NCBI GenBank assembly: GCA_036003365.1 | Contig: DASYSL010000086.1 | Coordinates: forward strand, 1,258-65,257 | Source: Candidatus Eiseniibacteriota bacterium | GTDB taxonomy: Bacteria > Eisenbacteria > RBG-16-71-46 > DASYSL01 | Length of the DNA: 64,000 nt | Direction: 5' to 3' | Part shown: in pieces, positions 1 through 64,000 of the stretch | Layout: each line of letters opens with the position of its first letter | Position numbering within the stretch: position 1 is the first letter of the stretch | The notes under the pieces: generated by a model | What the model was told of the DNA's origin: nothing | The model's input: only the letters and a program-made list of their open reading frames with translations | The model's database searches: none | Translations under genes and position numbers: made by a program

Positions 1-316
1 TGATCACGCGATCGGGTGGCGGCCCAACGAGCGCTTCGCCGAGCACGAAGCGCGCGCGCGGCGGGATGACGTCAGCGGCGGTGCCTTGCCACAGCCCGCG
101 CCAGCGCGCCGGGCCCGCGCCATCGCCGGCCTGGAGCCGGAAGCCGGCGAGCGACACCGTGGTGTCGGCCGGATTCCACAGCTCGATGAACTCATAGCCC
201 GCGTCGGCGCCAGGATGGTCGTAATAGATTTCGTTCAACACCACCGCCGCCGCGGGCGCGGAAGCGAGCGCGGCGAGCAGCGTGCACGCGAACAGCGTTC
301 GAATGAGGAAAGACAA
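1..316 (-). CDS. Secreted lamin-tail-domain (LTD) protein, 3' partial; not in the ORF track because it has no stop in the window. Start is a putative TTG at 316.
   Basis: Minus-strand frame reads MSFLIRTLFACTLLAALASAPAAA|VVLNEIYYDHPGADAGYEFIELWNPADTTVSLAGFRLQAGDG..., a signal peptide followed by an LTD-like ('YEFIELwN...v.L.G..L') motif. GGGAG sits 8 nt upstream of the TTG. Confidence 0.45.
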   Translation of the reverse strand, partial: MSFLIRTLFACTLLAALASAPAAAVVLNEIYYDHPGADAGYEFIELWNPADTTVSLAGFRLQAGDGAGPARWRGLWQGTAADVIPPRARFVLGEALVGPPPDRVI

Positions 317-354
317 GAAACGGCTCCCACGGGGGCGATGCGTGGGGGGCTCGA

Positions 355-437
355 GGGGCTGGTGCAGCTCGGAGGGCTTGGTGCAGCTCGGAGGGCTTGG
401 CGCAGCTCGGGGGCTTGGTGCACCTCGGAGGCGCTCG
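355..437. repeat. Tandem repeat of a ~19-bp unit (ggcttggtgcagctcggag) in about 4 copies, in the intergenic region upstream of the LTD gene.
   Basis: Near-identical units are read directly at 363-380, 381-399, 400-418 and 419-437. Confidence 0.6.
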
Positions 438-474
438 GGCGGTCTTGGGCCGACTTGCGCCGAGAGGAGCTAAT

Positions 475-2676
475 TCAAGGTAACCCTCTCTTGCGCCGCA
501 GGAACCACTCGCCCGAGAGCAGCCCGACCGCGACCAGATAGAACAACGGGCTCTCCCACAAGCGATGCTCGCGCACCTTGCCGGAGGTCGCGGCACTCGA
601 GGCGATCTTGCCACTCAAGGAAGGAATGCGATCCGGCGCGCCAGATGCGCCGCCGCTCACCTGCGCCATGCGCTCGAGCGTGCGCGCGTCCGACTCGGAG
701 GCGAGATACTCGGGACTCCAATCGTCGACCACGAACTCCGAGGTCGCGCTCGAGCGCGCCCCGCCGGGGCCGGCGGAGGTGGCACGCAGGCGATAGCGCC
801 CCGGTGGCAGCGATTCCCAGCGGCCGCCGTACGTGCCGCCGCCTTGGTTGTGCAAGCGAATCGGCCCCGGCAGCGAGCCCGAGCCCGCTGCACCCGCAGC
901 ACCCGGCGCCGATGACTTTGCCGCGCCCGGCAGATCCGACTCGCGTTCCAGAGACGCCGTCACGTTCGCGCCATCGACCGGCTGGAAGCGCGCATCTTGT
1001 AAGGACGCGCTGACCTCGATCGGCTCGCCGCGCGACACCAGCGGGCGATCGGCCGCCACCCGCAAGGGCTCCTGTTGCGTGGGCTCCGACAAGAGCCGGA
1101 GCGCGTTCCCCCACATGCGATCGAAGCGCGCCGCCGCTTCCTGATCGGCGGCCGAGAAGCCCCAGCGCCACAAGCCGCTGCCGTTCAGGAACAGCACGTG
1201 GCCGCGCCCGACGCGCCGCGTCCACAACAAAGGCACGCGCCCGTTGGCCGCCGTGAGCGCCACCTGGTCGCCGGGCCGCGGATTCACGGGCGACACGCCG
1301 GTCAGAGGCGGCGCTCCGGCGAAGAAGCGCCGCACGAGATCGGGATCCTCCTCGACGCGAATCAAGTCGTGCAGATTTCCCGCAGGCGCGTCGGCCTGAA
1401 AGTCGGCCGCCGAGGAGCCGACGTCGAGCCCCACCTCGCGCGCGAGCGCGCTGCCGCGCAATGCCGCCAGCGCCGATCCGCCCGCGCCATCGCCGCCCCA
1501 CAGCACGAGTCCCCCGCCATTGCGCACGTATTCGGCGAGCTTGGCGCCCAAAGGCCCCGCGGCGTCGGACGACGACAATCCTTGCGCGACCACGACGGCG
1601 TAGCGCGAGAGCGCCGCCCCCGCCGGAGGTGCGGCGCGCGACGGAACCGAAGGCATCGGCGCCCACCCACCAGGACGGATCTGCGCGTGCTCGGCCGCCC
1701 ACGAGGAATCGGCGTCGACGGCGCGCTTGAGCCACGTCCAATCCCAGTTGGGCCCGGGCACGAGCACCAGCACGCGCTGGCGATCCGGAGTCACCGTCTG
1801 CACCGCGGCGCGGCGGTTGTCGGCGTTCATGGTCTCGCCCGGGCCGCCGTCGAGCTGCACGCGATAGAACGCGAGCCCCGGCCGACGCGGCGTGAGCGTC
1901 ATCTCCTCGACCGTCTCCTCGCCGTTGGGCGGCAGAACGACGTCCTTCTGCGCCATCACCTCGGCGCCTTCGCTGACGGTGACGTGGGCGCGCCGCGAAC
2001 CCGAACCCTGATTGCGCAAGCGCACCGCGATGGGCGTGGGCTGGCCGGCGCGCGCCGTGGGATTGACCATCACTTCTTCGATGGATGCGTTCCAGCCGCG
2101 CGGACCTTCGACCACCACCGTGGACACGGGGCGCCCCAGCTCGCGCGCCGCCTGCACGGGATCGCGTCCGCGGTTGGCCGCACCGTCGCTCACCACCACC
2201 ACGCCGGCGAGTCCCTCGCGCCCCGAGAGCGAAGCGATGGCGTCGCCGAGCGCAGTCGAGGCGCGATCGAGCCGGCCGGCCGAATCGCTCTCGGCCGGGC
2301 GCGCCTCGGAGGCGAACACATAGCGGCGTACGCGATAGCGCTGGCCGAGGCGCCGCGCCACGTCATCGGCGGCGCGGTGCGCGATGTCGGTGCGCGTGCG
2401 CTTGGCCTGCGCGGACGGCAAGTCCATGGAGAGCGAACGATCCTCGAGCACCACGACTTCGCGGCCGCCGCCCGGCTCGGGCGAGGAGAAGATGGGGCGG
2501 GCCAGCAAGAAGACCAGGGCAGCGAGAGGCACGGCACGCAAGAGCAAGAGCAGCCGCCGCGTCCGAGGCGCCAGAGGCGGCAGGAGAAAGCGGTAGGCCC
2601 ACACCGCGAGCGCGACCGCGGCGAAGAGCAGCGGCAGCGTCCACCAGAGGTCGCCGGGGGTTACCGAGAATCGCAC
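475..2676 (-). CDS. BatA-like membrane protein with an N-terminal TM segment and a VWA domain (aerotolerance-related family). GTG start.
   Basis: N-terminal hydrophobic segment, then 'VVVLEDRSLSM' and 'GLAGVVVVSDGAANRG', which resemble a VWA MIDAS motif. Length 733 aa. Confidence 0.65.
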   Translation of the reverse strand: MRFSVTPGDLWWTLPLLFAAVALAVWAYRFLLPPLAPRTRRLLLLLRAVPLAALVFLLARPIFSSPEPGGGREVVVLEDRSLSMDLPSAQAKRTRTDIAHRAADDVARRLGQRYRVRRYVFASEARPAESDSAGRLDRASTALGDAIASLSGREGLAGVVVVSDGAANRGRDPVQAARELGRPVSTVVVEGPRGWNASIEEVMVNPTARAGQPTPIAVRLRNQGSGSRRAHVTVSEGAEVMAQKDVVLPPNGEETVEEMTLTPRRPGLAFYRVQLDGGPGETMNADNRRAAVQTVTPDRQRVLVLVPGPNWDWTWLKRAVDADSSWAAEHAQIRPGGWAPMPSVPSRAAPPAGAALSRYAVVVAQGLSSSDAAGPLGAKLAEYVRNGGGLVLWGGDGAGGSALAALRGSALAREVGLDVGSSAADFQADAPAGNLHDLIRVEEDPDLVRRFFAGAPPLTGVSPVNPRPGDQVALTAANGRVPLLWTRRVGRGHVLFLNGSGLWRWGFSAADQEAAARFDRMWGNALRLLSEPTQQEPLRVAADRPLVSRGEPIEVSASLQDARFQPVDGANVTASLERESDLPGAAKSSAPGAAGAAGSGSLPGPIRLHNQGGGTYGGRWESLPPGRYRLRATSAGPGGARSSATSEFVVDDWSPEYLASESDARTLERMAQVSGGASGAPDRIPSLSGKIASSAATSGKVREHRLWESPLFYLVAVGLLSGEWFLRRKRGLP

Positions 2677-2750
2677 GCGAGCTCGTTCGAGGGGGGCGGG
2701 TGAAAGGTGAGCGACTCGAAAGCGAGTCTAGGCGCGAGCGGCGACGAAAT

Positions 2751-3893
2751 TCAAGAATGCAGTGCTGGACGATTCCATGACAAGAAATCGATGGGCACGC
2801 GCGCCCGGCCGTCGAGCGCGAGGTCGGCCAGCACCTCCCCGAGCGCGCTGGTGAACTTGAAGCCGTGCCCCGAAAGGCCGGCCGCGAACACGACCCGCGC
2901 GTGCTCGGGATGGGCGCCGATGAGGAAGTGATCGTCGGGGCTCATCGGGTAGAAGCAGACGGCATGCGTCAGCAGGCGCGTGCCGACGCCAGGCAGATAG
3001 CTCTGCGCGAAGCTCTCGACGCGCGCGCGTTCTTCACGATCCTCGTGACGATCGTCGCCGCGCGGCGCGGGCACGAGGCGGCCGCCCGTGTGCTCGGCCA
3101 CCTTGATGCCCGACCCGCCCACGGCCGGCGTGCCGTAGAAGACGCCCTCCTCCGGCAATTCATAGAGGAAGACAGGGCAGCCGTTCTCGGCGTGGTGCTC
3201 GGGCCTGGGCGCGTCGAACCACCACATGGTCTTGCGCACCGTCGTGAAGCGCACGCCGAGATCGGCGAGCAACGTGCTCGCCCAGGCGCCGGGCGCGAGC
3301 ACGAGCTTGTCGGCGGCGTAGGTGCCACGATCGGTCGTGACCTCGACGGCTCCGGATGTGGCCCGCCAGCCCGTCACCTCTTCGCCGGTGCGCAGCGTGG
3401 CGCCGACACGCTCGGCGCCTTGTGCGTGGGCGATCACGCAATCCTCCACGTCGAGGAATCCGCCGCTCGGCTCGTATACGACGTCCAAGCCTTCGGGCAC
3501 GCGCAGGCCGGGAAAGCGACGCATGGCGTCCGCGCCCGCCATCTGCTCGACCGCGAGCTTGTGGATGAAGGCGCTGGCGAGCACGCCCGGGACCACCTCG
3601 CCGTCGGGCGCGCCGATCTCGACCAGGCCCGTCTGATGAAGGAGATTCTTGCCGCTTTCGCTCTCGAGCTCGTTCCACAATTGATAGGCGCGGCGCAGGA
3701 GCGGCACGTAATCGGGATGCTCGAAATACGCCATGCGGATGACGCGCGTCTTGCCGTGCGAGCTGCCGAGATCGTGTCCGGGCGGAGAGCGGTCGAGGCC
3801 GAGCACGCGCGCGCCGCGGCGGCTCAAGTGATAGGCGGCCGCGCTGCCGGCGCCGCCGCTCGCGCCGACGACGATGACGTCGTAGTGGGCCAT
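2751..3893 (-). CDS. FAD-dependent N-methyl-L-tryptophan / monomeric sarcosine oxidase family (SolA/MSOX-like).
   Basis: N-terminal 'DVIVVGASGGAGSAAAY' Rossmann dinucleotide motif and C-terminal 'GLSGHGFKF'. Overall colinear with E. coli SolA as recalled from memory. Confidence 0.8.
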   Translation of the reverse strand: MAHYDVIVVGASGGAGSAAAYHLSRRGARVLGLDRSPPGHDLGSSHGKTRVIRMAYFEHPDYVPLLRRAYQLWNELESESGKNLLHQTGLVEIGAPDGEVVPGVLASAFIHKLAVEQMAGADAMRRFPGLRVPEGLDVVYEPSGGFLDVEDCVIAHAQGAERVGATLRTGEEVTGWRATSGAVEVTTDRGTYAADKLVLAPGAWASTLLADLGVRFTTVRKTMWWFDAPRPEHHAENGCPVFLYELPEEGVFYGTPAVGGSGIKVAEHTGGRLVPAPRGDDRHEDREERARVESFAQSYLPGVGTRLLTHAVCFYPMSPDDHFLIGAHPEHARVVFAAGLSGHGFKFTSALGEVLADLALDGRARVPIDFLSWNRPALHS

Positions 3894-3903
3894 GTTGGCT
3901 CTG

Positions 3904-4476
3904 CTAGAGGATCGGAGTCGGGCCGGCCGGGCTGCGTCCGACCAGCTCTTCGAGGCGCACGTCGGGGCGCACGAGATCGGCCGGCTCGGCGATCAGGTCG
4001 GGAAGTCCGGAGCCCTCGCTCCAGAAGCTGAAACGCCCGTCATCCCAGGCGAGAACCGGGAGGGCCAGGCGCACCACTGCGTCCTCGAGGGCGCGGCGCA
4101 GGACGTCGATCGAAACCTGGCGCGTCTCGAGGAGAAGCTGCCCGAGCCGCTGCGGCACGCGGCCGCTGCGCTTGGCCAGGCTCTGGCGCTTGAGGCCGTC
4201 GATGACCGCTTCGATCGAGACCCCGTACTGCTTGACGAGCAGCTCGCCCAGATAAGTGCACGTGGCACTCGTCTGCGCGCCGATCAGGCAGCCGCGGCGC
4301 ACGGTCAACTCGACGCGCTCTTCTCTTTGCGAGTCCAAGGCGCGCACGAATTCGAGACGGCCGGAGAGCCCGAGCGTGCTGAGGAGCGTGTAGATGTCCG
4401 CCGGCGGGCAGGTTGCGAGGTCGCCTTCCAGGGCGGGAAGCTCCGGGGCCGAAACGAGGTGCGGAAATGCCATGCT
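3904..4476 (-). CDS. DUF4388 (PATAN-like) domain protein, about 190 aa. The track ORF 3904..5754 is a fusion artifact and only the C-terminal part looks real.
   Basis: 'LPALEGDLATCPPADIYTLLSTLGLSGRLEF' matches the DUF4388 signature. An ATG sits at 4474-4476. Confidence 0.5.
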   Translation of the reverse strand, partial: SMAFPHLVSAPELPALEGDLATCPPADIYTLLSTLGLSGRLEFVRALDSQREERVELTVRRGCLIGAQTSATCTYLGELLVKQYGVSIEAVIDGLKRQSLAKRSGRVPQRLGQLLLETRQVSIDVLRRALEDAVVRLALPVLAWDDGRFSFWSEGSGLPDLIAEPADLVRPDVRLEELVGRSPAGPTPIL

Positions 4477-4553
4477 GAAGAGCCTACACCCGCAAGCCCA
4501 GGACGCAATCGAGAAACCGTTTACAGGAAAGCCCTGATTGAGTTTAAGCCACT

Positions 4554-5492
4554 CTAACCGCCGAAGCGCACACCCCGAATCACCTTCTCGTAGGCCTCTT
4601 CGACATGCTTCCAGTTGTGCCAGCCGAGGACGGCGCCATGGAGAACGCCGGCGGCCAGGAGGACCACCACGGCGTCGTGCGCGAGCGGCGTGAGCACGGG
4701 GCCGAAGCGCCCGGCGCCATACGCCGGGCCGAGCAGCAGAAAACCAACGATCGTGCCCAAGATGAGGCCGCTGATCTTGCCCGGGAGCGTCGAGTTGATG
4801 CGCACCGGTCCGTGCGTGACATAGAGGAACACGCCGCCCGCGAGGAAACCGCCATAGCGCAGCACTGCGAGTGCGGCGGCGAGCGAGGAGACCAAGCCTG
4901 CCGCGCGCATGGAGAGGAAGAGCGCCAAGGCGAAGATGATGTCGGTGATGGGATCGAGCACGGCGCCGAGTCCCGTCTCCTGGCGCATGGAGCGCGCCGC
5001 CCAGCCGTCGAGCACGTCGCTCGCCATGGCAGCGATGAAGATCCAGAAGGCGGCGCGCGGATGGCCGTCGAGGAGCGTGAGACAGAACGCGGGCACACTC
5101 GCCAGCCGGGCCACGGTCAGCGCCGTGGCGAGGTTGATCGCCGAAAGCGAATAGCCTTCGCGCGTGCGCAGGAGGCCGACGTGCAGCACCAGGCTGGCGG
5201 TGAGAGGGGCGAGCCACAGGCCGGTCCACACGAGCACGTGCCGCGCCGTGCCCACCGCGCCCATGCCGAGCAACACACAGCCCGCGAACGTGAGCGCGAA
5301 GAGGATGAGGCCGAGCACCAGGATCGAGCGCGCCGCACCGGGATTGGCCGAGACGTCCTTGCGGCCGCGCAGCCAGGTGCGCGAGGCATAACGGACCCAG
5401 GCGGCGAGCGAGTACTTCTGCTCTCTCAGATCCTGCAGGTAAGTCTCGATGAACACCCGGCGGCTCCTTGGGCGCGTGGCGAATCGGCGCAA
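4554..5492 (-). CDS. CDP-alcohol phosphatidyltransferase family membrane protein.
   Basis: 'DVLDGWAAR' fits the D-x2-DG-x2-AR motif, and there are multiple TM segments. Confidence 0.7.
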   Translation of the reverse strand: MRRFATRPRSRRVFIETYLQDLREQKYSLAAWVRYASRTWLRGRKDVSANPGAARSILVLGLILFALTFAGCVLLGMGAVGTARHVLVWTGLWLAPLTASLVLHVGLLRTREGYSLSAINLATALTVARLASVPAFCLTLLDGHPRAAFWIFIAAMASDVLDGWAARSMRQETGLGAVLDPITDIIFALALFLSMRAAGLVSSLAAALAVLRYGGFLAGGVFLYVTHGPVRINSTLPGKISGLILGTIVGFLLLGPAYGAGRFGPVLTPLAHDAVVVLLAAGVLHGAVLGWHNWKHVEEAYEKVIRGVRFGG

Positions 5493-5559
5493 GACAATGC
5501 GATGGTTCGATCGTGCGGATCAATGGTAACACGCGCCAAGAATTTTCTGTCATCGGCGG

Positions 5560-6762
5560 GTGCGATGCTGTCAATGGAAGAGAACCTTCGATGGTCTCCG
5601 GTTCGCCCCCGCGAACGGCATTCCCGTGGATCGTTATGATCTGACCCATCTGACCGACGACGCCGTCGATCTCGAGTGGGACCGCTCGGTCGACAACGAT
5701 CGCTCGTCGACCGCAGACATGCTCGCCAGGCTGGCCGAATACGATGCGCGCCAACTCTACCGTCGGGCCGGCTATCCATCGATGTATGCGTATTGCGTGG
5801 GCGCCAAGAATTTCTGCGAGAATTCAGCGCGCAAACGAATCCATGCAGCTCGGACAGCTCGCCGGTTTCCTGCACTCTTTGTAGCCCTGGCTGAGGGGAG
5901 GCTTCATCTCAGGGCAGTGGTGATGCTCGCTCCCCATCTCCATTCGGAGAACTTCGACGAACTGGTGCGGGCGTGTTCGAATCGGACGGCTGCCCAGATC
6001 GAGGAGATCCTGAACGGGCGTTTCGTGCGATTGGAGACCTTGAAGGAAGGAACGCGCCAGGAGTCCGCTGGCGGCGTCCCGAACGCGGAAGTCGAAAACG
6101 GCACTCCGGGCGCGTTAGGCGACTTGCCCCTTATCGACCCTTCACGCGCCCTGGGGCGCGTTGAGGAAGGGGCAGGAATTAGCCTTCAGGCCTCTCCGCA
6201 GCCCACATCTCCCCCGCGGGCATCCAGTCAAGCGCCACGCCCGGAGCCTTCCTTCTCTGTCGTGCTCGAGAAGAGCGCGCAGGAACTGCTCGAATATGCT
6301 CGCGCCCTCCTGAGCCATCGGATGCCGCTGGCGAGCGCCTCTCAAGTGATCGAGCGCGCGCTGCAAGAGCTCGTCGCCCGAGAAGAGAAGAGGAAGTTCG
6401 CCGCTACGGATCGCCCCAAGGCCCTGCGCGCGAGCCGAAGCGCGCGCCATATCCCCGCATACGTAAAGCGCGCCGTGTGGAAGCGCGATGGCGGGAGGTG
6501 CACAGCCGTCGGATCCGATGGCCATCCGTGCCATTCACGCGAATTCCTGGAATACGACCACGTTCAGCCCGTAGCTCGCGGCGGTAAAGCCACCGTGGCG
6601 ACCGTGCGGTTGCGATGTCGGGCGCACAACCAATATGAGGCGGAGCAGGCGTTCGGCGCTGATTTCATGAAGCGCAAACGTGAGCAGCGGCAATCGGGAG
6701 GAGACCATCGGCGGCCTTCCTCTGCCTCCCCAGCACCTGAGCCCAAGCACGCCCCCGGCTAG
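5560..6762 (+). CDS. DUF222-domain / HNH endonuclease (13E12-repeat-like family). Start uncertain. Lower GC and lower GC3 than its neighbours.
   Basis: C-terminal HNH motif ('HIPAYVKRAVWKRDGGRCTAVGSDGHPCHSREFLEYDHVQPVARGG...CRAHNQYEAEQ') and an N-terminal DUF222-like region. Many A/T-ending codons are visible, unlike neighbouring genes. Confidence 0.7.
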   Translation: MRCCQWKRTFDGLRFAPANGIPVDRYDLTHLTDDAVDLEWDRSVDNDRSSTADMLARLAEYDARQLYRRAGYPSMYAYCVGAKNFCENSARKRIHAARTARRFPALFVALAEGRLHLRAVVMLAPHLHSENFDELVRACSNRTAAQIEEILNGRFVRLETLKEGTRQESAGGVPNAEVENGTPGALGDLPLIDPSRALGRVEEGAGISLQASPQPTSPPRASSQAPRPEPSFSVVLEKSAQELLEYARALLSHRMPLASASQVIERALQELVAREEKRKFAATDRPKALRASRSARHIPAYVKRAVWKRDGGRCTAVGSDGHPCHSREFLEYDHVQPVARGGKATVATVRLRCRAHNQYEAEQAFGADFMKRKREQRQSGGDHRRPSSASPAPEPKHAPG

Positions 6763-6822
6763 GAGGCAGCGCGCATGACAAACGATTAGACTCCCCCGCC
6801 GGACCCCATCAAGGAGGGCACG

Positions 6823-7467
6823 GTGGCGGGTTGGCTACGGCAGGATTGGCTACAGGCGGATTGGCTGTGGGCGATCGGCGGATTCGCGGTCGGGGCGTTT
6901 TTGTTCGGGCTTCGGCGGCGCAAGGGCGAAGCACGCTCGGGCGGCGGGCCGGGCGCGGGCACGCTCGAGGAGCGGATCCATGCGTTGGGTCAGCGGCAGC
7001 GCGCGGTGCTCGAGCGGCTCTTGCGCCATGATCGCGCGCTGCGCGACCCGAACGAGAGCTTCGACGAGAAGCTGACGTTCGGCCAGCGCGCCGCGGATCG
7101 CATTGCCACGTGGGGCGGGAGCTGGACATTCATCCTGCTCTTTTTGGCGTTCTTGAGCGCGTGGATCGCGTTCAACGCCAGGAGCGCGGGGCGCTTCGAT
7201 CCGTTTCCGTTCATCCTGCTGAACCTGATCCTGTCGTGCCTCGCGGCATTGCAGGCGCCGCTGATCATGATGAGTCAGAACCGCCTGTCGGCAAAGGACC
7301 GGCACGACGCGCACCTCGATTACGAAACCAACGTGCACGCCGAGCTGGAGATCCAGGCGCTCCAGAGCAAGGTGGATCTCCTGCAAGATCAGCAGTGGGT
7401 CGAGCTCATGCGCCTGCAGGAGCGTCAGATCGAGCTCTTGGAGCGAATCGTGACGGCGGAGCGCTAG
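6823..7467 (+). CDS. DUF1003 family membrane protein.
   Basis: Two TM helices ('WTFILLFLAFLSAWIAFN', 'FPFILLNLILSCLAALQAPLIMMSQNR') plus a C-terminal coiled-coil, the typical DUF1003 architecture. Confidence 0.65.
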   Translation: MAGWLRQDWLQADWLWAIGGFAVGAFLFGLRRRKGEARSGGGPGAGTLEERIHALGQRQRAVLERLLRHDRALRDPNESFDEKLTFGQRAADRIATWGGSWTFILLFLAFLSAWIAFNARSAGRFDPFPFILLNLILSCLAALQAPLIMMSQNRLSAKDRHDAHLDYETNVHAELEIQALQSKVDLLQDQQWVELMRLQERQIELLERIVTAER

Positions 7468-7469
7468 CC

Positions 7470-7530
7470 GGGCGACGCTCGATCGTCGCCTTGCGTCGCC
7501 TTGCGTCGCCTTACATCGCTTTGCGCCGCT
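7470..7530. repeat. Hairpin (ggcgacg-ctcgat-cgtcgcc) followed by about 3.5 tandem copies of a 10-bp unit (cgccttgcgt). It lies between convergent DUF1003 and ppdK and may act as a bidirectional terminator.
   Basis: Read directly from the sequence; a 7-bp perfect stem and the tandem units are at 7478-7528. Confidence 0.45.
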
Positions 7531-10401
7531 CTAGCGGTTGTCGCTGCCCTTGCCCTTGCCGCGCGCCGCCGCCTGCGCCGCTGCGAGCCGCGCGATCGGC
7601 ACGCGGAACGGCGAGGCGGAGACGTAGTCGAGGCCGGCTTCGTGGCAGAACTCGACCGAGGCCGGGTCGCCGCCATGCTCGCCGCAGATGCCGACTTTGA
7701 GGCCGGGCCGCGCCGCGCGGCCTTCGTCCGTGCCCATGCGCACGAGGCGGCCGACGCCGCTGGCATCGAGCGAGACGAACGGATCGCCGGGCAGGATCTT
7801 GCGCTCGAGATATTCCGGTAGGAATTTGCCGGCGTCGTCGCGCGAATAGCCGAAGGTCATCTGCGTGAGGTCGTTGGTGCCGAACGAGAAGAACTCGGCC
7901 TCGCGCGCGATCTGGCCGGCGGTCAGCGCGGCACGCGGTACTTCGATCATGGTGCCGACCTTGTAGTCGACGCGGCGGTCGGCCTTCTGGAAGACCTGTT
8001 GAGCGACGCGGTCCACGATCAGGCGCTGCTCGTGGAACTCTTCGACCGTGCCCACGAGTGGAATCATGATCTCGGGATACACCTTCGCGCCGCGCTCCTC
8101 GGCCTGCACCGCGCCCTCGAGGATGGCTCGGGCCTGCATCTCGGTCACCTCGGGATAGGTGATCCCGAGCCGGCAACCGCGGTGGCCCAGCATGGGATTG
8201 AACTCGTGCAGCTCCTCGACGCGGGCGAGCAAAGCTTTCTTCTCGCGCAGCTTGCGCGTGACTGACGGCGGCACCTTGCGGCGCAGCGCGACCTCAGTCT
8301 CGAGGCGCGCGACGTCGGCGATCAGATCTTCGCGCTTGGGCAGGAACTCGTGGAGCGGCGGGTCGAGCGTGCGAATGGTGACCGGGAGCCCGTCCATGGC
8401 GAGGAACAGGTCGCGGAAGTCGCGCCGCTGGAAGGGCAGGAGCCGCGCGATCGCCCCGCGATATGCCTTCTCGGGCGCGCGGATGGCGCTCGCCAGGCCG
8501 GCAATCTCCTTGCGCAAAGCCCCTTGCGCCTTGGCCGTCGTCTCGCGGGCCAACTCGCCGCGCTTGGCGGCCAAGGCTTTCTCCTGCGCCTTGAACACGC
8601 TCGCCGAGAGGATCATCTGCACGACGTGCGGCAGGCGATCCTCGGCGAAGAACATGTGCTCGGTGCGGCAGAGCCCGATGCCCTGGGCCCCGAACTCGCG
8701 GGCCTTCTTGGCGTCGACCGGCTGGTCGGCGTTGGCCCGCACGCCCAGGCGGCGATGACGGTCGGCGATCTCCATGAAGCGGCCGAAGTCGCCGGTCAGC
8801 GCCGGCTCCTCGAGCTTGGCCACGCCCAAATAGACGATCCCGCGCGAGCCGTCGACCGAGATCTCATCGCCTTCGCGCACCGTCTTGCCGCCGGCCACGA
8901 GCTTCTTGCCGGCGACGTCGATGCGCAAATCGCTCGCGCCCACGACGCACACCCGCCCCATGCCGCGCGCCACGACGGCGGCGTGCGAGGTCATGCCGCC
9001 GGTGGCGGTCACGATGGCCTGCGCCGCGGTCATGCCGTGGATGTCGTCGGGCACCGTCTCGTTGCGCACGAGGATGACGCGATCGCCCTTCTCCCCGCGC
9101 TCGGCGGCATCGTCGGCGGTGAACACCACGGCTCCCACGGCCGCGCCCGGAGACGCCGGCAAGCCGCGCGCGATCTGGGGCAGCGCGACCTTCTCGCCCA
9201 TGTGCGGATGCAGCAGCTGATCCAAGGAGGCGGGATCGACCCGCAGGATCGCTTCCTCTTCTCCGATCAGCCCCTCTTCCACCATGTCGACCGCGATCTT
9301 CACTGCCGCGGCGGCGGTGCGCTTGCCGTTGCGGGTCTGGAGCAGGAAGAGCTTGCCTTCTTGAATCGTGAACTCGAAATCCTGGATGTCCTTGTAGTGC
9401 TTCTCGAGCATGCGCGTGACTTCGTGCAGCTCGCGATAGACGCGCGGCTGCGCCTTCTTCAGCGAGGCCAGCGGCAGCGGCGTGCGGATGCCCGCGACCA
9501 CGTCCTCGCCTTGCGCGTTCATGAGGAACTCGCCGTAGAACTCTTTCTGACCGGTCGCCGGATTGCGCGTGAAGCCCACACCCGTGCCCGAATCCTCGCT
9601 CAGGTTGCCAAACACCATCGCCTGCACGTTGACCGCGGTGCCGAGGTCGTCAGGGATGCGGTTCTGCTTGCGGTAGAAGACGGCGCGGTCGTTCATCCAC
9701 GAGCCGAACACCGCGTCACGCGCCCCATGGAGCTGGGTGATGGGATCCTGCGGGAAGTCGCGGCCGGAATGCTTGCGCACGATGGCCTTGAACTCGGTCA
9801 CGAGCGCCTGGAAGTCTTCCGCGGTCAGCTCGGTGTCCTGGGTGACGCGGCGCTTCTTCTTGCGCTCGGCGATGCGGTGCTCGAACTCTTCCTTCTCGAT
9901 GCCGAGCACGACGTTGCCGTACATCTGGATGAAGCGGCGGTAGCAATCCCAGGCGAAACGATCATTGCCGGTCTTGCGAGCGAGCCCGAGCACCGAGCGG
10001 TCGTTGAGGCCGAGATTCAAGATGGTGTCCATCATGCCCGGCATCGAGAACTTGGCGCCCGAGCGCACCGAGACGAGCAACGGATCGGCAGGATCGCCGA
10101 GCTTCTTCTCCATCACGCGCTCGAGCCGCGCCAGCGCCTCGCTCTCTTCGGTGTCGAATCCGTCCGGAAGGCGGTGCCCGTTGGCGTAGTAGTAGCGGCA
10201 GACGTCGGTGGTAATGGTGAAGCCAGCGGGCACGGGGACGCCGGCGTTGGTCATCTCGGCCAGCCCCGCGCCCTTTCCCCCCAAGAGATCCTTCATGTCG
10301 CCGCGGCCCTCGGCGCGGCCGTCGCCGAAGAAATAGACGTATTGCGTGCCGCGGGCGCGCGACTCGCGCGGGGTGGATTCGGACCGAATGGTGGTGGACA
10401 C
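7531..10401 (-). CDS. ppdK: Pyruvate, phosphate dikinase.
   Basis: 'YVYFFGDG...MKDLLGGKGAGLAEM', the PEP-utilising 'GGMTSHAAVVARGMG' and the C-terminal 'IGLCRTEHMF' TIM-barrel motif. GTG start with GGAGG 5 nt upstream at 10401. Confidence 0.9.
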   Translation of the reverse strand: MSTTIRSESTPRESRARGTQYVYFFGDGRAEGRGDMKDLLGGKGAGLAEMTNAGVPVPAGFTITTDVCRYYYANGHRLPDGFDTEESEALARLERVMEKKLGDPADPLLVSVRSGAKFSMPGMMDTILNLGLNDRSVLGLARKTGNDRFAWDCYRRFIQMYGNVVLGIEKEEFEHRIAERKKKRRVTQDTELTAEDFQALVTEFKAIVRKHSGRDFPQDPITQLHGARDAVFGSWMNDRAVFYRKQNRIPDDLGTAVNVQAMVFGNLSEDSGTGVGFTRNPATGQKEFYGEFLMNAQGEDVVAGIRTPLPLASLKKAQPRVYRELHEVTRMLEKHYKDIQDFEFTIQEGKLFLLQTRNGKRTAAAAVKIAVDMVEEGLIGEEEAILRVDPASLDQLLHPHMGEKVALPQIARGLPASPGAAVGAVVFTADDAAERGEKGDRVILVRNETVPDDIHGMTAAQAIVTATGGMTSHAAVVARGMGRVCVVGASDLRIDVAGKKLVAGGKTVREGDEISVDGSRGIVYLGVAKLEEPALTGDFGRFMEIADRHRRLGVRANADQPVDAKKAREFGAQGIGLCRTEHMFFAEDRLPHVVQMILSASVFKAQEKALAAKRGELARETTAKAQGALRKEIAGLASAIRAPEKAYRGAIARLLPFQRRDFRDLFLAMDGLPVTIRTLDPPLHEFLPKREDLIADVARLETEVALRRKVPPSVTRKLREKKALLARVEELHEFNPMLGHRGCRLGITYPEVTEMQARAILEGAVQAEERGAKVYPEIMIPLVGTVEEFHEQRLIVDRVAQQVFQKADRRVDYKVGTMIEVPRAALTAGQIAREAEFFSFGTNDLTQMTFGYSRDDAGKFLPEYLERKILPGDPFVSLDASGVGRLVRMGTDEGRAARPGLKVGICGEHGGDPASVEFCHEAGLDYVSASPFRVPIARLAAAQAAARGKGKGSDNR

Positions 10402-10629
10402 GGAGCCTCCGGATTGCCAAGCGTGCGAGTCGGTTAGGGCGGGTTGCCGCAGCCGTTTCCAGCAGTCGCGCGCATCGTACATCCGGGATCCCCGAGTCTC
10501 AACCCAGCGCGCTGCGGGGGCGACGGCGCTCGCGCGGCCGAGATCCGGCGAGATACGGCCGAGATCCGGGCGAAATCCCGCCGAAGTTCCGAGCCTTGCA
10601 TGGCGTCGCACCCGGTCGCATCATGGGGT

Positions 10630-10690
10630 CGCCCGTTCGTACCGTTCATACCGTTCGTACCGTTCGTACCGTCTTCGTCCCGTTACGGCC
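10630..10690. repeat. Tandem 9-bp repeat (ccgttcgta) of about 5 copies in the divergent ppdK/pepN intergenic region.
   Basis: 'cgttcgtaccgttcataccgttcgtaccgttcgtaccgtc'. It translates as SYRSYRSYR in the spurious upstream extension of the pepN track ORF. Confidence 0.6.
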
Positions 10691-10729
10691 CGTTCGTCCT
10701 CGATCGACAGCCCTCGACATGGAGGCACG

Positions 10730-13396
10730 ATGCTTGCCCACCGGGCGTTCGCGCGATTCGCGCTTCTCGCATTCGCTGCTTTCGCCGCGCTCGCTGCTCT
10801 CGCCACCCTCCCCCGCCCCGCCGTCGCCATCGAGCGCCTCGGCCAAAACGTCATGCCCTCCCAGGAAACGCTGCACCTCAACCTGGATCCGCGGCAGGAC
10901 CGCTACTCGGGCGTCGCGACCATGACCGTCGAGGTGAAAGCGGCCACCGACACCATCCGCTTCACCGCCAAGCAAATGACGCTCGAAAAAGTGACGCTCG
11001 CTCCCTCGAAAAAGGGCAAGCCCAACGGCACGGCGATGACTCTGGCCGCGACCGCCGACGACGAGGGCATCGTGCGCGCGGTGGCGCCGGCGCACGTCTA
11101 CCCGGGCGAGTACACGCTCACCGTCGCCTTCTCGAACGACTACGACCGGCGGGCCAACGCGCTCTACAAGGTGATCGTCGACGGCGAGTCGTATCTGTTC
11201 ACCGATTTCGAGCCGGCCGACGCGCGGCAGGCCTGGCCATGCTTCGACGAGCCGTCGTTCAAGATTCCCTGGCGCGTGAGCCTCACGGTGCCGGCGGGCG
11301 ACAAGGTCGTGGGCAACATGCCGATCGCCAAGCAGAAGAAGGGCGCAAGCGGCGACACCAACGACATCGCCTTCCAAACCACGCCGCCGCTGCCGTCGTA
11401 TTTGATCGCCGTCGCCGCCGGACCGCTCGAGTTCGTTCCGGTCACCGGCATGAAGATGCCGGGCAACATCGTCACCGTGAAAGGCCGCGCCGGGTTCGCC
11501 GCCGAGGCGGCGCGCCAGATGCCCAAGATCGTGAACATGCTCGAGAGCTACTTCGGGCAGCCGTTTCCCTTCCCCAAGTGCGACCTGCTCGCGGTGCCCG
11601 AGTTCTACGCCGGCGCCATGGAGAACGCGGGCGCGGTCACCTTCCGTGAGGAGATCCTGCTCTACGATCCCAAGACCGGCACGCCGCGCCAGCAGGCGCG
11701 CATGGCGAGCACGATCGCGCACGAGCTGTCGCACATGTGGTTCGGCGACCTCGTGACCCTGGCGTGGTGGGACGACGTGTGGCTCAACGAATCGTTCGCC
11801 TCGTGGCTCGGCGACAAGATCACGTTCGCGTGCTTTCCGGAATTCGCCAACGACTTGAAGCAGGTGCACGACGTGCAGCGCGCGATGACCATCGACGCGC
11901 GGCCCTCGACGCGCGTGATCAAATCGCTGGGCACGGGCAACGATCAGTCGCTCGACCGCCTGTTCGACCGTCTCGCCTACGACAAGGGCCAGGCGGTTTT
12001 GCAGATGTTCGAGGCCTGGATCGGGCCCAACGTGTTCCGTCAGGGCGTGCATCTCTACATCGCCCAGCACGCTTGGGGGAACGCCACGTCCGACGACCTG
12101 TGGAACGCGCTCTCGCGGGCGGCCGGCCACGACATCGGCAAGTCGCTCTCGGGCTTCATCACGCAGCCCGGCATTCCGCTGGTCGCGGCCGAGATCCAGC
12201 CCAATGGCCAGGTGAAGCTCACGCAATCGCGCTTCCACAATGACGGCGCCACCGTCACACCTTCGCACTGGCAGATCCCGGTCATGCTCAAGTACGCGGC
12301 CTCGGGCCGCGTGCACACCAAGTGGGTTCTGCTCACCGAGGACTCGCAGACCTTCACCCTGCCCGACGCGGCGAAGCCGGAGTGGATCGACCCCAACGGC
12401 AACGAGAGCGGCTATTACCGGTGGAGCGTGCCGGGGGCGGCGCTCGTCGACCTGGCGTCGCACGCGCCGCAGAACTTGAACGCGCGCGAGCGCGTCGGCT
12501 TCCCGGCCAACGCCGGCGCGCTGCTCGACGCCGGGCTCCTGCGCGGCGACGAGTACCTGCGCATCGTGGCGCAATTCTCGAGCGACACCGAGCCCGAGGT
12601 CACGCAGTCGCAGATCGAAGCGCTCACCAAGGTGCGCGACACGTTCGTGGAGAAAGACGACCGTGCCGCGTTCGCCGGCTACGTGCGCCAGGTGCTCGAG
12701 CCCGTGCTGGCGCGCATCGGCATGACGCCCAAGGCCGGCGAGCCCGACGGCGTGACCTCGATCCGGCCCACCGTGCTGCAGTGGCTCGGAGATGACGGCG
12801 CCGATACCGCGGTGCAGGCCTTTGCCGACTCACTGGGCCGCGTGTACCGCTCCAATCCCGAACGTGTGACTGGTTCGCTGGCCGATGTCGCCGTGCGCCT
12901 GCCCGCCACACGCGGGGACGCCGCTTTGTACGCGGCCTATCGCACGCATCTCGAGCAGGCGCGGCTCCCGGTCGACCGCGCGCGCTGGCTCACCGGCCTC
13001 GGCTCGTTCGCTCAGCCGGCTTTGGTCGACTCGGCGCTCGAGTACGCGCTGCATGGGCCGCTGCGCCCGCAGGAGCGCGGCAACCTCACACGCGCGCTCC
13101 TCGAGCACAAGGACAACCAGGCCAAGCTGTTCGCGTGGATGATGGCAAACCGCGACGAGATCATCGCGCAGACGACGCCATCGGCGGCGTCGTTCCTGCC
13201 CATCTATGCGGGAGGCTGCTCGACCGAGCGTCTCGAGAAGGCGAAGGCCTTCTTCGCCGAGCCCGCGCACCAGGCGCCGGGCGTCAACATGTCGCTGGCT
13301 CAAGTATCGGACGCGGTCACCGACTGCTCGGCGCTCAACGAGCGCGAGGGCGCGCCGGTGCGCGCGTTTCTGCACCAGGTGGCAACGGCGAAGTAG
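10730..13396 (+). CDS. pepN: Aminopeptidase N (M1 family) with signal peptide.
   Basis: 'GAMENAG' exopeptidase motif and 'HELSHMWFGDLVTLAWWDDVWLNESFASW' (HExxH...E zinc site). ATG at 10730 with GGAGG 5 nt upstream. Confidence 0.9.
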   Translation: MLAHRAFARFALLAFAAFAALAALATLPRPAVAIERLGQNVMPSQETLHLNLDPRQDRYSGVATMTVEVKAATDTIRFTAKQMTLEKVTLAPSKKGKPNGTAMTLAATADDEGIVRAVAPAHVYPGEYTLTVAFSNDYDRRANALYKVIVDGESYLFTDFEPADARQAWPCFDEPSFKIPWRVSLTVPAGDKVVGNMPIAKQKKGASGDTNDIAFQTTPPLPSYLIAVAAGPLEFVPVTGMKMPGNIVTVKGRAGFAAEAARQMPKIVNMLESYFGQPFPFPKCDLLAVPEFYAGAMENAGAVTFREEILLYDPKTGTPRQQARMASTIAHELSHMWFGDLVTLAWWDDVWLNESFASWLGDKITFACFPEFANDLKQVHDVQRAMTIDARPSTRVIKSLGTGNDQSLDRLFDRLAYDKGQAVLQMFEAWIGPNVFRQGVHLYIAQHAWGNATSDDLWNALSRAAGHDIGKSLSGFITQPGIPLVAAEIQPNGQVKLTQSRFHNDGATVTPSHWQIPVMLKYAASGRVHTKWVLLTEDSQTFTLPDAAKPEWIDPNGNESGYYRWSVPGAALVDLASHAPQNLNARERVGFPANAGALLDAGLLRGDEYLRIVAQFSSDTEPEVTQSQIEALTKVRDTFVEKDDRAAFAGYVRQVLEPVLARIGMTPKAGEPDGVTSIRPTVLQWLGDDGADTAVQAFADSLGRVYRSNPERVTGSLADVAVRLPATRGDAALYAAYRTHLEQARLPVDRARWLTGLGSFAQPALVDSALEYALHGPLRPQERGNLTRALLEHKDNQAKLFAWMMANRDEIIAQTTPSAASFLPIYAGGCSTERLEKAKAFFAEPAHQAPGVNMSLAQVSDAVTDCSALNEREGAPVRAFLHQVATAK

Positions 13397-13472
13397 TCGC
13401 CGGGCGCGAAGACCCGGTGGCCACGCCCGCTTCCGCGAGAGTGGTCACCGGCGCAGTCCTCGGCGAAGGCGC

Positions 13473-14237
13473 CTACGGCGCGAGTGCCGTGAACAACACG
13501 CTCCCCGTCATCACCACACTCACGACCTCGGTACGGGTGAGCAACCGCGGCTCGAGGAGCTTGGCCAGTCTCTCGGCGTCGGTGCGCTCGATCAAAAGGC
13601 GCACATCGAGGTCGTACTGGCCGCTCGCGCTCATGCTCGGCGGCAGGATGAAGATCGACGGCTCGCGGGCGCCGGCGCAGCTCTGGTAGCGCCAGGTGAT
13701 CGAGGTCAGAGAGTCGCCGGCGGCGGTTTCCTGCACGGCACTCTTCCACTTGAGCAGAGCCGTCGCAGCCGCCTGCTTGCTTCCGTAACTCCCCAAGCGA
13801 ACCGTGTAGAGCCGCGCCACAGACGACTTGTCGGCGTAGCGGAAACGCGCTAGCGCCGAGTCCGGCTTGGGCACGGCCGCGCCCGATCGACGCAACGGTC
13901 CCCTCGGCGTGCGCACGAGCGCGATGGGCGCGCCACTCAGCGAGGCCCGTAGGTCCGGATTGTTCTGCACCAGGTGCCACGCCTGCGAGGCGACGGCGAC
14001 GCCGTGCGCCATGCGCTGCAGGAGCTGCTGCTTCTGCAAGGTCGTCAGGGTCCTCTCGAGATCGCTCGCGGCTTCGCTGGGACAGGTGTCCTGCCACGCC
14101 AGCGTGAACCACGGGCTCGACGCCGCGATGTCACATTCGCACGCTGCCGAAGCCGGAACCGAAGCGGGACCGGCCGCGGTCCATGCCGCCACCGATCCCG
14201 CGAAGAGGAGGGCGAGGACGCGCCTCACGAGCTTCAC
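13473..14237 (-). CDS. Secreted hypothetical protein with a possible SPOR-like C-terminal region. GTG start overlaps the TGA of the upstream MetE-like gene.
   Basis: Signal peptide 'VKLVRRVLALLFAGSVAAWTAAGPA'. 'YTVRLGSYGSKQAAATALLKW' resembles a SPOR repeat. GTG at 14235-14237 overlaps the stop at 14234-14236. Confidence 0.4.
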   Translation of the reverse strand: MKLVRRVLALLFAGSVAAWTAAGPASVPASAACECDIAASSPWFTLAWQDTCPSEAASDLERTLTTLQKQQLLQRMAHGVAVASQAWHLVQNNPDLRASLSGAPIALVRTPRGPLRRSGAAVPKPDSALARFRYADKSSVARLYTVRLGSYGSKQAAATALLKWKSAVQETAAGDSLTSITWRYQSCAGAREPSIFILPPSMSASGQYDLDVRLLIERTDAERLAKLLEPRLLTRTEVVSVVMTGSVLFTALAP

Positions 14238-15217
14238 CGCGCCGCGGCGCTCAGCTTCTCCCGCGCCTGCTTCGCCGCCTGCACCATGTTGGCGCATTTC
14301 GCGCGGGACTCGTCCCAGGTGCGCGTCTTGAGCCCGCAGTCGGGCACCACGCGGATGCGCTCGGGCGGCAGATACTGGAGCGTCTTCTCGATGCCGGCGC
14401 GCATCTCGTCGACCGACTCGAGGCGGTGCGTGTGCACGTCGAACACGCCGAGGCCGAGCGTCTTGGTGAACGGATGCTTCTTGAAGTGATCGACCAGCGC
14501 GAAGCCCGTGTTGGCCATCGCCAGATCGTACTCGTCCACCGCCAGGTCGAGCATGCGCGGATAGATCTGCTCGAAAGTGCCGTAACAGATGTGCGTCAGC
14601 GTCGTGGCCTTGATGCCGCTGGTCACGATGGCCATGGCGTCGATCGCCGTGTCCAGCTCGTCGACCCGTACCGACAGCGCCGGCTCGTCGATCTGGATGT
14701 ACTTGGCGCCCGCGTCGGCCAGCTCGCGCACCTCTTCGTGCAGCGCCCGCGCCAAGTCCAGGCACGCTTCGCGTCGCGAGGCGTAGTGCTCGTCGAACGA
14801 CCAATCCATCATCGTGTACGGTCCGGTGATGATCGCCTTCATGGGCTTCGACGTCAGAGATTGCGCCCACTTCCACCACTCCACCGTGATCGGCCCGCGG
14901 AAGCGCACCGGGCCGGTCAGGATCGGCTTGCGGTAGTAGCGATTCCCGTACGAGCGCACCAAGCCGGAGATGGCGAAGCCGTCCGTGTTCTCGGCGAAGT
15001 AGGTGGCCATGTCGCCGCGGTACATCTCGCCGTCGACCAGGATGTCCATGCCCAGCTCTTCCTGCATGGCGATGGTCTCGCGCGTGGCGCGCTCCTCGAC
15101 CGCCTTGAGCTCGGGCTCGCCGATCTTGCCCTGCTGGAACGCGGTGCGCGCCTTGGTCAGGTACTCGGGCTTGGGAAACGACCCGATCGAGCTGGTCAGC
15201 AATGCGTCGTTCGACAT
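14234..15217 (-). CDS. Cobalamin-independent methionine synthase (MetE) C-terminal catalytic-domain homolog, 327 aa.
   Basis: Zn-ligand motifs are present: 'THICYG' (His-x-Cys), a conserved Glu, and 'PDCGLK' (Cys). 'IQIDEPAL' substrate-binding motif. ATG at 15217. Confidence 0.8.
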   Translation of the reverse strand: MSNDALLTSSIGSFPKPEYLTKARTAFQQGKIGEPELKAVEERATRETIAMQEELGMDILVDGEMYRGDMATYFAENTDGFAISGLVRSYGNRYYRKPILTGPVRFRGPITVEWWKWAQSLTSKPMKAIITGPYTMMDWSFDEHYASRREACLDLARALHEEVRELADAGAKYIQIDEPALSVRVDELDTAIDAMAIVTSGIKATTLTHICYGTFEQIYPRMLDLAVDEYDLAMANTGFALVDHFKKHPFTKTLGLGVFDVHTHRLESVDEMRAGIEKTLQYLPPERIRVVPDCGLKTRTWDESRAKCANMVQAAKQAREKLSAAAR

Positions 15218-15243
15218 GTTCTCTCGCCTTTCGATGAATGCCC

Positions 15244-16227
15244 TTAGCTTCTCGCTCCCGCTCCCAAGGTGTGCGCCGCCTCGCTCAGGCGCGCGAGCTT
15301 CTGCTGCGCGCGGTCGCGGGGCAAGAATTCCAGGCCGGCCGACGTGGTCGCGACCACGCGCTCGGCGCCCTGGCGATCGGCCACGCGCGCCAGCGCTTCG
15401 CGCACCTGGTCGGCGCTCTCGAGGCGCGTGTTGCGCGCGTTCACGATGCCGACGCCGAGCTTCACCGTGCCCGCGGCAGCGCGCGTCGCCAGACGCTCGA
15501 CCAGCGCCGGATCGCTCACCCCGTCGAGCCACAGGCCCGCGACCGCCCACTCCAGAGCGCGATCCAGCAGCTTGACCGGCGAGCCCATGGTCAGCGCCAC
15601 CCAGATCTCGGCGCGCGTTCCGGCCAGCGTGCGCGCCAGGAGCCGCTTGGCCAGGGGCTCGTCCGAAGGATCCTGGACCAGCGCCGGCTCGTCGATCTGG
15701 ATCGCCTTGGCGCCCGCCTCCTCCAGGGCGCGGACCTCCTCGTGCAGGGCCGCGGCCACGTCGGCGGCGAAGCTCTCGAAGTCGCCGTAGTGCGCGTTCT
15801 CCGACAGGCGCGCCAGCGTGTACGGCCCAGTCACCACCGGCCGCACCGGTTTCGACGCCCGCGCCTGCGCGAACTTCCAGTCGTCGACCGCGATCGGCGC
15901 CTTCCAGCGGATCGGCCCCGTGGCCACGGGCTGGCGGTAATACGTGTTGGTGTCGAAATAGCGGATGAGCTGGCCGCGCTTGAAGCCCTCGAGCCGGTCG
16001 GCGAAGTAGGTCTGGCCGTCCTCCCAGCGCACGAGCCCGTCGGTGATCCAGTCGAGGCCGGCCGCTTCCTGCTCGGCGATGGCCTCGCCCGTCACCTCGT
16101 TCTCGACCTCGCGCAACGCTTCGCGCGTCATGCCGCCGGCCTGGAATTTCTGGATGGAGCGGCGCAGCTTCTGCGCTTCCGCTCCTTCCCCGATGCGCGG
16201 GTAAGAACCCAGCGCCGATGCGATCAT
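15244..16227 (-). CDS. MetE N-terminal-domain-like paralog, 327 aa, lacking the Zn ligands.
   Basis: Clearly paralogous to the downstream gene ('TGPYT', 'ALHEEVRALEEAGAKAIQIDEPAL'). The His-x-Cys and Cys ligands are replaced ('VALTMGS', 'TSAGLEFL'). ATG at 16227 with GGGAGG 6 nt upstream. Confidence 0.75.
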   Translation of the reverse strand: MIASALGSYPRIGEGAEAQKLRRSIQKFQAGGMTREALREVENEVTGEAIAEQEAAGLDWITDGLVRWEDGQTYFADRLEGFKRGQLIRYFDTNTYYRQPVATGPIRWKAPIAVDDWKFAQARASKPVRPVVTGPYTLARLSENAHYGDFESFAADVAAALHEEVRALEEAGAKAIQIDEPALVQDPSDEPLAKRLLARTLAGTRAEIWVALTMGSPVKLLDRALEWAVAGLWLDGVSDPALVERLATRAAAGTVKLGVGIVNARNTRLESADQVREALARVADRQGAERVVATTSAGLEFLPRDRAQQKLARLSEAAHTLGAGARS

Positions 16228-16282
16228 GCGGACCTCCCGATCGCCGCGAGGGACACGCCCGCCGCGGCACACGAATGAACGA

Positions 16283-18427
16283 TCACTGGACCGGCCGCCG
16301 GAACAGGCTGGCCGGCACGACCGGATTCCACTTCACTTCCGCCAGCGTCTGCTGGACGGCTTTCTCTCCGTTGGCATAGACCGTGACCTGATACGGGAAC
16401 TTCACCTTGCCGCTGGTGCGGTAGTCCGTGTACACGCGGCGCACCGGCACCCACCCGGATCCCAGAGGCGAGAGCTCCTGCTCCTCGATCAAGAGCAAGA
16501 GCCCGGTGGCAGAGTCGATGTACACGCTGGCCGGCCGCCCGTCGGGGCGGTTCCACTCGATCACATCTGCGGTCTTGCCGAAGGCCGTGTCGGTGCCGGC
16601 GTAGCGAATGTCGGCCCGCGCATTGGACAGCACGGTCAGGAGCCGCACCGGATTGGCGTACGTGCCCTGGCGCATGGCTTCCATCTGATCCGGCGACATC
16701 GGCACCAGGCGTCCCGATGCCGAGGCCCACGCGCTGTCACCGTCGAGCACCTGGATCATGGTCTGGCCCATCACGGCCATCTCCATGCGCCGGCGCGCCG
16801 GCAATTGCACCGTCTCGCTGTAGGCGCCGTCGAGATTGGTCGAGCCGACGTTGATCCACAGCTGACCTTGCGCGTGCCAATTCTTGATCGCGGCGAGCGC
16901 CGGCATGCCGCCGTGGGCCTTGACGGCCTTGGCCACGACAGCCGCCGCCTTGGCGCGCGACTCCTTGGTATCGGGCGCGCGCATCGCCGGCGCGGCCGGC
17001 GCCACCTCGGGCACGGCACCGCTCCTGGCCGTGAAATCGAGGCGCTCCACCTGGCCGTAGCCCGTGAGCTGCGTGGCCACGCTGTCGGCGCGGCCGGCCA
17101 CCACGAGCGCCACCGGCTCGGTGCGCAGGTACTTCTGCGCCACGCGCTTCACGTCCTCGACGGTGACGCCGCGGATGCGATCGCGATACTTGTCGAAGTA
17201 GTCGTCACCGAGCCCGTAGAACTCGATCACGAGCCAGGCGCGCGCCACGTCGCCCGGACTCTCGAACTGGAAGGGAAACGAGCCGAGATAATAGGACTTG
17301 GCCTTGGCCAGCTCGTCGGCCGTCGGCCCCTGGTCGCGGTAGCGGCGGATCTGGTCGAAGGTGGCGTCGATCGCCTGCTTCACCGTGGCGTTCTTGGTGA
17401 AGGTCTCGATCACGAACGTGCCCGGGTCGACGCCGTACGTGAAAGCGGTCGAGATGTCGTAGGTGAGCCCCATCTTGGAGCGCACCTCCGAGGTCAGCCG
17501 TGAGGCGAAGCCGCCGCCGCCCACGATGTAGTTCATGAGCTGCACGGAGTAGTAGTCGGGCGTGGTGCGCGGCAGGCCGAGATAGCCGATGCGCACCTGC
17601 GACTGCGTGAGGTCCGGCTTGTTGAGCAGGCGGACGCGGTTGCCCTGCAGGTCCGGATCGGGCACCTGGGGGCGCGGCGGCACGTCGCGCTTCTGCCAGC
17701 CGCCGAACGCCTTCTCGACCGCGGCGAAGGCTTCCTCCGGGTTGATGTCGCCGGCCACGGCGAGCACGGCGTTGTTGGGACGCCAGTAGTTGGTGTGGAA
17801 TTCCACCAGGTCCTGGCGCGTGAGTCCGCCCACCGAATGCTCGTCGCCGCTCACCGGGCGCGCGTAGGGATGCGAGCCATGGACCAGTGCTGCCAGATGC
17901 TCGTCGGCCACCGTGCCCGGATCGTCGCGGCTCTGGCGAATGGCCGCCTGCGCCTGGCTCTTCGCGCGGTCCACCTCGCCCGGCGCAAAGGCGGGACGCA
18001 GGCAGACGTCGGCCATGAGGCCCAGGACCACGTCCTTGTCCTGCGTGCGCGCTTGTCCGACCAGCATCGAGTAGTCGCGGTCGGCGCTGGCTTCGAGATC
18101 GGCGCCCAGGAAGTCGATCTTCTCGGCCAGCTCGAGCGACGTCATGGTGTCCGTGCCCTTGCGCATCACGTCGGCGGTGAGCGAGGCGAGGCCGGACTTC
18201 TCGGCCCCCTCGTTCGACGCGCCGGTGCGGATCAGCATGCGGTAGTAGACCGCGGGCAGGTCGTGGTCTTCGAACACGTGCACGACGAGCCCGTTGGGCA
18301 GCGTGCGCGTGACGGGATGGGGAACCTTGTATTCGTTGGCCGGGGCAGCGTTCTTGTCGGCGGCCCACGTAGGCAGCGGCGCGAGCAGAGCGCCAAGAAC
18401 GAGAAAGCGCATGACGAAGCGCATCAC
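16283..18427 (-). CDS. M16 family peptidase, non-catalytic subunit-like, with signal peptide and a roughly 250-aa C-terminal extension.
   Basis: M16 fold motifs are present but no HxxEH ('HVFEDHDLP'). 714 aa. Its ATGA overlaps the downstream M16 gene. Confidence 0.75.
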   Translation of the reverse strand: MMRFVMRFLVLGALLAPLPTWAADKNAAPANEYKVPHPVTRTLPNGLVVHVFEDHDLPAVYYRMLIRTGASNEGAEKSGLASLTADVMRKGTDTMTSLELAEKIDFLGADLEASADRDYSMLVGQARTQDKDVVLGLMADVCLRPAFAPGEVDRAKSQAQAAIRQSRDDPGTVADEHLAALVHGSHPYARPVSGDEHSVGGLTRQDLVEFHTNYWRPNNAVLAVAGDINPEEAFAAVEKAFGGWQKRDVPPRPQVPDPDLQGNRVRLLNKPDLTQSQVRIGYLGLPRTTPDYYSVQLMNYIVGGGGFASRLTSEVRSKMGLTYDISTAFTYGVDPGTFVIETFTKNATVKQAIDATFDQIRRYRDQGPTADELAKAKSYYLGSFPFQFESPGDVARAWLVIEFYGLGDDYFDKYRDRIRGVTVEDVKRVAQKYLRTEPVALVVAGRADSVATQLTGYGQVERLDFTARSGAVPEVAPAAPAMRAPDTKESRAKAAAVVAKAVKAHGGMPALAAIKNWHAQGQLWINVGSTNLDGAYSETVQLPARRRMEMAVMGQTMIQVLDGDSAWASASGRLVPMSPDQMEAMRQGTYANPVRLLTVLSNARADIRYAGTDTAFGKTADVIEWNRPDGRPASVYIDSATGLLLLIEEQELSPLGSGWVPVRRVYTDYRTSGKVKFPYQVTVYANGEKAVQQTLAEVKWNPVVPASLFRRPVQ

Positions 18428-19779
18428 TCGCCTCCTCCTTCCTTGGGCACGAGCCAGACCACGGTGCGCCCGCTGGGCTGCAGATATTCGCTCACCACTC
18501 GGCGCACGTCGGCCGCCGTGACCCGTCGCACTTCATCGAGCTGGCGCGCGGCCGCGTGGTCGTCCCCGGTGATGACGGCAGCCGTGCCGACCGCCGTGGC
18601 GCGGTCTTCGACGCTCTCGAGACCGAAGATGAGCTCGGACTCGGCTTGGTTCTTGGCTTTGGTCAGCTCCTCGGCCGTGGGCCCATCCTTGCCGAGCCGC
18701 TCGATCACCGAGAACATCGTGTCCTCGACCGCTTGGCGATCCTTGCCCGGCTTCACGGCGGTGAACGCGTAGAACAGACCGGGGTTCTTGCGGCCGAGCG
18801 TGAACCCGCCGGCGAAGAGCGCCGACTGGTCGTCGTACACGAGCTTTCGATAGAGGCGCGACGACTCGCCCTGCGAAAGGATCCGGTTCACCACCTCGAG
18901 CGCCGGCGTGTCGGAGGACGAGTCCGGAGGCACCTTGTAGCCCGCGATCAGGATGGGAAGCTGCACCACGGCCTGCTTGATGGAGCGGCGCTCCGCGGTT
19001 TGCTTGGGCTCCACCACGTTCACGGGTGGCGACGGCCGCCCGGGCTTCAGGGGCCCGAAGTACTTCTTCACGATCTTCATCACCTGGTCGTGCGTGACCG
19101 GCCCGCACACCACGATGGTCGCTTTGTCGGGCGCGTAATGGATGGCGTAATAGTCCTTCACGTCGGCGAGATTGATGGAGTCGAGATCGGCCGGCCAGCC
19201 GAGCGTCGGCCAGTGATAGGGATGGGTGGTGAAGGCGAGCGCCGTCATCTCCTCGATGGCCTGGCCGATGGGCTGGCTGTCGACGCGGTAGCGGCGCTCT
19301 TCCTTCACCACCTCGCGCTCGCTCTTCAGATTCTCGGGCGTGAGGCGCAGCGTCGACATGCGGTCGGACTCGAGCCGCGCGCACAGCTCGAGCTGGTCGG
19401 GCGGCACGTCCTCGTAATAGACGGTCACGTCCCAGGTCGTGAACGCGTTGTCCTGGCCACCCGCCGCCTGGATGATCCTCGAGTGCTCCTCGGGACCAAA
19501 GTTCTTCGAGCCCTTGAACATCATGTGCTCGAAGAGATGCGAGATGCCGGTGATGCCCGGCCGCTCGTTGCGCGAGCCGACGTCGTACCACACCTGAAAG
19601 CTCAGGACGGCCGCCTTGGGGTCCTCCAGCGTGAGCACGCGGAGCCCGTTCTTGAGGCGTCCCTCCTTGGGCAAAAGCAGATCGGCGGGCGCCGCCGCAA
19701 CCGTGATCGCCGACCCCAGACCCAGACTCGCTGCCACGGCGAGCGTGGCGAGGCCCCGGGTCCATCCCCTGCCGATCAT
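18424..19779 (-). CDS. M16 family zinc peptidase, active subunit, with signal peptide.
   Basis: 'HLFEHMMFKG' inverted zinc motif HxxEH. ATG at 19779 with AGGAGGAAGGA immediately upstream. Confidence 0.85.
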   Translation of the reverse strand: MIGRGWTRGLATLAVAASLGLGSAITVAAAPADLLLPKEGRLKNGLRVLTLEDPKAAVLSFQVWYDVGSRNERPGITGISHLFEHMMFKGSKNFGPEEHSRIIQAAGGQDNAFTTWDVTVYYEDVPPDQLELCARLESDRMSTLRLTPENLKSEREVVKEERRYRVDSQPIGQAIEEMTALAFTTHPYHWPTLGWPADLDSINLADVKDYYAIHYAPDKATIVVCGPVTHDQVMKIVKKYFGPLKPGRPSPPVNVVEPKQTAERRSIKQAVVQLPILIAGYKVPPDSSSDTPALEVVNRILSQGESSRLYRKLVYDDQSALFAGGFTLGRKNPGLFYAFTAVKPGKDRQAVEDTMFSVIERLGKDGPTAEELTKAKNQAESELIFGLESVEDRATAVGTAAVITGDDHAAARQLDEVRRVTAADVRRVVSEYLQPSGRTVVWLVPKEGGGE

Positions 19780-19848
19780 TCCTTCCTCCTGGCGGGGATC
19801 CCCCCCGCCTCCTCGGCCTTCCAAAATGGAGTGGGTGAAACGAGGAAA

Positions 19849-21597
19849 CTACAACAAAACGAGGCGTCTTCCGAGATGTACCCCCGGCGCTTCGAAGCGG
19901 ATGAAATAAACCCCGGCATGGGCGCGCACGCCGCCGCCGTCGGTGCCATCCCACGAGAACAGGCGCTCGGAGCCGGCGCGTAGGCTGCCCGCGAACAGCT
20001 CGCGCACCTGGCGGCCGCGCGCGTCGAACACCCCCAGGCTCGCCGGCCCGCCGGCAGCACCGGCGCGTGCCCAGAAGGCGATCGATCCCCCGCTCACCAC
20101 AGGCAGAGGCCCGACCATCACGAGCGCCGCCGCCCCGGACACGGTTTGCGCGAACACGGTGCTCGGCGTCCAGGCGAGTGCCGCCTCGGCGCGCGCGAGC
20201 CCATAGCCGAAATGCGTGTCGGCCGCTCCGAACTGACTCGCCGTCGCGCGCAGCGCCTGCAGCACCTCGAAGGGCGACCACTGCGGATGCGCTTCGAGGA
20301 GCATTGCCGCCACCCCGGCCACCGCCGGCGTCGAGAACGAAGTCCCGGTCGCCAGCGTGAGGTTCACGTCGGAGGCCGGTGAGGCCAGGGACGTGCTCAC
20401 GCCCATGGCGCACACGTCCGGCTTCACGCGGCCGTCGGCGCTCGGCCCGTACGACGAGAAGAACGCCACCCGCCCGGTCGAGTCGGTGGCGCCCACGGCG
20501 CACACCGTGTCGGCATCGGCGGGGGCGATCAGATAGCGCCATGGCGTCAGGCCCTCGTTGCCCTGCGCCGTGACCACGACGATGCCGCGCCGCGCGGCTT
20601 CGGCGGCGGCGCGCGTGACCACCGTGGTGCGTCCGTCCATGTCGCCATAGCTGTACGACGGAAACGGCGCGTCGAACGTCGTGTAGCCGAGCGACGAGGA
20701 GATGACGTCGGCGCCCAGGCTGTCGGCCCACTCGGCCGCCGCCTGCCACCAGTCCATCTCGACCGGCGTCTCGCTCGTCACCACCTCCACCTTGGCGAGC
20801 GCGAAGGTGGCGCGAAACGCCGTGCCCACGAGCACGCCGGGCTCGTACGCGCCCACCACCGAGAGCGTCTCGGTGCCGTGGTAATCCTGGCCCGCGTCGT
20901 CCTGGCCCGCCTCGTTCGCCACCACCGTGTCGCCGTGGACGAAGTCGCGGCGCGCCACGACGTGCAGCGAATCGAACACCTCGTGCGTCTCGCGGAAGCC
21001 CGTGTCGATCATGGTCACGAGGATGCCGGCGCCGGACAGCCCGCGCGCGTGCAGGCGATCGCTCTCGATCAAGGCGTTCTGCGCCGCCGAGGCGCCGTAG
21101 AACGCGGCATCCCCCGGCTCGGCGAACCTGGCGTCCGCCAACCGCGGCGCGGCCGGGGGCACGATTTCGGTCGTCGCGCGCTCGAGGTCGGAATCGACGC
21201 GCACCCGCTCCACCGGCTCGATCCGGCTCACGAACGGGAGCCCGGCGAGCTCGGCGAGGCGCTCGGGCGCGGCTCCGACGCTCGCCGCGTTGAGCCAGCG
21301 GCTCACGACTCGAACCTGGAACCCGCGCGCCATGAGCGCGCTCACGTAGCGCGGCTCGACGGGAAGATCGTTGGCGAAGGGCTCGGCCGCCCCGCGTCGC
21401 GCGCGGCGCTCGAGAGCCCGGGCCGAGACCGTGGCCCGCGCGGCGGCGCGGCACTGCGCGGCCGGCGCGTTCTCCAAGTCTCCGTGATCGGCGAAGCGCA
21501 CCCACACGACGTCGGCGCGCGCCGTGCCTGCGAGCGCGAGCAGCGCCCAGGCCAGCGCCCACGCCGGGACCCAGGCCAGCGCCCACGCGCGCTTCAA
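19849..21597 (-). CDS. S8 subtilisin-like serine protease with signal peptide and T9SS/Por-type C-terminal sorting domain. TTG start overlaps the asparaginase TGA.
   Basis: Asp/His/Ser triad motifs 'VTMIDTGF', 'HGTETLS', 'GTSFSTPAVAG'. C-terminal 'GVYFIRF...RLVLL'. The signal-peptide region contains a 24-bp tandem repeat coding AWALAW. Confidence 0.8.
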   Translation of the reverse strand: MKRAWALAWVPAWALAWALLALAGTARADVVWVRFADHGDLENAPAAQCRAAARATVSARALERRARRGAAEPFANDLPVEPRYVSALMARGFQVRVVSRWLNAASVGAAPERLAELAGLPFVSRIEPVERVRVDSDLERATTEIVPPAAPRLADARFAEPGDAAFYGASAAQNALIESDRLHARGLSGAGILVTMIDTGFRETHEVFDSLHVVARRDFVHGDTVVANEAGQDDAGQDYHGTETLSVVGAYEPGVLVGTAFRATFALAKVEVVTSETPVEMDWWQAAAEWADSLGADVISSSLGYTTFDAPFPSYSYGDMDGRTTVVTRAAAEAARRGIVVVTAQGNEGLTPWRYLIAPADADTVCAVGATDSTGRVAFFSSYGPSADGRVKPDVCAMGVSTSLASPASDVNLTLATGTSFSTPAVAGVAAMLLEAHPQWSPFEVLQALRATASQFGAADTHFGYGLARAEAALAWTPSTVFAQTVSGAAALVMVGPLPVVSGGSIAFWARAGAAGGPASLGVFDARGRQVRELFAGSLRAGSERLFSWDGTDGGGVRAHAGVYFIRFEAPGVHLGRRLVLL

Positions 21598-22640
21598 CGC
21601 GCGCGCACGGTCGCCGTGTCCGGCTCGGCCGCCTCCCGCTCGGCCCGCAAGAATCCCACGACGAGCCCGCGATGGTTCTTGATCGACGGCTGCGCCCAGC
21701 GTTCGAGCGCGGCGAGTGCCGAGTCGCTCAGGCGGCCGCTCTCGCGCATCCACGCGATCACCGACGGGCCCACGGCGCGCCGCGAGCCGTCGAGCACCTT
21801 GACCGCCACGCCTTCACCCGTCTCCGGGAATCCCAGACATTGCAGGCCCTCGGCGCCCGTCTTGGTCACCACGGCCCCGGCTCCTGCCGTCAGCACGTCG
21901 GTGCAGAAGCGCCCCTCGCCCGCCACCATACGGGGCTCGGCGATCATGGCCCGGCGCACGAGCGCGAGCGCGCGATCGCGCGCGTCCATGGCGTCGGCGC
22001 GGGCCACGGCGAAGCGCGAGAAGCCACGCGCCATGGCCGAGAGCGGCAGCGCCGGATTGGCGGCGCTGCAGCCGTCGACGCCGAGCGGCATGGCACGCGC
22101 GTCCACACCGCAAACCTCGGCGACCGCGGCCATGCAGGCGCGCTGCACCGGATGGTCGAAGGCCACGTAGTCCTCGACCGGCCAGCCCTCGCACACGGCG
22201 AGCGCCAGCATGCCGGCGTGCTTGCCCGAGCAGTTGTTGTAGATCGGCGAGGGCGCGAGCGCGCCCTGCCGCAGGCCGGCGTCGTGCTCGGGATCCTCGG
22301 GGTAGTGGAACCCGCACAAGAGATGCCGGTCCGAGAGACCGATGCGCTCGAGCATGCCGCGCACCACCGTGACGTGCTCGGCCGCGCCATTGTGCGAGGC
22401 CGACATGACCGCCAGCTCCCGCGCGCCGAACCCCAGCTTCTCGGCGTGGCCGCGCTCGACCAGTGGCAGCGCCTGGAAGGGCTTGCAGGCGGAGCGAAAG
22501 AAGGTGACGAAGTCGCCCTCCGGTCCCTCGTCCAGCCCCTGGGGACGCCACGTCACCACCACCGCCTCGTGCACCGCCTCGTCCTGCCCGGGCGCGCCGC
22601 GGCGCACGTGCACGCGATAGCGCGCGAGCCCGGCGCTCAA
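21594..22640 (-). CDS. L-asparaginase II family protein (PF06089-like). TTG start overlaps the aminotransferase TGA.
   Basis: 'FFRSACKPFQALPLV', 'NNCSGKHAGMLA' and 'KTGAEG' family motifs. The fusion ORF 21594..23897 in the track is split here. Confidence 0.7.
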   Translation of the reverse strand: MSAGLARYRVHVRRGAPGQDEAVHEAVVVTWRPQGLDEGPEGDFVTFFRSACKPFQALPLVERGHAEKLGFGARELAVMSASHNGAAEHVTVVRGMLERIGLSDRHLLCGFHYPEDPEHDAGLRQGALAPSPIYNNCSGKHAGMLALAVCEGWPVEDYVAFDHPVQRACMAAVAEVCGVDARAMPLGVDGCSAANPALPLSAMARGFSRFAVARADAMDARDRALALVRRAMIAEPRMVAGEGRFCTDVLTAGAGAVVTKTGAEGLQCLGFPETGEGVAVKVLDGSRRAVGPSVIAWMRESGRLSDSALAALERWAQPSIKNHRGLVVGFLRAEREAAEPDTATVRAR

Positions 22641-24061
22641 CCGACCCGCCGCACCGCACCGGCGGCTCGCTTCGGCCGGCGTCCGTTCTGCCGCGCTCGG
22701 CCCCGCCCGGCGCGCGATTCGACCGCGGTCACCGCATCCTCGAGCACTTCGAGGCCGACCTGTGCCTGGGCGCGGGTCAAGGTGAGCGGCGGCGAGATGC
22801 GAATGGCGGAGTTCCCCGCCCCCAGCGTCAAGAGTCCGCGCTCGAAGCAGGCTTGGATGATGGCGTCGCGCCGGTCGTGATCGCCGCGCGTCGTATCCGG
22901 CTCGACCACCTCGACCGCCAGCATGAGGCCCATGCCGTTCACCCAGCCGAGGTGCGGGTGACGCTTCACCATGGCCTCGAGCTCCTTCTTCATGAAGTCG
23001 CCGACCTGGCGCGCGTTGTCGAGCAGCTGCTCCTCGATGAGGTCGAGCGTGGCGAGAGCGGCCGCGCACGAGACCGGGTTGCCGCCGAACGTGTTGCCGT
23101 GCGAGCCCGGCGGCCACGACATGAGCTCCTTCGAGGCCACCGTGATGCCGAGCGGCATGCCCGAGGCGATGCCCTTGGCGATCGTCACCACGTCGGGCTT
23201 CACGTTCCAGTGCTCGATGGCGAACCACTTGCCGGTGCGCCCCATGCCCGACTGCACCTCGTCGGCCACGAACAGGATGCCGTACTTGTCGCACAGCGCG
23301 CGCAGGCGCTCCAGGTAGCCGGGCGGCGGCGTGACGTAACCGCCCTCGCCCTGGATGGGCTCGACGAACAGCGCCGCCACGTCCTCCGGCGGCGTGTGCT
23401 TGGCGAAGACGTAGTCCTCGATGAACGACACGCAGGCGTAGCCGCAATCGGGAAACTTGAGATTGAAGATGCAACGCTTGCAGTCGGCGAAAGGCACGTG
23501 CGTGGCTTGCGGCGTCTGCGGCGCGAAGCCGCGGCGCTGCACCGCCTTCGACGCCGTGAGCGTGAGCGAGCCCATAGTGCGGCCGTGAAACGCCCCATAA
23601 AACGCCATGAACAGCGGCCGGCGCGTCTGGTAGCGCGCCAGCTTCATGGCCGCCTCGACTGCTTCGGTGCCGGAGTTGGAGAAGAAGGCCTGCTTGGGCC
23701 CGGAGCCGGGCACGAGCTTGGTGATGCGCTCGCCGAGCCGCACCTCGAGGTCGTAGTAGAAGTCGGTTCCCGACATGTGGAGGAAGCGGCCCGCCTGGTC
23801 GCGGATCGCCTTGACCACACGCGGATGCGAGTGGCCGCTCGCCCCCACCGCGATGCCGGCCGTGAAGTCGAGGAAGCGGTTGCCGTCCACGTCCCACAGG
23901 AGGGCGCCGCGCCCGTGGCTCATGGCCAGCGGATAGGCCCGCGTGTAGGACGCCGAGATGGCGCGGCGGTCGCGCTCGACGATCGCGCGGGCGCGCGGCC
24001 CGGGCAGCTCCTTGGTGATCAGCTCGGGGCCGTGGGGACTCGGCCTCTGGGTCGTGGTCAC
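22637..24061 (-). CDS. Class III PLP-dependent aminotransferase (GabT / acetylornithine aminotransferase-like).
   Basis: 'FVADEVQSGMGRTGKWFA' and 'TIAKGIASGMPLG' (PLP-lysine region). Confidence 0.85.
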   Translation of the reverse strand: MTTTQRPSPHGPELITKELPGPRARAIVERDRRAISASYTRAYPLAMSHGRGALLWDVDGNRFLDFTAGIAVGASGHSHPRVVKAIRDQAGRFLHMSGTDFYYDLEVRLGERITKLVPGSGPKQAFFSNSGTEAVEAAMKLARYQTRRPLFMAFYGAFHGRTMGSLTLTASKAVQRRGFAPQTPQATHVPFADCKRCIFNLKFPDCGYACVSFIEDYVFAKHTPPEDVAALFVEPIQGEGGYVTPPPGYLERLRALCDKYGILFVADEVQSGMGRTGKWFAIEHWNVKPDVVTIAKGIASGMPLGITVASKELMSWPPGSHGNTFGGNPVSCAAALATLDLIEEQLLDNARQVGDFMKKELEAMVKRHPHLGWVNGMGLMLAVEVVEPDTTRGDHDRRDAIIQACFERGLLTLGAGNSAIRISPPLTLTRAQAQVGLEVLEDAVTAVESRAGRGRARQNGRRPKRAAGAVRRVG

Positions 24062-24195
24062 GCAGACCTCTGGGTCGGGGTCAAAGGGCGCCTCCGGATG
24101 AGGGGATTGCGCTCATTCTCGCCCGAAGCGTCGCCCAAAACAAGCCGAGGCCCTCCGGGAAGCGGAGGGCCTCGACGACGCGCAACGCCCAGGGG

Positions 24196-25209
24196 TCAGC
24201 GGACGACGACGAAGTGCGCTTTGTACTCGAATCCTTCGGGCGTGGTCACGCGATACATGTAGATGCCCCCGCTCACATCCTGGGCGCGCCCGTTCTTGAG
24301 ATCCCAGATGGCGGTGCCGCTCACCACCGTGTCCTTGCTCAGCTCGCGCACGAGGTCGCCTGAGACCGTGTAGATCTGCACCTTGGCCTGCGCCGGCAGA
24401 TTGCGGAACTCGAGCTTGTGCGTGCCCGGCGAGTCCCAGGCTTCGGTGCCGCGGTACGGATTGGGCACCACGATCACGTGCTCGAGATCCGACGAGGGCC
24501 CGCCCGTGACGATCACCGGCTCGGTCATCAGGTTCAGCGCCAGGTTGTTGATGTTGCAGCAGGTCTCGGGGTGCGACGGGTCCGAGCAACCCGCGAGGTC
24601 GGGCACGAACTCGTTCTCGAAGCCGCCCTGGATGAGATTCGGATCGGCCCCGTACACGATGGCGTAGTAGGCGGCAAAGCCGTCCGGCGGCGGCGGCGGC
24701 GGGACGAGCGCCCACACCGAGTCGATCTGGGCACAGCGCTTGGGATTCAAGGGATCGATGCGGCGGCAGATCGGCACGCGGTGGATGTCGCCGGCCGAGT
24801 CCGGATCCACGAACGTGGCGCGCGCCACGTTGTCCGGGAAGTGCCACAACAAGGTGTCGTGGTACACGTAGCGCCGCAAGAGCTCCATCTTGCAGGTGTC
24901 GGCGCTCACGTACACGCGATAGATGTTGTAGCCGCCGAACCCGCCCACCGACGAATCCGCGATCAGCCTCTGCTCGAGCGCCAGATCACGGTCCCAGACC
25001 AGCGTCACCTTGCGGCTCACCGTGCTGTCCTGTCCCTGCGAGCCAATCACGCCCGGAAAAGCGCGGAAATGGATGCGCGGGAACGTGTCCGGCTTGGCCA
25101 CGCTCGCGCAACCGGCGGCCGCCGGATTGGGACAGTCGGCGCGGGTTCCGCCCGCCAGTCCCGCCATCCCGCTCGCCGCGAGGCACGCGGCGAGCAGGAG
25201 GCGGATCAT
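24196..25209 (-). CDS. Cys-rich secreted protein with T9SS/Por-type C-terminal sorting domain, 337 aa.
   Basis: Signal peptide MIRLLLAACLAASGMAGLAG. About 10 Cys residues and a PPPPPP stretch. C-terminal 'VQIYTVSGDLVREL...GGIYMYRV...HFVVVR'. Confidence 0.6.
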   Translation of the reverse strand: MIRLLLAACLAASGMAGLAGGTRADCPNPAAAGCASVAKPDTFPRIHFRAFPGVIGSQGQDSTVSRKVTLVWDRDLALEQRLIADSSVGGFGGYNIYRVYVSADTCKMELLRRYVYHDTLLWHFPDNVARATFVDPDSAGDIHRVPICRRIDPLNPKRCAQIDSVWALVPPPPPPDGFAAYYAIVYGADPNLIQGGFENEFVPDLAGCSDPSHPETCCNINNLALNLMTEPVIVTGGPSSDLEHVIVVPNPYRGTEAWDSPGTHKLEFRNLPAQAKVQIYTVSGDLVRELSKDTVVSGTAIWDLKNGRAQDVSGGIYMYRVTTPEGFEYKAHFVVVR

Positions 25210-25244
25210 CCATGGATCAGCATGCGATTCGTTCGAGCGTGCGG

Positions 25245-27779
25245 TCACTCGATCGGTCTCCAGTCCTTGGCATCGAGCTGGACGGCGCCCGGCCCGGTCT
25301 GCGTCAGCGGGTTGGTGTTCTTCGTGAAGCCGAACTTCTCGAGCACCTTGGTGGTCGCGATCTGCACCTGAGTGCGGTCGAGGTACCAGAGCGGGATGCC
25401 GGTCCAGTCGAGCTCCCATGCCGCCCCTGTGTGGTCGACGACGTGGAACCACACCGGCTTGCCGTCCGGCCAGTCGTTCGCGGCGCGGATTCTCTGCGTC
25501 AGGCAGCGGCCGAGGAAGAGCGTGTCGAACTCGGCCTCGGACGGGGAGATGCTATTGGCCAGCGAAAGATACGGGCAAGCGATGCTCGACGGCGGCTTGG
25601 TCGGCCAAAAGTTGAATTCCGTCTGCATGGGGATGATCGACAGCCCATCCCAGGTCGGCAGGTTCCTGACCGAGGCCGGGCCGACGCGCGGATCGCAGGT
25701 CGCGGTGCGCTGGCCCGTCCATCCATCGGGTGGCCAGGGCGCGTCCGTGCACATGAACTGCGGCAGATAGGGAATGAAATCGCCGTAGTTGTCGTTCACG
25801 GACTGAATGTCTCCCGCCCCACCCTGGTCGGCGATGTCGATCCCCGAATGGATCTTCAGGTAGTCGTACATGAAGTTTCCCGGCCACAGGATGTGCTGGC
25901 GGTCCGGCTTCGTACCCTCCCCGCGGTACGGGAAGGGCGCCGGGCCGGTGCCGGCGAAGCGCGTGACGTAGCCGGCGGCGAGCGTCTGCAGGATGCCGCT
26001 GCCGAACAGGAACGCCTTGCCGCCCTGCGACAGGTAGACGGCCAGCGTGTTGAGGTGGCCGGCGTCGGTGATGTAGTGCAGGGCGCTCTCGGGGCTCGAT
26101 CCGAACTTGCTCGTGCCGATGCGGCCCGCGTCCTTGTCGCCCGTGTACCAGACGACCGCTCGGTACTTGGTCATGATGCTCAGCGGCAAGCCGTTGGTGG
26201 GCGTGAAGCGGTAGTCGAGCGTGTCGCTCACGATATTGCCGCTGGCGTCGGAGAAGAAGCCGGAGAAGATGCCCGGTTTCGATGTTCCTCCGATTCCGAC
26301 CCAGGGAACTCCGCCCTTGGCGTAGAACAGCGTATCGAGCGTCGACTCGATCGGATAGTTCGAGTATGCCGCGTGGTCGGCGCGGTCGGTGTCGCCGCGG
26401 AAGTCGTCGAAGAACAGGATGTTCTTGGCGATGCTCGGATCCTTGAACGCTGCTTTCACCACTTCGAGCTGGATGACCATGATCGAGGTGGCGCCGGTGT
26501 TGTCACGCGCCTCGAGGTAGAAGCGGTGGAAGATGGTCGTGTCGGGATGCCCGTTCACGGTCGTGATCTGGTAGAACGGCCCGAGGATGGTGGACGTCTC
26601 GGTGGTCGACCAGCTCGACCAGCGGTAGGTCTGCGAATCGTTGTCGCGCGGCGTCTCGTTGAAGATGTCGCCGTCGATGGGGTCGAGCACCCAGCGGAAG
26701 CCGTTCAGGACGGTGCCCTGCGAGAGGGCGGCGACGTCCCAGTTCATGGGGATCGGCTGTCCCTCGGGAACTTCCAGCGGCACGACGCGCGACTCGCTCA
26801 AGTCGAAGCTCCCGCGCGCACCCTGGCTGCGGATGAAGAACGAGTTGAAGACCACGATGGCCGGCGCCTGCAGCTCGGTGCTGGGCTTGAAGCGCAGCAC
26901 GTTGTTGTTGAGGTTGAAGCGCGGCTCGTAGGCGCCCGCGATGTCGAACGCGACGACGGCGAAGTACCACACCTGACCGGGGGTCACGCCTTCGTACTGC
27001 TTGAACGTGGTGTCGGCGGACACCGAATCCCAGTCGGCGAAATTGGGCGCATCATGGCTGAAGAAATTCTGGATGTCCTGCTGGGTGGGCGTGATGCCGC
27101 CGATTTGCTGCACCTGCTGGATCGTCGACTGGCTCACCAGCTTGAACTTGTACAAGCGGGGCGGGCCGCCGACGCCTTCGCCTTCACGGTCCGGGTCGGT
27201 GCCGTGCCACTCGATGCGCACGCTGGGAGCCGTGGTGGCCGTGCTTCCCGCTCCGGGGTTGGGCGATGTGATCTGGGTGACCGGGGCCACGGTGCGCGAG
27301 CTGAAGCTCACGCTCGTGGGCGGCGAGAAGGCGCCTTCGTTGTCGACCGCCTTGATGGTGAACTCGTGGTAGTCCTTGCTCGTCACCTGGGTGGCCGGGA
27401 AGCTCCCCGAAGTCACGTTCGTGCTGCCCGGACTCGGCTCGCTCGACTTGAAGAAGATCGTCGTCTCGTTGCGGTCGATCCGCGTCCACACGGTGTCGCC
27501 CAGCGCCGGCGGGTCCACGGCGTAGATGAAATAATCGACGCGGCCGTCGGAGTCCGAGCCAGTCCACTGCAGGCGCACCTTGAAGTAGACGGAGTCGCCC
27601 GGCTGCGGGCGCGCCGTCAGCTGGACCTGCGGACGATAGTTTTGGACCCCGATCCCCCCGCCTCCCTTGGACGAACAGCCCCACGCCGCGAGCGCCAGAC
27701 AAGCGGCGAACAGCAGCCGCTGCGCTCCACCCCATGCATTGTTCATGCGGCTCACATCCTTTCGCCGTCCGGCCTTCAT
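25245..27779 (-). CDS. Large lipoprotein (844 aa), uncharacterised, paralogous to the upstream gene. Its ATGA overlaps the upstream stop.
   Basis: Lipobox 'LALAAWGC'. Repeated 'W.GSD.DG.V..F.YAV' and 'YKFKLV' beta-sandwich-like modules. Confidence 0.7.
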   Translation of the reverse strand: MKAGRRKDVSRMNNAWGGAQRLLFAACLALAAWGCSSKGGGGIGVQNYRPQVQLTARPQPGDSVYFKVRLQWTGSDSDGRVDYFIYAVDPPALGDTVWTRIDRNETTIFFKSSEPSPGSTNVTSGSFPATQVTSKDYHEFTIKAVDNEGAFSPPTSVSFSSRTVAPVTQITSPNPGAGSTATTAPSVRIEWHGTDPDREGEGVGGPPRLYKFKLVSQSTIQQVQQIGGITPTQQDIQNFFSHDAPNFADWDSVSADTTFKQYEGVTPGQVWYFAVVAFDIAGAYEPRFNLNNNVLRFKPSTELQAPAIVVFNSFFIRSQGARGSFDLSESRVVPLEVPEGQPIPMNWDVAALSQGTVLNGFRWVLDPIDGDIFNETPRDNDSQTYRWSSWSTTETSTILGPFYQITTVNGHPDTTIFHRFYLEARDNTGATSIMVIQLEVVKAAFKDPSIAKNILFFDDFRGDTDRADHAAYSNYPIESTLDTLFYAKGGVPWVGIGGTSKPGIFSGFFSDASGNIVSDTLDYRFTPTNGLPLSIMTKYRAVVWYTGDKDAGRIGTSKFGSSPESALHYITDAGHLNTLAVYLSQGGKAFLFGSGILQTLAAGYVTRFAGTGPAPFPYRGEGTKPDRQHILWPGNFMYDYLKIHSGIDIADQGGAGDIQSVNDNYGDFIPYLPQFMCTDAPWPPDGWTGQRTATCDPRVGPASVRNLPTWDGLSIIPMQTEFNFWPTKPPSSIACPYLSLANSISPSEAEFDTLFLGRCLTQRIRAANDWPDGKPVWFHVVDHTGAAWELDWTGIPLWYLDRTQVQIATTKVLEKFGFTKNTNPLTQTGPGAVQLDAKDWRPIE

Positions 27780-29722
27780 GGCGTCACCGTCTGCCAGTAG
27801 AAGGGGATCTTCGCGCGCACGATCCGGCGGTCGACGAGGCTGACCGCGTCGGGATCGGGGAAGTCGGACAGCTCGAACTCGAAATAGTGGCGTCCCGGAG
27901 GGAAGACGGATGGATCAGTCGGAATGTTGATGGGAAGCGTTTCGCCCGAGTGCATGAGCTGGCCCTGCGACGAGCTCCAGCCTTCGTCGTCGGCAAGGTT
28001 ATCGCCGTCGGTGCGGAAACGGACGCGGACCAGGAACGGGGCGGGACCGGAGCTGGTCGAATCGGAGTCGTACATGAACAGGCGCGCGACGAAGTTGGGC
28101 GCCGTGATCAGGGTATCGGGCGTCGGCGCGAAGCCCACGATCTGCGGCAGGAAGTATGGGTTGTAGTTCGAGAACCAGTTCAGCACGAGGCGACGCAGCA
28201 CCGTGTCGGCCGGAGCCAGCGAGCCGTTGTTGTAGTTGTAGATGTACTCGCGCGGGTTGCGGATGCGGCGGTCGCGGCCGAGATTGCCGTCCACCGAGCG
28301 CACCTGGGCGAACGATTTTCCGGTGAACCCGGCGCCCGGGAAGTACGGCACGTTGAAGTACAGCTCCGGCCGATAGCTGGGTGAGAGCGGATCGAAGTTG
28401 GGATAGATCTCGGTGAACGACGGCGTCTGCGGCACACCGGTCGTGAGCTCGGTGATGATGCGGTATTCGACGCCGATCGGCGAGCCGTTGGCCGGGCCGG
28501 GAATCGCCACCACGCCCTTGTCGGTGGGCGGCGGATTGCTGGTGAGCACCGCGTAGGGCGAATCCTTGTCGCGGCCACCGGCGAAGAAGTAAAGACCCTC
28601 GGCATTGCGCGCCACGGTGTCCGAGTCGACGCGGATGTACCAGTGCCACTCGAATCCGATGCGAACCTTCTCGAGGAAGGTCGCCATCGGCTTGCGGTCG
28701 GCGGGCAGCGTGTTGAAGCGCCCCGGGCCGAGCCACTTGTCGAGCACCGCGGGCGCCGCGCCCGTCGACGGATCGCCGAGCACGTAGAGGCCGCGGCCGT
28801 CACGCAAGGAGGCGGCGCGCACATCGGGATCGGTGGTGTCCGGGCCCGCCCACCAGGTGTCGGGATCGAAGTTCACGACGAAGCGGCGCAGCGAGTCGGG
28901 GAACGTGGTGCCGCCCGCCTCGTCGACCGAGCGCACGCGGAAGACGTTGAGGCCTACGGGAGGCGGCGCCGGATTCGGGCCGGTGCCCGTGCCATACGAC
29001 ACCTGCTTGGTGAGCGAGTCGACGGACTGGTAGTCGGTCTCCACGAGCTTGTAGCGGTAGCCCGCGATCTGGCTCTGCCAATCCTTGTCGAATCCGTGCC
29101 ACCCGAAGTAGACCGCGGAGCCGACCGGAATGGTGTCGCGCGGCAACGACGTCGCCTGCGTGGGATCCTGCGGATCGGTGAGATTGATCGCGAACGGTTG
29201 CGAGACCACGCCGCCGCCCGGCGCCGGCACGAAGATGTTGCCCTCGGCGCGCGCGAAGTCCCACACGATGCCGGGCAGGTTGCGATCGCGCGCCACGAAG
29301 CGCGTGAACGCCGGCGTGGGATCCGCCTTGCCCTCGTTGTCGACGGCGAACACGTAGAGCCCGTGCTCACGGTCGGTGCCGAGACCCTCGTGGATGTTGA
29401 AGATGAACACCGAGTCGGTCTTGGTCGTGAAATGCCACTGGCTCGGCTTGGGCCCAGGCAACGGATTGCCGGACAGCGTCTCGGTCACGGCGAAGTAGAA
29501 GCCGGCCACGGCGCCATCCACGTCGGAGCCCGACCAGTGCACGTGATAGCGGTACGGCGCACGGTTCAAGGGCTTGCCACCGATCGAATCGAGAGGAGCC
29601 GCGGTGAGATAGGTCTCAGGGGCGCGGTTTCGATCCGTATTCGGGGCGACCGTCTTCCGGCAGGAGATTTGGGCCAGGGCGACAAGCAAAACGACAAAAA
29701 TTCCCCACCACTTCAAACGCAT
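27776..29722 (-). CDS. Large lipoprotein (648 aa), uncharacterised paralog of the 844-aa lipoprotein.
   Basis: Signal peptide with 'LAQISC' lipobox-like cysteine. 'RYHVHWSGSDVDGAVAGFYFAV', 'YRYKLVETD' and 'VFRVRSVDEAGG' modules shared with the downstream gene. Confidence 0.7.
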   Translation of the reverse strand: MRLKWWGIFVVLLVALAQISCRKTVAPNTDRNRAPETYLTAAPLDSIGGKPLNRAPYRYHVHWSGSDVDGAVAGFYFAVTETLSGNPLPGPKPSQWHFTTKTDSVFIFNIHEGLGTDREHGLYVFAVDNEGKADPTPAFTRFVARDRNLPGIVWDFARAEGNIFVPAPGGGVVSQPFAINLTDPQDPTQATSLPRDTIPVGSAVYFGWHGFDKDWQSQIAGYRYKLVETDYQSVDSLTKQVSYGTGTGPNPAPPPVGLNVFRVRSVDEAGGTTFPDSLRRFVVNFDPDTWWAGPDTTDPDVRAASLRDGRGLYVLGDPSTGAAPAVLDKWLGPGRFNTLPADRKPMATFLEKVRIGFEWHWYIRVDSDTVARNAEGLYFFAGGRDKDSPYAVLTSNPPPTDKGVVAIPGPANGSPIGVEYRIITELTTGVPQTPSFTEIYPNFDPLSPSYRPELYFNVPYFPGAGFTGKSFAQVRSVDGNLGRDRRIRNPREYIYNYNNGSLAPADTVLRRLVLNWFSNYNPYFLPQIVGFAPTPDTLITAPNFVARLFMYDSDSTSSGPAPFLVRVRFRTDGDNLADDEGWSSSQGQLMHSGETLPINIPTDPSVFPPGRHYFEFELSDFPDPDAVSLVDRRIVRAKIPFYWQTVTP

Positions 29723-29837
29723 CCAGCGTCCTCCAGAAACGCCCTGAATTGTGCCCGGTGTGACAAGAATCTAACGATTGGGGGCGTGGTCCGTCAACCA
29801 CCCGATCGCGGCCAAGAACCTTCCCGCCAGCGCGCCG

Positions 29838-30080
29838 GGGGCCTGCCCTCGCCCTAGAACATGGGCGGGCGTCGGGCAGGCCCCCGCGTGGCGGTGGGCT
29901 CTACGCACAAACCTACTGGTTCACTTCGCGTCCCTGCCGTCAATTCCCTCAGTTTCCCCGATTTGGACTCCCCAGGCTTCAGATGGCGATGCCCCACCTT
30001 GCTGGCTTCCTGGTGCGGGGTCGCGGGCTTTCCCGAAGGGCCTCGTGTGTCCGGCCCGAGGGAAAGCCCGGGACTTCGCA
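29838..30080. promoter_or_regulatory. Structured intergenic region with two long inverted repeats. It lies between the end of the 1420-aa gene and the start of the lipoprotein operon.
   Basis: First inverted repeat is GGGGGCCTGCCC...GGGCAGGCCCCC at 29838-29886. Second is CGGGCTTTCCC-(GGGCC..GGCCC)-GGGAAAGCCCG at 30034-30080. Confidence 0.4.
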
Positions 30081-30085
30081 CCACC

Positions 30086-30121
30086 AAAAAAAAGAAGGCG
30101 GGGGGTCTCCCCCCCGCCCTC
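30086..30121 (-). terminator. Rho-independent terminator for the 1420-aa secreted-protein gene.
   Basis: Minus strand reads GGCGGGGGGGAGACCCCCCGCC followed by TTCTTTTTTTT, 25 nt downstream of the stop. Confidence 0.75.
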
Positions 30122-30146
30122 TGCGCTTTCGCGCCCGACTCAGACG

Positions 30147-33100
30147 TTAGTTGCCCGCCTGACCCAGGAGCACCATGCGCTGGCTGTTGTTCTGGAACTG
30201 CACGCCAGGAGCCGACAGGCGATAGAAGTACACGCCCGAGGCAGCCTTCGTGCCGCTCGAAGTGACGCCGTCCCAGCGATAGAGGTTGTCCGCGCCCACA
30301 TGACCCTCGACGGTCGCCTCATGCACGAGACGGCCCGCGACGTTGTAGAAGCGGATCGTGACCTTCGCCGGCTGAGCCAGCGAGAACCGCACCGACGCCG
30401 CACCCGCAACCGAGGGGTTGGGGAACGCGCCGCGCACGAAGTTCAGCGCCAGACCAGGAACGTCGCCCACGCCGATGACCGGGTTCACACGCGCGCACTG
30501 GTTGAACGCCGTCAACGCGTCGTTCATCCACTCGCGGCGACCGTAGTCGTTCGCGGCGATGTTCGACACCGCGGCAGTCGTCGGGTCCGAAGGACCACCC
30601 CAACCGCGCAGGTTGTCGAACGAGAAGCCGTCGAGCAGCGTGGCATAGAAGCGACCCGCGCCCGCGTCCAGACGACGATACACCGACGAATAGAACGGCC
30701 CAGCAGAGCCGGCACCACGGTCCGAGACGTCTTCGTAACGGGCCGCGCGCTCAGCACCGGGGACGCCACCATCGCGATCGATGATGTCGAGGATGCCCTG
30801 GCACGAGTTGAAGATGCCGTAACGGCGATTGGAGTGGAACGGATCGGCAGCACCCGGATCAGCATCCAGCGGCTTGAAGATGGCCACCGTCGACTGGTTC
30901 CCGGTGAAGTCGAAGTAGTTGTCCTGCACGAACAGGCCGCCCATGCGCGACAAGAGGATGCCGCACGAGGTTCCGGGCGAGGTGGCGAGATCCTGAGTCA
31001 GACCGTCACCGTTGCCCCAGAAGGCCTTCTCGTTCCCCGACGCCGCGCGGTCGAGCCACTGGTTGATCATACCCGCGTCGTCCGCCTGCTCCTGACCCGT
31101 GCCCGAGCCGTCATGCATGGCACCGGCCGACTCGTCGAGGTCCACGGAGTCCCAGATGATCGTGTTGTAGTAGCGGTCAAGCATGTCGACCGTCGGACCC
31201 TGCTTGCTCTGCCGGTCCGAAACGCCCGGATCGACACCGCCACCAGGGATGCGGCAACCAATACGGTCACCCTCTCCCGACTCGGAAGCGCGAATGTCGA
31301 ACTTGTCGTACGCCAGGCCCATCATGCCCAGGTTCGGCGACACGAAGCCGGCAGGATTGTTGACGTCGTTCGACGTGGCCACGGCCTTCCAGCCGCGGTC
31401 GGCGCCGTTGTCCGTGCCATAACCGAGCGAGTCGAGCGCGCCCACAACCGCGGGCTCGCCGCCGCGCCGGTCACCGGCATCGACGTAGAGCAAGCAAGCC
31501 AGACCGTTGCCGCCGAACCGCGTGTCCTTCCACATGTCGGGGAAGACATCGAAGCTGTCGAAACGGAGCTGGTCGAAGTAGCCGCCCATTCCGGTCTGCA
31601 GCGATACCGTCGTCGTATCCGGCGACATGTTCAGTAGCGCGTGCGTCCCGTCGGAAGCAGCCGAGCGACGGACGAAGTACTCGATGTGCGTACCGGGCGT
31701 GAACAGACCGTCCGGCAGAATCTTCGTGCCCTCTTTCGTCGTCGTACCCGCCGGATAACCATCACCGCTCGGCGGATAGGTCGTCCCGAGGGCCAAGCAT
31801 GAGGCCGGGTCGCAGCAGAGGTTCGACTGGTTGACCGGGCCGCTGAAATCGATCACGTAGCAGTAGCTGACCGTCTTGGCGAGCACGCCCGAATTGGCGC
31901 CGCCGTGCGGATCGGTCTCCTCGTAGGTGCCCTGCCAGTTGTCGGGCGCCGTCTGGCCGATGCTCTTGAACGCGACCGGATACAGCTGGGTCGCCTGAGC
32001 CGAGTCCATACGCGCCGAGTTCCACGTGTTGGGATCCCACTTGGTGCCGCTGTGGTGAGCGCCCGCACCCGCAGGGGTGCCTACATCACCGTCGTTGGCC
32101 ATGTACTGGCCCCAGAACGAACCGTCTCCAGGAACAGCCAGGTTGCCAGCAACGTTGCCCAGCGCCACGACCTTCAACAGCGCGCTGTTCACGTTGCCCT
32201 TGGTGGAGTAGTTGCCCGGACCCGGCTTGATACGGAAGACCAGGTCCATGCGCGCATCGGCGCCCGCCGAGGTGTAGAGGAGCGAGTCACCAGAGATGAC
32301 GCCCTCACCACCGCCCGTCTTGGCGTTGTTCAGACCGTCCTTCACCAGAGCGGTGACGGTGTCGAACCCAGCCGAGCCCGGAGCGATGCTCTCGTTGAAC
32401 GGGAACGTGTCGCCCAAGAGGAACCAGAAGAAGGTGCTCAGAGACGGCTTCGCAGCGCCGGCTCCGGTGATGAAGCCCATGCGGATGTTGTCCCAGTACG
32501 TGCCGTCGGTCTGACCGCACGCCGTCGCCGAGAAGCGGGCGCAGCGCGTCTGGTTCTCGACCGCAACCTTGACCGAGTCCGCGTGAGCGATGTTGATGAA
32601 GGCGCCGAGGTCGCCAGGATCCGAGTCGTACGTGACGCAGACCGGCGTGCCGTAGTCATTGATGGCGCCCAGTGTGTTGACCGAGGACCACTCGACGTTC
32701 GTCGGTCCCTCGACCTGCTTCTCACCCGAGTTCGCCAGTGCCGGGTCGTACTTCACTTGGATCGCGTACCAGAAGAACACGCCCGAGAGACCGGCATCGT
32801 CGAAGCCAGAGTAGAAGTCGAACTGGAGGTTCGTGTTGCTGGCATCCGTCCGCAGCGTCGGGGGAGTCCCCTGCGCCGTGGCACGGCCCGAGAGATCGTG
32901 CAGGACGATCGTCGGGCTGATGGACCAGTTCTGCGACTCGAGGTGGAACGTGTGCGCCGGGTTGGCGCCCTCGGGGTCGTGGTTGGACTGGACCAGGATG
33001 TTCTCGCTCAGGTTACAGAACAGCTTGCCGCAAGGATCGGCGAACGGCAGGTCGTTCTGGTTGTGAATGTGGCCGTAGTACGCGGGCGAGCGGCCCGACG

Positions 33101-34409
33101 TGATCCACGACGACGACGGCGAGTTCTCGACGAACGAGGCACCCGACCGCGTGAAGCGCGGCTTGATGTCGCTGGCCGACTCGAAGGTCGTCGTGCTGCC
33201 GTACACGCTCACGTTGTCGACCACGACTGCTCCGGTCGTGGAGTTCCACGCCGAGGCCGTCGGGGTGCTCGCGGGACGAGCGTCATCGAAGAAACGGTTC
33301 GTCTTGACGCGGAGGACGACGCGAACCGAGCTCCAGCCCGTGCCAGCCGGAATCGCCAGGGGGCCCGTATTGGCCGTCGGTGCGACGCCCGTCACGGAGA
33401 AGAGGAGCTTCGGCGCAGCGGCGCCGCCGAGACTGAAATCGAGCGCATCCGAAAGATAGCGGTGAGCCTTGTCATAGACTCCCGACTCCTTCGGGGCGCC
33501 GATCCATACTTCGAACGAGTCCACCGGCTCTGCACCCGAGTTGGCGAGGCAGACCAGGTTGGCGCTCGAGAACGGATCGGGGGTGAACCAGCCACCACCG
33601 TTGCCCGGAGAAGTGCCCGGATCCGTCGTCCCGCCGTTGTTCAGCTCGGGACGGTAATCCATCGAGATCGTTCCGGCGCCGGTGTAGGTGAAGTCCCTGT
33701 ACAGGAGCTGGTCCCACTGCGACGCGTAACCAGGCCAAGCGCTACGGATGTTCGACGAAGTCGCGCGGAAATCCACGTGCTCCTCGTCCGCCGTGTACTT
33801 GTTGTTGGTGTACGAATCGGTGGGAGCATTGGCATCACCGGACATGCGCAGACCGCACCAAGCCGATCCGTTGCCCGTGATGTTGCTGGCGAATCCAGGA
33901 GCCACGCGGCCCGTGTCAGGCACCGACGTGAGGTTGTCCTGGTGCCACACGCCGGCCAGACCGTGCATGCGCGTCGCGCGGCCGTTGGCGAAGCGATTGA
34001 CCGTGAGGTTGTGGTCGCCGTTGTTGATGTCGTTGCCGAAATCGTAGTACCAGAACGGCCGGCTTACGGTCGTCAGGTACTTCGTGGTGCCGTCCGACGC
34101 CTGCGGGGCCTGGACGAACTCCCAGAACTGGGAGGAGTCCGTGCCCGTGATGTCGCCGGCATAGTAGGGCGTATCGAAATCCCACTTGCCGCCCACACCG
34201 ACCTTGTTGGGATCGGTGCTCGACGCCAAGAAGCCGTACCAAACGGTGGCCGCGGCTGCGGTCGAGAATCCCGACCGATAGCGCGGGGCGTTCAGTGCCG
34301 GCTTCTTCACGGCAACGTCCTGGTCGGTGGTCTGCGCAAGGGCAAAGCCCTGGCCCAGAACCATCGTTCCCAGCACGAGGCCGAGAAGCAGAGCAAGGAA
34401 ACGACGCAT
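30147..34409 (-). CDS. Giant secreted protein (1420 aa) with T9SS/Por-type C-terminal sorting domain. No other domains recognised.
   Basis: Signal peptide MRRFLALLLGLVLGTMVLGQGFALAQ. C-terminal 'FPNPS...VRFSLAQPAKVTIRFYNVAGRLVHE...GVYFYRL...RMVLL'. ATG at 34409 with GGAGG 8 nt upstream. Confidence 0.8.
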   Translation of the reverse strand: MRRFLALLLGLVLGTMVLGQGFALAQTTDQDVAVKKPALNAPRYRSGFSTAAAATVWYGFLASSTDPNKVGVGGKWDFDTPYYAGDITGTDSSQFWEFVQAPQASDGTTKYLTTVSRPFWYYDFGNDINNGDHNLTVNRFANGRATRMHGLAGVWHQDNLTSVPDTGRVAPGFASNITGNGSAWCGLRMSGDANAPTDSYTNNKYTADEEHVDFRATSSNIRSAWPGYASQWDQLLYRDFTYTGAGTISMDYRPELNNGGTTDPGTSPGNGGGWFTPDPFSSANLVCLANSGAEPVDSFEVWIGAPKESGVYDKAHRYLSDALDFSLGGAAAPKLLFSVTGVAPTANTGPLAIPAGTGWSSVRVVLRVKTNRFFDDARPASTPTASAWNSTTGAVVVDNVSVYGSTTTFESASDIKPRFTRSGASFVENSPSSSWITSGRSPAYYGHIHNQNDLPFADPCGKLFCNLSENILVQSNHDPEGANPAHTFHLESQNWSISPTIVLHDLSGRATAQGTPPTLRTDASNTNLQFDFYSGFDDAGLSGVFFWYAIQVKYDPALANSGEKQVEGPTNVEWSSVNTLGAINDYGTPVCVTYDSDPGDLGAFINIAHADSVKVAVENQTRCARFSATACGQTDGTYWDNIRMGFITGAGAAKPSLSTFFWFLLGDTFPFNESIAPGSAGFDTVTALVKDGLNNAKTGGGEGVISGDSLLYTSAGADARMDLVFRIKPGPGNYSTKGNVNSALLKVVALGNVAGNLAVPGDGSFWGQYMANDGDVGTPAGAGAHHSGTKWDPNTWNSARMDSAQATQLYPVAFKSIGQTAPDNWQGTYEETDPHGGANSGVLAKTVSYCYVIDFSGPVNQSNLCCDPASCLALGTTYPPSGDGYPAGTTTKEGTKILPDGLFTPGTHIEYFVRRSAASDGTHALLNMSPDTTTVSLQTGMGGYFDQLRFDSFDVFPDMWKDTRFGGNGLACLLYVDAGDRRGGEPAVVGALDSLGYGTDNGADRGWKAVATSNDVNNPAGFVSPNLGMMGLAYDKFDIRASESGEGDRIGCRIPGGGVDPGVSDRQSKQGPTVDMLDRYYNTIIWDSVDLDESAGAMHDGSGTGQEQADDAGMINQWLDRAASGNEKAFWGNGDGLTQDLATSPGTSCGILLSRMGGLFVQDNYFDFTGNQSTVAIFKPLDADPGAADPFHSNRRYGIFNSCQGILDIIDRDGGVPGAERAARYEDVSDRGAGSAGPFYSSVYRRLDAGAGRFYATLLDGFSFDNLRGWGGPSDPTTAAVSNIAANDYGRREWMNDALTAFNQCARVNPVIGVGDVPGLALNFVRGAFPNPSVAGAASVRFSLAQPAKVTIRFYNVAGRLVHEATVEGHVGADNLYRWDGVTSSGTKAASGVYFYRLSAPGVQFQNNSQRMVLLGQAGN

Positions 34410-34539
34410 GTTGTCAGCCTCCAACGAGACGGCTCGAGTCCGCCTCTGAGAGTAGAGAGAACGACTCCCGGGAGGAGTATCCAGAAGAACAATCCGACGC
34501 GCCGGCTTCACCCGCCCGAGAACCTTGTCCGCTCGCAAT

Positions 34540-35112
34540 CCATCCGGCGACGACCCCGTTCCGGTGCGCGATGGCAGACATGGGTGAAGAGGATTTCGGT
34601 TTTCTCAAGGAACCGCCTCCGACTTCGCAATGCGTATGCATGCAATTGCGAGTGCGAGCGAGGTGTCGTTTCTGGTGGCGCATCCGGGAGAACGGAGAAA
34701 TCGAGCATTCGCCGACATGGATGCACCGGTGTGGCATCTTTGGAGAATCCGGCCTCGCATCACCCCTTTCCGAATCCATGATGGTGGTCGACTCCGAACG
34801 AATCGACGCGATTACGAGTGCGCGAATCACGTCGAAACACGTCCGCGTCCTCTCGCGAGGACGGAAGCAAGCCTTAGGGATGAAGATGAAGCCAAGTCCT
34901 GCACTCACCCCGGCAGCGATCGGAATCCATTCGACTGTTCCCAACTCCCATCGTCCGAAATGCGGCCCTTCGGGTCGGGCTGCTCGTCACGCCTCGGACA
35001 GGCGCGGGGGAATGCCACTGGGTGTAAAACAACACAACCGTAGGGTTTACATGATCATTGCGTCAAGCAGATTTTGCCTACAAACACCGTGCCAGCAGGT
35101 CGAAAGGGGAGT
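34540..35112. other. 570-bp non-coding region with noticeably lower GC, forming the long leader/promoter region of the giant secreted-protein gene. Contains a near-palindrome cgcaatgcgtatgcatgcaattgcg.
   Basis: Embedded ORFs have low GC3 unlike real genes here. The palindrome is at about 34626-34650. Confidence 0.5.
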
Positions 35113-36423
35113 TCACTGAGCGGTCAGGTGGCCGTCCTCGATCGCGTAACGCCGTGTGCGCCAAGCATCCAGACGCGGATCCTGGCTGGCCACGAGGGCC
35201 GCGCCACCGGTCGAAGCGAAGCGTCTCAAGGTGGTTTCGAGAACCGAAACTCCAGCTCGGTCGAGCCCCGTCGAGGGCTCGTCCAGAAGCCAGAGGCCGG
35301 CGTTCTGGGCCAGCAGTCCGGCCCACGCCGCGCGCCGCCGCTCGCCGTGACTGAGTGCTGTGGGCGGGCGCGCCCCATGCGCCGCCGGATCCAATCCCAC
35401 TTCGGCGAGCGCCGCACGCACGTCGCGCTCACGCTCGTGCCCGGAGCGCTTCGATCCCATCGCGACGTCTTCACCGACGGTCGTCGAGACGAGTTGGTCC
35501 TCGGGTGACTGCAGGAGCACGCCGAGGCGCGCGCTGCCTGCGAGCTCGATCGCGCCCTGTTGCGGCTCGAGGACGCCCGCGAGAAGCAGAAGAAGCGTCG
35601 TCTTGCCGGCGCCGCTCGCGCCCGTGAGCAGGACGATCTCCCCCGCTCCGATCTCGAGATCGACGCCGCACACGAGCGGTGTCGCAGGCGCGTATCCGAA
35701 CCCAAGTGAACGCGCGCGCAGGAGTGCGGGGCCAGGCGCGAACGATTCCAGTCCCCCGGCATCGCGCTCGAGCGGGTCATCCGTTGCCGCGGCGAGCCGG
35801 CCGCGCTCGAGCCTGAGCCGGCGATCGGCGGCCGCCCATTCTTCCTCGAGCTGGGTGACGAAAACGGCACCGCGGCCGCGCTCCACCTCGCGCCGCACCA
35901 GTGCCCGCAAGCGCTCGCGCGCGCGCGCGTCGAGATAGACGCCGGGCTCGTCGAGGACCAGATAGCGCGGATCGCCGGCGAGGGCGGCGGCCAGTCCGAG
36001 CCGGCTCTTCTCGCCGCCCGAGAGGCTCTGCGGCGTGCGGCCGGCGAGGGCGGCGAGATCGAATTCCTCGACCATCCGGCGCACACGCTCGCGGATGGCC
36101 GCGCGCTCCCAACCCAGATTCTCGAGCGGGAAGGCGATCTCTTCTTCGAGGGTGGGCGCGACCAGCTGGCCTTCGGGCTCCTGGAACACCATGCCCACGG
36201 CGCGCCGCCCGGGCTCGTGCGGGGCGAGCGCCACGCCATCGGCGAGCACGCTGCCGGCGCGCGGCCCCAGCAAGCCGGCCAGCGCCAGGCAGAAGAGACT
36301 CTTGCCGCCCCCGTTGGCGCCGGTCAGCGCCACCCACTCGCCGGGGGCGAGCGCGAAGTCGAGATCGCGGAGCACGAGCGGACCGCCCGGCGGCCCCACG
36401 GCCAGACCGCGCGCTTCGAGCAT
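35113..36423 (-). CDS. ABC transporter ATP-binding protein with two fused ATPase domains (ECF/CbiO-type energy-coupling module).
   Basis: Two Walker A motifs ('GANGGGKS', 'GASGAGKT'), two signature motifs ('LSGGEKSR', 'LSHGERRR') and two Walker B motifs ('LVLDEP', 'WLLDEP'). Confidence 0.8.
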   Translation of the reverse strand: MLEARGLAVGPPGGPLVLRDLDFALAPGEWVALTGANGGGKSLFCLALAGLLGPRAGSVLADGVALAPHEPGRRAVGMVFQEPEGQLVAPTLEEEIAFPLENLGWERAAIRERVRRMVEEFDLAALAGRTPQSLSGGEKSRLGLAAALAGDPRYLVLDEPGVYLDARARERLRALVRREVERGRGAVFVTQLEEEWAAADRRLRLERGRLAAATDDPLERDAGGLESFAPGPALLRARSLGFGYAPATPLVCGVDLEIGAGEIVLLTGASGAGKTTLLLLLAGVLEPQQGAIELAGSARLGVLLQSPEDQLVSTTVGEDVAMGSKRSGHERERDVRAALAEVGLDPAAHGARPPTALSHGERRRAAWAGLLAQNAGLWLLDEPSTGLDRAGVSVLETTLRRFASTGGAALVASQDPRLDAWRTRRYAIEDGHLTAQ

Positions 36424-36438
36424 GGCGGTTGGGGCTTT

Positions 36439-37620
36439 CTAGTGTCCGCCGTTCCAGGCGGCGAGGACGGATCGCGACAGCTCGAGCAGCGGAATGCCCG
36501 TCTTCTCGGCGAGGGCGGCGAGACTTTCGTACTCGGGCATGAGACGGCGCGTGCCGTCGGGCAGCAGGGCTTCCTTGGCGGCCACGCGCCCGTGCGGCGT
36601 GTCGATCTCCACCGCGCGCCGCGCCAGCTCGATCCGCTCCTCGCGGCGCACGCGCACACCGAGCGTGGGCGACTCGCGGAAGAGCAGGCCGGCCAGCGCG
36701 TCCTCCTGCCCGGGATCGCACAGGCAGGTGACGAGGATGCCCGGCCGTCCCTTCTTCATCTGAATGGCCGTGAGGAAGGCGTCGCGCGCGCCGGCCGCGA
36801 GGAGCCCCGGCACCAAGGTGGCGATGACTTGCGGCGAGGCGTCGTCGAGCGCGGTCTCGAGCACCATGACCGTGCGGCGGCCGAGCCCCGGCTCCGCGCC
36901 TTCGGACGTGTCGCCGACGAAGAGCCGGAGCACGTTGGGCTGCTCGGCGAGATCGCGTCCGCCGGCGCCCACGCCCTGGGCCCGGACGCGAAACGCAGGC
37001 GCCCATCCCCAGCGGCGGACGAGCGTGGTGAGAAGCGCAGCCCCCGTGGGCGTCACCAATTCGGCCTGCACGTCGGGCATCTCCACCGGCACGCCGCGCA
37101 GAAGCTCGGCGGTGGCCGGCGCCGGCACCGGCAGCACGCCGTGCTCGGTCTGCACGCGGCCGCGCCCCAGCGGCAGCGCCGAGGCGTAAACCTCCTCGAC
37201 ACCGAGACTCTCGAGACCCCAGCAGGTGCCGACGAAATCGATCAGCGCGTCGACCGCGCCGACCTCGTGAAAGTGAATCTTGTCCACCGTCGTGCCGTGA
37301 ACCTTGGCCTCGGCCTCGGCGAGCCGCTCGAAGGCGCTCATGGCCCGCGTCTTGGCTCGCTCGGGCACGTCGGCCGCCATCACGCGCTCGCGCACCTGGT
37401 GCAGGTGGCGCGTGGGCTGGGCTTGGCCCACGTCCACGCTCACGCGCGCCGCCTCGATGGCGCCGCGGCGGGCCCGCCCCACGCTCACCGTCACGCCGCT
37501 CAAGCCGAGCTTCTGGGGCAAGGACTCGAGCTCCGCTTGGGCCCAACCGGCGTCGACCAAGGCACCCAAGAGCATGTCGCCGCTGGCGCCCGAGAAGCAG
37601 TCGAAGTAGGCGACGATCAC
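36439..37620 (-). CDS. larC: LarC, nickel-pincer cofactor Ni-insertion protein (DUF111).
   Basis: N-terminal 'AYFDCFSGASGDMLLGALVDAG'. GTG start with GGAGAAA upstream, overlapping the larB TGA (GTGA). Confidence 0.8.
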   Translation of the reverse strand: MIVAYFDCFSGASGDMLLGALVDAGWAQAELESLPQKLGLSGVTVSVGRARRGAIEAARVSVDVGQAQPTRHLHQVRERVMAADVPERAKTRAMSAFERLAEAEAKVHGTTVDKIHFHEVGAVDALIDFVGTCWGLESLGVEEVYASALPLGRGRVQTEHGVLPVPAPATAELLRGVPVEMPDVQAELVTPTGAALLTTLVRRWGWAPAFRVRAQGVGAGGRDLAEQPNVLRLFVGDTSEGAEPGLGRRTVMVLETALDDASPQVIATLVPGLLAAGARDAFLTAIQMKKGRPGILVTCLCDPGQEDALAGLLFRESPTLGVRVRREERIELARRAVEIDTPHGRVAAKEALLPDGTRRLMPEYESLAALAEKTGIPLLELSRSVLAAWNGGH

Positions 37621-38390
37621 GCGCCGTTTCTCCGCGCGCTGCGCCCGCGCCGCGCGGCGAGCGCGTTGACGCGATGGGCGGCGAAGGCGGCGCCGAATCC
37701 ATTGTCGATGTTGACCACGGCGACGCCGGGCGCGCACGAGTTGAGCATGCCGAGCAAGGCGGCGAGCCCATGGAAGGAGGCGCCGTAGCCCACGCTCGTG
37801 GGCACGGCGAAGACCGGCCGCGCGGTGAGGCCGCCGACCACGCTGGGGAGCGCCCCTTCCATGCCCGCGACCACGATCACCGCGTTGGCGGCGCGCACGC
37901 TCGGGCTCTTGAGAAGGATGCGGTGCAACCCCGCCACGCCCACGTCCACCAGGCGCTCGACGCGGCTGCCCAGCGCGCGCAGCGTCTCGACCGCCTCCTC
38001 GGCCACCGGAAGATCGGAGGTCCCGGCCGAGACCACGCATACGCGACCGAGCGCGGCCGGGGCCCGGCCCACGAAAACGGTGCGCGCGCGATCGTTCACG
38101 CGCGCCTCCGGAAAGACGCCGACGAGGGCGGCCCGCGTGTCCTCGCTCGCGCGCGTGATCAGGCAGCGGCCGGCGCGGCGCACGATGCGGCGCGCGATCT
38201 CGACCACCTGCGCGGGCGTCTTGCCCGCCGCGTACACGACCTCGGGCGCGCCGGTGCGGCGCTTGCGGTCGTGATCGAGGGTGGCGTACGGCAAAGCATC
38301 GCCGCCGCCATTCTGGAGAAGGCGCGCCAGCAGCTTCTCGAGCGGCTCGCCGCGGCGGGCGCCGCGGCCGGCGCCGCCGCGCGACTTCAC
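37617..38390 (-). CDS. larB: LarB, PurE-like pyridinium-3,5-biscarboxylic acid mononucleotide synthase.
   Basis: 'TLDHDRKRRTGAPEVVYAAGKT', 'SAGTSDLPVAEEA', 'VVAGMEGALPSVVGGL' and 'LNSCAPGVAVVNIDNGFGAAF' match LarB throughout. The GTG start overlaps the dus TGA. Confidence 0.85.
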   Translation of the reverse strand: MKSRGGAGRGARRGEPLEKLLARLLQNGGGDALPYATLDHDRKRRTGAPEVVYAAGKTPAQVVEIARRIVRRAGRCLITRASEDTRAALVGVFPEARVNDRARTVFVGRAPAALGRVCVVSAGTSDLPVAEEAVETLRALGSRVERLVDVGVAGLHRILLKSPSVRAANAVIVVAGMEGALPSVVGGLTARPVFAVPTSVGYGASFHGLAALLGMLNSCAPGVAVVNIDNGFGAAFAAHRVNALAARRGRSARRNGA

Positions 38391-39442
38391 ACGCCGACCG
38401 GCTCGCTCCACGCTTCCTCCACGCGGTATCCCTCGCCGCTCTCGAGCCGGCCCAAGTAAGAGAGGAGAAGCTCTTCGATCTCGACCGCGGTGGTGGCGCG
38501 GTTGGCGCTCTCCTTCACGGTCGCGGCGCGCGGCAGACCCTTCAGGTACCAGGCCACGTGCTTGCGCATCTCGCGCACGGCCACCGACTCGCCCACCACC
38601 GTCGCCAGGAGTCCGAGCTGGCGCAGGCAGCCTTCCATGCGCTCGCGCGGCGTCGCCGGCGCCACGACGCGCCCGTGGTCGAGCAGGGCGCGAGTCTCGC
38701 GGAAGATCCACGGATTGCCGAAGGCGGCGCGTCCGATCATCACCCCCGCCGCCCCGGTCTCGTTCAACAAACGCACGGCCTCGGAGGCCGAGGTCACGTC
38801 ACCGTTGCCGACCACCGGAATCGACACCGCAGCCTGCGCGTCGCGAATCATGTCCCAGTTGGCCTTGCCCTCGAAGCCCTGCGAGCGCGTGCGCGCGTGC
38901 ATGGCCACCAGCGCCACCCCCGCGGCCGCGAAGAGGCGCGTCACCTCGACGCCGTTCTGTTGCGAATTGTCCCACCCGCAGCGCGTCTTGGCGGTGACCG
39001 GAAGCGTGCTCGCCCCGACCACGGCGCGCACCACGTCCTCGAGCAGAGGCAGATTGCAGAGCAGCGCGGCGCCAGCCTCCCGCGTCACGACTTTATGCAC
39101 GGGGCAGCCGATGTTGAGATCGACGAAGTCGGGACGCACCTCTTCCGGCAGGTCGCACACGATGCGCGCCGCCTCGGCCATCACCGCCGGATCGGAGCCG
39201 AAGAGCTGCACGCCCATGGGCCGCTCGGCGGGATAGAAATGGAGATAGCGAAGCGTCTTCCGGTTGCCGCGCACGAGCCCGTCGGCGCTCACCAGCTCGG
39301 TGCACACCGAGGCCGCCCCCTGCTCGCGACAGAGCAGGCGGAAAGGCGCGTCGCTCACGCCCGCGAGCGGCGCGAGCATGACCGGCGAGGCGAGGGTGAT
39401 GGGTCCCAGCTTCAGGGGACGAAGGTCGGCAATGGACGACAA
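38387..39442 (-). CDS. tRNA-dihydrouridine synthase (Dus family). Putative TTG start.
   Basis: 'LAPLAGVSDAPFR', 'VDLNIGCPVHKV' (catalytic Cys) and 'MHARTRSQGFEGKANWD' are Dus/FMN TIM-barrel motifs. Confidence 0.8.
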   Translation of the reverse strand: MSSIADLRPLKLGPITLASPVMLAPLAGVSDAPFRLLCREQGAASVCTELVSADGLVRGNRKTLRYLHFYPAERPMGVQLFGSDPAVMAEAARIVCDLPEEVRPDFVDLNIGCPVHKVVTREAGAALLCNLPLLEDVVRAVVGASTLPVTAKTRCGWDNSQQNGVEVTRLFAAAGVALVAMHARTRSQGFEGKANWDMIRDAQAAVSIPVVGNGDVTSASEAVRLLNETGAAGVMIGRAAFGNPWIFRETRALLDHGRVVAPATPRERMEGCLRQLGLLATVVGESVAVREMRKHVAWYLKGLPRAATVKESANRATTAVEIEELLLSYLGRLESGEGYRVEEAWSEPVGV

Positions 39443-39476
39443 GGCGGTTTCCGATCGCGCGCGATGGACGATACCG

Positions 39477-40229
39477 TCATGAGGCGTCGCCGGCGCCTCG
39501 CGCGGCAGCGTCGACGCCGGAACTATAGCCGCTGGGCCCGAAGCCGGGCCAGCCCTCGGCGCGCGCCACGTCGGACAAGGTGGTGAACGCGCGCGCCCCG
39601 ATCCCGTTCGCCAGGCACCACGGCAAGAGATCGTCCTTGGCGTACACGACGTCGGCAGCACCGGCGCCGCAGCGATCGGAAAAGCCGTCGCCAACCAGGA
39701 GCACGCGGCGAAAACGTCCGCTCTGCTTGGCCTCGCGCACCCAGGCGCCCTTGCAGTGGCCACACGCCCCGCAGCCCGGGGCCGCATCCGCGCGCGCGCG
39801 CGCCACGCGGCCGTCGGCGAATCTCACTTCGGGTCCCGAGGACCCATACTCGGGCAGCGGCCCGCGCTCGCCGAAGAGCATGCGGTTGGCGCGAAACGGC
39901 ACCTCGAGCGAGGCTCGCGCCAGCAGGATCTCGATGTAGAAGGAGAGTCCGTCCGAAGCCACCGCGACCTCGTGTCCGGCGGCCCGCGCCGCCGCCACGA
40001 AGGGGCGCGCATCCGGGACCAGCGCGAAGTCGCGCACGAAGGCGTGCGCCGCCTCCTCCCCCAGTCCCGGCGCCAGCTCGCACTCGCGCGCCAGGCACTC
40101 GCGCGAGGTGATGCGTCCTTCCTTCCACTCGGCGATGAGGCGCGTCCAGCGCTCGGGATCCTGGCCGAAGCGGCGGAACAAACGGTTGCCGATGTCGGCG
40201 CCGGCCAGCGTTCCGTCGAAATCGACCAC
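39477..40229 (-). CDS. HAD-superfamily phosphatase (MtnX-like). Start uncertain, GTG at 40229 or up to about 40283.
   Basis: HAD motif I 'VVDFDGTL' and motif IV 'VGDGFSD'. Confidence 0.65.
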   Translation of the reverse strand: MVDFDGTLAGADIGNRLFRRFGQDPERWTRLIAEWKEGRITSRECLARECELAPGLGEEAAHAFVRDFALVPDARPFVAAARAAGHEVAVASDGLSFYIEILLARASLEVPFRANRMLFGERGPLPEYGSSGPEVRFADGRVARARADAAPGCGACGHCKGAWVREAKQSGRFRRVLLVGDGFSDRCGAGAADVVYAKDDLLPWCLANGIGARAFTTLSDVARAEGWPGFGPSGYSSGVDAAARGAGDAS

Positions 40230-40279
40230 GACGAAGTCGCGCGCGGCCGTGTCTTCGTGTGTCAGAGGAGCGGGTCCGC

Positions 40280-41854
40280 TCAGTGGAGCATCGAGAGCTT
40301 GAGCAGCTCGCGCGGCGCGCGGGCGCGGCGCACCAGATCGATCGCCTTCTGCAGCATCACGTCCTGCTCGGACGCGACGCGGAAGGCGGCCTGATCGCCA
40401 CCCAGGCGGCGCGCGATCTCGCGGTGCACGGCATTGTCGAGATAGGCGCGCTGCGCCGCGAGTGAGTCGGGCGCCGTCTTGAACTTCTGCTGGCTGAGAT
40501 AGGCCGTGAAGGTGGGCCACAAGGCTTGCGACGACGCCTGCTCGAGGGTGACGCCGGGGTGAGAAGCGACGTAGTGATTGGCGAACTGGAAGAGCAGCGC
40601 GCGACGCTCGATCTCGAGCGCCGGATTGGCGAGCGTGTCGGGATGGATCAGGACGTCGGGCGTGATGCCGCCGCCGCCGTACACGACGCGCCCCGAATCG
40701 GTCTTGAACTTGGGCTTGTTGGCCTTCGACGTGGTGTCGGCCGGGGGTGCGGCGTCGTCATCTTCGTCCGCGGACTCCTCGCCGATCTTCGCGTTGTAGG
40801 CGTCTTTGTGAATCGAGCGGCCGCTCGGCGTGTAGTACTTGGCCGTGGTCAGCTTGAGCGCCGCCTTGGTGCCCGGCAGGTTGAGCAGGCTCTGCACCGA
40901 GCCCTTGCCGAACGTGGGCTCGCCCACCACCAGGGCGCGGTCGTGATCCTGCAGCGCGCCCGAGACGATCTCGGCCGCCGACGCGGTGAACTCGTCCACC
41001 AGGACGACGATGGGCTGCGTGAGGTTGGGACGCGTCTCCTCGGCGTAGAACGTCTGGTCGGAGTTGGGCGCGCGCCCGCGCGTCTGCACCACGACGGCGC
41101 CCTTGGGCAGGAAGCGCTCGGACACGTCCACCGCTTCCGACAGGAGCCCGCCGGGATTGCCGCGCAGATCGAGCACGATGCCCTTGGCGCCTTCCGACTG
41201 CAGCGTGTTGAGCGCGTCGGTCAGCTCGTCGCCGCTCGTCGCCGAGAAGCTCGAGAGGCGGATGTAGCCCACGCCGCCCGAGAACAGATTGGTGTAGGGA
41301 ATGCTCTTCACGTGGATGATGCGGCGCGTCACGGTCACCGAGCGCGGGGCATCTTCGTCCACGCCTTGCACCTGGATCATCACCTTGGTGCCTTCTTCGC
41401 CGCGCAGCTTGGAAACCACCTCGTCGATCGCCAGACCGCGCGTCGACTTGTTCTCGATCTCCACGATGCGGTCGCCGGGCAGGATGCCGAGCGAGGCGGC
41501 GGGCGTGCCCTCGAGCACCGAGATCACCGTCGGCCAGTTGTCACGCACGCTGACCACGATGCCGAGGCCGCCGAACTGACCCTGCGTCTGCACGGTCAGC
41601 TCTTCGTTGGACTTGGCATCGAGGTAGTTCGAGAAGGGATCGAGCCGCTTCATCATGCCGTTGATGGCGCCGGTGACGAGCTTCTGCGGATCGACCGGAT
41701 CGACGTAGTAGGACTCGACCTTGGACAGCGCGTCGACGAAGAGATCGAGCTTTTCGTAGCGGTCGCGAGCCTGCGCGCGGCTCCAGCCGAACATCCAGCC
41801 GGCGACGAACAAGACGACGAGAAGGGCTCCCAATCCCAGGCGGCGACGGATCAT
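40280..41854 (-). CDS. ctpA: Carboxyl-terminal processing protease (S41A, CtpA/Prc-like) with PDZ domain and N-terminal TM anchor.
   Basis: 'LDLRGNPGGLL', 'GEPTFGKGSVQ' (catalytic Ser) and a PDZ 'GLGIVV...GILPGDRI' segment. Confidence 0.85.
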   Translation of the reverse strand: MIRRRLGLGALLVVLFVAGWMFGWSRAQARDRYEKLDLFVDALSKVESYYVDPVDPQKLVTGAINGMMKRLDPFSNYLDAKSNEELTVQTQGQFGGLGIVVSVRDNWPTVISVLEGTPAASLGILPGDRIVEIENKSTRGLAIDEVVSKLRGEEGTKVMIQVQGVDEDAPRSVTVTRRIIHVKSIPYTNLFSGGVGYIRLSSFSATSGDELTDALNTLQSEGAKGIVLDLRGNPGGLLSEAVDVSERFLPKGAVVVQTRGRAPNSDQTFYAEETRPNLTQPIVVLVDEFTASAAEIVSGALQDHDRALVVGEPTFGKGSVQSLLNLPGTKAALKLTTAKYYTPSGRSIHKDAYNAKIGEESADEDDDAAPPADTTSKANKPKFKTDSGRVVYGGGGITPDVLIHPDTLANPALEIERRALLFQFANHYVASHPGVTLEQASSQALWPTFTAYLSQQKFKTAPDSLAAQRAYLDNAVHREIARRLGGDQAAFRVASEQDVMLQKAIDLVRRARAPRELLKLSMLH

Positions 41855-41993
41855 GAGGCCGGTTTCCCAATCCTTTCGAGTATGGGCCTAAGGGCCGGCC
41901 GCGCCTGGTGCGCGCACACCAACCTTGAAGGGAAGCCTAGCATAGAGATCGGCCGGGAATGCCACGGGCTTATGGCCCAAGTCCGGCTTTCAG

Positions 41994-42653
41994 TCAGGTT
42001 TTCGGAAATCCAGTCCCCGCCGCGGTTTGGCGCGAGGCGCGGCGCAGGATCTCGGCCTCGATCGTGTCGGCGAGCTCGGCCGAGGGCGATTCCGCGGCCA
42101 AGACGAGCCAGCGCCCGGGCTCGGCCTTGGCCAGCTCGAGGTAGGTGTTGCGCACCCGCTCGAAGAAGGCCACCGGCTCCGACTCGAAGCGATCGAGAGC
42201 GGCACGGGCCCGCAGCCGCTCGAGCGCGTGCGCCGGCGCGAGATCGAGCAGCACCGTGAGATCGGGCGCGAGGGCGCCGGTGGCGAGCCGGTTCAGCGCG
42301 GCGATCTGCGCGCGCTCGACGCCCGATCCTCCGCCCTGATAGGCGAGCGAAGCGTCGGCGTGGCGGTCGCAGAGCACGACGCGCCCGGCGGCGAGCGCCG
42401 GACGAATGACTTGGCGCACGTGCTCGGCGCGGTCGGCGACCATGAGCAGGGTCTCGACCAGGGGATCGGATCCGCGTTCACGGCGCGCCAGCAAGAGAGC
42501 CCGGAGCGACTCCCCCAGGGGGGTGCCGCCGGGCTCACGTGTGACCGCGACCTCGAGACCGCGCGCCCGCAAGCGCTCGGCCGCGAGCGCGACTTGCGTC
42601 GACTTGCCCGTGCCCTCGATGCCCTCGAAGGTGACGAAGAGACCGCGCGGCAC
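41994..42653 (-). CDS. tmk: Thymidylate kinase.
   Basis: 'FVTFEGIEGTGKST' P-loop, 'REPGGT', 'DRHADASLAYQG'. Confidence 0.9.
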   Translation of the reverse strand: MPRGLFVTFEGIEGTGKSTQVALAAERLRARGLEVAVTREPGGTPLGESLRALLLARRERGSDPLVETLLMVADRAEHVRQVIRPALAAGRVVLCDRHADASLAYQGGGSGVERAQIAALNRLATGALAPDLTVLLDLAPAHALERLRARAALDRFESEPVAFFERVRNTYLELAKAEPGRWLVLAAESPSAELADTIEAEILRRASRQTAAGTGFPKT

Positions 42654-42664
42654 GGAGCGCGTCT

Positions 42665-43930
42665 TTAGCTGCGCGACTTGGTCAGCGTGCGCTTCGTCTT
42701 CTTGCGCTTGGTGGCGCGGGCCTTGCCGGGACGCCCGTTGGCGCTCACGCGTCCATTCATCGACGGACCGCTCTCACGCGCGCCGGAGCCGGTGGCCGCC
42801 TGCATCTTCACGCGCACCTGCACGGGACCGGTCGGGGCCGGCGTCTTGCCCTTCTTGTGGCCGTAGGTGCGGATGTAGTCCTCGACCATCTCGCGCGCCT
42901 GGTCGTCGGGGAACTGCTGCGGCGGCGACTTCTTGAAGTACGCCGAGGGCGCGAGCAGAGCGCCCTTGAGCCCGTGGTCCAGGCCCAGCTTGGCGCAGCG
43001 CACGGCGTCGATCACCACGCCGGCCGAGTTGGGCGAGTCCCAGACCTCGAGCTTGGCCTCGAGCGTGAGCGGCACATCGCCGAAGGTCGTGCCCTCCATG
43101 CGGATGTGGCACCACTTGCGGTCGAGCAGCCAGGGCACGTAGTCGGAAGGGCCGACGTGCACGTTCTCCGCGTCCATCGCGTAAGGAATCTGGCTCGTGA
43201 CCGCGTTGGTCTTGGAGATCTTCTTCGACTCCAGGCGCTCGCGCTCGAGCATGTTCAAGAAGTCGGTGTTGCCGCCGAAGTTGAGCTGGTAGGTGCGGTC
43301 GATGCGCACGCCGCGGTCGACGAACAGGCGCGCCAGCACGCGGTGCGCGATGGTGGCGCCGACCTGCGACTTGATGTCGTCGCCGATGACCGGCAAGCCA
43401 CGCTGCTCGAAGCGGCGCTGCCAGTAGCGCTCGCGGGCGATGAACACCGGGATGCAGTTGACGAAGGCGCAGCCGGCGTCAAGCACCTGCTCGACGTACC
43501 ACTTGGTCGCCTCCTCCGAGCCCACCGGGAGATAGTTCACCACCACGTCGGTGCCCGTGTCCTTGAGCAGCTTGACGATGTCGACGGTCGAGCCCGGCGC
43601 CTTCTGGATGATCTGCGACAGGTACTTGCCGAGACCGTCGTGAGTCATGCCGCGCTGCACCTTGATGCCGGTGCGGGGGACGTCGGCGAAGCGATACGTG
43701 TTGTTGGGCGTGGTGTAGATCGCTTCGGCGAGATCCTTGCCGACTTTGTTCTTGTCGATGTCGATGGCGGCGGAGAACTCGACGTCCTTCACGTGGTAGC
43801 CGCCCAGGTTCACGTGCATGAGGCCCGGCACTCGGTCCGTGTCCTTGGCGTTCTTGTAGTAGTGAACACCCTGGACGAACGACGAGGCGCAGTTGCCCAC
43901 GCCGATGACGGCGACTCTGACCTTTCCCAT
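42665..43930 (-). CDS. myo-Inositol-1-phosphate synthase (bacterial/archaeal short type) with a roughly 60-aa Lys/Arg-rich C-terminal tail.
   Basis: '[18 protein letters not shown]' NAD-binding N-terminus and MIPS core motifs ('NGSPQNTFVPG'-like region '[11 protein letters not shown]'). Tail '[20 protein letters not shown]'. Confidence 0.8.
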
Positions 43931-43975
43931 GGGGAAACCTTCCTCCGGTAAGGCGCGTCGTGTTCGCGCTTGCTC

Positions 43976-44692
43976 TTAGAGGGCGCTGCGTCCCGACCGC
44001 GGGGACGGCTGCGCCAGGTGGCGTCGCACGTAGAGCACGCGCTGCACCACGGTGATCCAGCTCATGATCGCCAGGAAGAGGAGGGCGAACTCCATCCACA
44101 CGCCGACGCCGAAGAGCGCCGCGCCGAGCAGGACGATCAACCGCTCCGGGCGCTCGAACCACCCCACCTTGCACTCCAGGCCCAGCCCTTCGGCCCGAGC
44201 CCGCGTGTAGGAAACCATGTACGCCCCCGCCAGCGCCAGTAGGCCCGAGAGACCCACGAGCCAGTCGTTGACGGGCTCGCTTCCGAGGTACTTGGACTCC
44301 AGGACGTTGGAGATGGTCGAGGCGGTGAGGACGGGCAGGTAGAAGTAGTAAGCGCTCACCCCCAGGAGCAGCAAGGTGTCGCTGATCCGGTCGACCGTGG
44401 AGTCGAGGAAAGCGCCGAAGCGTGTCTCCTTGCCGCGCTCGCGGGCCACCGGCCCATCCAAGGCGTCGAGCAGCGATCCGCCGATCGCCCACAGAGCCCC
44501 GATGGTGAAGCGGCCGTGCGAGATTTCGACCGCGCCGATGCCGGTGAGCACGAGTCCGGCCCAGGTGAGGACGTCGGGACTCACCCCGGTGCGCGCGAGC
44601 CCCCGGGCCACCGGCTGGAGCCAGCCGCGCACACGATCGCGACCGCCCTGCTTCCAGCGCGTCGCCGCTCCTTCGGCGGGCTCGCGACTCAC
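43976..44692 (-). CDS. CDP-alcohol phosphatidyltransferase, likely phosphatidylinositol-phosphate synthase given its MIPS neighbour. The GTG start overlaps the rsmI TGA.
   Basis: 'DALDGPVAR' D-x2-DG-x2-AR motif and TM helices. Adjacent to the inositol-1-phosphate synthase gene. Confidence 0.65.
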   Translation of the reverse strand: MSREPAEGAATRWKQGGRDRVRGWLQPVARGLARTGVSPDVLTWAGLVLTGIGAVEISHGRFTIGALWAIGGSLLDALDGPVARERGKETRFGAFLDSTVDRISDTLLLLGVSAYYFYLPVLTASTISNVLESKYLGSEPVNDWLVGLSGLLALAGAYMVSYTRARAEGLGLECKVGWFERPERLIVLLGAALFGVGVWMEFALLFLAIMSWITVVQRVLYVRRHLAQPSPRSGRSAL

Positions 44693-45501
44693 CGCTTGGG
44701 CTTCCGGCTGCGCTCGCGCTGCGAAGACGCGCCGAAGACGAACTCCGCGCGTCGCCGCGCCTCTTCGTCCTCCACGCCGCTCTCCTTCTGCGCCCGCGCG
44801 AAGGCGGTCGCGCCGGCGGTGATTTCCGTGCGCTGCGCGCCTTCTTCGCGCGCGGGGCCGATCACCAGCGTCCACTCGCCGCGCTCGCGCTCCTCATCGA
44901 GGGCGCGCGCCACCTCGGCCGGCGTGCCGCGCAGCACTTCCTCGTGCGCCTTGGTCAGCTCGCGGCAGGCGGCGAGCGGCCGCGCCGGCGCGAGCTCGGT
45001 CAGATCGGCGAGCAGCTCGCGCACGCGATGCGGCGCTTCGTAGAGCACGATCGGCTCCTTCCGTGGCAAGAGCTCGGCGAGACGGCGGCGGCGGGCGGCG
45101 GGGCGCGCCGGCAAGAAACCGCCGAAGGTGAACTGGTCGGCGGAGAAGCCCGAGATGGCGAGGGCGGCCGCGACCGCCGAGGCGCCGGGCACGGCGACCA
45201 CGGCGAAGCCGGCCTCGGCCGCCGCCGCCACCAGCCGCGCACCCGGATCGGCGACTCCGGGCGTGCCCGCATCGGTGACGAGCGCCACCTTCTCCCCGCG
45301 GCCGAGCCGGCGCAAGAGATCCGATCGGCGGCGGGCCTCGTTGTGGGCGTGGGCGCTGAATAGGGGGGCGGCGATGCCGTGGCGGGCCAGGAGCACGCGG
45401 CTATGCCGCGTGTCCTCGGCGAAGATGGCGTCGGCGCCGCGCAGCACTTCGAGGGCGCGCAACGTGATGTCGCTCAGGTTCCCGATGGGAGTCGCGACCA
45501 C
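44689..45501 (-). CDS. rsmI: 16S rRNA (cytidine1402-2'-O)-methyltransferase RsmI. Start approximate.
   Basis: 'VVATPIGNLSDITLRALEVL', 'AEDTRHSR' and 'SDAGTP'-like 'VTDAGTPGVADPG' motifs. Confidence 0.8.
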   Translation of the reverse strand: MVATPIGNLSDITLRALEVLRGADAIFAEDTRHSRVLLARHGIAAPLFSAHAHNEARRRSDLLRRLGRGEKVALVTDAGTPGVADPGARLVAAAAEAGFAVVAVPGASAVAAALAISGFSADQFTFGGFLPARPAARRRRLAELLPRKEPIVLYEAPHRVRELLADLTELAPARPLAACRELTKAHEEVLRGTPAEVARALDEERERGEWTLVIGPAREEGAQRTEITAGATAFARAQKESGVEDEEARRRAEFVFGASSQRERSRKPKR

Positions 45502-45539
45502 GTGGAAAACACCAAGACGGCTTCCTGCCGTGCTTCGGC

Positions 45540-46364
45540 TCAGGGTCGCGTTTCCTCCATCTGGGCCGCATCGCCATCGGCGTCGTGCTTGGGTAGGCGC
45601 CAGCGCGCGATGCGCTTGTCGGCCCAGGCGACGTGGCCCTGGGAGAAGCCCTTGGCCACGCATTCGGCGGGCGTGAGCCCGCTCTCGAGCAGCGCGTCGA
45701 GCAAGGGATCGATGGCGGCGTAGGGATAGCCGAGATCGGATTCGTCGCTCTGCCCCGCCCAGTACTCGAGCGTGGGCCGGCGGCGGCGCACGTCGGGCAT
45801 GAGACTCATGGACTCGGCGAGCAATTGCACCTGCGTCTTCCACAAGCCGGCCAGCGGCTTCACCGAGGCGAGCAGCTCCTGCTGGGCTTCGCCGTAGTGG
45901 AGCGCCGTGTCGGTGCGGTTCAACGCCTGCACGACCGAAGCACCGTAGTGCGAGCCCAGGTCGAGCAGCGTTCCGACGCGCGCCCAGGCCACGGCGAGGC
46001 CGCGGCGGTTGCGGTTGGCGTCGGGAAAGTTGGCGAAGTACGAATCGACCACGGGACTCATGTTGACGCGCCGCGAGGTGAGGCCGAGCGAGTTCACGAG
46101 CCCCTGCGCGAGGGATACCGAGGACGGGTCGGTGGTGCGCAGCGGCATGAGCACGGCGAGCACGTTGTCGGCGCCCAGCGCTTCCACGCACAGAGCGGCG
46201 GCGACCGCCGAGTCGAGGCCGCCCGAGAGCCCGAGGGCAATGCGCGGATGGCCGCGCGCCTCCACCTCGGCCTTGATCTCGACCACCAGGCGACGGCGCG
46301 CCTCGGCCATCTGGCCGCGCCACGTGTCGGCGGCGCCGAGCGGATCGAAGGCGACGTCGTTCAC
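45540..46364 (-). CDS. nadE: NH3-dependent NAD+ synthetase. The GTG start overlaps the ltaE TGA.
   Basis: PP-loop 'LGLSGGLDSAV'. Length about 274 aa. Confidence 0.8.
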   Translation of the reverse strand: MNDVAFDPLGAADTWRGQMAEARRRLVVEIKAEVEARGHPRIALGLSGGLDSAVAAALCVEALGADNVLAVLMPLRTTDPSSVSLAQGLVNSLGLTSRRVNMSPVVDSYFANFPDANRNRRGLAVAWARVGTLLDLGSHYGASVVQALNRTDTALHYGEAQQELLASVKPLAGLWKTQVQLLAESMSLMPDVRRRRPTLEYWAGQSDESDLGYPYAAIDPLLDALLESGLTPAECVAKGFSQGHVAWADKRIARWRLPKHDADGDAAQMEETRP

Positions 46365-47431
46365 GTGCGGACGCCGGCCGTGCTCACGGCGCTCAGGGAG
46401 AGCACGCGGCGGAGGACGTCGATGACGCGCGCCAGCTTGGCGTCGTCGACGTCGAGGTGGATGGCGAGGCGCACGATACGCGTGTCCATGCGGCCGACCA
46501 GGATGCCTTCGGCCCGCGCGCGGGCCACGGCGTGATCGGCATCGTCTTCGGGATCGGTGATGCCGACGAGCACCATGTTGGTGTCGACGCGCTCCGGCGA
46601 CACGTCGAGCCCGGGGAGGCCGGCCAACGCTTCCGCCAAACGCTTGGCGCGCGCGTGATCGTCGGCCAGGCGCTCCACGTGATGATCGAGCGCGTGCAGG
46701 CACGCGGCCGCCAGCACGCCGCCCTGGCGAATGCCGCCGCCCAGCATCTTGCGGAAGCGGCGCGCGCGGCGGATCACGTCGGCGGGCCCGGCGAGGATCG
46801 AGCCCACGGGCGCGCCCAAGCCTTTCGAGAAGCACATCTGCACGGTGTCGGCGACGGCGGCGTAGCGCGCGATGGCGATGCCGCTGGCCACCGATGCGTT
46901 CCACAGACGGGCACCGTCCAGGTGCACGCGCAGGCCCTGGGCGCGCGCCGCGGCGGCCGCCGCCTGCATCGACTCGAGCGGCACCACGGCACCGCCCGAG
47001 CGGTGGTGCGTGTTCTCGAGACAAAGCAGCGTGGGCGGCGGGAAGTGGTCGTTCTCGCCGCGCGCGACGCGCTGCGTGATGGCCGCCGGATCGAAGCGCC
47101 CGCGATCGCTTTCGATGGTGTAGGTCTGCACCCCCGAGATCGCCGACGCCGCCCCGCACTCGTAGTCATAGATGTGACAGCGCTTGTCGAGCACGATCTC
47201 GTCGCCGTGGTGGGTCTGCGAGCGGATGGCGAGCTGGTTGCCCATGGTGCCGCTCACCACGTAGAGGGCCGCTTCCTTGCCGGTGAGGGCGGCGATGCGC
47301 TCCTCCAGCCGGCGCAGCGTGGGATCGTCGCCGAAGACGTCGTCCCCCACCTCGGCCTCGGCCATGGCGCGGCGCATGGCCGGGGTGGGGCGCGTGACCG
47401 TATCGCTACGGATGTCGACGATGTCGCTCAC
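46361..47431 (-). CDS. ltaE: Low-specificity L-threonine aldolase. GTG start with AGAGGAA RBS.
   Basis: 'VDIRSDTVTRPT', 'SGTMGNQLA' and 'CFSKGLGAPVGS' (PLP-Lys) motifs. Confidence 0.8.
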   Translation of the reverse strand: MSDIVDIRSDTVTRPTPAMRRAMAEAEVGDDVFGDDPTLRRLEERIAALTGKEAALYVVSGTMGNQLAIRSQTHHGDEIVLDKRCHIYDYECGAASAISGVQTYTIESDRGRFDPAAITQRVARGENDHFPPPTLLCLENTHHRSGGAVVPLESMQAAAAAARAQGLRVHLDGARLWNASVASGIAIARYAAVADTVQMCFSKGLGAPVGSILAGPADVIRRARRFRKMLGGGIRQGGVLAAACLHALDHHVERLADDHARAKRLAEALAGLPGLDVSPERVDTNMVLVGITDPEDDADHAVARARAEGILVGRMDTRIVRLAIHLDVDDAKLARVIDVLRRVLSLSAVSTAGVRT

Positions 47432-47765
47432 GCGTTCCTCTCTGCGCAGGCCTTGCCAGGCCGCGCGAAGGTCCGTGGGGCTCGGAGGATGAGCTCCGGG
47501 TCCCGGTTGGGCGGCCGCTGGCTCCTTGTGGGAGATGCCGTCGCTGAGGCGCGGGCCGCGAGTCCTCGGGGGGCAAGGGGCGGCAGGATTCGCCGGTGGG
47601 CCTGCGTTGACCCACTCCGAGGGCGTTGATAGCCTCCGTACAGCAAACGCAAACAATGTACCGAGTGAATGACTCCCCGGCAACCCGCTCGAAGCCTCGA
47701 ACGGGCGCCTTGCACGGTCGCGGTCGGGCCGCGTAAGTCACCATCGAATCAGGAGCAAGCGCGAG

Positions 47766-48449
47766 ATGTTCCTCTACGACTGGACCTTCCTGCTCCTCAT
47801 CCCGGGACTCATCCTGGGAATTTGGGCTCAACGGCGGGTCATTTCCACCTATCGCAAGTACGCGAATGTCCCCTCCTCGAGCGGACTGACCGGCCGCGAG
47901 ATGGCGGCCCGCATCCTGCAGCACGGCGGGGTCACCGACGTCGCCATCGAGCCGACCCCGGGCCAGCTCTCCGATCACTACGACCCGGTGAAGCGCACGC
48001 TCAAGCTGTCGCAGCCGGTGTACGACTCGAACTCGATCGCGGCCCTTGGCGTGGCCGCTCACGAAGCCGGTCATGCCATCCAGCACGCCCAGCACTACTT
48101 CCCGATGAGCGTGCGCTGGGCTCTCCTGACCCCCGCCAACCTGGGCACCACCATCGCGCCCTGGCTCGTGATCGCGGGATTCTTCCTCGGGCAGGCCGGT
48201 CCCATCGTCATGGACATCGGCATCGTGCTGTTCTCGGCGGCGGTGCTCTTCCACCTCGTGACCTTGCCGGTGGAGTTCAACGCCAGCCGGCGCGCGGTGC
48301 AGGAGCTGCAGACAGCGGGGATCGTGGCGCCGAATGAAGTGGGCGCGGTGCGGGAAGTGCTGCAAGCCGCGGGCTTCACTTACGTCGCCGCGGCCGCGTC
48401 GTCGATTCTGGGTCTGATCCGTCTTCTGGTCTTGCGGCGCCAGCGCTAG
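47766..48449 (+). CDS. YugP-like membrane zinc metallopeptidase (Zn_peptidase_2 family).
   Basis: 'HEAGHAIQH' HExxH and flanking TM helices. AGGAG 10 nt upstream of the ATG. Confidence 0.8.
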   Translation: MFLYDWTFLLLIPGLILGIWAQRRVISTYRKYANVPSSSGLTGREMAARILQHGGVTDVAIEPTPGQLSDHYDPVKRTLKLSQPVYDSNSIAALGVAAHEAGHAIQHAQHYFPMSVRWALLTPANLGTTIAPWLVIAGFFLGQAGPIVMDIGIVLFSAAVLFHLVTLPVEFNASRRAVQELQTAGIVAPNEVGAVREVLQAAGFTYVAAAASSILGLIRLLVLRRQR

Positions 48450-48484
48450 AGCTCTGGGAAAAGAGAAGCCTGCCGCGGGGCCAC

Positions 48485-48593
48485 CAAGTGGTCACTTCCG
48501 ACACTCGGCCGACTTATCTGCTCTGGAACGGGCAAGTGGTCACTTTCTGAAAGCGACCCACTTCCATGCCGTGCGGCCACCGAGTGGTCACCC
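48485..48593. repeat. Three direct copies of a 13-17-bp motif (GGCCACC[A/G]AGTGGTCAC, core CAAGTGGTCAC) at about 40-50-bp spacing, in the convergent intergenic region between the metallopeptidase and HU genes.
   Basis: Copies are at 48485-48497, 48533-48545 and 48581-48593. The core holds a CCAC...GTGG inverted symmetry. Confidence 0.6.
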
Positions 48594-48646
48594 GACGTCT
48601 TCGGCCCACTTTTTCTTGGGAATCGGCGAAGCGATGGTGGCCCGCC

Positions 48647-48928
48647 TCAGGGATGCTGGGCCACCTGATCTTTCAATTCCTTCGACACCTTGAACACGGG
48701 CACGCGGCGCGGCGGTACGGGCACCGCTTCTCCCGTGCGCGGATTGCGCGCCAGGCGCGACTTGCGGTCCTTCACCTTGAAGGTGCCGAAGCCGCGGATC
48801 TCGATGTGCTGGCCGTTGGACAACGCCTTGCTCACCGCGTCGAGAAAACCGTCGACCGTGTCGGCCACGTCCTTCTTCGTGAGGCCGGTACGGTCGGCGA
48901 TCTGGTCGACGATGTCGGCCTTGGTCAT
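48647..48928 (-). CDS. HU/IHF-family nucleoid DNA-binding protein, 93 aa.
   Basis: 'MTKADIVDQIADRTGLTKKDVADTVDGFLDAVSKALSNGQHIEIRGFGTFKVKDRKSRLARNPRTGE' is the canonical HU/IHF fold sequence. Confidence 0.9.
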   Translation of the reverse strand: MTKADIVDQIADRTGLTKKDVADTVDGFLDAVSKALSNGQHIEIRGFGTFKVKDRKSRLARNPRTGEAVPVPPRRVPVFKVSKELKDQVAQHP

Positions 48929-49033
48929 GGCGCCGATCCTCCCCCAACGGACCCGACGGTCGTGCTCCAGGGCCCGCTCGCTGGCCATATTGGGGCCCGG
49001 GAAAAGTCTGTCAACAACTTTTTCGACAAGGTC

Positions 49034-49999
49034 TTAGCGAGACGACCCCGGCCGCGGCGCCGGTCCCAGCGCCTGGTCGCGCGCCGCCTGCAGCCGCCCC
49101 CATCGCCCGGCATCGGCCTGGCTCAGGAGATCCCAGAGCCGGGTGCCGCCCGCCGCCTGGTCGGACGAGAGCTCGCGGGCGAAGCGCCCATCCTTGAGCT
49201 CGGCCAGGATCTCCTCCATGCGCCGGCGCGCCTGCTCGCCGACCACGCGCGGCCCGCGCGTGAGTCCTCCATAGAGGGCGGTGCTGCTCACGCCTTGCGT
49301 GAAGCCGCGCGGCCCCTCCTTGTGCAGGAGGTCGGCCATGTACTTGATCTGATGCACGCACTCGAGATACGCCATGGCCGGCGCGTAGCCTGCGCGCACC
49401 AGCACATCGACCGCGTTGGACACGAGCTCGATCAGGCCACCCACGAGCACCACCTGCTCGCCGAAGAGATCCACGATCACTTCTTCTTCCACCGTGGTGC
49501 GCAAGAGCCGCGCGCGATGGCTGCCGATGCCGGCGGCGTAGGTCTCGGCGCGCACCCAGCCCCGTCCGGAAGGCTCCTCGGCGACGGCCAGGTACGCCGG
49601 CACGCCGCGCCCCGCCTCATACTCGGAGGCCAGCACGCTGCCGGGTGCGGTAGGCGAGACGAGGAGCACGTCGACGCCCGGCTTCCACGCGTTCTTGCCG
49701 AAGAGGATCGAATAGCCGTGGGCGAAGACGATGGCCGATCCGGAGCGGATCGCGGGCGCCAGCTGATCGCGATAGAGAGCGGGGAACGCGGGATCGGGGA
49801 CGAGGGCGGCGATGTACTCGGCGCCGGCACAGGACTCGGCGGGCAGACTCACGTCGAATCCGTCGGCGCGGGCGCGCTCGGCGCTCGCGCCGGGCCTGGC
49901 GCCGATGACCACAGACCAGCCGGAGCCGCGCAAGCATTTCGCCTGCGCGGCTCCCTGATTGCCGTACCCGATGACCGCGACGCGCGGGGCGCTGGTCAA
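49034..49999 (-). CDS. ilvC: Ketol-acid reductoisomerase (class I).
   Basis: 'VAVIGYGNQGAAQAKCLRGSG' NADPH motif, with length and C-terminal knotted domain motifs. Confidence 0.9.
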   Translation of the reverse strand: MTSAPRVAVIGYGNQGAAQAKCLRGSGWSVVIGARPGASAERARADGFDVSLPAESCAGAEYIAALVPDPAFPALYRDQLAPAIRSGSAIVFAHGYSILFGKNAWKPGVDVLLVSPTAPGSVLASEYEAGRGVPAYLAVAEEPSGRGWVRAETYAAGIGSHRARLLRTTVEEEVIVDLFGEQVVLVGGLIELVSNAVDVLVRAGYAPAMAYLECVHQIKYMADLLHKEGPRGFTQGVSSTALYGGLTRGPRVVGEQARRRMEEILAELKDGRFARELSSDQAAGGTRLWDLLSQADAGRWGRLQAARDQALGPAPRPGSSR

Positions 50000-50012
50000 G
50001 GCAGGTTCGTGT

Positions 50013-51371
50013 CTAGCGCTTCTTCTTCGCCGGCTGAGGCGGGGCCGCCGCGGCCACCGCCACCGAGTTCCAGTCGGCCGCCGTCACCTGCACGCCTTTG
50101 CTGAACAGGATCGCCCGCTTCTTGCCGTTCCACATCCAGGTCTCGACCTGGTAGTCGCCCATGGTCATGGTGCGGATCTCGTCCGGCGGCCCCAGCTCCT
50201 TGTACTTCTTGGCCACGGCCGACGTGGCGCCCGCGGCGCTGGCTTCCTTCTGCGCGAAGGCGGCTGCGTCGTCCACCTTCTGTCCTTCCTTGAGCGAGCG
50301 CGCCACCAGCGTGTGCGCCGCCGCGGCGTCGTCGACCTTGAGGTCGCGATAGGCCTGCGCCAGGAAGTTGTGGTACTCCGCCGCCACACTGTCCGCAGGA
50401 GAGGTGGCCAGCCCCTCTTGCGAGAGCTTGGCCGCACTGGCCGCGTCGCCGGCCGAGAGCGAAGCGATGGTGTAGTTGTAGAGGCCGTCCTTATCGTCGG
50501 GCTTGGCGGTGTGATAGAGGCCGAAGTTCTTCGCCGACTTGCCGAAGGCCTCCTTGGCCTCGCCGTCCTTCTTGTCGTTGGCGAGCTTGGTGGCCTGCTC
50601 GAAGTAGAGCTGGCCCAGACGCAACGCCGCGTCCGAGTCGTTGGGATTGGCGGCCAGCTTCTTCTCGTAGGTCGCGGCCGCGGCGGCGTAGTCGCCGGTC
50701 TGCGCCGCTTTCTCGCCCATCGAAACGCCGATCTGGTTCTTGGTTTCGGTCAGGCAGGGCGCGTCGGGAGCCACCTTGAGCCCGTCGTCGACGACCTGGT
50801 TCGCTTCCTCGGTCTTGCCGGCGTTGGCGAGGAAGGCCGCGAGGTTGCAGTAGCCCTTGGGATTGCTCGGATCTTCGGCCACCGCCTTGCGCATGGCATC
50901 GGCGGCGGGGATGAACGCCGAGGGATCGGGATTTCCCCCCTGCGGCGCCGAGGCCAGCGCCTCCTGATACTTCTTGATGGCGGCGTTGAAGTAGGTCACC
51001 CAGTAGTGTTCCTGGTTGGCCTTCATGCGCTCGAGCAGCTTCTTCTTCTCGTCGCCCTTGGCGGTCGCGAGCGCGATCCCCTGCGTGAACGCGTGACCCG
51101 ACTGGGTGGCATCGTCCAGCTCGGCATAGGAGACGCCGAGATAGTCGTACGCCTCGATGTCGCTGGGATCCTCGGTCAGGCACTGCGTGAGCTGGGCCAC
51201 CGCCTTGCCGTAGATCCGATGCGAGTCCTCGATGTTGCCCTTGTTGAATTCGGCTTGCGCTTGCGTGACGTACTGAATGCCGCCGGCACAATGATAATTG
51301 CGCGCTTCGGCGCGCGGCACCGCCACGGCGGCGAGCAACACGGCCGCCGCCATCCACGATTTCACCTTCAA
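50013..51371 (-). CDS. Secreted tetratricopeptide-repeat protein. Start is TTG at 51371, with an alternative ATG at 51353.
   Basis: Signal peptide 'MAAAVLLAAVAVPRAEA' and multiple TPR-like A/Y/L-rich repeats. GGGGGA RBS before the TTG. Confidence 0.65.
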   Translation of the reverse strand: MKVKSWMAAAVLLAAVAVPRAEARNYHCAGGIQYVTQAQAEFNKGNIEDSHRIYGKAVAQLTQCLTEDPSDIEAYDYLGVSYAELDDATQSGHAFTQGIALATAKGDEKKKLLERMKANQEHYWVTYFNAAIKKYQEALASAPQGGNPDPSAFIPAADAMRKAVAEDPSNPKGYCNLAAFLANAGKTEEANQVVDDGLKVAPDAPCLTETKNQIGVSMGEKAAQTGDYAAAAATYEKKLAANPNDSDAALRLGQLYFEQATKLANDKKDGEAKEAFGKSAKNFGLYHTAKPDDKDGLYNYTIASLSAGDAASAAKLSQEGLATSPADSVAAEYHNFLAQAYRDLKVDDAAAAHTLVARSLKEGQKVDDAAAFAQKEASAAGATSAVAKKYKELGPPDEIRTMTMGDYQVETWMWNGKKRAILFSKGVQVTAADWNSVAVAAAAPPQPAKKKR

Positions 51372-51672
51372 CGCTGTTTCCCCCTTTCGGTCGGGGCGAT
51401 GGCGGTTGCCCGTGCCCCCACCTTGGTACCCGCAATCGGCGTGCCGAGCGAGCGGCGCTGCCGGAAGTCTGCGCGCGTCCAAGGGCTGTTCGCGCGGCCC
51501 TCGCTGCAAGACGATGGAACTCCCGCGTTTCGGACTCTAGGCGGGGGGTGAAGAATCGGTCAAGGCCGAGCGAACACGCCGGCCGGCGGCCGCGCGCACG
51601 CTTCCCGCGTCGATCTGGGGCGACAAGGTGTGGCGCGGGCGCCCCGACCCTAACGGCCGCGCGACCCGGGGG

Positions 51673-53769
51673 TCACAGGACGTCCTGCGGATCCACGTCC
51701 ACGGCGACCCGCACCCCCGCCGGCATCTTCTCCTGGGCGAGCGCTTCCGTGAGCCGGACCGCGCTCTCGAGCAAGCGCCGCCGCTGGCGCGAGCGCAGCG
51801 TGACGTGCCAGCGATAGCGGCCGCGCAGACGCATGAGCACGTGCGGCGCCGGACCCAAGACCTCGATCTCGGAGGCGGCCGGCTCGGCTGCGACGCGCGC
51901 CGCCTGCGCCAGCCGCTCGGCGGCGTCGATCACGCGATCCTCGTGCGGACTCGACGCCAGAAACGAAACCAGGCGCGTGGCCGGCGGATAGCCGGCTGCG
52001 TCGCGGATGGCGAGCTCCGCTTCGGCGAAGTTCTCGTAGTCGTGCCGTGCGGCGGCGACGAGCGCTGGATGGTCGGGATGGCGCGTTTGCAAGATCACGT
52101 GGCCCGGCCGCTCCCCGCGCCCGGCGCGTCCCGCCACCTGCGTGAGCAATTGGAACGTGCGCTCGGAGGCGCGGAAGTCGGGCACGTGCAAGGACGTGTC
52201 GGCGTTCAACACGCCGACCAGCGTCACGCCAGGGAAGTCGTGCCCCTTGGCGACCAGCTGCGTGCCGAGCAGGATACCGGGCTCGCCGGAACGGAAGCCG
52301 TCGAGCACCGTCTCGGTGTGCCCGCGGGTGCGCGCGCTGTCGGAATCGAGGCGATGGATGGGCGTGCCGGGAAAGAGCTGCCCGAGCTCCTTCTCGACGC
52401 GCTGCGTGCCTGCCACCTTGTAGCGGAAGAAGGGATGGCCGCACGCCGGGCACGAGGGCCGCGCCTCCTCGCTGTGCTCGCAGTAATGACAGAGGAAGAG
52501 CCCGCGCGCCGAATGAAAGGTGAGCGACACGTCGCAGTGCGGGCAGCGCGCCGCGTAGCCGCAGGCCTCGCACTCGACCACGCGCGAGTGGCCGCGGCGA
52601 TTGAGGAAGAGCAGCACTTGCTCCTGCCGCGCCAGCACAGCTTCGACAAGCGTGGCGAGACGGGGCGAGAGGAGGGCCGGGCCGGTGGCCGCCTTGACGC
52701 GCGCCGGTGCGGCCACCAAGGCCACGCCACCCTCTCCCCCGCGAGCGCCGGCCGGCTCGCGCGCCTCGGCGTTCCCCAGGTCCACGACCTCGACCGTGGG
52801 CAAGGGCCGGCGGTCGACGCGCTCGGGCAGGGAAAGCATCACGTACTTGCCGCGGCGCGCGTTGTCGTACGACTCGAGCGAAGGCGTGGCCGAGCCCAGG
52901 AGGCACGGCACGCCGACGAGGCGCGCGCGCATCACGGCCACGTCGCGTCCGTGATAGCGCAGCTGCTCCGATTGCTTGTAGGCCGGCTCGTGCTCCTCGT
53001 CGACCACGACGAGCCCGAGCGCGGGCAAGGGCGCGAACACCGCCGAGCGCGCGCCGATCACCAGGTCCAGGGCGCCGCGCCGCGCGCGCTCCCAGGTGGC
53101 TCGCCTCTCGCCCACGCCGAGATACGAGTGCAGAACGCCGACGCGCGCGCCGAAGCGCCGCCGCGCTTCGCTCACCACGCTGTGCGCGAGCGCCACCTCG
53201 GGCACCAGAAGGAGCGTCTGGCGTCCGGCGTCGCGCGCCGCGGCGGCCGCCTGCAGGTAGACCTCGGTCTTGCCGCTGCCGGTCACGCCGTGGAGGAGGA
53301 AGGTCTCGAAGCGGGGCTCGGCGACCGCGGCGCGCACCGCGCCGAGCGCATGCGCTTGAGCCGTCGTGAGCGTGTGGCGCTTGGGCAGGGCGGCCGGCTG
53401 GGGCGCTGCGCTCTCGGCGGCGGCACGCTTGCGCGAGCGGCTGCCGGCGAGCCCTTGGAGCCCGCCGGGCAGCTGGGCGGCGATCGCCTCGCCGAGCGAG
53501 CACAAGTAGTACTCGGAGACCCAACCCGCCAAGCGCAGCCCGCTCGCATCGATCACTGGATCCGGCGACAGCACGCTGGCCAAGGGCTTCACGCGCTCGG
53601 GATCGTGATCGGCCGCCTCGCTCACCTCGACCACGATGCCGCGCTTGACGCGGGCGCCGAACGGCGCGGTGACCTCGACACCGGGCGCGCACGCCTCGGC
53701 CCACTCCTCCGGGATCGAATAGACGAAGGTGCGGCGCACGGGGATGGGAAAGGCGACGTGGGCGAACAC
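51673..53769 (-). CDS. priA: Primosomal protein N' (PriA replication-restart helicase).
   Basis: Walker A 'GVTGSGKTEVY', DExH 'VVVDEEHE' and Cys4 zinc-finger 'CEACGYAARCPHCDVSLTFH...CHYCEH...CPACG'. Confidence 0.9.
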   Translation of the reverse strand: MFAHVAFPIPVRRTFVYSIPEEWAEACAPGVEVTAPFGARVKRGIVVEVSEAADHDPERVKPLASVLSPDPVIDASGLRLAGWVSEYYLCSLGEAIAAQLPGGLQGLAGSRSRKRAAAESAAPQPAALPKRHTLTTAQAHALGAVRAAVAEPRFETFLLHGVTGSGKTEVYLQAAAAARDAGRQTLLLVPEVALAHSVVSEARRRFGARVGVLHSYLGVGERRATWERARRGALDLVIGARSAVFAPLPALGLVVVDEEHEPAYKQSEQLRYHGRDVAVMRARLVGVPCLLGSATPSLESYDNARRGKYVMLSLPERVDRRPLPTVEVVDLGNAEAREPAGARGGEGGVALVAAPARVKAATGPALLSPRLATLVEAVLARQEQVLLFLNRRGHSRVVECEACGYAARCPHCDVSLTFHSARGLFLCHYCEHSEEARPSCPACGHPFFRYKVAGTQRVEKELGQLFPGTPIHRLDSDSARTRGHTETVLDGFRSGEPGILLGTQLVAKGHDFPGVTLVGVLNADTSLHVPDFRASERTFQLLTQVAGRAGRGERPGHVILQTRHPDHPALVAAARHDYENFAEAELAIRDAAGYPPATRLVSFLASSPHEDRVIDAAERLAQAARVAAEPAASEIEVLGPAPHVLMRLRGRYRWHVTLRSRQRRRLLESAVRLTEALAQEKMPAGVRVAVDVDPQDVL

Positions 53770-53869
53770 GACATCAAGATAACGGCTGCAGAGGACGGAA
53801 TGAATCGGGGGAACGGAAGCGATCAGCCGAGACCGCGGGCGCGGTCCGGCGGCACGTCAGCGAGCCCGA

Positions 53870-53910
53870 GAACGGCCGGAGTGGAAGCGGGTGCTCCCGA
53901 CCGGCCGTTC
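53870..53910. other. Perfect 10-bp inverted repeat (gaacggccgg ...21 nt... ccggccgttc) immediately downstream of the REC gene stop. A candidate transcript-end structure.
   Basis: Read directly from the sequence. No T-tract follows, so it is not a canonical intrinsic terminator. Confidence 0.35.
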
Positions 53911-53911
53911 C

Positions 53912-54319
<408 letters not shown>

Positions 54320-54358
54320 CTCCTCGCACGGCCGCGACCAACGGAGTCGCGGCGCGTC

Positions 54359-57019
54359 CTAGGCCGCCTTCGGCATCGCGCTCCGTCGCGGAGCCAGCCG
54401 GCCTTCCTTCTCCAGCACGTCGACCAGCGCTTCGACGACACGTGGGTCGAACCGCTGGCCACCCAGACGTCTCAGATCCTCGACCGCTTCTTCCACGCTC
54501 ACCCCCGCGCGTCCCACGCCGCCGAGGAGCAAGCTTTCGAACCGGTCCACCACCGCGAGCACGCGGGCGCCGAGAGGAATCCGATTGCCCGCGAGCCCCT
54601 TCGGGTAACCGCCCCCGTTCACCCACTCGTGGTGGGCGAGGATGGTCTCCCGAACGCCCGGATCGCAGCCGAGCGGCGCGAGAATCTCGAGCGCCATCTC
54701 GGGATGCCGCCGGTGCCGCGTTTCGTCCTCCGGCTCCGGCCCCAGCTCCTGCCGATCCAGCTCGCGCTCCAGGCGCTCGGCCAGCACGCCCGCCGGCACC
54801 GTCGCGATGGCCTGCACCGCATCCGCCTCGCTCACCGTGTCGCCCTCGCTGGCCGGCGTAACCGGCCGCGACAGCGCGAGGTCGGCGAGCAAGGCCGCGA
54901 TCTCGATCCGTGCTGCGTCGTCGCCGCGCCAGCCCAGCTCGTGGGCGACCGCGCGCACGTAGCGCGCGCGCTCGGCCCCGGTGCGGCGGTCGCGCCGCAG
55001 ATGCGTGAGCACACTCTTCAGCGTCTCGGCGGCCATCACCGTCTCGGCTTCCCCCTGGCGCATCCGCTCGACCCGAGCAAGCACGGTGCCGACTTGCGCG
55101 GCGAGCTGCCCCAGGAGGGCGATCTGGTCCTCTTCCGGGCGACCGGAAGGCGGCGTAATCCCGTTATCGGCAGCGCCTTCGCTCTCTGAAGCGCAGGCGA
55201 AAGAAACCACCAGAGCCCCCGCCGTCCGGTCTCCCAGATGGACGGGAGCGGCAAGAACCTTGCCCTTCCGGTAAGGCTCGCGCCGATGACCCAGGAAACG
55301 CGCGTCCTGCTCGCCGTCCTCGGAGCTCACGGCCTCGCCCGTCGCCAGCACGTGCCCGGCCACCCCCTCGCCGGCCCGCAGGCGCAAACCGCGCATCTCG
55401 TCCTTGCCGATGCCGGCGCTCGCCATGGGGACGAGGTCACCGTCGGCCTGTGCGATCAGCAACGTCACGGAGGGCGCTTCGAGAATCTGCGCCGTCATCT
55501 CCACCGCCAGCGCGAGCGCCTGATCGGAGCCCTCGCGCCGGTGCCGCCGTGTCGTCCACACTTCGGCGCGCACGGGCGGCGCCAAGGGCAGCATGACGGT
55601 GAAGCACGAGCCCTTGGCCGGACGGCTCGCCACCGAGATGTGCCCGCCATGCCACTCGGCCACCGATTTGCAGATGGCGAGGCCAAGGCCGGTGCCGCCG
55701 TAGTGGCGCGAGAGTCCGCCGTCGACCTGGTAGAAGCGCTCGAAGATGCGCTCGCATTCTTGGGGCGCGATGCCGATGCCCGTGTCCCTTACCCACAGGC
55801 GGAACTCGTCCTCCTGGGCCGCGACGCCAATGGTCACGCGGCCGTCCTTGGGGGTGAACTTGACGGCGTTGCCGCCGAGCTGGAGGAGGAGCTGCTTCAA
55901 GAGCTCGCGGTCGGCCTGGAGCGACGCGTTTTTCTCGGGCAGATCGGTCTTGAGTTCGATGCCCTTGGCGCGCGCCGCGGGGGCGAGCAGCTCGGCGCAC
56001 TCCTGCACCAGTCCCGAGAGATCGACTTCGGCGGCTTGCGGCCCGGCGCCCGACTCGAGCGCCGAGAACGAAAGCACCGAATCGATGAGGGCTTCCAGGC
56101 GCGTGCTCTCTTCCGAGAGCACGGCCAGCGAGCGGTTCCAGGCTTCGGGATCGCCGCCGTCGGCGCCATACGGGCTCGCGTCGCGCAAGCTCTCGGTGTA
56201 GGCGCGGATCGAGGTCAAAGGCGTGCGCAGCTCGTGCGAGATGGCCGAGAGAAAATTCGACTTGAGGCGCGTCAGCTCGCCCAGGCGCACATTGGCCTGC
56301 TCGAGGCGGTTCGAGTGCTCCTCGAGCGAGTGGTAGAGGCGGGCGTTCTCCAGGGCCACGACCACGTGATTGGCGAACACTTCGAGCAGCTCGATGGTCT
56401 CGCGCGAGGGCACGAGGCGGTCCACCGGATCGTCGACCGAGAGATAGCCCATGATCTCGCCGCTCTTCTGATAGAGCGGCACGAACAGCACGTCCTCCTC
56501 GTGCCACTCCCAGGGCTCGCGCTGGCCGAGACTCGGCCGCACGCCCTCGGGCAGCTGGCGCGACATCGACGTGGTGTGGCTGATGAAGTACGAGCGGCCG
56601 ACGCGGAACTCGTCGGAGAGCCACGACAGAAAGGTGTCGAGCGAGATTTCCTCGGACTCGAGCTTGGCCACGGCCTCGGTCGGCATGCCGGCGAAGGCAC
56701 GGGCCGCGAGCTGGCGCGTCTTGGGATCGAGCACGCGCAGGAGCACGACGCGGAAACCGAGCGTGGCCTGAACGGCGCGCACGATGCCGGCGAGGAGCGT
56801 GTCGAGCTCGAGCGTCGAGTTGAGCTGAGTCACCACCTCGAGCAGGCGGTGCAGCTTCTCCATGCGCGCCTTGCCGGCCTCGACCTGGGAGAAGTAAAGA
56901 CGCGACAGGCGCTCGCGCATGAGCTCGAGATCGCGCACGCGGCGGCGCAGCTGCTCGATCTCGTTCCAGGTGACGCGGGTCGAGCCGCGCATGCCACGCG
57001 GGCGGGCCGTGCGGGCCAT
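54359..57019 (-). CDS. Hybrid sensor: GAF - HisKA/HATPase histidine kinase - GAF - HD-GYP-like domain (886 aa).
   Basis: H-box 'ISHELRTPLTSIRAY', G-boxes 'DTGIGI' and 'GGTGLGLAI'. C-terminal 'AHHEWVNGGGYPKGL' is an HD-GYP signature with D replaced by N, and the HD dyad reads 'HE'. Confidence 0.85.
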   Translation of the reverse strand: MARTARPRGMRGSTRVTWNEIEQLRRRVRDLELMRERLSRLYFSQVEAGKARMEKLHRLLEVVTQLNSTLELDTLLAGIVRAVQATLGFRVVLLRVLDPKTRQLAARAFAGMPTEAVAKLESEEISLDTFLSWLSDEFRVGRSYFISHTTSMSRQLPEGVRPSLGQREPWEWHEEDVLFVPLYQKSGEIMGYLSVDDPVDRLVPSRETIELLEVFANHVVVALENARLYHSLEEHSNRLEQANVRLGELTRLKSNFLSAISHELRTPLTSIRAYTESLRDASPYGADGGDPEAWNRSLAVLSEESTRLEALIDSVLSFSALESGAGPQAAEVDLSGLVQECAELLAPAARAKGIELKTDLPEKNASLQADRELLKQLLLQLGGNAVKFTPKDGRVTIGVAAQEDEFRLWVRDTGIGIAPQECERIFERFYQVDGGLSRHYGGTGLGLAICKSVAEWHGGHISVASRPAKGSCFTVMLPLAPPVRAEVWTTRRHRREGSDQALALAVEMTAQILEAPSVTLLIAQADGDLVPMASAGIGKDEMRGLRLRAGEGVAGHVLATGEAVSSEDGEQDARFLGHRREPYRKGKVLAAPVHLGDRTAGALVVSFACASESEGAADNGITPPSGRPEEDQIALLGQLAAQVGTVLARVERMRQGEAETVMAAETLKSVLTHLRRDRRTGAERARYVRAVAHELGWRGDDAARIEIAALLADLALSRPVTPASEGDTVSEADAVQAIATVPAGVLAERLERELDRQELGPEPEDETRHRRHPEMALEILAPLGCDPGVRETILAHHEWVNGGGYPKGLAGNRIPLGARVLAVVDRFESLLLGGVGRAGVSVEEAVEDLRRLGGQRFDPRVVEALVDVLEKEGRLAPRRSAMPKAA

Positions 57020-59298
57020 CAGGCGGCCTTTCGCGGGCGGGCGGCGTTCTCCTCGTCCAGCTCTCTGGCGAGCGCCGACTGCACGCGCGGATCGAGGCGC
57101 GTGCCGCTCAGGCGCTCCATTTCCTCGAGCGCGAAGGCGGCGGGCAGCGCCGGGCGGTGGGCGCTGCCGCGCGTGAGATCGCGCAGGGCATCGACGGCGG
57201 CGAGGATGCGGGCGCCGAGCGGGATGGCGTTGCCGCTCAGGCCGCGCGGATAACCACTGCCATCCCAGCGCTCGGCGCGGGCGAGCAGGATGTCGCGCGC
57301 CGTACCGAGCACGCGCGTGCGCCGGCCATTGCTGCTCGGCTTCTCGTTCAGCTCCCCGATTTCCATCGCCTCAGCGTCGTCGCCGCCCGCGAGCCGCGAC
57401 AGGGAGCGCGCTTCGGCCGGGCTCGCGCCCAGGCGGCGCGCCAGCGCGTAGGCCACGGCACCCGGCGGGCGCTGGCCGATGGCCAGGTCCTGGCGCAAGT
57501 GGATGGAGGCGCGGAGCGCGGCCATGGTCTCGGCCGGCGACTCCGGCGACTCCGGGAAGGCGAGCGAGCGGTCGACGGTCGAGCACACGCGATCGACCAG
57601 CGTCGACATGAGGGCGAGATCCGGTTGCCCGAACGCCTCGCGCGAGCGCTTGTTGTTCACGTTGATGACGCCGATCGAGCGCCCGCTCACGATGAGCGGC
57701 ACGCAGATGAGCGACTTGGTCGAGTACTGGGGGTGGTTGGGGCGCCGGAAGCGCGGATCGGTCTCGATGTCGTTCACGAGCACCGGCGCGGCCTGCGCCA
57801 AGGCCTTGCCGCCGACGCCGCCGCGGAAGCCGACGCGGCGCTTGAGCGCCGTCTCGTCCAAGCCCAGGGCGGCGGCCATCTTGAGATCGCCGCGCTCGGG
57901 ATCGACCAGCATGAGCGAGACGATCTGCGCTTCCATCGCCTCGGAGACCAAGGCCACGGCCTCGTCGAGGAGGCGCAGGCAGTCGCGGCGCTCCCACAGC
58001 TCGGCCGCCACGCGGCGCGATTCCTCGGGCGCGCGCTGCACGCGCGGCAAGATGACCGTGAACACGCTGCCGCCGCCGGGGCGCGCTTTGACGCCGATCT
58101 TTCCGCCGTGCAGCTCGGTGATGTTGCGCGCAATGGCGAGACCGAGGCCGGTGCCGGGCACGGCGTGACGGCCGTCCTGCTCGAAGCGGTAGAAGCGCTC
58201 GAAGACGCGCTCCGACTGCTCCTCGGGGATGCCCGGGCCGCGATCCATCACGTCGAGCTGCCAGCGCTCCTCGTCGCCCGAGACCACGATCTCGACCGTG
58301 GTCCGCTCGGGCGAGAACTTGATGGCGTTGCTCACCAGGTTGAGTCCGAGCTGCTTCAGGAGATCGAGGTCGCCCTCGACCGAGCCGAAGTTCTCGGGCA
58401 CGTGGCCCTGCACCTCGACGCTCCGGCGCTTGCCTTCGGGCGCCATGGTGAGGAGCACGTCGTCCACCAGCTCATGGGGCAGGAGCGTCGTGAGATGGAA
58501 CGACTTCTGCCCCGATTCGAGACGCGAGTAGTCGAGCGCGTTGGTGAGCAGGCGCCCCAGGCGGTCGCACTCCTCGTTGATGATCTCGAGGAACGGCCGG
58601 CGCGACTCCCATTCTTCTCCGGGCGTGTCGATGAGCGTTTCGGCGTAGGCCTTGATGCAGGTGAGCGGCGTGCGCATCTCGTGCGCCACCACCGAGAGCA
58701 TCTGGCCGAGGAGCGCTTCCCCTTCCTCGGCGCGCGCCTCGAGATGTTGCGCCGCCAGCTCGCGCTCGGCAAGGGTCCGGTCCGAGCGCGAACGCTCGAG
58801 GCCGAGCGCCAGCGCGTCGGCCAGCAGATGGATGGCGAGCTTGTCGGAAGTGGAGAAAGCGCGCGCCAGGCCGAACGTGGCCACCCAGACCCCGTCCGTC
58901 GCACTGCGCGCGCGCAAAGGAAAACAGAAGAAGGCACCGGCCTTCTTGCCCCCGAGTGCCTGGTCGAGCGGCGTCGCCGCGTCGGCAGCGCTGGCGAACA
59001 GCGGCTCCTCACGGTGGAGTGCGTACTCGAGCGCGCCGCCGGGGCTCGGCAGGAAGGCTTCGCCGGGCCCGCCACGCTTGGCGTCCCACGGGCGTAGTGC
59101 ACCGGTGCGCTCGTCGATGAGGAAGAGCTGGCTGTCCTTGGCGCCGAGTGCCGCGCGCGCGCCCGCGCTCACGGTCTCGACCAGAGCGCCGACGTCCGAA
59201 GACGTGCGCAGAAGGAAGGTCGCCTCGGCCAGGCTCGCGAGGACCGAGTCGGCCGGCTTGCCGTTCGCCGACGGGCGGGCCGCGCGGCGGGCGGGCAT
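57019..59298 (-). CDS. Paralogous hybrid sensor: GAF - histidine kinase - GAF - degenerate HD-GYP-like domain (about 759 aa). The ATG overlaps the upstream TGA (TGATG).
   Basis: H-box 'VAHEMRTPLTCIKAY', 'DRGPGI' and 'GTGLGLAI'. C-terminal 'ARAERWDGSGYPRGL' keeps GYP but has lost the His residues of HD and HHE. Confidence 0.85.
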   Translation of the reverse strand: MPARRAARPSANGKPADSVLASLAEATFLLRTSSDVGALVETVSAGARAALGAKDSQLFLIDERTGALRPWDAKRGGPGEAFLPSPGGALEYALHREEPLFASAADAATPLDQALGGKKAGAFFCFPLRARSATDGVWVATFGLARAFSTSDKLAIHLLADALALGLERSRSDRTLAERELAAQHLEARAEEGEALLGQMLSVVAHEMRTPLTCIKAYAETLIDTPGEEWESRRPFLEIINEECDRLGRLLTNALDYSRLESGQKSFHLTTLLPHELVDDVLLTMAPEGKRRSVEVQGHVPENFGSVEGDLDLLKQLGLNLVSNAIKFSPERTTVEIVVSGDEERWQLDVMDRGPGIPEEQSERVFERFYRFEQDGRHAVPGTGLGLAIARNITELHGGKIGVKARPGGGSVFTVILPRVQRAPEESRRVAAELWERRDCLRLLDEAVALVSEAMEAQIVSLMLVDPERGDLKMAAALGLDETALKRRVGFRGGVGGKALAQAAPVLVNDIETDPRFRRPNHPQYSTKSLICVPLIVSGRSIGVINVNNKRSREAFGQPDLALMSTLVDRVCSTVDRSLAFPESPESPAETMAALRASIHLRQDLAIGQRPPGAVAYALARRLGASPAEARSLSRLAGGDDAEAMEIGELNEKPSSNGRRTRVLGTARDILLARAERWDGSGYPRGLSGNAIPLGARILAAVDALRDLTRGSAHRPALPAAFALEEMERLSGTRLDPRVQSALARELDEENAARPRKAA

Positions 59299-60344
59299 CA
59301 GGCCGCCGCTTGCTGGGGCGACGAGGCAGCGTTGCGGCGGCGCCGCTCGGAGACGACCACGCTTCCTTGCATCCCCTTGCCGAGCGTCTTGAGCTCGGCG
59401 AGTGCGTCGTCGAGCTGCGCGAGGTGCATGCCTTCGATGTCGGTGTTCGCGGCCAGCGCGATGGTCACGCTCATGAGCGGGAAATTCTCGAAGTCGTGGC
59501 GGCGGTTGCGCACGCGCACGAAACCCTGCTTGCGGTCCTCTTCCTCGTAGAGGAGGGGCAGCTCCTTTTCGAGCGTCTCCTTGAGGCGCTCGGCCAGGGC
59601 TTCCCCCGCCTCCGGCGAGCACAGAACCACGAAGTCGTCGCCGCCGATGTGGCCGACGAAGTTGTCGGCGTGTCCGTCTTCGTCCACGACCTTGGTGAGG
59701 ATCTCGGCCACGCGCGAGATGGCGACGTCGCCGCGCGCGAAGCCATAGCGGTCGTTGTAGGCCTTGAAGTAGTCGATGTCGAGCACGAGTTGCGAGAATG
59801 GCTTGTCGTCGTCGAGCCGGTGCTGGCGCTCGGCGAGAATGCTGACGCCGCCGGGCAGGCCGGTGAGCGGGTTCACCGCCTTCTGCGTCTTCGCCCACTC
59901 GAGGTGGTTGTGCACGCGCGTCACCAGCTCCCGCTTGTTCCACGGCTTGACCATGTAGTCGTTGGCGCCGCCCTGCAGGCCCTCGAGCTTGTCCTCCTCG
60001 GTGCCCTTGGCGGTGAGCAAGATCACCGGGATGTGGCGCGTGCGGTAGTGCGAGCGCAGCCGCTTGCAGACTTCGTAGCCGTCCATGCCGGGCATCATGA
60101 CGTCGAGCAGGACGACGTCCGGAAGCTCAGCGCGGGCCGTCTCCAGCGCTTCCGGACCATCGCCCGCCTGGAGCACGGTGTAACCCTCGCGCGAGAACGT
60201 CATCTCGAGCGCGTCACGCAGGCTTTTCTCGTCGTCGACGATGAGGACTGTCCGGCTCGGCTTGATCTCGCTCACAGTTGCCCCCGCGGCTCGGCTCACG
60301 CGCCCGGGCGAAGAGGTCCCGTGCGACGGAGTCTTCCACGGCAA
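59298..60344 (-). CDS. Response regulator with REC + GGDEF-family domain (motif reads GGDDF). True start probably a GTG about 45-70 nt inside the track ORF.
   Basis: 'VLIVDDE', 'DVVLLDVMMPGMDG', 'ILLTAKG', then 'GHIGGDDFVVL' and 'NDRYGFARGD'. Confidence 0.8.
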   Translation of the reverse strand: MPWKTPSHGTSSPGRVSRAAGATVSEIKPSRTVLIVDDEKSLRDALEMTFSREGYTVLQAGDGPEALETARAELPDVVLLDVMMPGMDGYEVCKRLRSHYRTRHIPVILLTAKGTEEDKLEGLQGGANDYMVKPWNKRELVTRVHNHLEWAKTQKAVNPLTGLPGGVSILAERQHRLDDDKPFSQLVLDIDYFKAYNDRYGFARGDVAISRVAEILTKVVDEDGHADNFVGHIGGDDFVVLCSPEAGEALAERLKETLEKELPLLYEEEDRKQGFVRVRNRRHDFENFPLMSVTIALAANTDIEGMHLAQLDDALAELKTLGKGMQGSVVVSERRRRNAASSPQQAAA

Positions 60345-60544
60345 GCCAACCGCAAGTTGTGTGCCACGGGCGTCGAGCGCAGCCGGCTACAAGTCCGCTG
60401 GCGCGAAAGACTTTCAGGCGCGCGGCAGGACAACGATTAGCGCGGGTCCGCGGTCGAGATCGGCGTGCGCGCCCCGGCGCTGCTCCCCATGCGCGCGTTG
60501 CACGACGCACGCCGAGGGGGGCCCGGCGTGCGAAAAGCACTTCG

Positions 60545-62956
60545 TCAATTCATCACCACCAGCTTGGCGAGCGCGGGATGGCCGCCGAAGGCGCCACGCG
60601 CGAAGTAGACGCCGGCGGGCACCGCGACGCCCGAGCTGTTCTTGCCGTCCCACGCCTCTCGATAGGACCCGGCGTTCTTCGTGCCGGAGAGGAGATGACG
60701 GACGAGACGGCCACGCAGATCGTAGATGCCGAGCTCGACCTGCCCCGCTCGCGGCATCGCATAGGCGAACGACACGGGACCGCGCGCCGGATTCGGGGAC
60801 GCGGCGAGCGCCACGCGGCCGGGGAGGCGCGGGTTGGCTGCCACGAACTCCGTCTTCTGCAGCAGGAAGCGAAGCTGTTCCCCTCCGGCCATCACGATAT
60901 CGGGCGCGCCGTCGCCGTTCAGGTCGAGCACGTAGGGCACGCCACCCGCGTCCAGACCGAAATCCTCCTCCTGCGGACCGAACACGAATCCTTCATGGCC
61001 CTGGAGGACGCGCAGCTGCCTGGCGGAGTCGTCGTGGTCGATGAGGTCCACGACGCCGTCGCCGTCGAGGTCGGCGAAGATCGCGCTCGAGGATGTGCTC
61101 CCCGTGAAGGGAATCGCTGAACCCAGAGTGCCGGTCCCGTCACCGGGATACAGCTCGAACCGCAGGTTGGTGGCGTCCCAGACGAGGATGTCCGGCTTGC
61201 CGTCGCCGTCCATATCGCTCACGCCCGCTAGGGTCGCGGGCCCCTGGATCTCGATGACCCCCGGCTCGAAGTACGTCCCCACCATGCCGGGATAGATCAC
61301 GATATGGTTGTCGTCTTCGACGATCGCTTCGGGGTGACTGTCGCCGTTCAGATCGGCGAGCACGAGGCGAAGCGGGAAGTCGGCGGATTGCGGATTCGAC
61401 CGCGCTTCGAGGGCCCCGTTCCCGACGCCGAAATAAGTCGAGATCGAACCCTGCTCCGCGACGACGACGTCGGATGAAGCGTCGGCATTCACCGGCGCCG
61501 TGGCGATGGTGAAGGGATTGTCAGTGGCCGTCAGCTGACTCGGTTGGCCGGCGAAGGTTCCGTCGGTCTGTGCCAGCCAGACCTGCACGGCTCCCCAGGG
61601 ATTGGCGTAGCTCCGCGATTGCAAGACCTCGAGATCGGCCTTGCCGTCATTGTTCATGTCGCGCAATTGCAGATGAATGCCTCCCACCCACGAGATCGAG
61701 AGACGGCTCGGAAGCCCGTCGGGCGAGATGGCATAAGCGTCGACGTAGCCTCCCGAAAGCGCCGCCAGATCGGGATGGCCGTCTCCGTTCATGTCACCGA
61801 ATTCGATCTGAGGATTGGGCCCGTAGGTCGGCACCGCGGCATCCGGCGCCTCGCCCCAGGTACCGTCGCCGTTTCCGTGCGCGACCGCCTGTCCTACGCG
61901 ATCTCCCGCCGTCACGATGTCGAGCTTGCCGTCGCCATCGAAGTCCGCCGCTGCGGCGACCGCCACACTTGTCCAACCGAGTCCAGGAACGACGGAATAG
62001 GAGGCGAATGCAGGCTGAGCCGCGCCCAGGTACAGCCGGACCTGACCCGCACCGCGATCCCAGATCACCAGGTCGTCGTACCCATCCCCATTCCCATCGC
62101 CAACCGCCTGGAGGCTTGGGGTGGCACCGCTGAGGAACGAAATCGGCCCGTACCCTCCCGAGCCGTTGCCAAGCAGCACGGTGATGGCGTTGTCTCCGTC
62201 CACGGCGAGGTCCGTGACGCCGTCCTGATTGAAATCTCCTGACACGACTTTCGTGGCCCCGTAAGAGAAAGCATTGAAAAGCGGGTAGGTTCCATCTCCA
62301 GCACCATAGTAGGTGCGCAAAGCGGTGCTGCCCGCGACCGCGATGTCGAGGGTTCCGTTGCCATCGAGATCGGCAACCACCGCGCTCACCGGGAAAGGCG
62401 GTGCGACCATCGTGGCAGACAAGGAGAAGCTGCCGTCCGCCTGCTGCAAGTAGACCCGTACCTTGGTTTCCGTGTACGTCGCCACGACCAGATCCGTGCG
62501 TCCGTCTCCGTCGAGATCTCCGCACGCGATCGCGTTGGGGTGGCTGGGGGACGCGATCGTCCTGGGCGGCCCGAATCCCCCACTCGCCAGACCGGATCGC
62601 AAGGTCACCGTACTCGTCGCATAGCTCGCGATCACCAGGTCAGCGCGATTGTCTCCGTCCACGCGCGTCAGTGAAACCGCGGTGGGGCTCGATTCCAGCG
62701 TCAAGGTGCCAAACGGCTTCAGGTCGCCCCCGGGCGCGCCGAGAAGCAGCGAGAAGTTGCCCGACGTTCCGTCGCGCGTCAGCACGTCGGGCCAGCCGTC
62801 GCCGTCGACGTCTCCCGTGTACACGCCGACGGTCACGTCGTGGGAAGCCAGAAAGCGGGTGAAACGCGAGGGGAAGTGCACGATGGCCGAGGCCGTGGCC
62901 GGCAGGGCCAGCGCGAGGCAGACCCCCAGAGAGAGAACAGAACGAGGACGACGCAT
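60545..62956 (-). CDS. Secreted FG-GAP/VCBS repeat beta-propeller protein with T9SS/Por-type C-terminal sorting domain.
   Basis: Signal peptide MRRPRSVLSLGVCLALALPATASA. Many 'D.DGDG..D' FG-GAP Ca-binding repeats. C-terminal 'PNPARGPVSFAYAM...LGIYDLRGRLVRHL...GVYFARG...KLVVMN'. Confidence 0.85.
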   Translation of the reverse strand: MRRPRSVLSLGVCLALALPATASAIVHFPSRFTRFLASHDVTVGVYTGDVDGDGWPDVLTRDGTSGNFSLLLGAPGGDLKPFGTLTLESSPTAVSLTRVDGDNRADLVIASYATSTVTLRSGLASGGFGPPRTIASPSHPNAIACGDLDGDGRTDLVVATYTETKVRVYLQQADGSFSLSATMVAPPFPVSAVVADLDGNGTLDIAVAGSTALRTYYGAGDGTYPLFNAFSYGATKVVSGDFNQDGVTDLAVDGDNAITVLLGNGSGGYGPISFLSGATPSLQAVGDGNGDGYDDLVIWDRGAGQVRLYLGAAQPAFASYSVVPGLGWTSVAVAAAADFDGDGKLDIVTAGDRVGQAVAHGNGDGTWGEAPDAAVPTYGPNPQIEFGDMNGDGHPDLAALSGGYVDAYAISPDGLPSRLSISWVGGIHLQLRDMNNDGKADLEVLQSRSYANPWGAVQVWLAQTDGTFAGQPSQLTATDNPFTIATAPVNADASSDVVVAEQGSISTYFGVGNGALEARSNPQSADFPLRLVLADLNGDSHPEAIVEDDNHIVIYPGMVGTYFEPGVIEIQGPATLAGVSDMDGDGKPDILVWDATNLRFELYPGDGTGTLGSAIPFTGSTSSSAIFADLDGDGVVDLIDHDDSARQLRVLQGHEGFVFGPQEEDFGLDAGGVPYVLDLNGDGAPDIVMAGGEQLRFLLQKTEFVAANPRLPGRVALAASPNPARGPVSFAYAMPRAGQVELGIYDLRGRLVRHLLSGTKNAGSYREAWDGKNSSGVAVPAGVYFARGAFGGHPALAKLVVMN

Positions 62957-63217
62957 GAAGGCGGCCTCCACGGGAGGAAAGACTTGGGGCCGGGGGATGG
63001 CCAAGCGCCTCGGGTCGGCGCCGAATCAGTCTAGGACCGCTCGAAGAATGGAGGCAAGTGCTTCCTAGACCGCGCGCTCCAACGCCGGCAGGGCGAAGCC
63101 CATCTCCTCGAGGTTGGCCACCGGCTCGAGGTCGGAGCCGGCGCACGAGTCCAGGATTCGTTGGCGCCCCTTTGATAGGCTTCATCGGTCGCGCAGCTCG
63201 GGGAAGGACGTCTGTCC

Positions 63218-64000
63218 TGTGACGAATCCTCACCGTCGAAAGCACCGTGGAGATGACTCGAAGACGAACCGCTCATTCGTCTTGGGTCTCTTCATCCTGG
63301 CACTTGTGGTTCGTCTCGCGGGCCTGGGTTGGGGCCTTCCCAACCCCGCCGAGGAGGCGTACCCGCTCAAGGTGGCCTGGATCATGTCCGGGCTCTCGGG
63401 CACGGGCGGGTTCACGCTCGATCCCCACTTCTTTCGCTATCCAACCCTGGTCATCTATTTGAACCTGGCGGTGCTCGGGCTGGTTCGCGTCTGTCTCGCC
63501 ATCATCGGACAGGCGACGAACGCGGCGGCCGCCCGCGCGCTCTATCTCAGTGACCCCTCTGTTTTCTTTCTGGCGGCGCGCAGCCTCACGGCGGTCCTCG
63601 GAGCGTTGATCGTCTTGCCGGTCTACCGGATGGCGCGCGTCGCCGGAGGGCACACCGTTGGCGTGGTCGCCGCGGCGCTGGTTGCGCTGAATCCATTCCT
63701 CATCTCGAAGTCACAGATGGTGGACGTGGACGTGCCCATGACGCTTCTCGTGACGCTCTGTCTGGCTCAGAGCGTCGCCATCGCGTACGGACCACAGCCG
63801 CCGAGGACTCGGGCCACCTTGCTCGCCGGTGCCACTGCCGGTCTCGCGGCCTCGGCCAAGTATCCGGGCGCGCTGGTGATGCTCCCGTTGATCATGGCGA
63901 TCGCGTGGCGAACGAAGAGTATTCGAGCCACCGTGCTTCATGCCTCTTTCGCCATGGTCGCCGCCTTGTGTGCTTTCGCTCTGACCTCACCATTCGTGTT
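63218..64000 (+). CDS. GT39/ArnT-like dolichyl-phosphate-mannose protein mannosyltransferase family glycosyltransferase, 5' partial within the window. The frame differs from track ORF 63247..63462. Putative GTG start about 63218, give or take a few nt.
   Basis: Frame reads '...FVLGLFILALVVRLAGLGWGLPNPAEEAYPLKVAWIMSGLSGTGGF...FFRYPTLVIYLNLAVLGL...' with multiple TM helices. It runs to the window end without a stop. Confidence 0.65.

What the first reader, a model, noticed from the sequence alone, without database searches (positions are those of the whole stretch)
5560..6762. Compositionally atypical DUF222/HNH endonuclease gene, likely horizontally acquired
The gene has many A/T-ending codons (gat, tat, aat, cat, ttt, gta) in a genome where neighbouring genes are almost exclusively G/C-ending. 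It encodes an HNH nuclease of the DUF222 type, which I recall as typical of Actinobacteria, from memory and not a database check. It sits between a CDP-alcohol transferase and DUF1003 with no flanking integrase or repeats. Candidate selfish or defence-related nuclease.
Basis: partly seen in the sequence, partly recalled or inferred. Interest (0 to 1): 0.5.

Follow-up and report, generated by a model that had tools for sequence, protein, structure and literature searches.

The report
Old multi-copy HNH nuclease gene cassette
The low-GC3 gene is real and encodes a DNA-binding HNH nuclease from a very large, unnamed, multi-copy family of Candidatus Eisenbacteria; it was inserted between two housekeeping genes long ago and inherited vertically since, so it is an old selfish-type cassette, not a recent import from Actinobacteria.

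Summary
The gene (true start GTG 5626, 378 aa, not 5560) has GC3 0.69 against 0.86 +/- 0.04 for the window's other ORFs (z = -4.1).

- **HNH domain:** supported by PHROG HMMs, the predicted fold and invariant catalytic and zinc residues.
- **DUF222:** Pfam's DUF222 model hits none of 28 family members. The confident N-terminal domain looks like a ParB/KorB helix-turn-helix.
- **Host:** the window is a Candidatus Eisenbacteria MAG, and the family is endemic there. It has about 7,900 clusters at 50% identity, often several copies per genome.
- **Cassette:** each copy is solitary, with its own conserved promoter-like leader. A covarying hairpin with a CCCC loop sits about 20 nt before the start codon.
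- **Locus history:** close relatives keep the gene in the same place. Sister lineages have CDP-OH transferase-DUF1003-PPDK without it (L117), or PPDK next to the transferase with neither gene (L112, L113). This is an ancient insertion, since inherited vertically under purifying selection (dN/dS 0.15-0.24).
- **Low GC3:** a family-wide trait (61 of 70 loci), not a mark of recent transfer.

Most likely it is a self-regulated, homing-type selfish nuclease cassette, analogous to mycobacterial REP13E12. A domesticated host role is not excluded. Defence and RNA-guided readings found no support.

The parts
5561..5569 (+). Extended -10-like promoter box TGcGATGCT of the HNH gene
   Evidence: It aligns with the family-wide box cGTGnTAnAAT / TGCGATGAT about 45-65 nt before the start codon. 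The same kind of box precedes the CDP-OH transferase gene in L112, L110 and L117, so it looks like the general promoter type of these organisms. The strict sigma-70 scan finds nothing here. Function is inferred.
5601..5616 (+). Leader hairpin GTTCGC-CCCC-GCGAAC, with its C-run 20 nt before the start codon
   Evidence: It appears in the minimum-free-energy fold of the window leader. In the family a C-run lies at -16 to -25 in 55 dereplicated leaders, and 50 of them have a hairpin of at least 5 bp around it with differing stem sequences. Arms of the same copy pair better than arms swapped between copies (-7.35 vs -5.52 kcal/mol; 0 of 5000 permutations reach the observed value).
5626..6762 (+). 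Coding sequence of the 378-aa HTH-HNH nuclease (NCBI HEV8480214.1, locus tag VGR66_05420, 'hypothetical protein')
   Evidence: dN/dS is 0.15 against L001 and 0.24 against L002.
5626..6027 (+). N-terminal all-helical domain (residues 1-134), ParB/Spo0J/KorB-like helix-turn-helix DNA-binding fold
6028..6228 (+). Variable, predicted disordered linker (residues 135-201)
   Evidence: pLDDT is below 50. The region varies in length and sequence in alignment A1.
6271..6402 (+). Conserved helical pair (residues 216-259) preceding the nuclease domain
   Evidence: Only weak resemblances to antitoxin or ribbon-helix-helix-type proteins were found. Function unknown.
6445..6699 (+). HNH (beta-beta-alpha-metal) nuclease domain (residues 274-358), with invariant C292, C302, D311-H312, C331, H334-N335
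   Evidence: The invariant columns come from 28 sequences. PHROG HNH families match at E down to 3.7e-6. Pfam HNH matches 12 of 28 members, but the window protein is below threshold at 14.2 bits against a cut-off of 21.4. Fold matches include the Gme HNH nickase, the Cas9 HNH domain, McrA and GVE2 HNH.
5469..6799 (.). Outer limits of the inserted segment relative to the HNH-less locus L117
   Evidence: Recognisable homology between the window and the empty site L117 ends at 5468 on the left (12 nt upstream of the transferase start) and resumes at 6800 on the right (23 nt upstream of the DUF1003 start). Exact junctions cannot be recovered at this divergence.

Best explanation
The gene is one copy of an autonomous nuclease cassette family endemic to Candidatus Eisenbacteria. 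Each cassette consists of a conserved promoter-like leader plus one ORF. The ORF has an N-terminal ParB/KorB-like helix-turn-helix domain, a long flexible linker, a short helical module and a C-terminal HNH nuclease. Some members carry an extra RuvA-domain-III-like tail.

Inferred mechanism. The HTH domain recognises a specific DNA site, and the tethered HNH domain nicks or cuts nearby, the bipartite layout typical of homing endonucleases. Break-induced recombination then copies or homogenises the cassette, so the family persists and multiplies as a selfish element. Expression is probably kept low by the leader. Its hairpin, with a conserved CCCC loop, overlaps the Shine-Dalgarno sequence in most copies. 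The promoter region may also act as an operator for the protein's own HTH.

The window copy entered the divergent-promoter gap between the CDP-alcohol phosphatidyltransferase and DUF1003 genes in an ancestor of this clade. It has since been inherited vertically, evolving faster than its neighbours but under purifying selection. Its low GC3 reflects the family's own lower codon-bias equilibrium, not recent foreign origin.

Shown: architecture, conserved catalytic residues, purifying selection, insertion polymorphism, copy number, paralogue mosaicism, leader and hairpin conservation, and the family-wide GC3 deficit. Inferred: nuclease activity, DNA target, selfish spread and the hairpin's regulatory role.
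For: Architecture and nuclease.

Solitary cassette:
- No recurrent neighbouring gene appears in 80 loci.
- Upstream flanks of paralogues in unrelated contexts are similar (253 blastn pairs), while downstream flanks match only between apparent orthologues or recent paralogues (18 pairs).
- Within-genome paralogues share a unit running from about -230/-300 to about the stop codon (L012/L020, L040/L043, L021/L027, L019/L024).
- An invariant TTGAC block lies at about -235, and a -10-like box at about -55.

Copy number and size:
- The 80 loci kept come from about 46 assemblies. OY970178.1 has at least 3 copies, and JBIOKD01 and JBOHUC01 at least 4 each.
- There are 7,894 50%-identity clusters at E <= 1e-30.

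Lineage-specific expansion and gene conversion:
- Paralogues often cluster by genome in the NJ tree.
- L015/L020 are a mosaic: 92.5% identical from -1607 to +431, then 76%.

Insertion polymorphism at this locus: filled in the window, L001, L002, L109, L116 and the P0280 contig; HNH-less in L117; lacking both genes in L112 and L113. The syntenic copies form one clade.

Selection: dN/dS is 0.15-0.24.

Hairpin. In 32 of 37 leaders with an SD-like motif, at least 2 of its 4 nucleotides lie in the 3' arm.

GC3 deficit family-wide.

Analogy: REP13E12/DUF222-HNH loci of M. tuberculosis are multi-copy gene-conversion hotspots without defined function (PMC13061034, PMC10589994). From my own knowledge, the homing endonuclease I-TevI has a bipartite layout and represses its own promoter.
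Against: - No cleavage site, target-site duplication, terminal repeat or recent empty/filled pair at high identity was found, so mobility is inferred, not shown.
- The sharp unit boundaries in old paralogues could simply reflect constraint on promoter plus ORF after ordinary duplication.
- Copies are almost all intact. In my reading of the tree (not separately tested), several distinct paralogue lineages have apparent orthologues in other MAGs, for example the three copies of JANPEF01. Such persistence is unusual for purely selfish homing genes, which tend to decay, and fits a host-useful function.
- The window copy has a shortened leader of about 90 nt without the TTGAC block and no clear Shine-Dalgarno sequence, so the regulatory model fits it less well than typical members.
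- RNAalifold found no consensus structure on MAFFT alignments of the leader. The hairpin rests on my own anchored analysis.
Confidence: 0.5

Rival explanations
1. The family is a host-domesticated paralogous family. The HTH-HNH proteins would serve the cell, for example as site-specific recombination or repair nucleases working with RuvB, or as DNA-binding regulators that kept a nuclease fold. The window copy would be an ordinary, fast-evolving, weakly expressed chromosomal gene.
For: - Purifying selection persists over long divergence (dN/dS 0.15-0.24 at dS of 1 or more).
- Nearly all copies are intact.
- Several paralogue lineages have apparent syntenic orthologues in different MAGs.
- Synteny is stable in the window clade.
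- A RuvA_C-like tail occurs in 4 of 28 members.
- Low GC3 fits weak expression.
Against: - Copy number varies and expansions are lineage-specific.
- The gene is absent from sister lineages at this locus with no replacement visible there.
- There is no conserved genomic partner or operon.
- Paralogues show mosaic gene conversion.
- Each copy carries its own conserved promoter leader, which is more typical of autonomous elements.
Confidence: 0.27
2. This is the first reader's view: a recently horizontally acquired DUF222-type HNH gene of actinobacterial origin, with low GC3 as the un-ameliorated signature of a foreign donor.
For: GC3 is 0.69 against 0.86 for the background. From memory, the N-helical-domain plus C-terminal-HNH layout resembles DUF222-HNH proteins.
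Against: - Pfam DUF222 matches 0 of 28 members.
- tblastn against 72,556 plasmids matches only the C-terminal HNH-containing part, never the N-terminal domain.
- After the window-clade orthologues, the closest relatives are Eisenbacteria copies at 45-50% identity.
- The host itself is an Eisenbacterium.
- The gene is syntenic in relatives whose neighbours differ by dS 0.6-0.8.
- The GC3 deficit is family-wide and persists in the orthologues.
Confidence: 0.03
3. A stand-alone defence nuclease, such as a McrA-like type IV restriction enzyme that cuts modified phage DNA. JGI names many members this way.
For: JGI labels many members '5-methylcytosine-specific restriction endonuclease McrA'. The HNH fold resembles McrA, ScoMcrA and TagI.
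Against: - PADLOC gives no hit for the window protein. Of three other members scanned, one matched weakly, to a type II restriction-enzyme model (E 3e-4, HNH region only).
- The N-terminal domain is ParB/KorB-like, not a modified-base reader.
- There are several divergent copies per genome in unrelated contexts, with no defence-island neighbours.
- The McrA label is most likely a generic HNH (COG-level) assignment, on my own reading.
Confidence: 0.08
4. An RNA-guided nuclease of the IscB/HEARO kind, with the conserved upstream non-coding region encoding its guide RNA.
For: A weak NCBIfam hit to IscB covers the HNH region (18.8 bits). About 235 nt upstream of the ORF are conserved in most copies.
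Against: - The IscB hit is far below its cut-off of 175 bits and confined to the HNH domain.
- There is no RuvC, bridge-helix or PLMP domain.
- Rfam finds no HEARO or any other family in the window or in 10 loci.
- RNAalifold predicts no consensus structure.
- Leader folding energy is not different from control flanks (z -0.61 vs -0.11, p = 0.15).
Confidence: 0.02

Closest known systems
REP13E12 / DUF222-HNH repeat loci of Mycobacterium and other Actinobacteria
   Same: Units of about 1.2-1.6 kb are dispersed in several copies per genome. They encode a protein with an N-terminal helical domain and a C-terminal HNH. Paralogues exchange sequence by gene conversion, and no function is defined (PMC13061034, PMC10589994; here).
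   Different: The Pfam DUF222 model does not detect the N-terminal domain (0 of 28). The phylum differs (Eisenbacteria). The conserved leader with a CCCC-loop hairpin has not, to my knowledge, been described for REP13E12. A prophage attachment site, as in REP13E12, was not looked for. Superfamily-level homology of the N-domains could not be tested with these tools.
Free-standing HNH homing endonuclease genes of phages (e.g. I-HmuI and the mob genes of T-even phages), and the bipartite GIY-YIG enzyme I-TevI
   Same: They are autonomous genes with their own promoters. The nuclease domain is tethered by a flexible linker to a separate DNA-binding module. They show presence/absence polymorphism between related genomes, and I-TevI represses its own promoter (own knowledge; here).
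   Different: Those genes sit in phage genomes or introns and target one allele. Here hundreds of divergent copies sit in bacterial chromosomes in intergenic DNA. Full-length relatives are absent from the phage, viral-contig and plasmid collections. The target is unknown.
McrA-type (COG1403) HNH restriction endonucleases
   Different: There is no modified-cytosine-reader N-domain and no defence context, and the family is multi-copy.
IscB with its HEARO/omega RNA
   Same: Both have an HNH domain and conserved non-coding DNA 5' of the ORF.
   Different: There is no RuvC domain, no structured RNA and no Rfam match.

Membership tests
Pfam DUF222 (PF02720) | Match of the N-terminal region to the DUF222 profile HMM | tested here: not met
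   There is no hit for the window protein even at E <= 10, and none for the 28 aligned members at E <= 0.01. NCBI names the protein 'hypothetical protein'.
Pfam DUF222 (PF02720) | Remote (superfamily-level) homology of the N-domain to genuine DUF222 proteins | not testable with these tools
   No genuine DUF222 sequence could be obtained. Two actinobacterial 'HNH endonuclease signature motif' proteins (L118, L119) carry only HNH domains. The AlphaFold database library was unavailable.
HNH / beta-beta-alpha-metal nucleases (PF01844 clan) | Profile match to an HNH model | tested here: met
   The window protein is below threshold in Pfam (HNH 14.2 bits vs 21.4; HNH_5 14.9 vs 27.5). It matches PHROG HNH families at E 3.7e-6 to 1e-3. 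Twelve of 28 family members match Pfam HNH, best E 5e-7.
HNH / beta-beta-alpha-metal nucleases (PF01844 clan) | Catalytic His (DH), downstream His/Asn, and Cys/His zinc ligands conserved, with the HNH fold | tested here: met
   C292, C302, D311, H312, C331, H334 and N335 are invariant in 28 sequences. The model's C-terminal domain matches the Gme HNH nickase, Cas9 HNH, McrA and GVE2 HNH.
Homing endonuclease genes | Presence/absence polymorphism of the gene at an otherwise conserved locus | tested here: met
   The locus is filled in the window, L001, L002, L109 and L116. L117 lacks HNH, with 181 nt between the transferase and DUF1003. However, the empty and filled lineages are distant (transferase 84% identical).
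Homing endonuclease genes | Cleavage of the cassette-less allele and copying by repair | not testable with these tools
   This needs biochemistry or genetics. The junctions are too diverged to reconstruct a target site.
Homing endonuclease genes | Residence in a self-splicing intron or intein, or in a phage genome | tested here: not met
   The gene is intergenic and chromosomal. Only HNH-domain-level hits occur in the viral, phage and plasmid collections.
Insertion sequences / transposons | Terminal inverted repeats, target-site duplication or a recognised transposase domain | tested here: not met
   No flanking repeats occur in the window or at paralogue boundaries. There is no transposase domain and no tRNA in 60 loci.
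IscB (RNA-guided, HEARO/omega RNA) | Split RuvC domain plus HNH, reaching the NCBIfam equivalog score | tested here: not met
   The score is 18.8 bits against a cut-off of 175, over the HNH region only. No RuvC appears in the model or the HMM scans.
IscB (RNA-guided, HEARO/omega RNA) | Adjacent structured omega/HEARO RNA | tested here: not met
   Rfam finds nothing. RNAalifold predicts no pairs. Leader folding z-scores are like the control's.
McrA-like type IV restriction | N-terminal modified-DNA recognition domain and defence-system HMM match | tested here: not met
   The N-domain is ParB/KorB-like. PADLOC gives no hit for the window protein.

The most novel reading that the evidence does not exclude
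The leader plus the HTH-HNH ORF may constitute a so far undescribed class of chromosomal copy-and-paste element. In this reading the nuclease recognises a conserved feature of its own cassette or of intergenic promoter DNA, possibly the CCCC-loop hairpin or the GATTT-N-CTTGACA block. It would then drive cassette spread and homogenisation by break-induced gene conversion, in some members with help from RuvB recruited through a RuvA-domain-III tail. If so, Eisenbacteria and, by analogy, REP13E12 in mycobacteria would carry a common, unrecognised type of mobile nuclease gene.
Probability: 0.2. Interest if true: 0.6.

Novelty: new variant of a known kind. Interest (0 to 1): 0.36.

Why it matters
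For genome annotation, this gene and about 8,000 sequence clusters like it are currently 'hypothetical' or mislabelled 'McrA'. They can now be described as HTH-HNH nuclease cassettes with a recognisable leader.

For methods, the case shows that a strong GC3 deficit is not proof of recent horizontal transfer. Here it is a stable trait of a gene family that has sat in the same place while its neighbours accumulated dS of about 0.6-0.8.

Biologically, the family offers a second, phylogenetically remote system in which to ask what multi-copy N-helical-domain-HNH genes do. The mycobacterial REP13E12 loci have had no defined function since 1999.

Tried and rejected
- **DUF222 membership.** Pfam found nothing for the window protein or 28 members. 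tblastn of the full protein and of an HNH consensus against plasmids gave only hits to the C-terminal HNH-containing part. Two actinobacterial 'HNH signature motif' proteins, fetched to obtain a genuine DUF222 for comparison, turned out to have HNH domains only. This was a dead end.
- **Structured guide or regulatory RNA in the roughly 235-nt leader.** Rfam found nothing, RNAalifold predicted no pairs, and folding z-scores did not differ from control flanks (one search timed out). Only the local hairpin survives.
- **Upstream small ORF.** The conserved blocks fall in different frames relative to the start and contain stops.
- **Conserved partner genes.** None recur among 80 loci.
- **Phage or plasmid carriage.** Only HNH-domain hits were found.
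- **tRNA-linked integration.** No tRNA occurs in 60 loci.
- **Terminal repeats or target duplications.** None were found.
- **Defence system.** PADLOC was negative for the window protein.
- **A 1.6-kb upstream flank shared by L015 and L020** first looked like a larger element. It is an IS481-type transposase gene next to both copies.
- **Sequence search of solved structures** gave nothing. The afdb50 fold library was unavailable.
Full report
**1. The observation**

An intact ORF runs from 5560 to 6762 on the + strand. The biological start is GTG 5626, giving 378 aa. The 94%-identical homologue P0001, the NCBI record for this exact protein and the family alignment all begin there.

- The gene's GC3 is 0.693. 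Its four neighbours have 0.86-0.88.
- Across 33 long ORFs of the window GC3 is 0.859 +/- 0.040, so z = -4.1. A codon-adaptation index built from those ORFs gives z = -3.0.
- The deficit holds along the whole gene.
- No integrase, tRNA, terminal repeat or target duplication flanks it.

**2. What the protein is**

Pfam gives no significant hit for the window protein. DUF222 does not appear even at E <= 10, and HNH and HNH_5 are below threshold. NCBIfam gives only an 18.8-bit match of the HNH region to IscB, against a cut-off of 175. Family-level evidence still settles the C-terminal domain:
- Twelve of 28 aligned homologues match Pfam HNH.
- PHROG HNH families match the window protein at E down to 3.7e-6.
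- C292, C302, D311-H312, C331 and H334-N335 are invariant.
- The predicted fold matches the Gme HNH nickase, the Cas9 HNH domain, McrA and the GVE2 HNH.

**3. Whose gene it is**

The exact protein is HEV8480214.1, 'hypothetical protein', locus tag VGR66_05420. It comes from a Candidatus Eisenbacteria MAG, on a 71-kb contig.
- A word-indexed search found more than 2,353 relatives. The top ones are 45-50% identical over the full length, and most have no precomputed Pfam domain.
- An exhaustive profile search found 7,894 50%-identity clusters at E <= 1e-30 and 18,599 at E <= 1e-10.
The best 80 come from about 46 assemblies, nearly all Eisenbacteria, and many assemblies contribute several copies. 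Chromosome OY970178.1 has at least 3; JBIOKD01 and JBOHUC01 have at least 4 each.
- Full-length relatives are absent from the viral-contig, phage and plasmid collections, where only the HNH domain matches.

**4. The cassette**

None of the 80 loci shares the window's neighbours, and no flanking gene recurs among them.
- An all-against-all comparison of flanks found 253 similar pairs upstream of the start codon. Downstream there were 18, all between apparent orthologues or recent paralogues.
- Paralogues within one genome share a unit that begins about 230-300 nt upstream and ends at or just after the stop codon.
- The leader contains three conserved features: an invariant TTGAC preceded by GATTT at about -235, an extended -10-like box (cGTGnTAnAAT or TGCGATGAT) at about -55, and GCCCCC at a fixed -16 to -25.
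- The same -10-like box precedes the transferase gene in L112, L110 and L117, so it is probably the ordinary promoter type of these bacteria.
- The C-run sits in the loop of a hairpin whose stems differ between copies, for example GUGAC/GUCAC, GGGAC/GUCCC, GAGAC/GUCUC, CUCGAC/GUCGAG, UUUCACG/CGUGAAA, and GUUCGC/GCGAAC in the window.
- Fifty of 55 dereplicated leaders have at least 5 bp around the C-run. Arms of the same copy pair better than arms exchanged between copies (-7.35 vs -5.52 kcal/mol; 0 of 5000 permutations reach this). In 32 of 37 leaders with a Shine-Dalgarno-like motif, the motif lies partly in the 3' arm.
- The leader as a whole is not a structured RNA. Rfam finds nothing, RNAalifold predicts no pairs, and folding z-scores do not differ from control flanks.
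- The conserved blocks are not a small ORF.

The window copy keeps the -10-like box (5561-5569) and the hairpin (5601-5616). Its leader is only about 90 nt long and lacks the TTGAC block.

**5. History of this locus**

Close relatives keep the order LTD - hypothetical - DAO - PatA_N - CDP-OH transferase - [HNH] - DUF1003 - PPDK.

| Locus | Neighbour protein identity to window | HNH identity to window |
|---|---|---|
| L001 | 97-99% | 94% |
| L116 | transferase 98% (partial), DUF1003 90% | 88% |
| L002 | 74-88% (82-88% excluding DUF1003) | about 55% |
| L109 | 73-90% | about 55% |
| P0280 contig (DUF1003 73%) | not compared | HNH present |

- The HNH gene evolves faster than its neighbours in both rates. 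dS is 0.17 against 0.03-0.08, and 1.65 against 0.6-0.84. dN/dS stays at 0.15-0.24.
- In an NJ tree the syntenic copies, together with P0009 and P0012, form a single clade. P0012 lies in a different context.
- L117 lies outside that clade (transferase 84%, PatA_N 65%, DAO 64%, DUF1003 70%). It has transferase - 181 nt - DUF1003 - PPDK and no trace of the HNH gene.
- L112 and L113 have the PPDK stop followed after 60-95 nt by the transferase start, with neither gene. L110 has about 480 nt of repeats there.
- The simplest history is a stepwise filling of this gap. The HNH cassette would have entered between the divergent transferase and DUF1003 promoters in the ancestor of the window clade, followed by vertical descent.
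- Homology with the empty site ends at 5468 and resumes at 6800. The junctions themselves are no longer readable.

**6. Composition**

Across 70 family loci the HNH gene has lower GC3 than its flanking genes in 61 (mean -0.067, Wilcoxon p about 1e-10). In 38 it is below the lowest flanking gene. The window's deficit of -0.17 is at the extreme of this distribution, and it is shared by its orthologues (0.68 and 0.76). Low GC3 is therefore a persistent family trait. It fits weak expression or weak codon selection, as is common for selfish genes. It is not a signature of recent import.

**7. How it probably works**

The layout is a sequence-reading HTH domain, a long flexible tether and an HNH nuclease. 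This is the bipartite design of homing endonucleases. Several other features point to a selfish, self-regulated nuclease cassette that persists through break-induced recombination:
- The gene is autonomous and carries its own promoter.
- Copies are dispersed and cluster by genome.
- Paralogues are mosaics. L015/L020 are 92.5% identical up to +431, then 76%.
- The gene is present or absent at this locus in different lineages.
- Some members carry a RuvA-domain-III-like tail.

The closest described analogue is the REP13E12/DUF222-HNH repeat family of M. tuberculosis. It is also multi-copy, a gene-conversion hotspot and without defined function.

Against a purely selfish reading, almost all copies are intact and under purifying selection. 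Several paralogue lineages also appear to have orthologues in other MAGs. A domesticated role in recombination or regulation therefore remains a serious rival (0.27 against 0.5). Defence (0.08), recent actinobacterial transfer (0.03) and an IscB-like RNA-guided system (0.02) are poorly supported or contradicted.

**8. Verdict**

It is not a fresh foreign gene. It is a long-resident member of a very large, unannotated nuclease-cassette family with a conserved leader, a variant of a known but poorly understood kind. Interest is moderate at 0.36.

Noticed in passing
window 7484-7523: Three to four tandem copies of a 10-nt unit (CGTCGCCTTG), followed by a GC-rich inverted repeat, lie in the 63-nt gap between the convergent DUF1003 and PPDK genes. 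L109 has a different tandem repeat (GCTGCTGCGTGGGC-like) at the same place.
   Followed up: no
window 5533-5545 and 5801-5813: An exact 13-nt direct repeat, GCGCCAAGAATTT (17 of 18 nt with the next bases), occurs twice. One copy is at the probable left edge of the inserted segment. The other is inside the N-domain coding region. A chance match of this length in 3.5 kb is not very unlikely (roughly 0.05-0.1), but the position is suggestive.
   Followed up: no
window 6823-7467 (DUF1003) compared with L112, L113 and L117: DUF1003 is itself absent between PPDK and the CDP-OH transferase in L112 and L113 but present in L117. The gap therefore seems to have been filled in two steps. In L110 it holds about 480 nt of repeated, palindrome-rich sequence. 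This intergenic site looks like a recurrent landing place.
   Followed up: partly
L020 4448-5674 (-), and the matching stretch of L015: An IS481-type DDE transposase gene (rve, rve_3, LZ_Tnp_IS481) lies immediately upstream of two HNH cassettes on chromosome OY970178.1. The shared 92.5%-identical tract runs through the IS, the leader and the first 431 nt of the HNH gene. It then drops to 76%, making a recombination mosaic.
   Followed up: partly
family members P0016, P0025, P0027, P0034, P0036, P0063, P0079 etc. (alignment A1, columns about 510-560): Many family members, but not the window protein, carry a conserved C-terminal extension (EVIPWLRxLGFRADEARxAAxxC...LEERVRxAL). Pfam calls it RuvA_C in 4 of 28 members (best E 2.9e-4), which hints at an interaction with RuvB.
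   Followed up: no
L109 3750-4852 (-): The syntenic HNH copy in this metagenome contig matches in two pieces in different reading frames. This is either a frameshifted pseudogene or an assembly error. L038 (252 aa) and L059 (44-aa ORF) also look truncated.
   Followed up: no
window 5523-5531 (- strand) and 5546-5551: A divergent promoter-like pair for the CDP-OH transferase (TGTTACCAT, with ATGACA 19 nt upstream) lies on the minus strand inside the 169-nt gap shared with the HNH leader. Related loci have cGTGCTAGGAT or GTGGTAGGAT at the equivalent place.
   Followed up: no
L004-L063 (60 loci, about 560 kb): ARAGORN found no tRNA gene in any of the 60 Eisenbacteria loci around HNH cassettes. 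From my own rough estimate of typical bacterial tRNA density, about half a dozen would be expected. This may be chance or clustering of tRNA genes.
   Followed up: no
L004, L011, L059 (DASQFU01, labelled Limnocylindria), L079 (Dormiibacterota), L074 (Myxococcales): A few family copies sit in MAGs assigned to other phyla. These are either genuine inter-phylum transfers or mis-binned Eisenbacteria contigs.
   Followed up: no

What the first reader, a model, noticed from the sequence alone, without database searches (positions are those of the whole stretch)
14234..16227. Cobalamin-independent methionine synthase split into separate N-like and C-like genes
Two tandem 327-aa paralogs lie 26 nt apart. 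The downstream one has all MetE Zn ligands (His-x-Cys in 'THICYG', Cys in 'PDCGL'). The upstream one has the same fold motifs but lacks every ligand. That mirrors the non-catalytic N-terminal barrel versus catalytic C-terminal barrel of full-length MetE. It suggests a two-polypeptide MetE, or a core-MetE plus a non-catalytic partner.
Basis: partly seen in the sequence, partly recalled or inferred. Interest (0 to 1): 0.55.

Follow-up and report, generated by a model that had tools for sequence, protein, structure and literature searches.

The report
Two-gene (split) MetE methionine synthase
Two adjacent half-size genes in an uncultured Eisenbacteria genome encode a zinc-binding methionine-synthase barrel and a ligand-less partner barrel; this is a bacterial example of the "split MetE" already proposed for archaea, so it is a useful annotation fix rather than a new kind of system.

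Summary
Two 327-aa paralogs (35% identity) lie 26 nt apart on the minus strand.

- **Downstream gene (B):** a MetE catalytic barrel. It keeps His209, Cys211, Cys294 and the homocysteine-binding residues. The fourth zinc ligand (E. coli Glu665) is Ala here, so "all ligands" is overstated.
- **Upstream gene (A):** has no cysteine at all and lacks every ligand.

That work describes it mainly in archaea and names one bacterium.

- In 77 of 77 informative related loci, an A-like gene is followed directly by a B-like gene, usually with a 4-nt overlap.
- Eleven loci also carry an adjacent gene that includes a methylenetetrahydrofolate reductase domain.
- A-like proteins group with the archaeal partner and with the N-halves of fused MetE. 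B-like proteins group with the C-halves.
- B keeps the folate-stacking Trp and the DM(V/A) motif. A keeps two of three N-barrel folate contacts as invariant Arg.

Most likely this is a heterodimeric, cobalamin-independent, methyl-folate-dependent methionine synthase. NCBI labels A "hypothetical protein". Verdict: new member of a known kind, modest interest.

The parts
15244..16227 (-). Gene A: 327-aa non-catalytic partner barrel of split MetE (N-barrel-like, putative folate-tail/cleft-closing subunit). NCBI HEV8480220.1, 'hypothetical protein VGR66_05450'.
   Evidence: ORF and sequence. Pfam Meth_synt_2 103.5 bits and Meth_synt_1 91.2 bits. No Cys. Zinc positions read A/T/D/A. AlphaFold model pLDDT 94.5, TIM barrel with long beta hairpin; best PDB matches are MetE structures at TM 0.86. 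dN/dS 0.20 against L003. Source name.
14234..15217 (-). Gene B: 327-aa catalytic zinc/homocysteine barrel of split MetE. NCBI HEV8480219.1, 'methionine synthase'.
   Evidence: Pfam Meth_synt_2 281.7 bits. NCBIfam NF003317 397.3 bits against a cut-off of 406. 226 bits to the T. maritima MetE C-barrel. 232 bits to the Halobellus split-MetE catalytic subunit. Functional residues.
15218..15243 (-). 26-nt spacer between A and B, with a purine-rich Shine-Dalgarno-like stretch (gaaaggcgagag) before B's ATG. The two genes are read as one operon.
   Evidence: Sequence. No promoter-like or terminator-like site between the genes. In relatives the same junction is mostly a 4-nt ATGA overlap.
14585..14593 (-). 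Codons for His209-Ile-Cys211 of B (HxC zinc ligands, equivalent to E. coli H641/C643).
   Evidence: His invariant and Cys in 70 of 71 B-family members.
14519..14521 (-). Codon for Ala233 of B, at the position of the fourth zinc ligand (E. coli Glu665). This departs from the canonical site.
   Evidence: Glu in 65 of 71 relatives, Ala in 6. In this protein no compensating residue stood out.
14336..14338 (-). Codon for Cys294 of B (PDCGL; equivalent to E. coli C726).
14801..14803 (-). Codon for Trp139 of B, equivalent to T. maritima Trp539, which stacks on the pterin ring.
   Evidence: and PMC539065. Invariant in the B family; Thr in folate-independent MesD.
16162..16164 (-). Codon for Arg22 of A, equivalent to T. 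maritima Lys18 (contact to the folate glutamate tail).
   Evidence: Arg in 77 of 78 A-family members and Lys in one.
15961..15963 (-). Codon for Arg89 of A (in RYFDTNTYYRQP), equivalent to T. maritima Lys104 (hydrogen bond to pterin O4).
   Evidence: Invariant Arg in the A family.

Best explanation
Genes A and B encode the two subunits of a split, cobalamin-independent methionine synthase (split MetE).

B is the catalytic barrel. It binds zinc through His209, Cys211 and Cys294, with water or substrate presumably filling the fourth site because the usual Glu is Ala. It binds homocysteine through Ser13, Glu64 and Asp177. It also supplies most of the pterin contacts: Trp139 for stacking, Asp69-Met70-Ala71 (the DMV motif), and Arg93/Arg96.

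A is a catalytically dead paralogous barrel. It is inferred to dock face-to-face on B, as the N-barrel does in fused MetE. That would close the inter-barrel cleft and contribute conserved basic residues (Arg22, Arg89) to hold the methyl-tetrahydrofolate polyglutamate. The methyl group would then pass directly from N5 of the folate to the zinc-activated homocysteine thiolate.

Shown here: paralogy, ligand pattern, strict gene pairing, purifying selection, and family placement. Inferred: physical A-B complex, folate as the methyl donor, and enzymatic activity.
For: 1. **Domain identity.** B is a strong Meth_synt_2 / PRK04326 match. A matches both MetE barrel models.
2. **Gene pairing.** In 80 related genome loci, an A-like gene is followed on the same strand by a B-like gene in 77. 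The other three contigs end before the expected position. The junction is a 4-nt overlap in 36 of the 73 pairs measured and at most 12 nt in 55 of them. This suggests translational coupling, as expected for subunits of one enzyme.
3. **Same arrangement in archaea.** A cultured haloarchaeon, Halobellus limi, has the same order and a 4-nt overlap. Its catalytic gene passes NF003317 at 505 bits.
4. **A is maintained, not decaying.** dN/dS is 0.20. There are 29 invariant residues across 67 homologs down to about 43% identity. At least 120 clusters at 50% identity share the ligand-less signature.
5. **Orthology to the MetE N-barrel.** The tree gives 82% and 98% support for the two clades. The E. 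coli N-half scores 40-53 bits to A-like proteins against 15 bits or less to B-like proteins.
6. **Folate-contact residues** (list from PMC539065). On B: Trp invariant, DM(V/A), Arg invariant plus Arg/His/Lys. Folate-independent MesD has Thr at the Trp position and His-Phe-Val in place of DMV. On A: Lys18 becomes Arg22 and Lys104 becomes Arg89, both invariant or nearly so.
7. **Link to methyl-folate supply.** Eleven of 80 loci, from several lineages, have a fused homocysteine-S-methyltransferase + MTHFR gene directly adjacent on the same strand. It lies upstream in some and downstream in others.
8. **Published precedent.** Price et al. report that the Pyrococcus homologs PF1268 and PF1269 form a complex (PMC7857596).
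Against: - No split MetE has been assayed biochemically. The latest GapMind preprint still lists it as 'previously proposed'.
- B lacks the Glu665-type zinc ligand. Price et al. regarded a Gly at that position in another family as probably incompatible with zinc binding.
- The T. maritima Glu583 pterin contact falls in a loop that is shortened in all split-type catalytic subunits. It has no aligned equivalent.
- The T. maritima Arg15 equivalent is not conserved in A.
- By raw score, A resembles catalytic barrels more than fused N-barrels.
- No MTHFR, metH or folate gene lies in this 64-kb window, and no riboswitch precedes the pair. The local context therefore gives no independent support.
- The tree is neighbour-joining on simple distances, and internal nodes are weak.
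Confidence: 0.72

Rival explanations
1. B is a self-sufficient 'core' methionine synthase of the MesA/MesB/MesC type, taking methyl groups from a corrinoid protein or methylcobalamin. A is an accessory or regulatory pseudoenzyme that does not help bind folate.
For: - The characterised short MetE-like enzymes use methylcobalamin in vitro (PMC7005905; PMC7857596).
- Price et al. note that MesA is 38% identical to a split-MetE catalytic subunit.
- The Glu583 pterin contact has no aligned equivalent in B.
- No folate gene lies in the window.
Against: - B keeps the pterin-stacking Trp, the DM(V/A) motif and the two tail-binding basic residues. MesD lacks the Trp, the DMV motif and the second basic residue.
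- The A partner is retained in 77 of 77 informative loci, usually with a translationally coupled junction.
- An MTHFR-containing gene is adjacent in 11 loci.
- Corrinoid or Wood-Ljungdahl genes did not appear among the conserved neighbour clusters that were annotated.
Confidence: 0.15
2. The pair is a MetE-derived methyltransferase with a different substrate: another thiol acceptor or another methyl donor. The altered metal site (Glu to Ala) would mark the change of function.
For: - B scores 397 bits, just under the NF003317 equivalog cut-off of 406.
- The fourth zinc ligand is missing.
- NCBI's pipeline labels several A homologs 'methylcobamide--CoM methyltransferase'.
Against: - All three homocysteine-binding residues (Ser, Glu, Asp) are invariant in B and its family.
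- The Ala variant is scattered among otherwise typical family members (6 of 71), not confined to a separate clade.
- The A homologs carrying the 'CoM methyltransferase' label lack the zinc ligands such enzymes need.
Confidence: 0.08
3. A is a decaying tandem duplicate of B with no function.
For: A lacks all catalytic ligands. NCBI annotates it 'hypothetical protein'.
Against: - The reading frame is intact.
- dN/dS is 0.20.
- 29 residues are invariant across phyla.
- The family spans at least 120 clusters at 50% identity.
- Pairing is conserved in bacteria and archaea.
- The structure model is a confident barrel, pLDDT 94.5.
Confidence: 0.02

Closest known systems
Split MetE of archaea (Pyrococcus furiosus PF1268 + PF1269; haloarchaeal and Thermoprotei pairs), proposed by Price, Deutschbauer & Arkin, PLoS Genet 2021 (PMC7857596)
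   Same: - Two proteins of about 320-360 aa: a ligand-less partner followed by the catalytic barrel.
- Same gene order and tight or overlapping junction (Halobellus limi pair).
- The catalytic subunits belong to the same NCBIfam family, NF003317.
- The partner is ambiguous between Meth_synt_1 and Meth_synt_2 in both.
   Different: - The host is a bacterium (Candidatus Eisenbacteria). Price et al. named only one bacterium, Sulfobacillus sp. hq2.
- B falls 9 bits below the NF003317 cut-off and has Ala at the Glu665 ligand position.
- A fails the paper's operational rule that Meth_synt_1 must outscore Meth_synt_2. The authors acknowledged the same exception for AMET1_0515.
- A is only distantly similar to the haloarchaeal partner (106 bits).
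Canonical fused MetE (E. coli MetE, T. maritima MetE PDB 1XDJ/1XPG/1XR2, TIGR01371)
   Same: - Same two barrel types in the same N-to-C order.
- Same homocysteine-binding residues and three of the four zinc ligands.
- Pterin-stacking Trp, DMV-type motif, and basic residues equivalent to Lys18 and Lys104 on the non-catalytic barrel.
   Different: - Two polypeptides rather than one chain of about 750 aa, with no inter-barrel linker.
- A lacks the roughly 30-residue insertion of the fused N-barrel and is much less diverged from the catalytic barrel.
- The beta4-alpha4 loop that carries T. maritima Glu583 is shorter in B.
- Glu665 is replaced by Ala.
Core (folate-independent) methionine synthases MesA, MesB, MesC and MesD/MesX
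   Same: A single Meth_synt_2-type barrel of about 300-390 aa with the HxC...C zinc motif and homocysteine-binding residues.
   Different: - These enzymes work without an N-barrel-like partner.
- Their methyl groups come from corrinoid proteins, or for MesD from an oxygen- and MesX-dependent route.
- MesD lacks the Trp and DMV folate features that B keeps.
- B scores only 124 bits to MesD, against 232 bits to a split-MetE catalytic subunit.

Membership tests
Split MetE, catalytic component (Price et al. 2021) | Single-barrel protein of at most 400 aa matching the MetE catalytic domain (Meth_synt_2) | tested here: met
   327 aa; PF01717 at 281.7 bits over residues 7-316.
Split MetE, catalytic component (Price et al. 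2021) | At least 200 bits by phmmer to PF1269 of P. furiosus, a threshold that excludes MesA-D and MetE | tested here: inconclusive
Proxies: 232 bits to the Halobellus limi split-MetE catalytic subunit and 124 bits to MesD. NF003317 scores 397.3 bits, just under its 406 cut-off, while the Halobellus and Thermoplasmata subunits pass at 505 and 441 bits.
Split MetE, catalytic component (Price et al. 2021) | Zinc ligands His641, Cys643 and Cys726 (E. coli numbering) | tested here: met
   His209, Cys211 and Cys294.
Split MetE, catalytic component (Price et al. 2021) | Fourth zinc ligand Glu665 (Asp tolerated in MesB) | tested here: not met
   Ala233 in DLAMAN. Glu in 65 of 71 relatives and Ala in 6.
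Split MetE, catalytic component (Price et al. 2021) | Homocysteine-binding residues Ser433, Glu484 and Asp599 | tested here: met
   Ser13, Glu64 and Asp177. Invariant in 71 of 71 family members.
Split MetE, putative folate-binding component | Protein of at most 400 aa matching Meth_synt_1 above its cut-off | tested here: met
   PF08267 at 91.2 bits against a cut-off of 27.
Split MetE, putative folate-binding component | Meth_synt_1 score higher than Meth_synt_2 score (operational filter of Price et al.) | tested here: not met
   91.2 vs 103.5 bits. The Halobellus partner fails the same filter (40.3 vs 53.9 bits), as does AMET1_0515 cited by the authors. The filter is therefore known to be too strict.
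Split MetE, putative folate-binding component | Encoded next to the catalytic component | tested here: met
   26 nt upstream on the same strand. The same arrangement holds in 77 of 77 informative related loci.
Split MetE, putative folate-binding component | Forms a physical complex with the catalytic component (PF1268-PF1269) | not testable with these tools
   Only indirect support: overlapping start and stop codons in most relatives.
Split MetE (whole system) | Methyl-tetrahydrofolate (or methyl-pterin):homocysteine methyltransferase activity | not testable with these tools
   Inferred from conserved folate-contact residues and MTHFR adjacency in 11 loci. No biochemical assay of any split MetE turned up in the held papers.
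Canonical MetE (TIGR01371) | Single polypeptide of about 750 aa with both barrels; TIGR01371 at or above 929.95 bits | tested here: not met
   A scores 111.5 bits and B scores 314.5 bits; each is 327 aa.
Core methionine synthases MesA-MesD | Stand-alone catalytic barrel without an N-barrel-like partner and without folate-binding features | tested here: not met
   The partner is present and strictly co-inherited. The Trp and DMV folate features are retained in B and absent in MesD. MesX and CoFeSP genes were not specifically searched for in the window.

The most novel reading that the evidence does not exclude
The bacterial A-type partner is a slowly evolving intermediate between the catalytic barrel and the N-barrel of fused MetE. 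It still scores better against catalytic-domain models, and it keeps Ser/Asn-Gln-Asp at the old homocysteine pocket and the YYRQP hairpin arginine.

Canonical fused MetE would then have arisen by fusion of such an adjacent A-then-B operon pair. In the tree, fused N-halves and C-halves nest inside the split-type partner and catalytic clades.

On this reading, split MetE is not an archaeal peculiarity. It would be a widespread bacterial methionine synthase: 435 matching stretches in species-representative genomes, mostly Chloroflexota. Current annotation rules miss it, which would bias predictions of methionine prototrophy and B12 dependence from metagenome-assembled genomes.
Probability: 0.4. 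Interest if true: 0.45.

Novelty: new member of a known kind. Interest (0 to 1): 0.3.

Why it matters
Methionine synthase type decides whether an organism needs vitamin B12, so it feeds into metabolic reconstructions of uncultured lineages.

Here the partner subunit is labelled "hypothetical protein", and in Chloroflexota relatives it is labelled "methylcobamide--CoM methyltransferase". It also fails the published Pfam-based filter for split MetE. Pipelines would therefore see only an orphan half-size "methionine synthase". They might call it a corrinoid-dependent core enzyme, or treat the pathway as incomplete.

Recognising the pair extends split MetE to many bacterial genomes. It also gives well-behaved bacterial sequences for the first biochemical test of the split enzyme. 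The partner family looks like a less diverged relative of the MetE N-barrel, which bears on how the double-barrel enzyme evolved.

Tried and rejected
- **Riboswitch or leader upstream of A.** Rfam gave no hit at gathering thresholds over the whole window and only a chance miRNA hit at E = 0.37 in the local region. The promoter and terminator scan found nothing relevant.
- **Other methionine genes in the window.** tblastn with E. coli MetE, A, B and two MTHFR-fusion proteins found only A and B. Pfam scans of 29 other ORFs found no methionine, folate or cobalamin genes.
- **Conserved neighbourhood beyond the pair.** Apart from the MTHFR fusion (11 loci), the recurring neighbours look lineage-specific and unrelated: a CoA-ligase-like protein (13 loci), MutL, RecO, an aminotransferase and others.
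- **Fold comparison to decide N- versus C-barrel.** Foldseek matched A's model to MetE chains at TM 0.86 but does not report which half was aligned, so this was uninformative.
- **Independent recent duplication of B giving rise to A.** Rejected because of the shared N-barrel signature and the tree.
- **A residue compensating for Glu to Ala in B.** Four of the six Ala-variants have His in place of Ser right after DEPA(L/I), but the window protein keeps Ser.
- **The exact PF1269 and PF1268 criteria of Price et al.** Those sequences could not be obtained, so a Halobellus limi pair served as proxy.
Full report
**What is in the sequence**

Two ORFs sit on the minus strand. Gene A runs 16227..15244, with an ATG start six bases after GGGAGG and a TAA stop. 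Gene B runs 15217..14234. Each encodes 327 aa, and 26 nt separate them. The alternative GTG start at 16272 for A is unlikely, because homologs begin at the same MIASALGSYP residues. The window comes from a Candidatus Eisenbacteria metagenome-assembled genome. A is identical to NCBI HEV8480220.1 ("hypothetical protein VGR66_05450") and B to HEV8480219.1 ("methionine synthase"). A and B are clear paralogs: 35% identity, E = 2e-58.

**Gene B is a MetE catalytic barrel**

- Pfam Meth_synt_2 scores 281.7 bits.
- NCBIfam NF003317 "methionine synthase" scores 397 bits, just under its cut-off of 406.
- B scores 226 bits to the C-barrel of T. maritima MetE and 39% identity to the E. coli C-half.

In E. 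coli numbering, B has Ser433, Glu484, Asp599, His641, Cys643 and Cys726. In B these are Ser13, Glu64, Asp177, His209, Cys211 and Cys294.

The fourth zinc ligand, Glu665, is Ala233 (DLAMAN). Among 71 family members, 65 have Glu and 6 have Ala. The 92%-identical relative in L003 also has Ala. In T. maritima MetE this Glu leaves the zinc when homocysteine binds (PMC539065). From general knowledge, other zinc thiol-methyltransferases manage with three protein ligands, so I regard the site as probably functional. This remains a real caveat.

**Gene A is a ligand-less barrel that selection maintains**

A contains no cysteine. It reads A/T/D/A at the four zinc positions. It matches both Pfam barrel models: Meth_synt_2 at 103.5 bits and Meth_synt_1 at 91.2 bits. 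Its AlphaFold model is confident (pLDDT 94.5, pTM 0.92). The model is a TIM barrel with the long beta hairpin typical of MetE barrels, and its best PDB matches are MetE structures at TM 0.86.

A is not decaying:
- dN/dS against the relative in L003 is 0.20; for B it is 0.15.
- 29 residues are invariant across 67 homologs down to about 43% identity.
- Among representatives clustered at 50% identity, 120 of 122 full-length hits carry the same ligand-less signature.

**The pairing is strict**

A scan of species-representative genomes found 435 stretches encoding A relatives. The best 80 loci are mostly labelled Chloroflexota, Dehalococcoidia or Thermomicrobiales. Others are labelled Eisenbacteria, Zixibacteria, Armatimonadota, Gemmatimonadota, Dictyoglomota and Thermoplasmata.

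In 77 loci a B-like gene follows directly on the same strand. In the other three the contig ends first. The junction is a 4-nt overlap in 36 of the 73 pairs measured and at most 12 nt in 55 of them. The A-then-B order mirrors the N-then-C order of fused MetE.

**Relation to known systems**

Price et al. 2021 (PMC7857596) defined "split MetE" from Pyrococcus PF1268 and PF1269, which form a complex. They described it as primarily archaeal, with Sulfobacillus sp. hq2 as the one bacterial example named. They predicted methyl-tetrahydrofolate or other methyl pterins as donors. In the text I read, it is still listed only as "previously proposed".

I obtained a reference archaeal pair from a Halobellus limi plasmid. 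The partner gene is followed by the catalytic gene with a 4-nt overlap. Its catalytic subunit passes NF003317 at 505 bits. Its partner shows the same Meth_synt_2 > Meth_synt_1 ambiguity as A. B scores 232 bits to that catalytic subunit, against 124 bits to a MesD core synthase.

**Is A an N-barrel equivalent or a recent copy of B?**

By raw score A is closer to C-barrels:
- 85 vs 53 bits against the E. coli halves.
- 115-128 vs 53-79 bits for the A-family profile against the two barrels of PDB MetE structures.

Three results point the other way:
- The E. coli N-half scores 40-53 bits to A-like proteins and 15 bits or less to B-like proteins.
- A-like proteins share N-barrel motifs: [FY]P[RK][IV]G, [WY]F[DN]TN.[HY]Y, Tyr at position 643 and Asp at position 665.
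- A neighbour-joining tree with 100 bootstraps puts A-like proteins, the Halobellus partner and three fused N-halves in one clade (82%). It puts B-like proteins and three fused C-halves in another (98%).

The duplication is therefore old, and A is the slowly evolving counterpart of the N-barrel. Inner nodes of the tree are weak, so whether the fused form derives from the split form stays open.

**Mechanism**

In T. maritima MetE, folate lies in the cleft between the two barrels. The contacts are Arg15, Lys18 and Lys104 on the N-barrel. On the C-barrel they are Arg493, Arg496, Trp539, Glu583 and the DMV motif (PMC539065).

- On B and its family, the Trp is invariant, DM(V/A) is present, the first Arg is invariant and the second is Arg/His/Lys. 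Folate-independent MesD has Thr and His-Phe-Val at the Trp and DMV positions.
- On A and its family, Lys18 corresponds to Arg22 (77 of 78 members) and Lys104 to Arg89 (78 of 78). Arg15 is not conserved.
- Glu583 falls in a loop that is shortened in all split-type catalytic subunits.

In 11 of 80 loci from several lineages, a fused homocysteine-S-methyltransferase + MTHFR gene sits directly beside the pair, sometimes upstream and sometimes downstream. The Halobellus pair sits next to a Mer-like methylene-pterin reductase.

Together these support a heterodimeric enzyme that uses a methyl-pterin donor. The complex, the donor and the activity are all inferred.

**Local context**

The pair follows two M16 peptidase genes after a 55-nt gap. 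A 254-aa signal-peptide ORF follows B, and its GTG start overlaps B's stop codon. No riboswitch, promoter-like site or terminator-like site was found around the pair. The window holds no other MetE, MTHFR or cobalamin gene.

**Verdict**

This is a bacterial member of split MetE, currently mis-annotated. The added value is modest: a broad bacterial distribution, a failing Pfam filter, a Glu665Ala variant, and a hint about MetE evolution.

Noticed in passing
window 13473-14237 (-): A 254-aa ORF with an N-terminal signal-peptide-like segment starts at a GTG that overlaps B's TGA stop (GTGA). It equals NCBI 'hypothetical protein VGR66_05440' and has no Pfam hit. A 33%-identical homolog sits directly after the B gene in the close relative L003, but not in the other related loci.
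   Followed up: partly
window 14519-14521 (-); B-family alignment: The Glu665-equivalent zinc ligand is Ala in 6 of 71 B-family proteins from scattered lineages. Four of those six (not the window protein) also carry His in place of Ser immediately after the DEPA(L/I) motif. That His could be a replacement ligand.
   Followed up: partly
window 10633-10697: A 9-nt tandem repeat (CCGTTCGTA, 6.9 copies) lies in the divergent intergenic region between the pyruvate phosphate dikinase gene (minus strand) and the M1 aminopeptidase gene (plus strand). Two further short arrays lie nearby at 10535-10584.
   Followed up: no
window 16286-24061 (-): A co-directional gene string lies upstream of the pair: class-III aminotransferase, L-asparaginase II, an S8 subtilase with a C-terminal FlgD_ig domain, and two M16 peptidase genes. 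The second M16 gene ends 55 nt before gene A. The pair may be co-transcribed with protease genes rather than with methionine genes.
   Followed up: partly
window 42668-44893 (-) and 4557-5519 (-): A myo-inositol-1-phosphate synthase gene lies next to a CDP-alcohol phosphatidyltransferase gene, with a second such transferase elsewhere in the window. This suggests inositol phospholipid synthesis in this Eisenbacteria genome.
   Followed up: no
window 478-2727, 25248-27914, 27779-29770, 35710-37785; 30150-34604: Four large ORFs with coding-like codon composition (660-890 aa) have no Pfam match. A 1485-aa ORF matches only a C-terminal FlgD_ig domain.
   Followed up: no
L083 (Halobellus limi plasmid NZ_CP031312.1) 1249-6081: The haloarchaeal split-MetE pair lies directly downstream of genes annotated as 5,10-methylenetetrahydromethanopterin reductase (Mer-like), a DUF447 protein and a beta-ribofuranosylaminobenzene 5'-phosphate synthase family protein. 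This points to a methanopterin-like pterin supply for the archaeal enzyme.
   Followed up: no
P0264 (representative): One protein that groups with the non-catalytic partner clade in the tree nevertheless has His, Cys, Asp and Cys at the four zinc positions. It may be a partner-like barrel that kept or regained a metal site.
   Followed up: no
L003 and other loci: Taxonomic labels of the metagenome-assembled genomes look unreliable. L003 is labelled 'uncultured Alphaproteobacteria', yet its A and B genes are 83% and 92% identical to the Eisenbacteria window. A 'Nanoarchaeota' assembly carries a typical bacterial-type pair.
   Followed up: no
homologs P0054, P0062, P0083, P0087, P0095 etc.: NCBI's pipeline names many Chloroflexota A-family proteins 'methylcobamide--CoM methyltransferase'. 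The family members examined lack the His/Cys zinc ligands such enzymes need, so this is probably a systematic misannotation.
   Followed up: partly

What the first reader, a model, noticed from the sequence alone, without database searches (positions are those of the whole stretch)
24196..29722. Operon of two paralogous giant lipoproteins plus a Cys-rich T9SS-sorted protein: candidate uncharacterised cell-surface system
Three minus-strand genes are translationally coupled (ATGA overlap at 27776-27779, 35-nt gap at 25210-25244). They encode a 648-aa and an 844-aa lipoprotein sharing unusual repeated modules (W-x-GSD-x-DG...F-YAV, Y-[KR]-[FY]-KLV, VD-[NE]-[EA]-G). A third gene encodes a 337-aa Cys-rich protein with a PPPPPP stretch and a Por/T9SS-type C-terminal sorting domain. 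I recognise none of the three as a characterised family. The arrangement suggests a membrane-anchored pair that docks or processes a T9SS-exported partner. It lies next to a 1420-aa secreted giant.
Basis: partly seen in the sequence, partly recalled or inferred. Interest (0 to 1): 0.65.

Follow-up and report, generated by a model that had tools for sequence, protein, structure and literature searches.

The report
Conserved Eisenbacteria cell-envelope gene module
Two lipoproteins and a small secreted protein with a sorting tail form an operon that sits next to a giant secreted protein in the same order across the uncultured phylum Eisenbacteria; they look like structural cell-envelope parts of unknown function and have no characterised relative.

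Summary
Three minus-strand genes form one operon with its own promoter and terminator: A (648 aa), B (844 aa) and C (337 aa). A and B are lipoproteins; the lipobox Cys is present in 67/67 and 59/59 homologues. They share only an N-terminal fn3/Y_Y_Y-like two-domain module (hhalign 97.9%). No Pfam, NCBIfam, PADLOC or PDB sequence match explains A or B.

AlphaFold models are confident (pLDDT 87-89). A is a string of beta-sandwich domains. B is beta-sandwiches plus a ThuA/GATase1-like (GIFT-like) head without a catalytic triad. C is an fn3-like, 4-Cys module plus a T9SS type-A-like C-terminal domain.

The genome is Candidatus Eisenbacteria, not Gemmatimonadota. The order D(giant)-A-B-C recurs across the phylum: B follows A in 47/47 loci, C follows B in 40/40, and D precedes A in 32/35. 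D is transcribed separately.

B has extra paralogues. About a dozen sit beside larger proteins that end in the same module as C.

Best reading: lipoprotein partners that dock or hold CTD-tagged envelope proteins. This is inferred, not shown. It is a new family set built from known folds, of moderate interest.

The parts
30147..34409 (-). Gene D: 1420-aa secreted protein with an SPI-type signal peptide and a type-A CTD. It is monocistronic and the conserved upstream neighbour of the operon.
   Evidence: ORF. TIGR04183 31 bits (cut-off 23) and FlgD_ig 30.5 bits. D precedes A in 32/35 loci. No other domain was detected in any of 26 orthologues.
30150..30425 (-). C-terminal sorting-type domain of D (aa 1329-1420).
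   Evidence: FlgD_ig matches 26/26 orthologues. The profile hits the FlgD Ig domain (E 4e-7) and the PorU CTD (E 1e-3) in PDB.
30093..30122 (-). Intrinsic terminator directly after D. It is conserved in position in all loci.
   Evidence: 13-bp stem followed by a T-run. A GC hairpin plus T-run aligns in 29 loci.
29768..29797 (-). Promoter of the A-B-C operon: TTGACG, 18 nt, TAGATT.
   Evidence: The cTTGACg ... TAG block is conserved in 29 loci.
29723..29767 (-). Conserved 5' UTR of A containing the GGAGG Shine-Dalgarno sequence.
   Evidence: Alignment of D-A intergenic regions.
27776..29722 (-). Gene A: 648-aa lipoprotein (LAQIS|C21) made of roughly six beta-sandwich (fn3/Ig/MG-like) domains.
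29000..29632 (-). N-terminal two-domain module of A (aa 31-241), homologous to B aa 46-226. It is an fn3/Y_Y_Y-like module carrying the WxGSDxDG and YRYKLV motifs.
25245..27779 (-). Gene B: 844-aa lipoprotein (AAWG|C35). The probable true start is Met12 at 27746.
   Evidence: AF2 model pLDDT 86.9, pTM 0.72.
26460..27644 (-). Four beta-sandwich (fn3-like) domains of B (aa 46-440).
25275..26447 (-). C-terminal alpha/beta head of B (aa 445-835). The fold is ThuA/class-I-GATase-like (GIFT-like), with no catalytic triad and a conserved acidic crevice.
24196..25209 (-). Gene C: 337-aa secreted protein. NCBI's 350-aa model of the identical protein implies an alternative start, a GTG at 25248.
24478..25092 (-). 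fn3-like module of C (GGYxIYR) with inserted loops and 4 conserved Cys (C148, C159, C208, C217).
   Evidence: Alignment of 65 homologues. It is homologous to the C-terminal part of the 800-900 aa CTD proteins found next to B paralogues (hhalign 99.9%, E 2e-31).
24199..24477 (-). C-terminal sorting-type domain of C (aa 245-337), with the motifs VVPNPYRG and SGIYMYRV.
24144..24176 (-). Intrinsic terminator that closes the A-B-C operon.
   Evidence: 14-bp stem (11 GC pairs) followed by TTGTTTT.

Best explanation
D-A-B-C is a phylum-specific, non-enzymatic cell-envelope module.

Export routes (read from the sequences). All four products leave the cytoplasm. A and B are lipid-anchored through an SPII lipobox. 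D and C use a Sec signal peptide and carry a T9SS type-A-like C-terminal domain.

Proposed mechanism (inferred). A and B act as membrane-tethered stalks of fn3-like domains. B's ThuA/GIFT-like head uses its conserved but triad-less crevice to bind a partner. That partner is either the fn3-like+CTD module of its neighbour C (and perhaps D) or a glycan attached to it. Binding would dock or retain the CTD-tagged proteins at the envelope. B-type lipoproteins would then be cargo-specific partners. This is functionally comparable to the PorP/SprF-like proteins that hold type-B CTD cargo in Bacteroidota.

Shown: gene structure, export signals, predicted folds, absence of catalytic motifs, and synteny.
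Inferred: T9SS use, any A/B-C/D contact, and the side of the membrane the lipoproteins face.
For: - Operon anatomy: own promoter, tight or overlapping gene junctions, and terminators on both sides.
- The lipobox Cys is invariant in the A and B families.
- C and D carry CTDs. The same tail sits on unrelated secreted proteins in the window, an S8 peptidase and an FG-GAP protein, as expected for a sorting tag.
- Confident models show only beta-sandwich arrays plus a ThuA/GATase1/GIFT-like domain.
- There is no conserved nucleophile in that domain. The invariant residues lie at the C-terminal edge of the sheet.
- Gene order is conserved among proteins only 30-40% identical: A-B in 47/47 loci, B-C in 40/40, D-A in 32/35.
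- About a dozen of roughly 25-30 stand-alone B paralogues lie beside 800-900 aa proteins whose last ~270 aa are homologous to C.
- Precedent for cognate anchor partners of CTD cargo: PMC9143113. GIFT domains are proposed to be sugar-binding or docking modules: PMC7226087.
Against: - No interaction was tested or predicted.
- I could not check whether Eisenbacteria encode T9SS core components.
- The CTDs match FlgD Ig-like domains as well as they match T9SS CTDs.
- The window's C falls 2 bits below the TIGR04183 cut-off.
- The residues after the lipid Cys (CRK in A) do not resemble the acidic Bacteroidota surface-export signal, so A and B may face the periplasm.
- D is missing in 3 loci and A in one.
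- Part of the B family sits next to other genes, such as an Asp-protease-PDZ protein, instead of a CTD protein.
- The whole region, including housekeeping genes, is syntenic across the phylum. Gene order alone is therefore weak evidence of functional linkage.
Confidence: 0.45

Rival explanations
1. Periplasmic accessory or adaptor. A and B are periplasm-facing lipoproteins whose fn3 arrays span the periplasm. They would chaperone or hand over the neighbouring CTD proteins to the outer-membrane translocon, rather than anchor them outside.
For: The basic residues after the lipid Cys (CRK conserved in A) do not look like a surface-export signal (own knowledge of the Bacteroidota LES). Arrays of 5-6 beta-sandwich domains are long enough to bridge a periplasm. 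B pairs with CTD proteins.
Against: There is no similarity to any known T9SS component. Sorting rules in this phylum are unknown. No topology data exist.
Confidence: 0.2
2. Surface coat. D is an abundant S-layer-like or major surface protein delivered by its CTD. A, B and C are its anchoring or assembly factors.
For: D is monocistronic, has a strong terminator, and in most genomes has a long, extremely conserved, structured 5' leader. S-layer genes of other bacteria have such leaders (own knowledge). T. forsythia S-layer proteins TfsA and TfsB are T9SS cargo of similar size (abstract of PMC8869499). The module sits in the core genome.
Against: There are no expression or imaging data. D is absent from 3 genomes that keep A-B. 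The window's own leader is diverged and folds no better than shuffled sequence. D's fold was not predicted.
Confidence: 0.15
3. Enzymatic or nutrient-acquisition complex. D and/or B's ThuA-like domain are hydrolases. A would be a SusE/F-like binding lipoprotein working with the neighbouring secreted peptidases.
Against: No catalytic triad, HExxH or other enzyme motif is present. No enzyme family hit occurs in 60, 71, 65 and 26 family members. No SusC/SusD-type genes are nearby. The flanking synteny also includes housekeeping genes.
Confidence: 0.12
4. No joint function. These are four unrelated secreted proteins kept adjacent only because the whole region is a frozen core-genome block.
For: Order is conserved from the S41 peptidase to PPDK, including LarC, Dus and an ABC ATPase.
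Against: A-B-C share one promoter and terminator with junctions of 35 nt or less, or overlapping. A and B share a domain module. The B-plus-C-like pairing recurs at other loci.
Confidence: 0.08

Closest known systems
T9SS type-A CTD cargo proteins (TIGR04183/PF18962; e.g. P. gingivalis RgpB, T. forsythia TfsA/TfsB)
   Same: D and C have an N-terminal signal peptide and a C-terminal ~90-aa beta-sandwich tail matching the CTD models. The same tail sits on unrelated secreted proteins in this genome.
   Different: The passenger parts of D and C match nothing known. The organism is outside Bacteroidota and its T9SS machinery was not verified. C scores just under the curated cut-off.
CTDs of PorZ (5m11) and PorU (6za2), components of the T9SS attachment complex
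   Same: These are the best sequence matches for C's tail (NF052228 in 65/65 members, best E 1e-12; PDB profile E 1e-3 and 8e-3).
   Different: Only the last ~90 residues match. There are no PorZ beta-propellers and no PorU C25 peptidase domain, and scores are far below the equivalog cut-offs (36 vs 260 bits).
PorP/SprF-like partners of type-B CTD cargo (PorP-PG1035, SprF-SprB; PMC9143113)
   Same: The logic is the same: an envelope protein that binds and anchors a CTD cargo after secretion. That such partners are encoded beside their cargo, and come in many paralogous pairs per genome, is my own recollection, not taken from the paper.
   Different: PorP/SprF are outer-membrane beta-barrels and their cargo carries a type-B CTD. 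Here the partner is a lipoprotein of fn3 domains plus a ThuA-like head, and the tail is type-A-like. There is no sequence relationship.
ThuA-like / class I GATase-like proteins (1t0b, 3rht, 2gk3, 4jqs) and GIFT domains (GldG, IFT52, OST48/WBP1)
   Different: No sequence-level membership was found in any of 60 family members. There is no Cys-His-Glu triad. The domain carries large insertions (about 390 aa against about 240) and is fused to a lipoprotein fn3 stalk.
SusE/SusF-type surface lipoproteins and bacterial alpha-2-macroglobulin (ECAM)
   Same: Both are lipoproteins built from tandem beta-sandwich domains. Foldseek aligns A to MG-domain arrays (E 5e-9 to 2e-8).
   Different: TM-scores are 0.1-0.2. 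There is no thioester domain or motif (the window's A has a single Cys, the lipid Cys) and no SusC/SusD neighbours.

Membership tests
T9SS type-A CTD cargo (TIGR04183) | C-terminal domain scores above the curated cut-off of the Por_Secre_tail model | tested here: met
   D scores 31.0 bits against a cut-off of 23. FlgD_ig/CHU_C/Por_Secre_tail match 26, 16 and 8 of 26 orthologues respectively.
T9SS type-A CTD cargo (TIGR04183) | The same criterion applied to protein C | tested here: inconclusive
   The window's C scores 20.9 bits, below the cut-off of 23. In the family, TIGR04183 matches 53/65 members at E<=0.01, the PorZ tail 65/65 and the PorU tail 62/65. NCBI names some homologues 'T9SS type A sorting domain-containing protein'.
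T9SS type-A CTD cargo (TIGR04183) | N-terminal Sec signal peptide | tested here: met
   Read from the sequence: D begins MRRFLALLLGLVLGTMVLGQGFALA|QT and C begins MIRLLLAACLAASGMAGLAGG. No dedicated predictor was available.
T9SS type-A CTD cargo (TIGR04183) | The genome encodes the T9SS machinery (SprA/Sov, PorV, PorU, GldK/L/M/N) | not testable with these tools
   Only 64 kb of the genome plus 20-kb flanks of relatives were available, and none of the scanned genes is a T9SS component. No paper links Eisenbacteria and T9SS.
Bacterial lipoproteins (SPII substrates) | Hydrophobic signal peptide ending in a lipobox with an invariant Cys | tested here: met
   Cys is present in 67/67 A homologues and 59/59 B homologues, mostly with G/S/A at -1.
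ThuA-like / class I glutamine amidotransferase-like | Flavodoxin-like alpha/beta fold | tested here: met
ThuA-like / class I glutamine amidotransferase-like | Sequence match to the family models (ThuA, GATase1_like, DUF4159, ABC_transp_aux) | tested here: not met
   None of these families matches any of the 60 B-family members at E<=0.01. The PDB profile search returns only fn3.
ThuA-like / class I glutamine amidotransferase-like | Catalytic Cys (nucleophile elbow) with His/Glu | tested here: not met
   The elbow reads G593-x-G595, with x varying among D/E/S/G/N. No Cys or His is invariant in the domain.
PorP/SprF-type cargo anchor | Outer-membrane beta-barrel of the PorP/SprF family paired with a type-B CTD (TIGR04131) cargo | tested here: not met
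   A and B are soluble-domain lipoproteins. TIGR04131 matches only 1/65 C homologues, weakly.
SusE/SusF-like PUL lipoproteins | Encoded next to a SusC/SusD pair | tested here: not met
   The neighbours are LarC, an ABC ATPase, an aminotransferase, and S8 and M16 peptidases.
Anti-phage defence systems (PADLOC) | Match to any defence protein model | tested here: not met
   No hits for A, B, C or D.

The most novel reading that the evidence does not exclude
B-type lipoproteins would be a new class of cargo-specific partners for CTD-tagged proteins. Each paralogue would recognise the fn3-like+CTD module of its neighbour through the ThuA/GIFT-like head. In that case D-A-B-C would be the core surface-coat (S-layer-like) assembly of Eisenbacteria, and D synthesis would be gated by a previously undescribed SD-sequestering leader RNA.
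Probability: 0.15. Interest if true: 0.65.

Novelty: new variant of a known kind. Interest (0 to 1): 0.4.

Why it matters
Eisenbacteria are common in soils and sediments but are uncultured, and nothing is known about their envelope. This module is present once per genome in a core-genome block. Its B component belongs to a large family with no annotation: 513 clusters at 50% identity with E<=1e-30.

If B-type lipoproteins are dedicated partners of CTD-tagged proteins, the idea of cognate cargo anchors would extend in two ways. So far it is known only for beta-barrel PorP/SprF proteins and type-B CTDs in Bacteroidota. Here it would apply to type-A-like tails and to another phylum. It would also give a function to a ThuA/GIFT-like domain in an envelope setting.

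If they are not such partners, the families still deserve a domain-of-unknown-function entry.

Tried and rejected
- Sequence libraries. Pfam, NCBIfam, PADLOC and PDB sequence searches with single proteins and with family profiles found only fn3 (weak) and the CTDs.
- afdb50.
- D versus B. I asked whether D's C-terminal third has the same ThuA-like domain as B. The motifs appear in the same order, but hhalign gives only 5-21% probability (E 7e-3 to 1e-3). This is inconclusive.
- D versus the 800-900 aa CTD proteins. The similarity is driven by the CTD only.
- D N-terminus and C N-terminus versus A and B: nothing.
- Alpha-2-macroglobulin reading of A. Rejected: TM-score 0.1-0.2 and no thioester features.
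- Classical GATase or hydrolase reading of B. Rejected: no conserved nucleophile.
- Rfam on the D leader and on window 23900-35200: no credible hit.
- Literature searches linking Eisenbacteria to T9SS: none found.
- NCBI taxonomy does not place the phylum in the FCB group. That placement rests on my own knowledge of GTDB and the published trees.
Full report
**1. What is in the window**

Four minus-strand genes lie between 24196 and 34409:
- D, 30147-34409, 1420 aa from the Met that begins the signal peptide.
- A, 27776-29722, 648 aa.
- B, 25245-27779, 844 aa.
- C, 24196-25209, 337 aa.

Third-position GC is 0.81-0.90, as in the other real genes of this 65-74% GC window.

D ends in a strong intrinsic terminator at 30122-30093.

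The start codons need two caveats:
- The ATGA overlap of A and B exists. However, 34 of 60 B homologues, including the closest ones, start at the residue aligned with Met12. That Met lies downstream of an AAGGA. A 29-nt A-B spacer is therefore at least as likely as the overlap.
- For C, NCBI's model of the 100% identical protein P0181 is 350 aa, 13 residues longer than the ATG-started ORF. In the sequence that start is a GTG at 25248 that overlaps B's stop.

**2. Source organism**

C is identical to a protein of a Candidatus Eisenbacteria MAG (locus tag VGR66_05480, 71-kb contig). Every named homologue of A, B and C comes from Eisenbacteria/Eiseniibacteriota. The scan of one genome per GTDB species returned 80 loci, almost all from Eisenbacteria MAGs. 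A few carry other labels: Alphaproteobacteria, Udaeobacter, Saccharimonadaceae, Limnocylindria, Methylomirabilota and Verrucomicrobiia. These contigs hold the same gene order and are most simply explained as mis-binned contigs.

**3. The proteins**

*Lipoprotein status.* A and B are lipoproteins. A hydrophobic signal peptide ends in a Cys present in 67/67 A homologues and 59/59 B homologues, mostly preceded by G, S or A.

*Database searches.* No Pfam, NCBIfam, PADLOC or PDB sequence match exists for the window proteins. Scanning each family member separately gives only fn3: 24/60 for B and 1/71 for A.

*Structure models.* AlphaFold2 with family alignments gave confident models: B at pLDDT 86.9 and pTM 0.72, and A at pLDDT 89.4 and pTM 0.76.
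- B has four beta-sandwich domains (aa ~46-440) and an alpha/beta domain of about 390 residues.
- GIFT domains have been proposed to bind sugars or serve as docking platforms (PMC7226087).

*Catalytic residues in B.* The catalytic triad is absent. The nucleophile-elbow position is D/E/S/G/N, and no Cys or His is invariant. The invariant residues are D459, P476, D482, G489, G503, Y539, G587, G593, G595, D752 and T753. Several of them (D459, P476/D482, G593/G595) lie at the C-terminal edge of the sheet in the predicted secondary structure. That is the usual ligand site of this fold.

*Protein C.* C has a signal peptide and an fn3-like module (GGYxIYR) with long inserted loops and four conserved Cys. 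It ends in a C-terminal beta-sandwich tail with the VVPNPYRG and SGIYMYRV motifs.
- The window protein scores 2 bits under the TIGR04183 cut-off.
- In the family, the PorZ-tail model matches 65/65 members, the PorU-tail model 62/65, and TIGR04183 53/65.
- The family profile finds the PorZ and PorU CTDs in PDB.
- The Pro run and four of the eight Cys are lineage-specific.

*Protein D.* D passes TIGR04183. Apart from the tail, none of its 26 orthologues matches anything.

*The tail as a sorting tag.* The same kind of tail ends an S8 peptidase (19849-21753) and an FG-GAP protein (60545-63004) in this window. This is how a sorting tag behaves.

**4. Conservation**

I ran tblastn of A-D against the 83 loci and clustered all coding-like ORFs. 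The results:
- B directly follows A in 47/47 loci that have a true A.
- C follows B in 40/40 loci with at least 2.5 kb of downstream sequence.
- D precedes A in 32/35 loci with enough upstream sequence. It is absent in L023, L040 and L044.
- L077 has D followed directly by B, without A.
- There is one such cluster per assembly.
- Protein identities to the window are 30-40% for most loci.

The terminator after D and the promoter plus 5' UTR before A are conserved in position and sequence.

The cluster lies in a longer syntenic block: S41 peptidase, Dus, LarC, ABC ATPase, [D-A-B-C], aminotransferase or asparaginase-like gene, S8 peptidase with CTD, M16, M16, PPDK. It is therefore a core-genome feature. 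For the same reason, adjacency beyond the operon is weak evidence of functional linkage.

**5. The B family is larger than the cluster**

An exhaustive profile search found 513 representatives (50%-identity clusters) at E<=1e-30 and 1317 at E<=1e-10. Genomes carry one to three extra B paralogues.

About a dozen of these sit next to, or divergent from, an 800-900 aa secreted protein. That protein's last ~270 residues are homologous to C, covering the fn3-like module plus the tail (hhalign 99.9%, E 2e-31). C is therefore the minimal member of that family. The pairing of a B-type lipoprotein with a protein ending in this module recurs at independent loci.

Another B subfamily lies after an Asp-protease-PDZ protein. 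The pairing is therefore frequent but not universal.

**6. Interpretation**

*Shown:*
- an operon of two lipoproteins and one tail-bearing protein, next to a separately transcribed giant tail-bearing protein;
- all four products exported;
- folds that are structural (fn3 arrays) plus one triad-less ThuA/GIFT-like head with a conserved crevice;
- deep conservation of order;
- recurrent B/C-like pairing.

*Inferred:* A and B are membrane-tethered stalks. B's head binds its neighbour's fn3-like+CTD module, or a glycan on it. This would dock or retain the CTD-tagged proteins at the envelope.

The nearest functional precedent is the anchoring of type-B CTD cargo by cognate PorP/SprF-like proteins (PMC9143113). 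Membership in that family is excluded, because those partners are beta-barrels and their cargo has type-B tails.

I put this reading at about 0.45. The rivals are:
- a periplasm-facing adaptor role, since the CRK after A's lipid Cys does not look like a surface-export signal;
- an S-layer-like coat with D as the main subunit;
- an enzymatic or nutrient-acquisition complex;
- mere frozen synteny.

The T9SS step is itself unverified. I could not search these genomes for SprA, PorV or GldKLMN. No paper links the phylum to T9SS. The tails match FlgD Ig-like domains as well as they match T9SS CTDs.

**7. Side finding: a conserved leader upstream of D**

In 19 genomes the D proteins average 47% identity (minimum 37%). 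Yet the 80 nt before the D start codon are 92% identical at the nucleotide level. A 24-mer from this stretch is exact in all 19 and occurs nowhere else in the 83 loci.

RNAalifold predicts a three-way junction in which ACCUC pairs with the GGAGGU Shine-Dalgarno sequence. It also predicts an upstream hairpin with compensatory changes: 10 pairs in total have double changes. A representative folds somewhat better than shuffles (z -1.9). Rfam has no match.

The window's own leader has diverged and shows no significant fold (z 0.1). The element is therefore a property of the family rather than clearly of this window. It suggests that D translation is gated, which fits a costly and abundant product.

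**8. Verdict**

The docking idea is plausible but untested.

These are new protein families built from known folds, in a known kind of arrangement: exported cargo with a sorting tail plus accessory envelope proteins. They are restricted to an uncultured phylum. Interest is moderate at 0.4. It would rise if the B/C-like pairing proved to be a specific recognition system, or if D proved to be the phylum's surface coat.

Noticed in passing
L014-L081, ~270 nt upstream of each D orthologue (e.g. L063:1151-1426); window counterpart 34410-34700 (minus strand): A strongly conserved non-coding leader lies upstream of D. Its last 80 nt are 92% identical across 19 genomes whose D proteins are only 47% identical. 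A 24-mer from it is exact in all 19 and unique to this position. The predicted fold is an SD-sequestering three-way junction plus an upstream hairpin with covariation. It is not in Rfam. The window's version has diverged and shows no significant fold.
   Followed up: partly
window 29723-29797 (minus strand) and the D-A spacers of 29 loci: The promoter (cTTGACg, 17-18 nt, TAGnnT) and a GC-rich 5' UTR (GACTGGGCGT.GCTGGGGGGCG) before A are conserved. The D-A spacer is long (164-546 nt) and otherwise variable in every genome.
   Followed up: partly
window 7531-41854: Gene order is conserved across the phylum around the cluster: S41 peptidase, Dus, LarC, double ABC ATPase, [D-A-B-C], aminotransferase or asparaginase-like gene, S8 peptidase with CTD, two M16 peptidases. 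In relatives this is followed by pyruvate phosphate dikinase; in the window PPDK lies further on (7531-10611).
   Followed up: partly
window 19849-21753 and 60545-63004 (minus strand): Two further secreted proteins end in the same FlgD_ig/CTD-type tail: an S8 subtilase and an FG-GAP repeat protein.
   Followed up: no
L018, L027, L067, L069 and others (e.g. L067:8022-9938): A third B-paralogue subfamily always follows a secreted Asp-protease (retropepsin-like) plus PDZ protein. It often lies near a DsbD-like gene, rather than beside a CTD protein.
   Followed up: no
Alignment A3 (A family), C-terminal ~40 residues; window 27776-27900: Most A homologues end in a Cys cluster (ELCDCxxCE...GRCV). 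The window's A lacks it; its only Cys is the lipid-anchor Cys.
   Followed up: no
L023, L040, L044; L077: Three genomes keep A-B(-C) but have no D between LarC and A. One genome (L077) has D followed directly by B, without A.
   Followed up: no
L004, L022, L026, L032, L034, L056, L079: Contigs carrying the Eisenbacteria-type cluster are deposited in MAGs labelled Alphaproteobacteria, Limnocylindria, Udaeobacter, Verrucomicrobiia, Saccharimonadaceae and Methylomirabilota. This is probably a binning error.
   Followed up: no
window 54359-57019 and 57019-59943 (minus strand): Two adjacent paralogous sensor proteins combine HisKA-HATPase, GAF and HD (HD_5) domains.
   Followed up: no
window 475-2676 (minus strand): A 733-aa ORF has a weak GATase1_like (PF07090) match (E 1.6e-4, below the cut-off). 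This is the same fold class as B's head domain. I did not examine any relationship to B.
   Followed up: no
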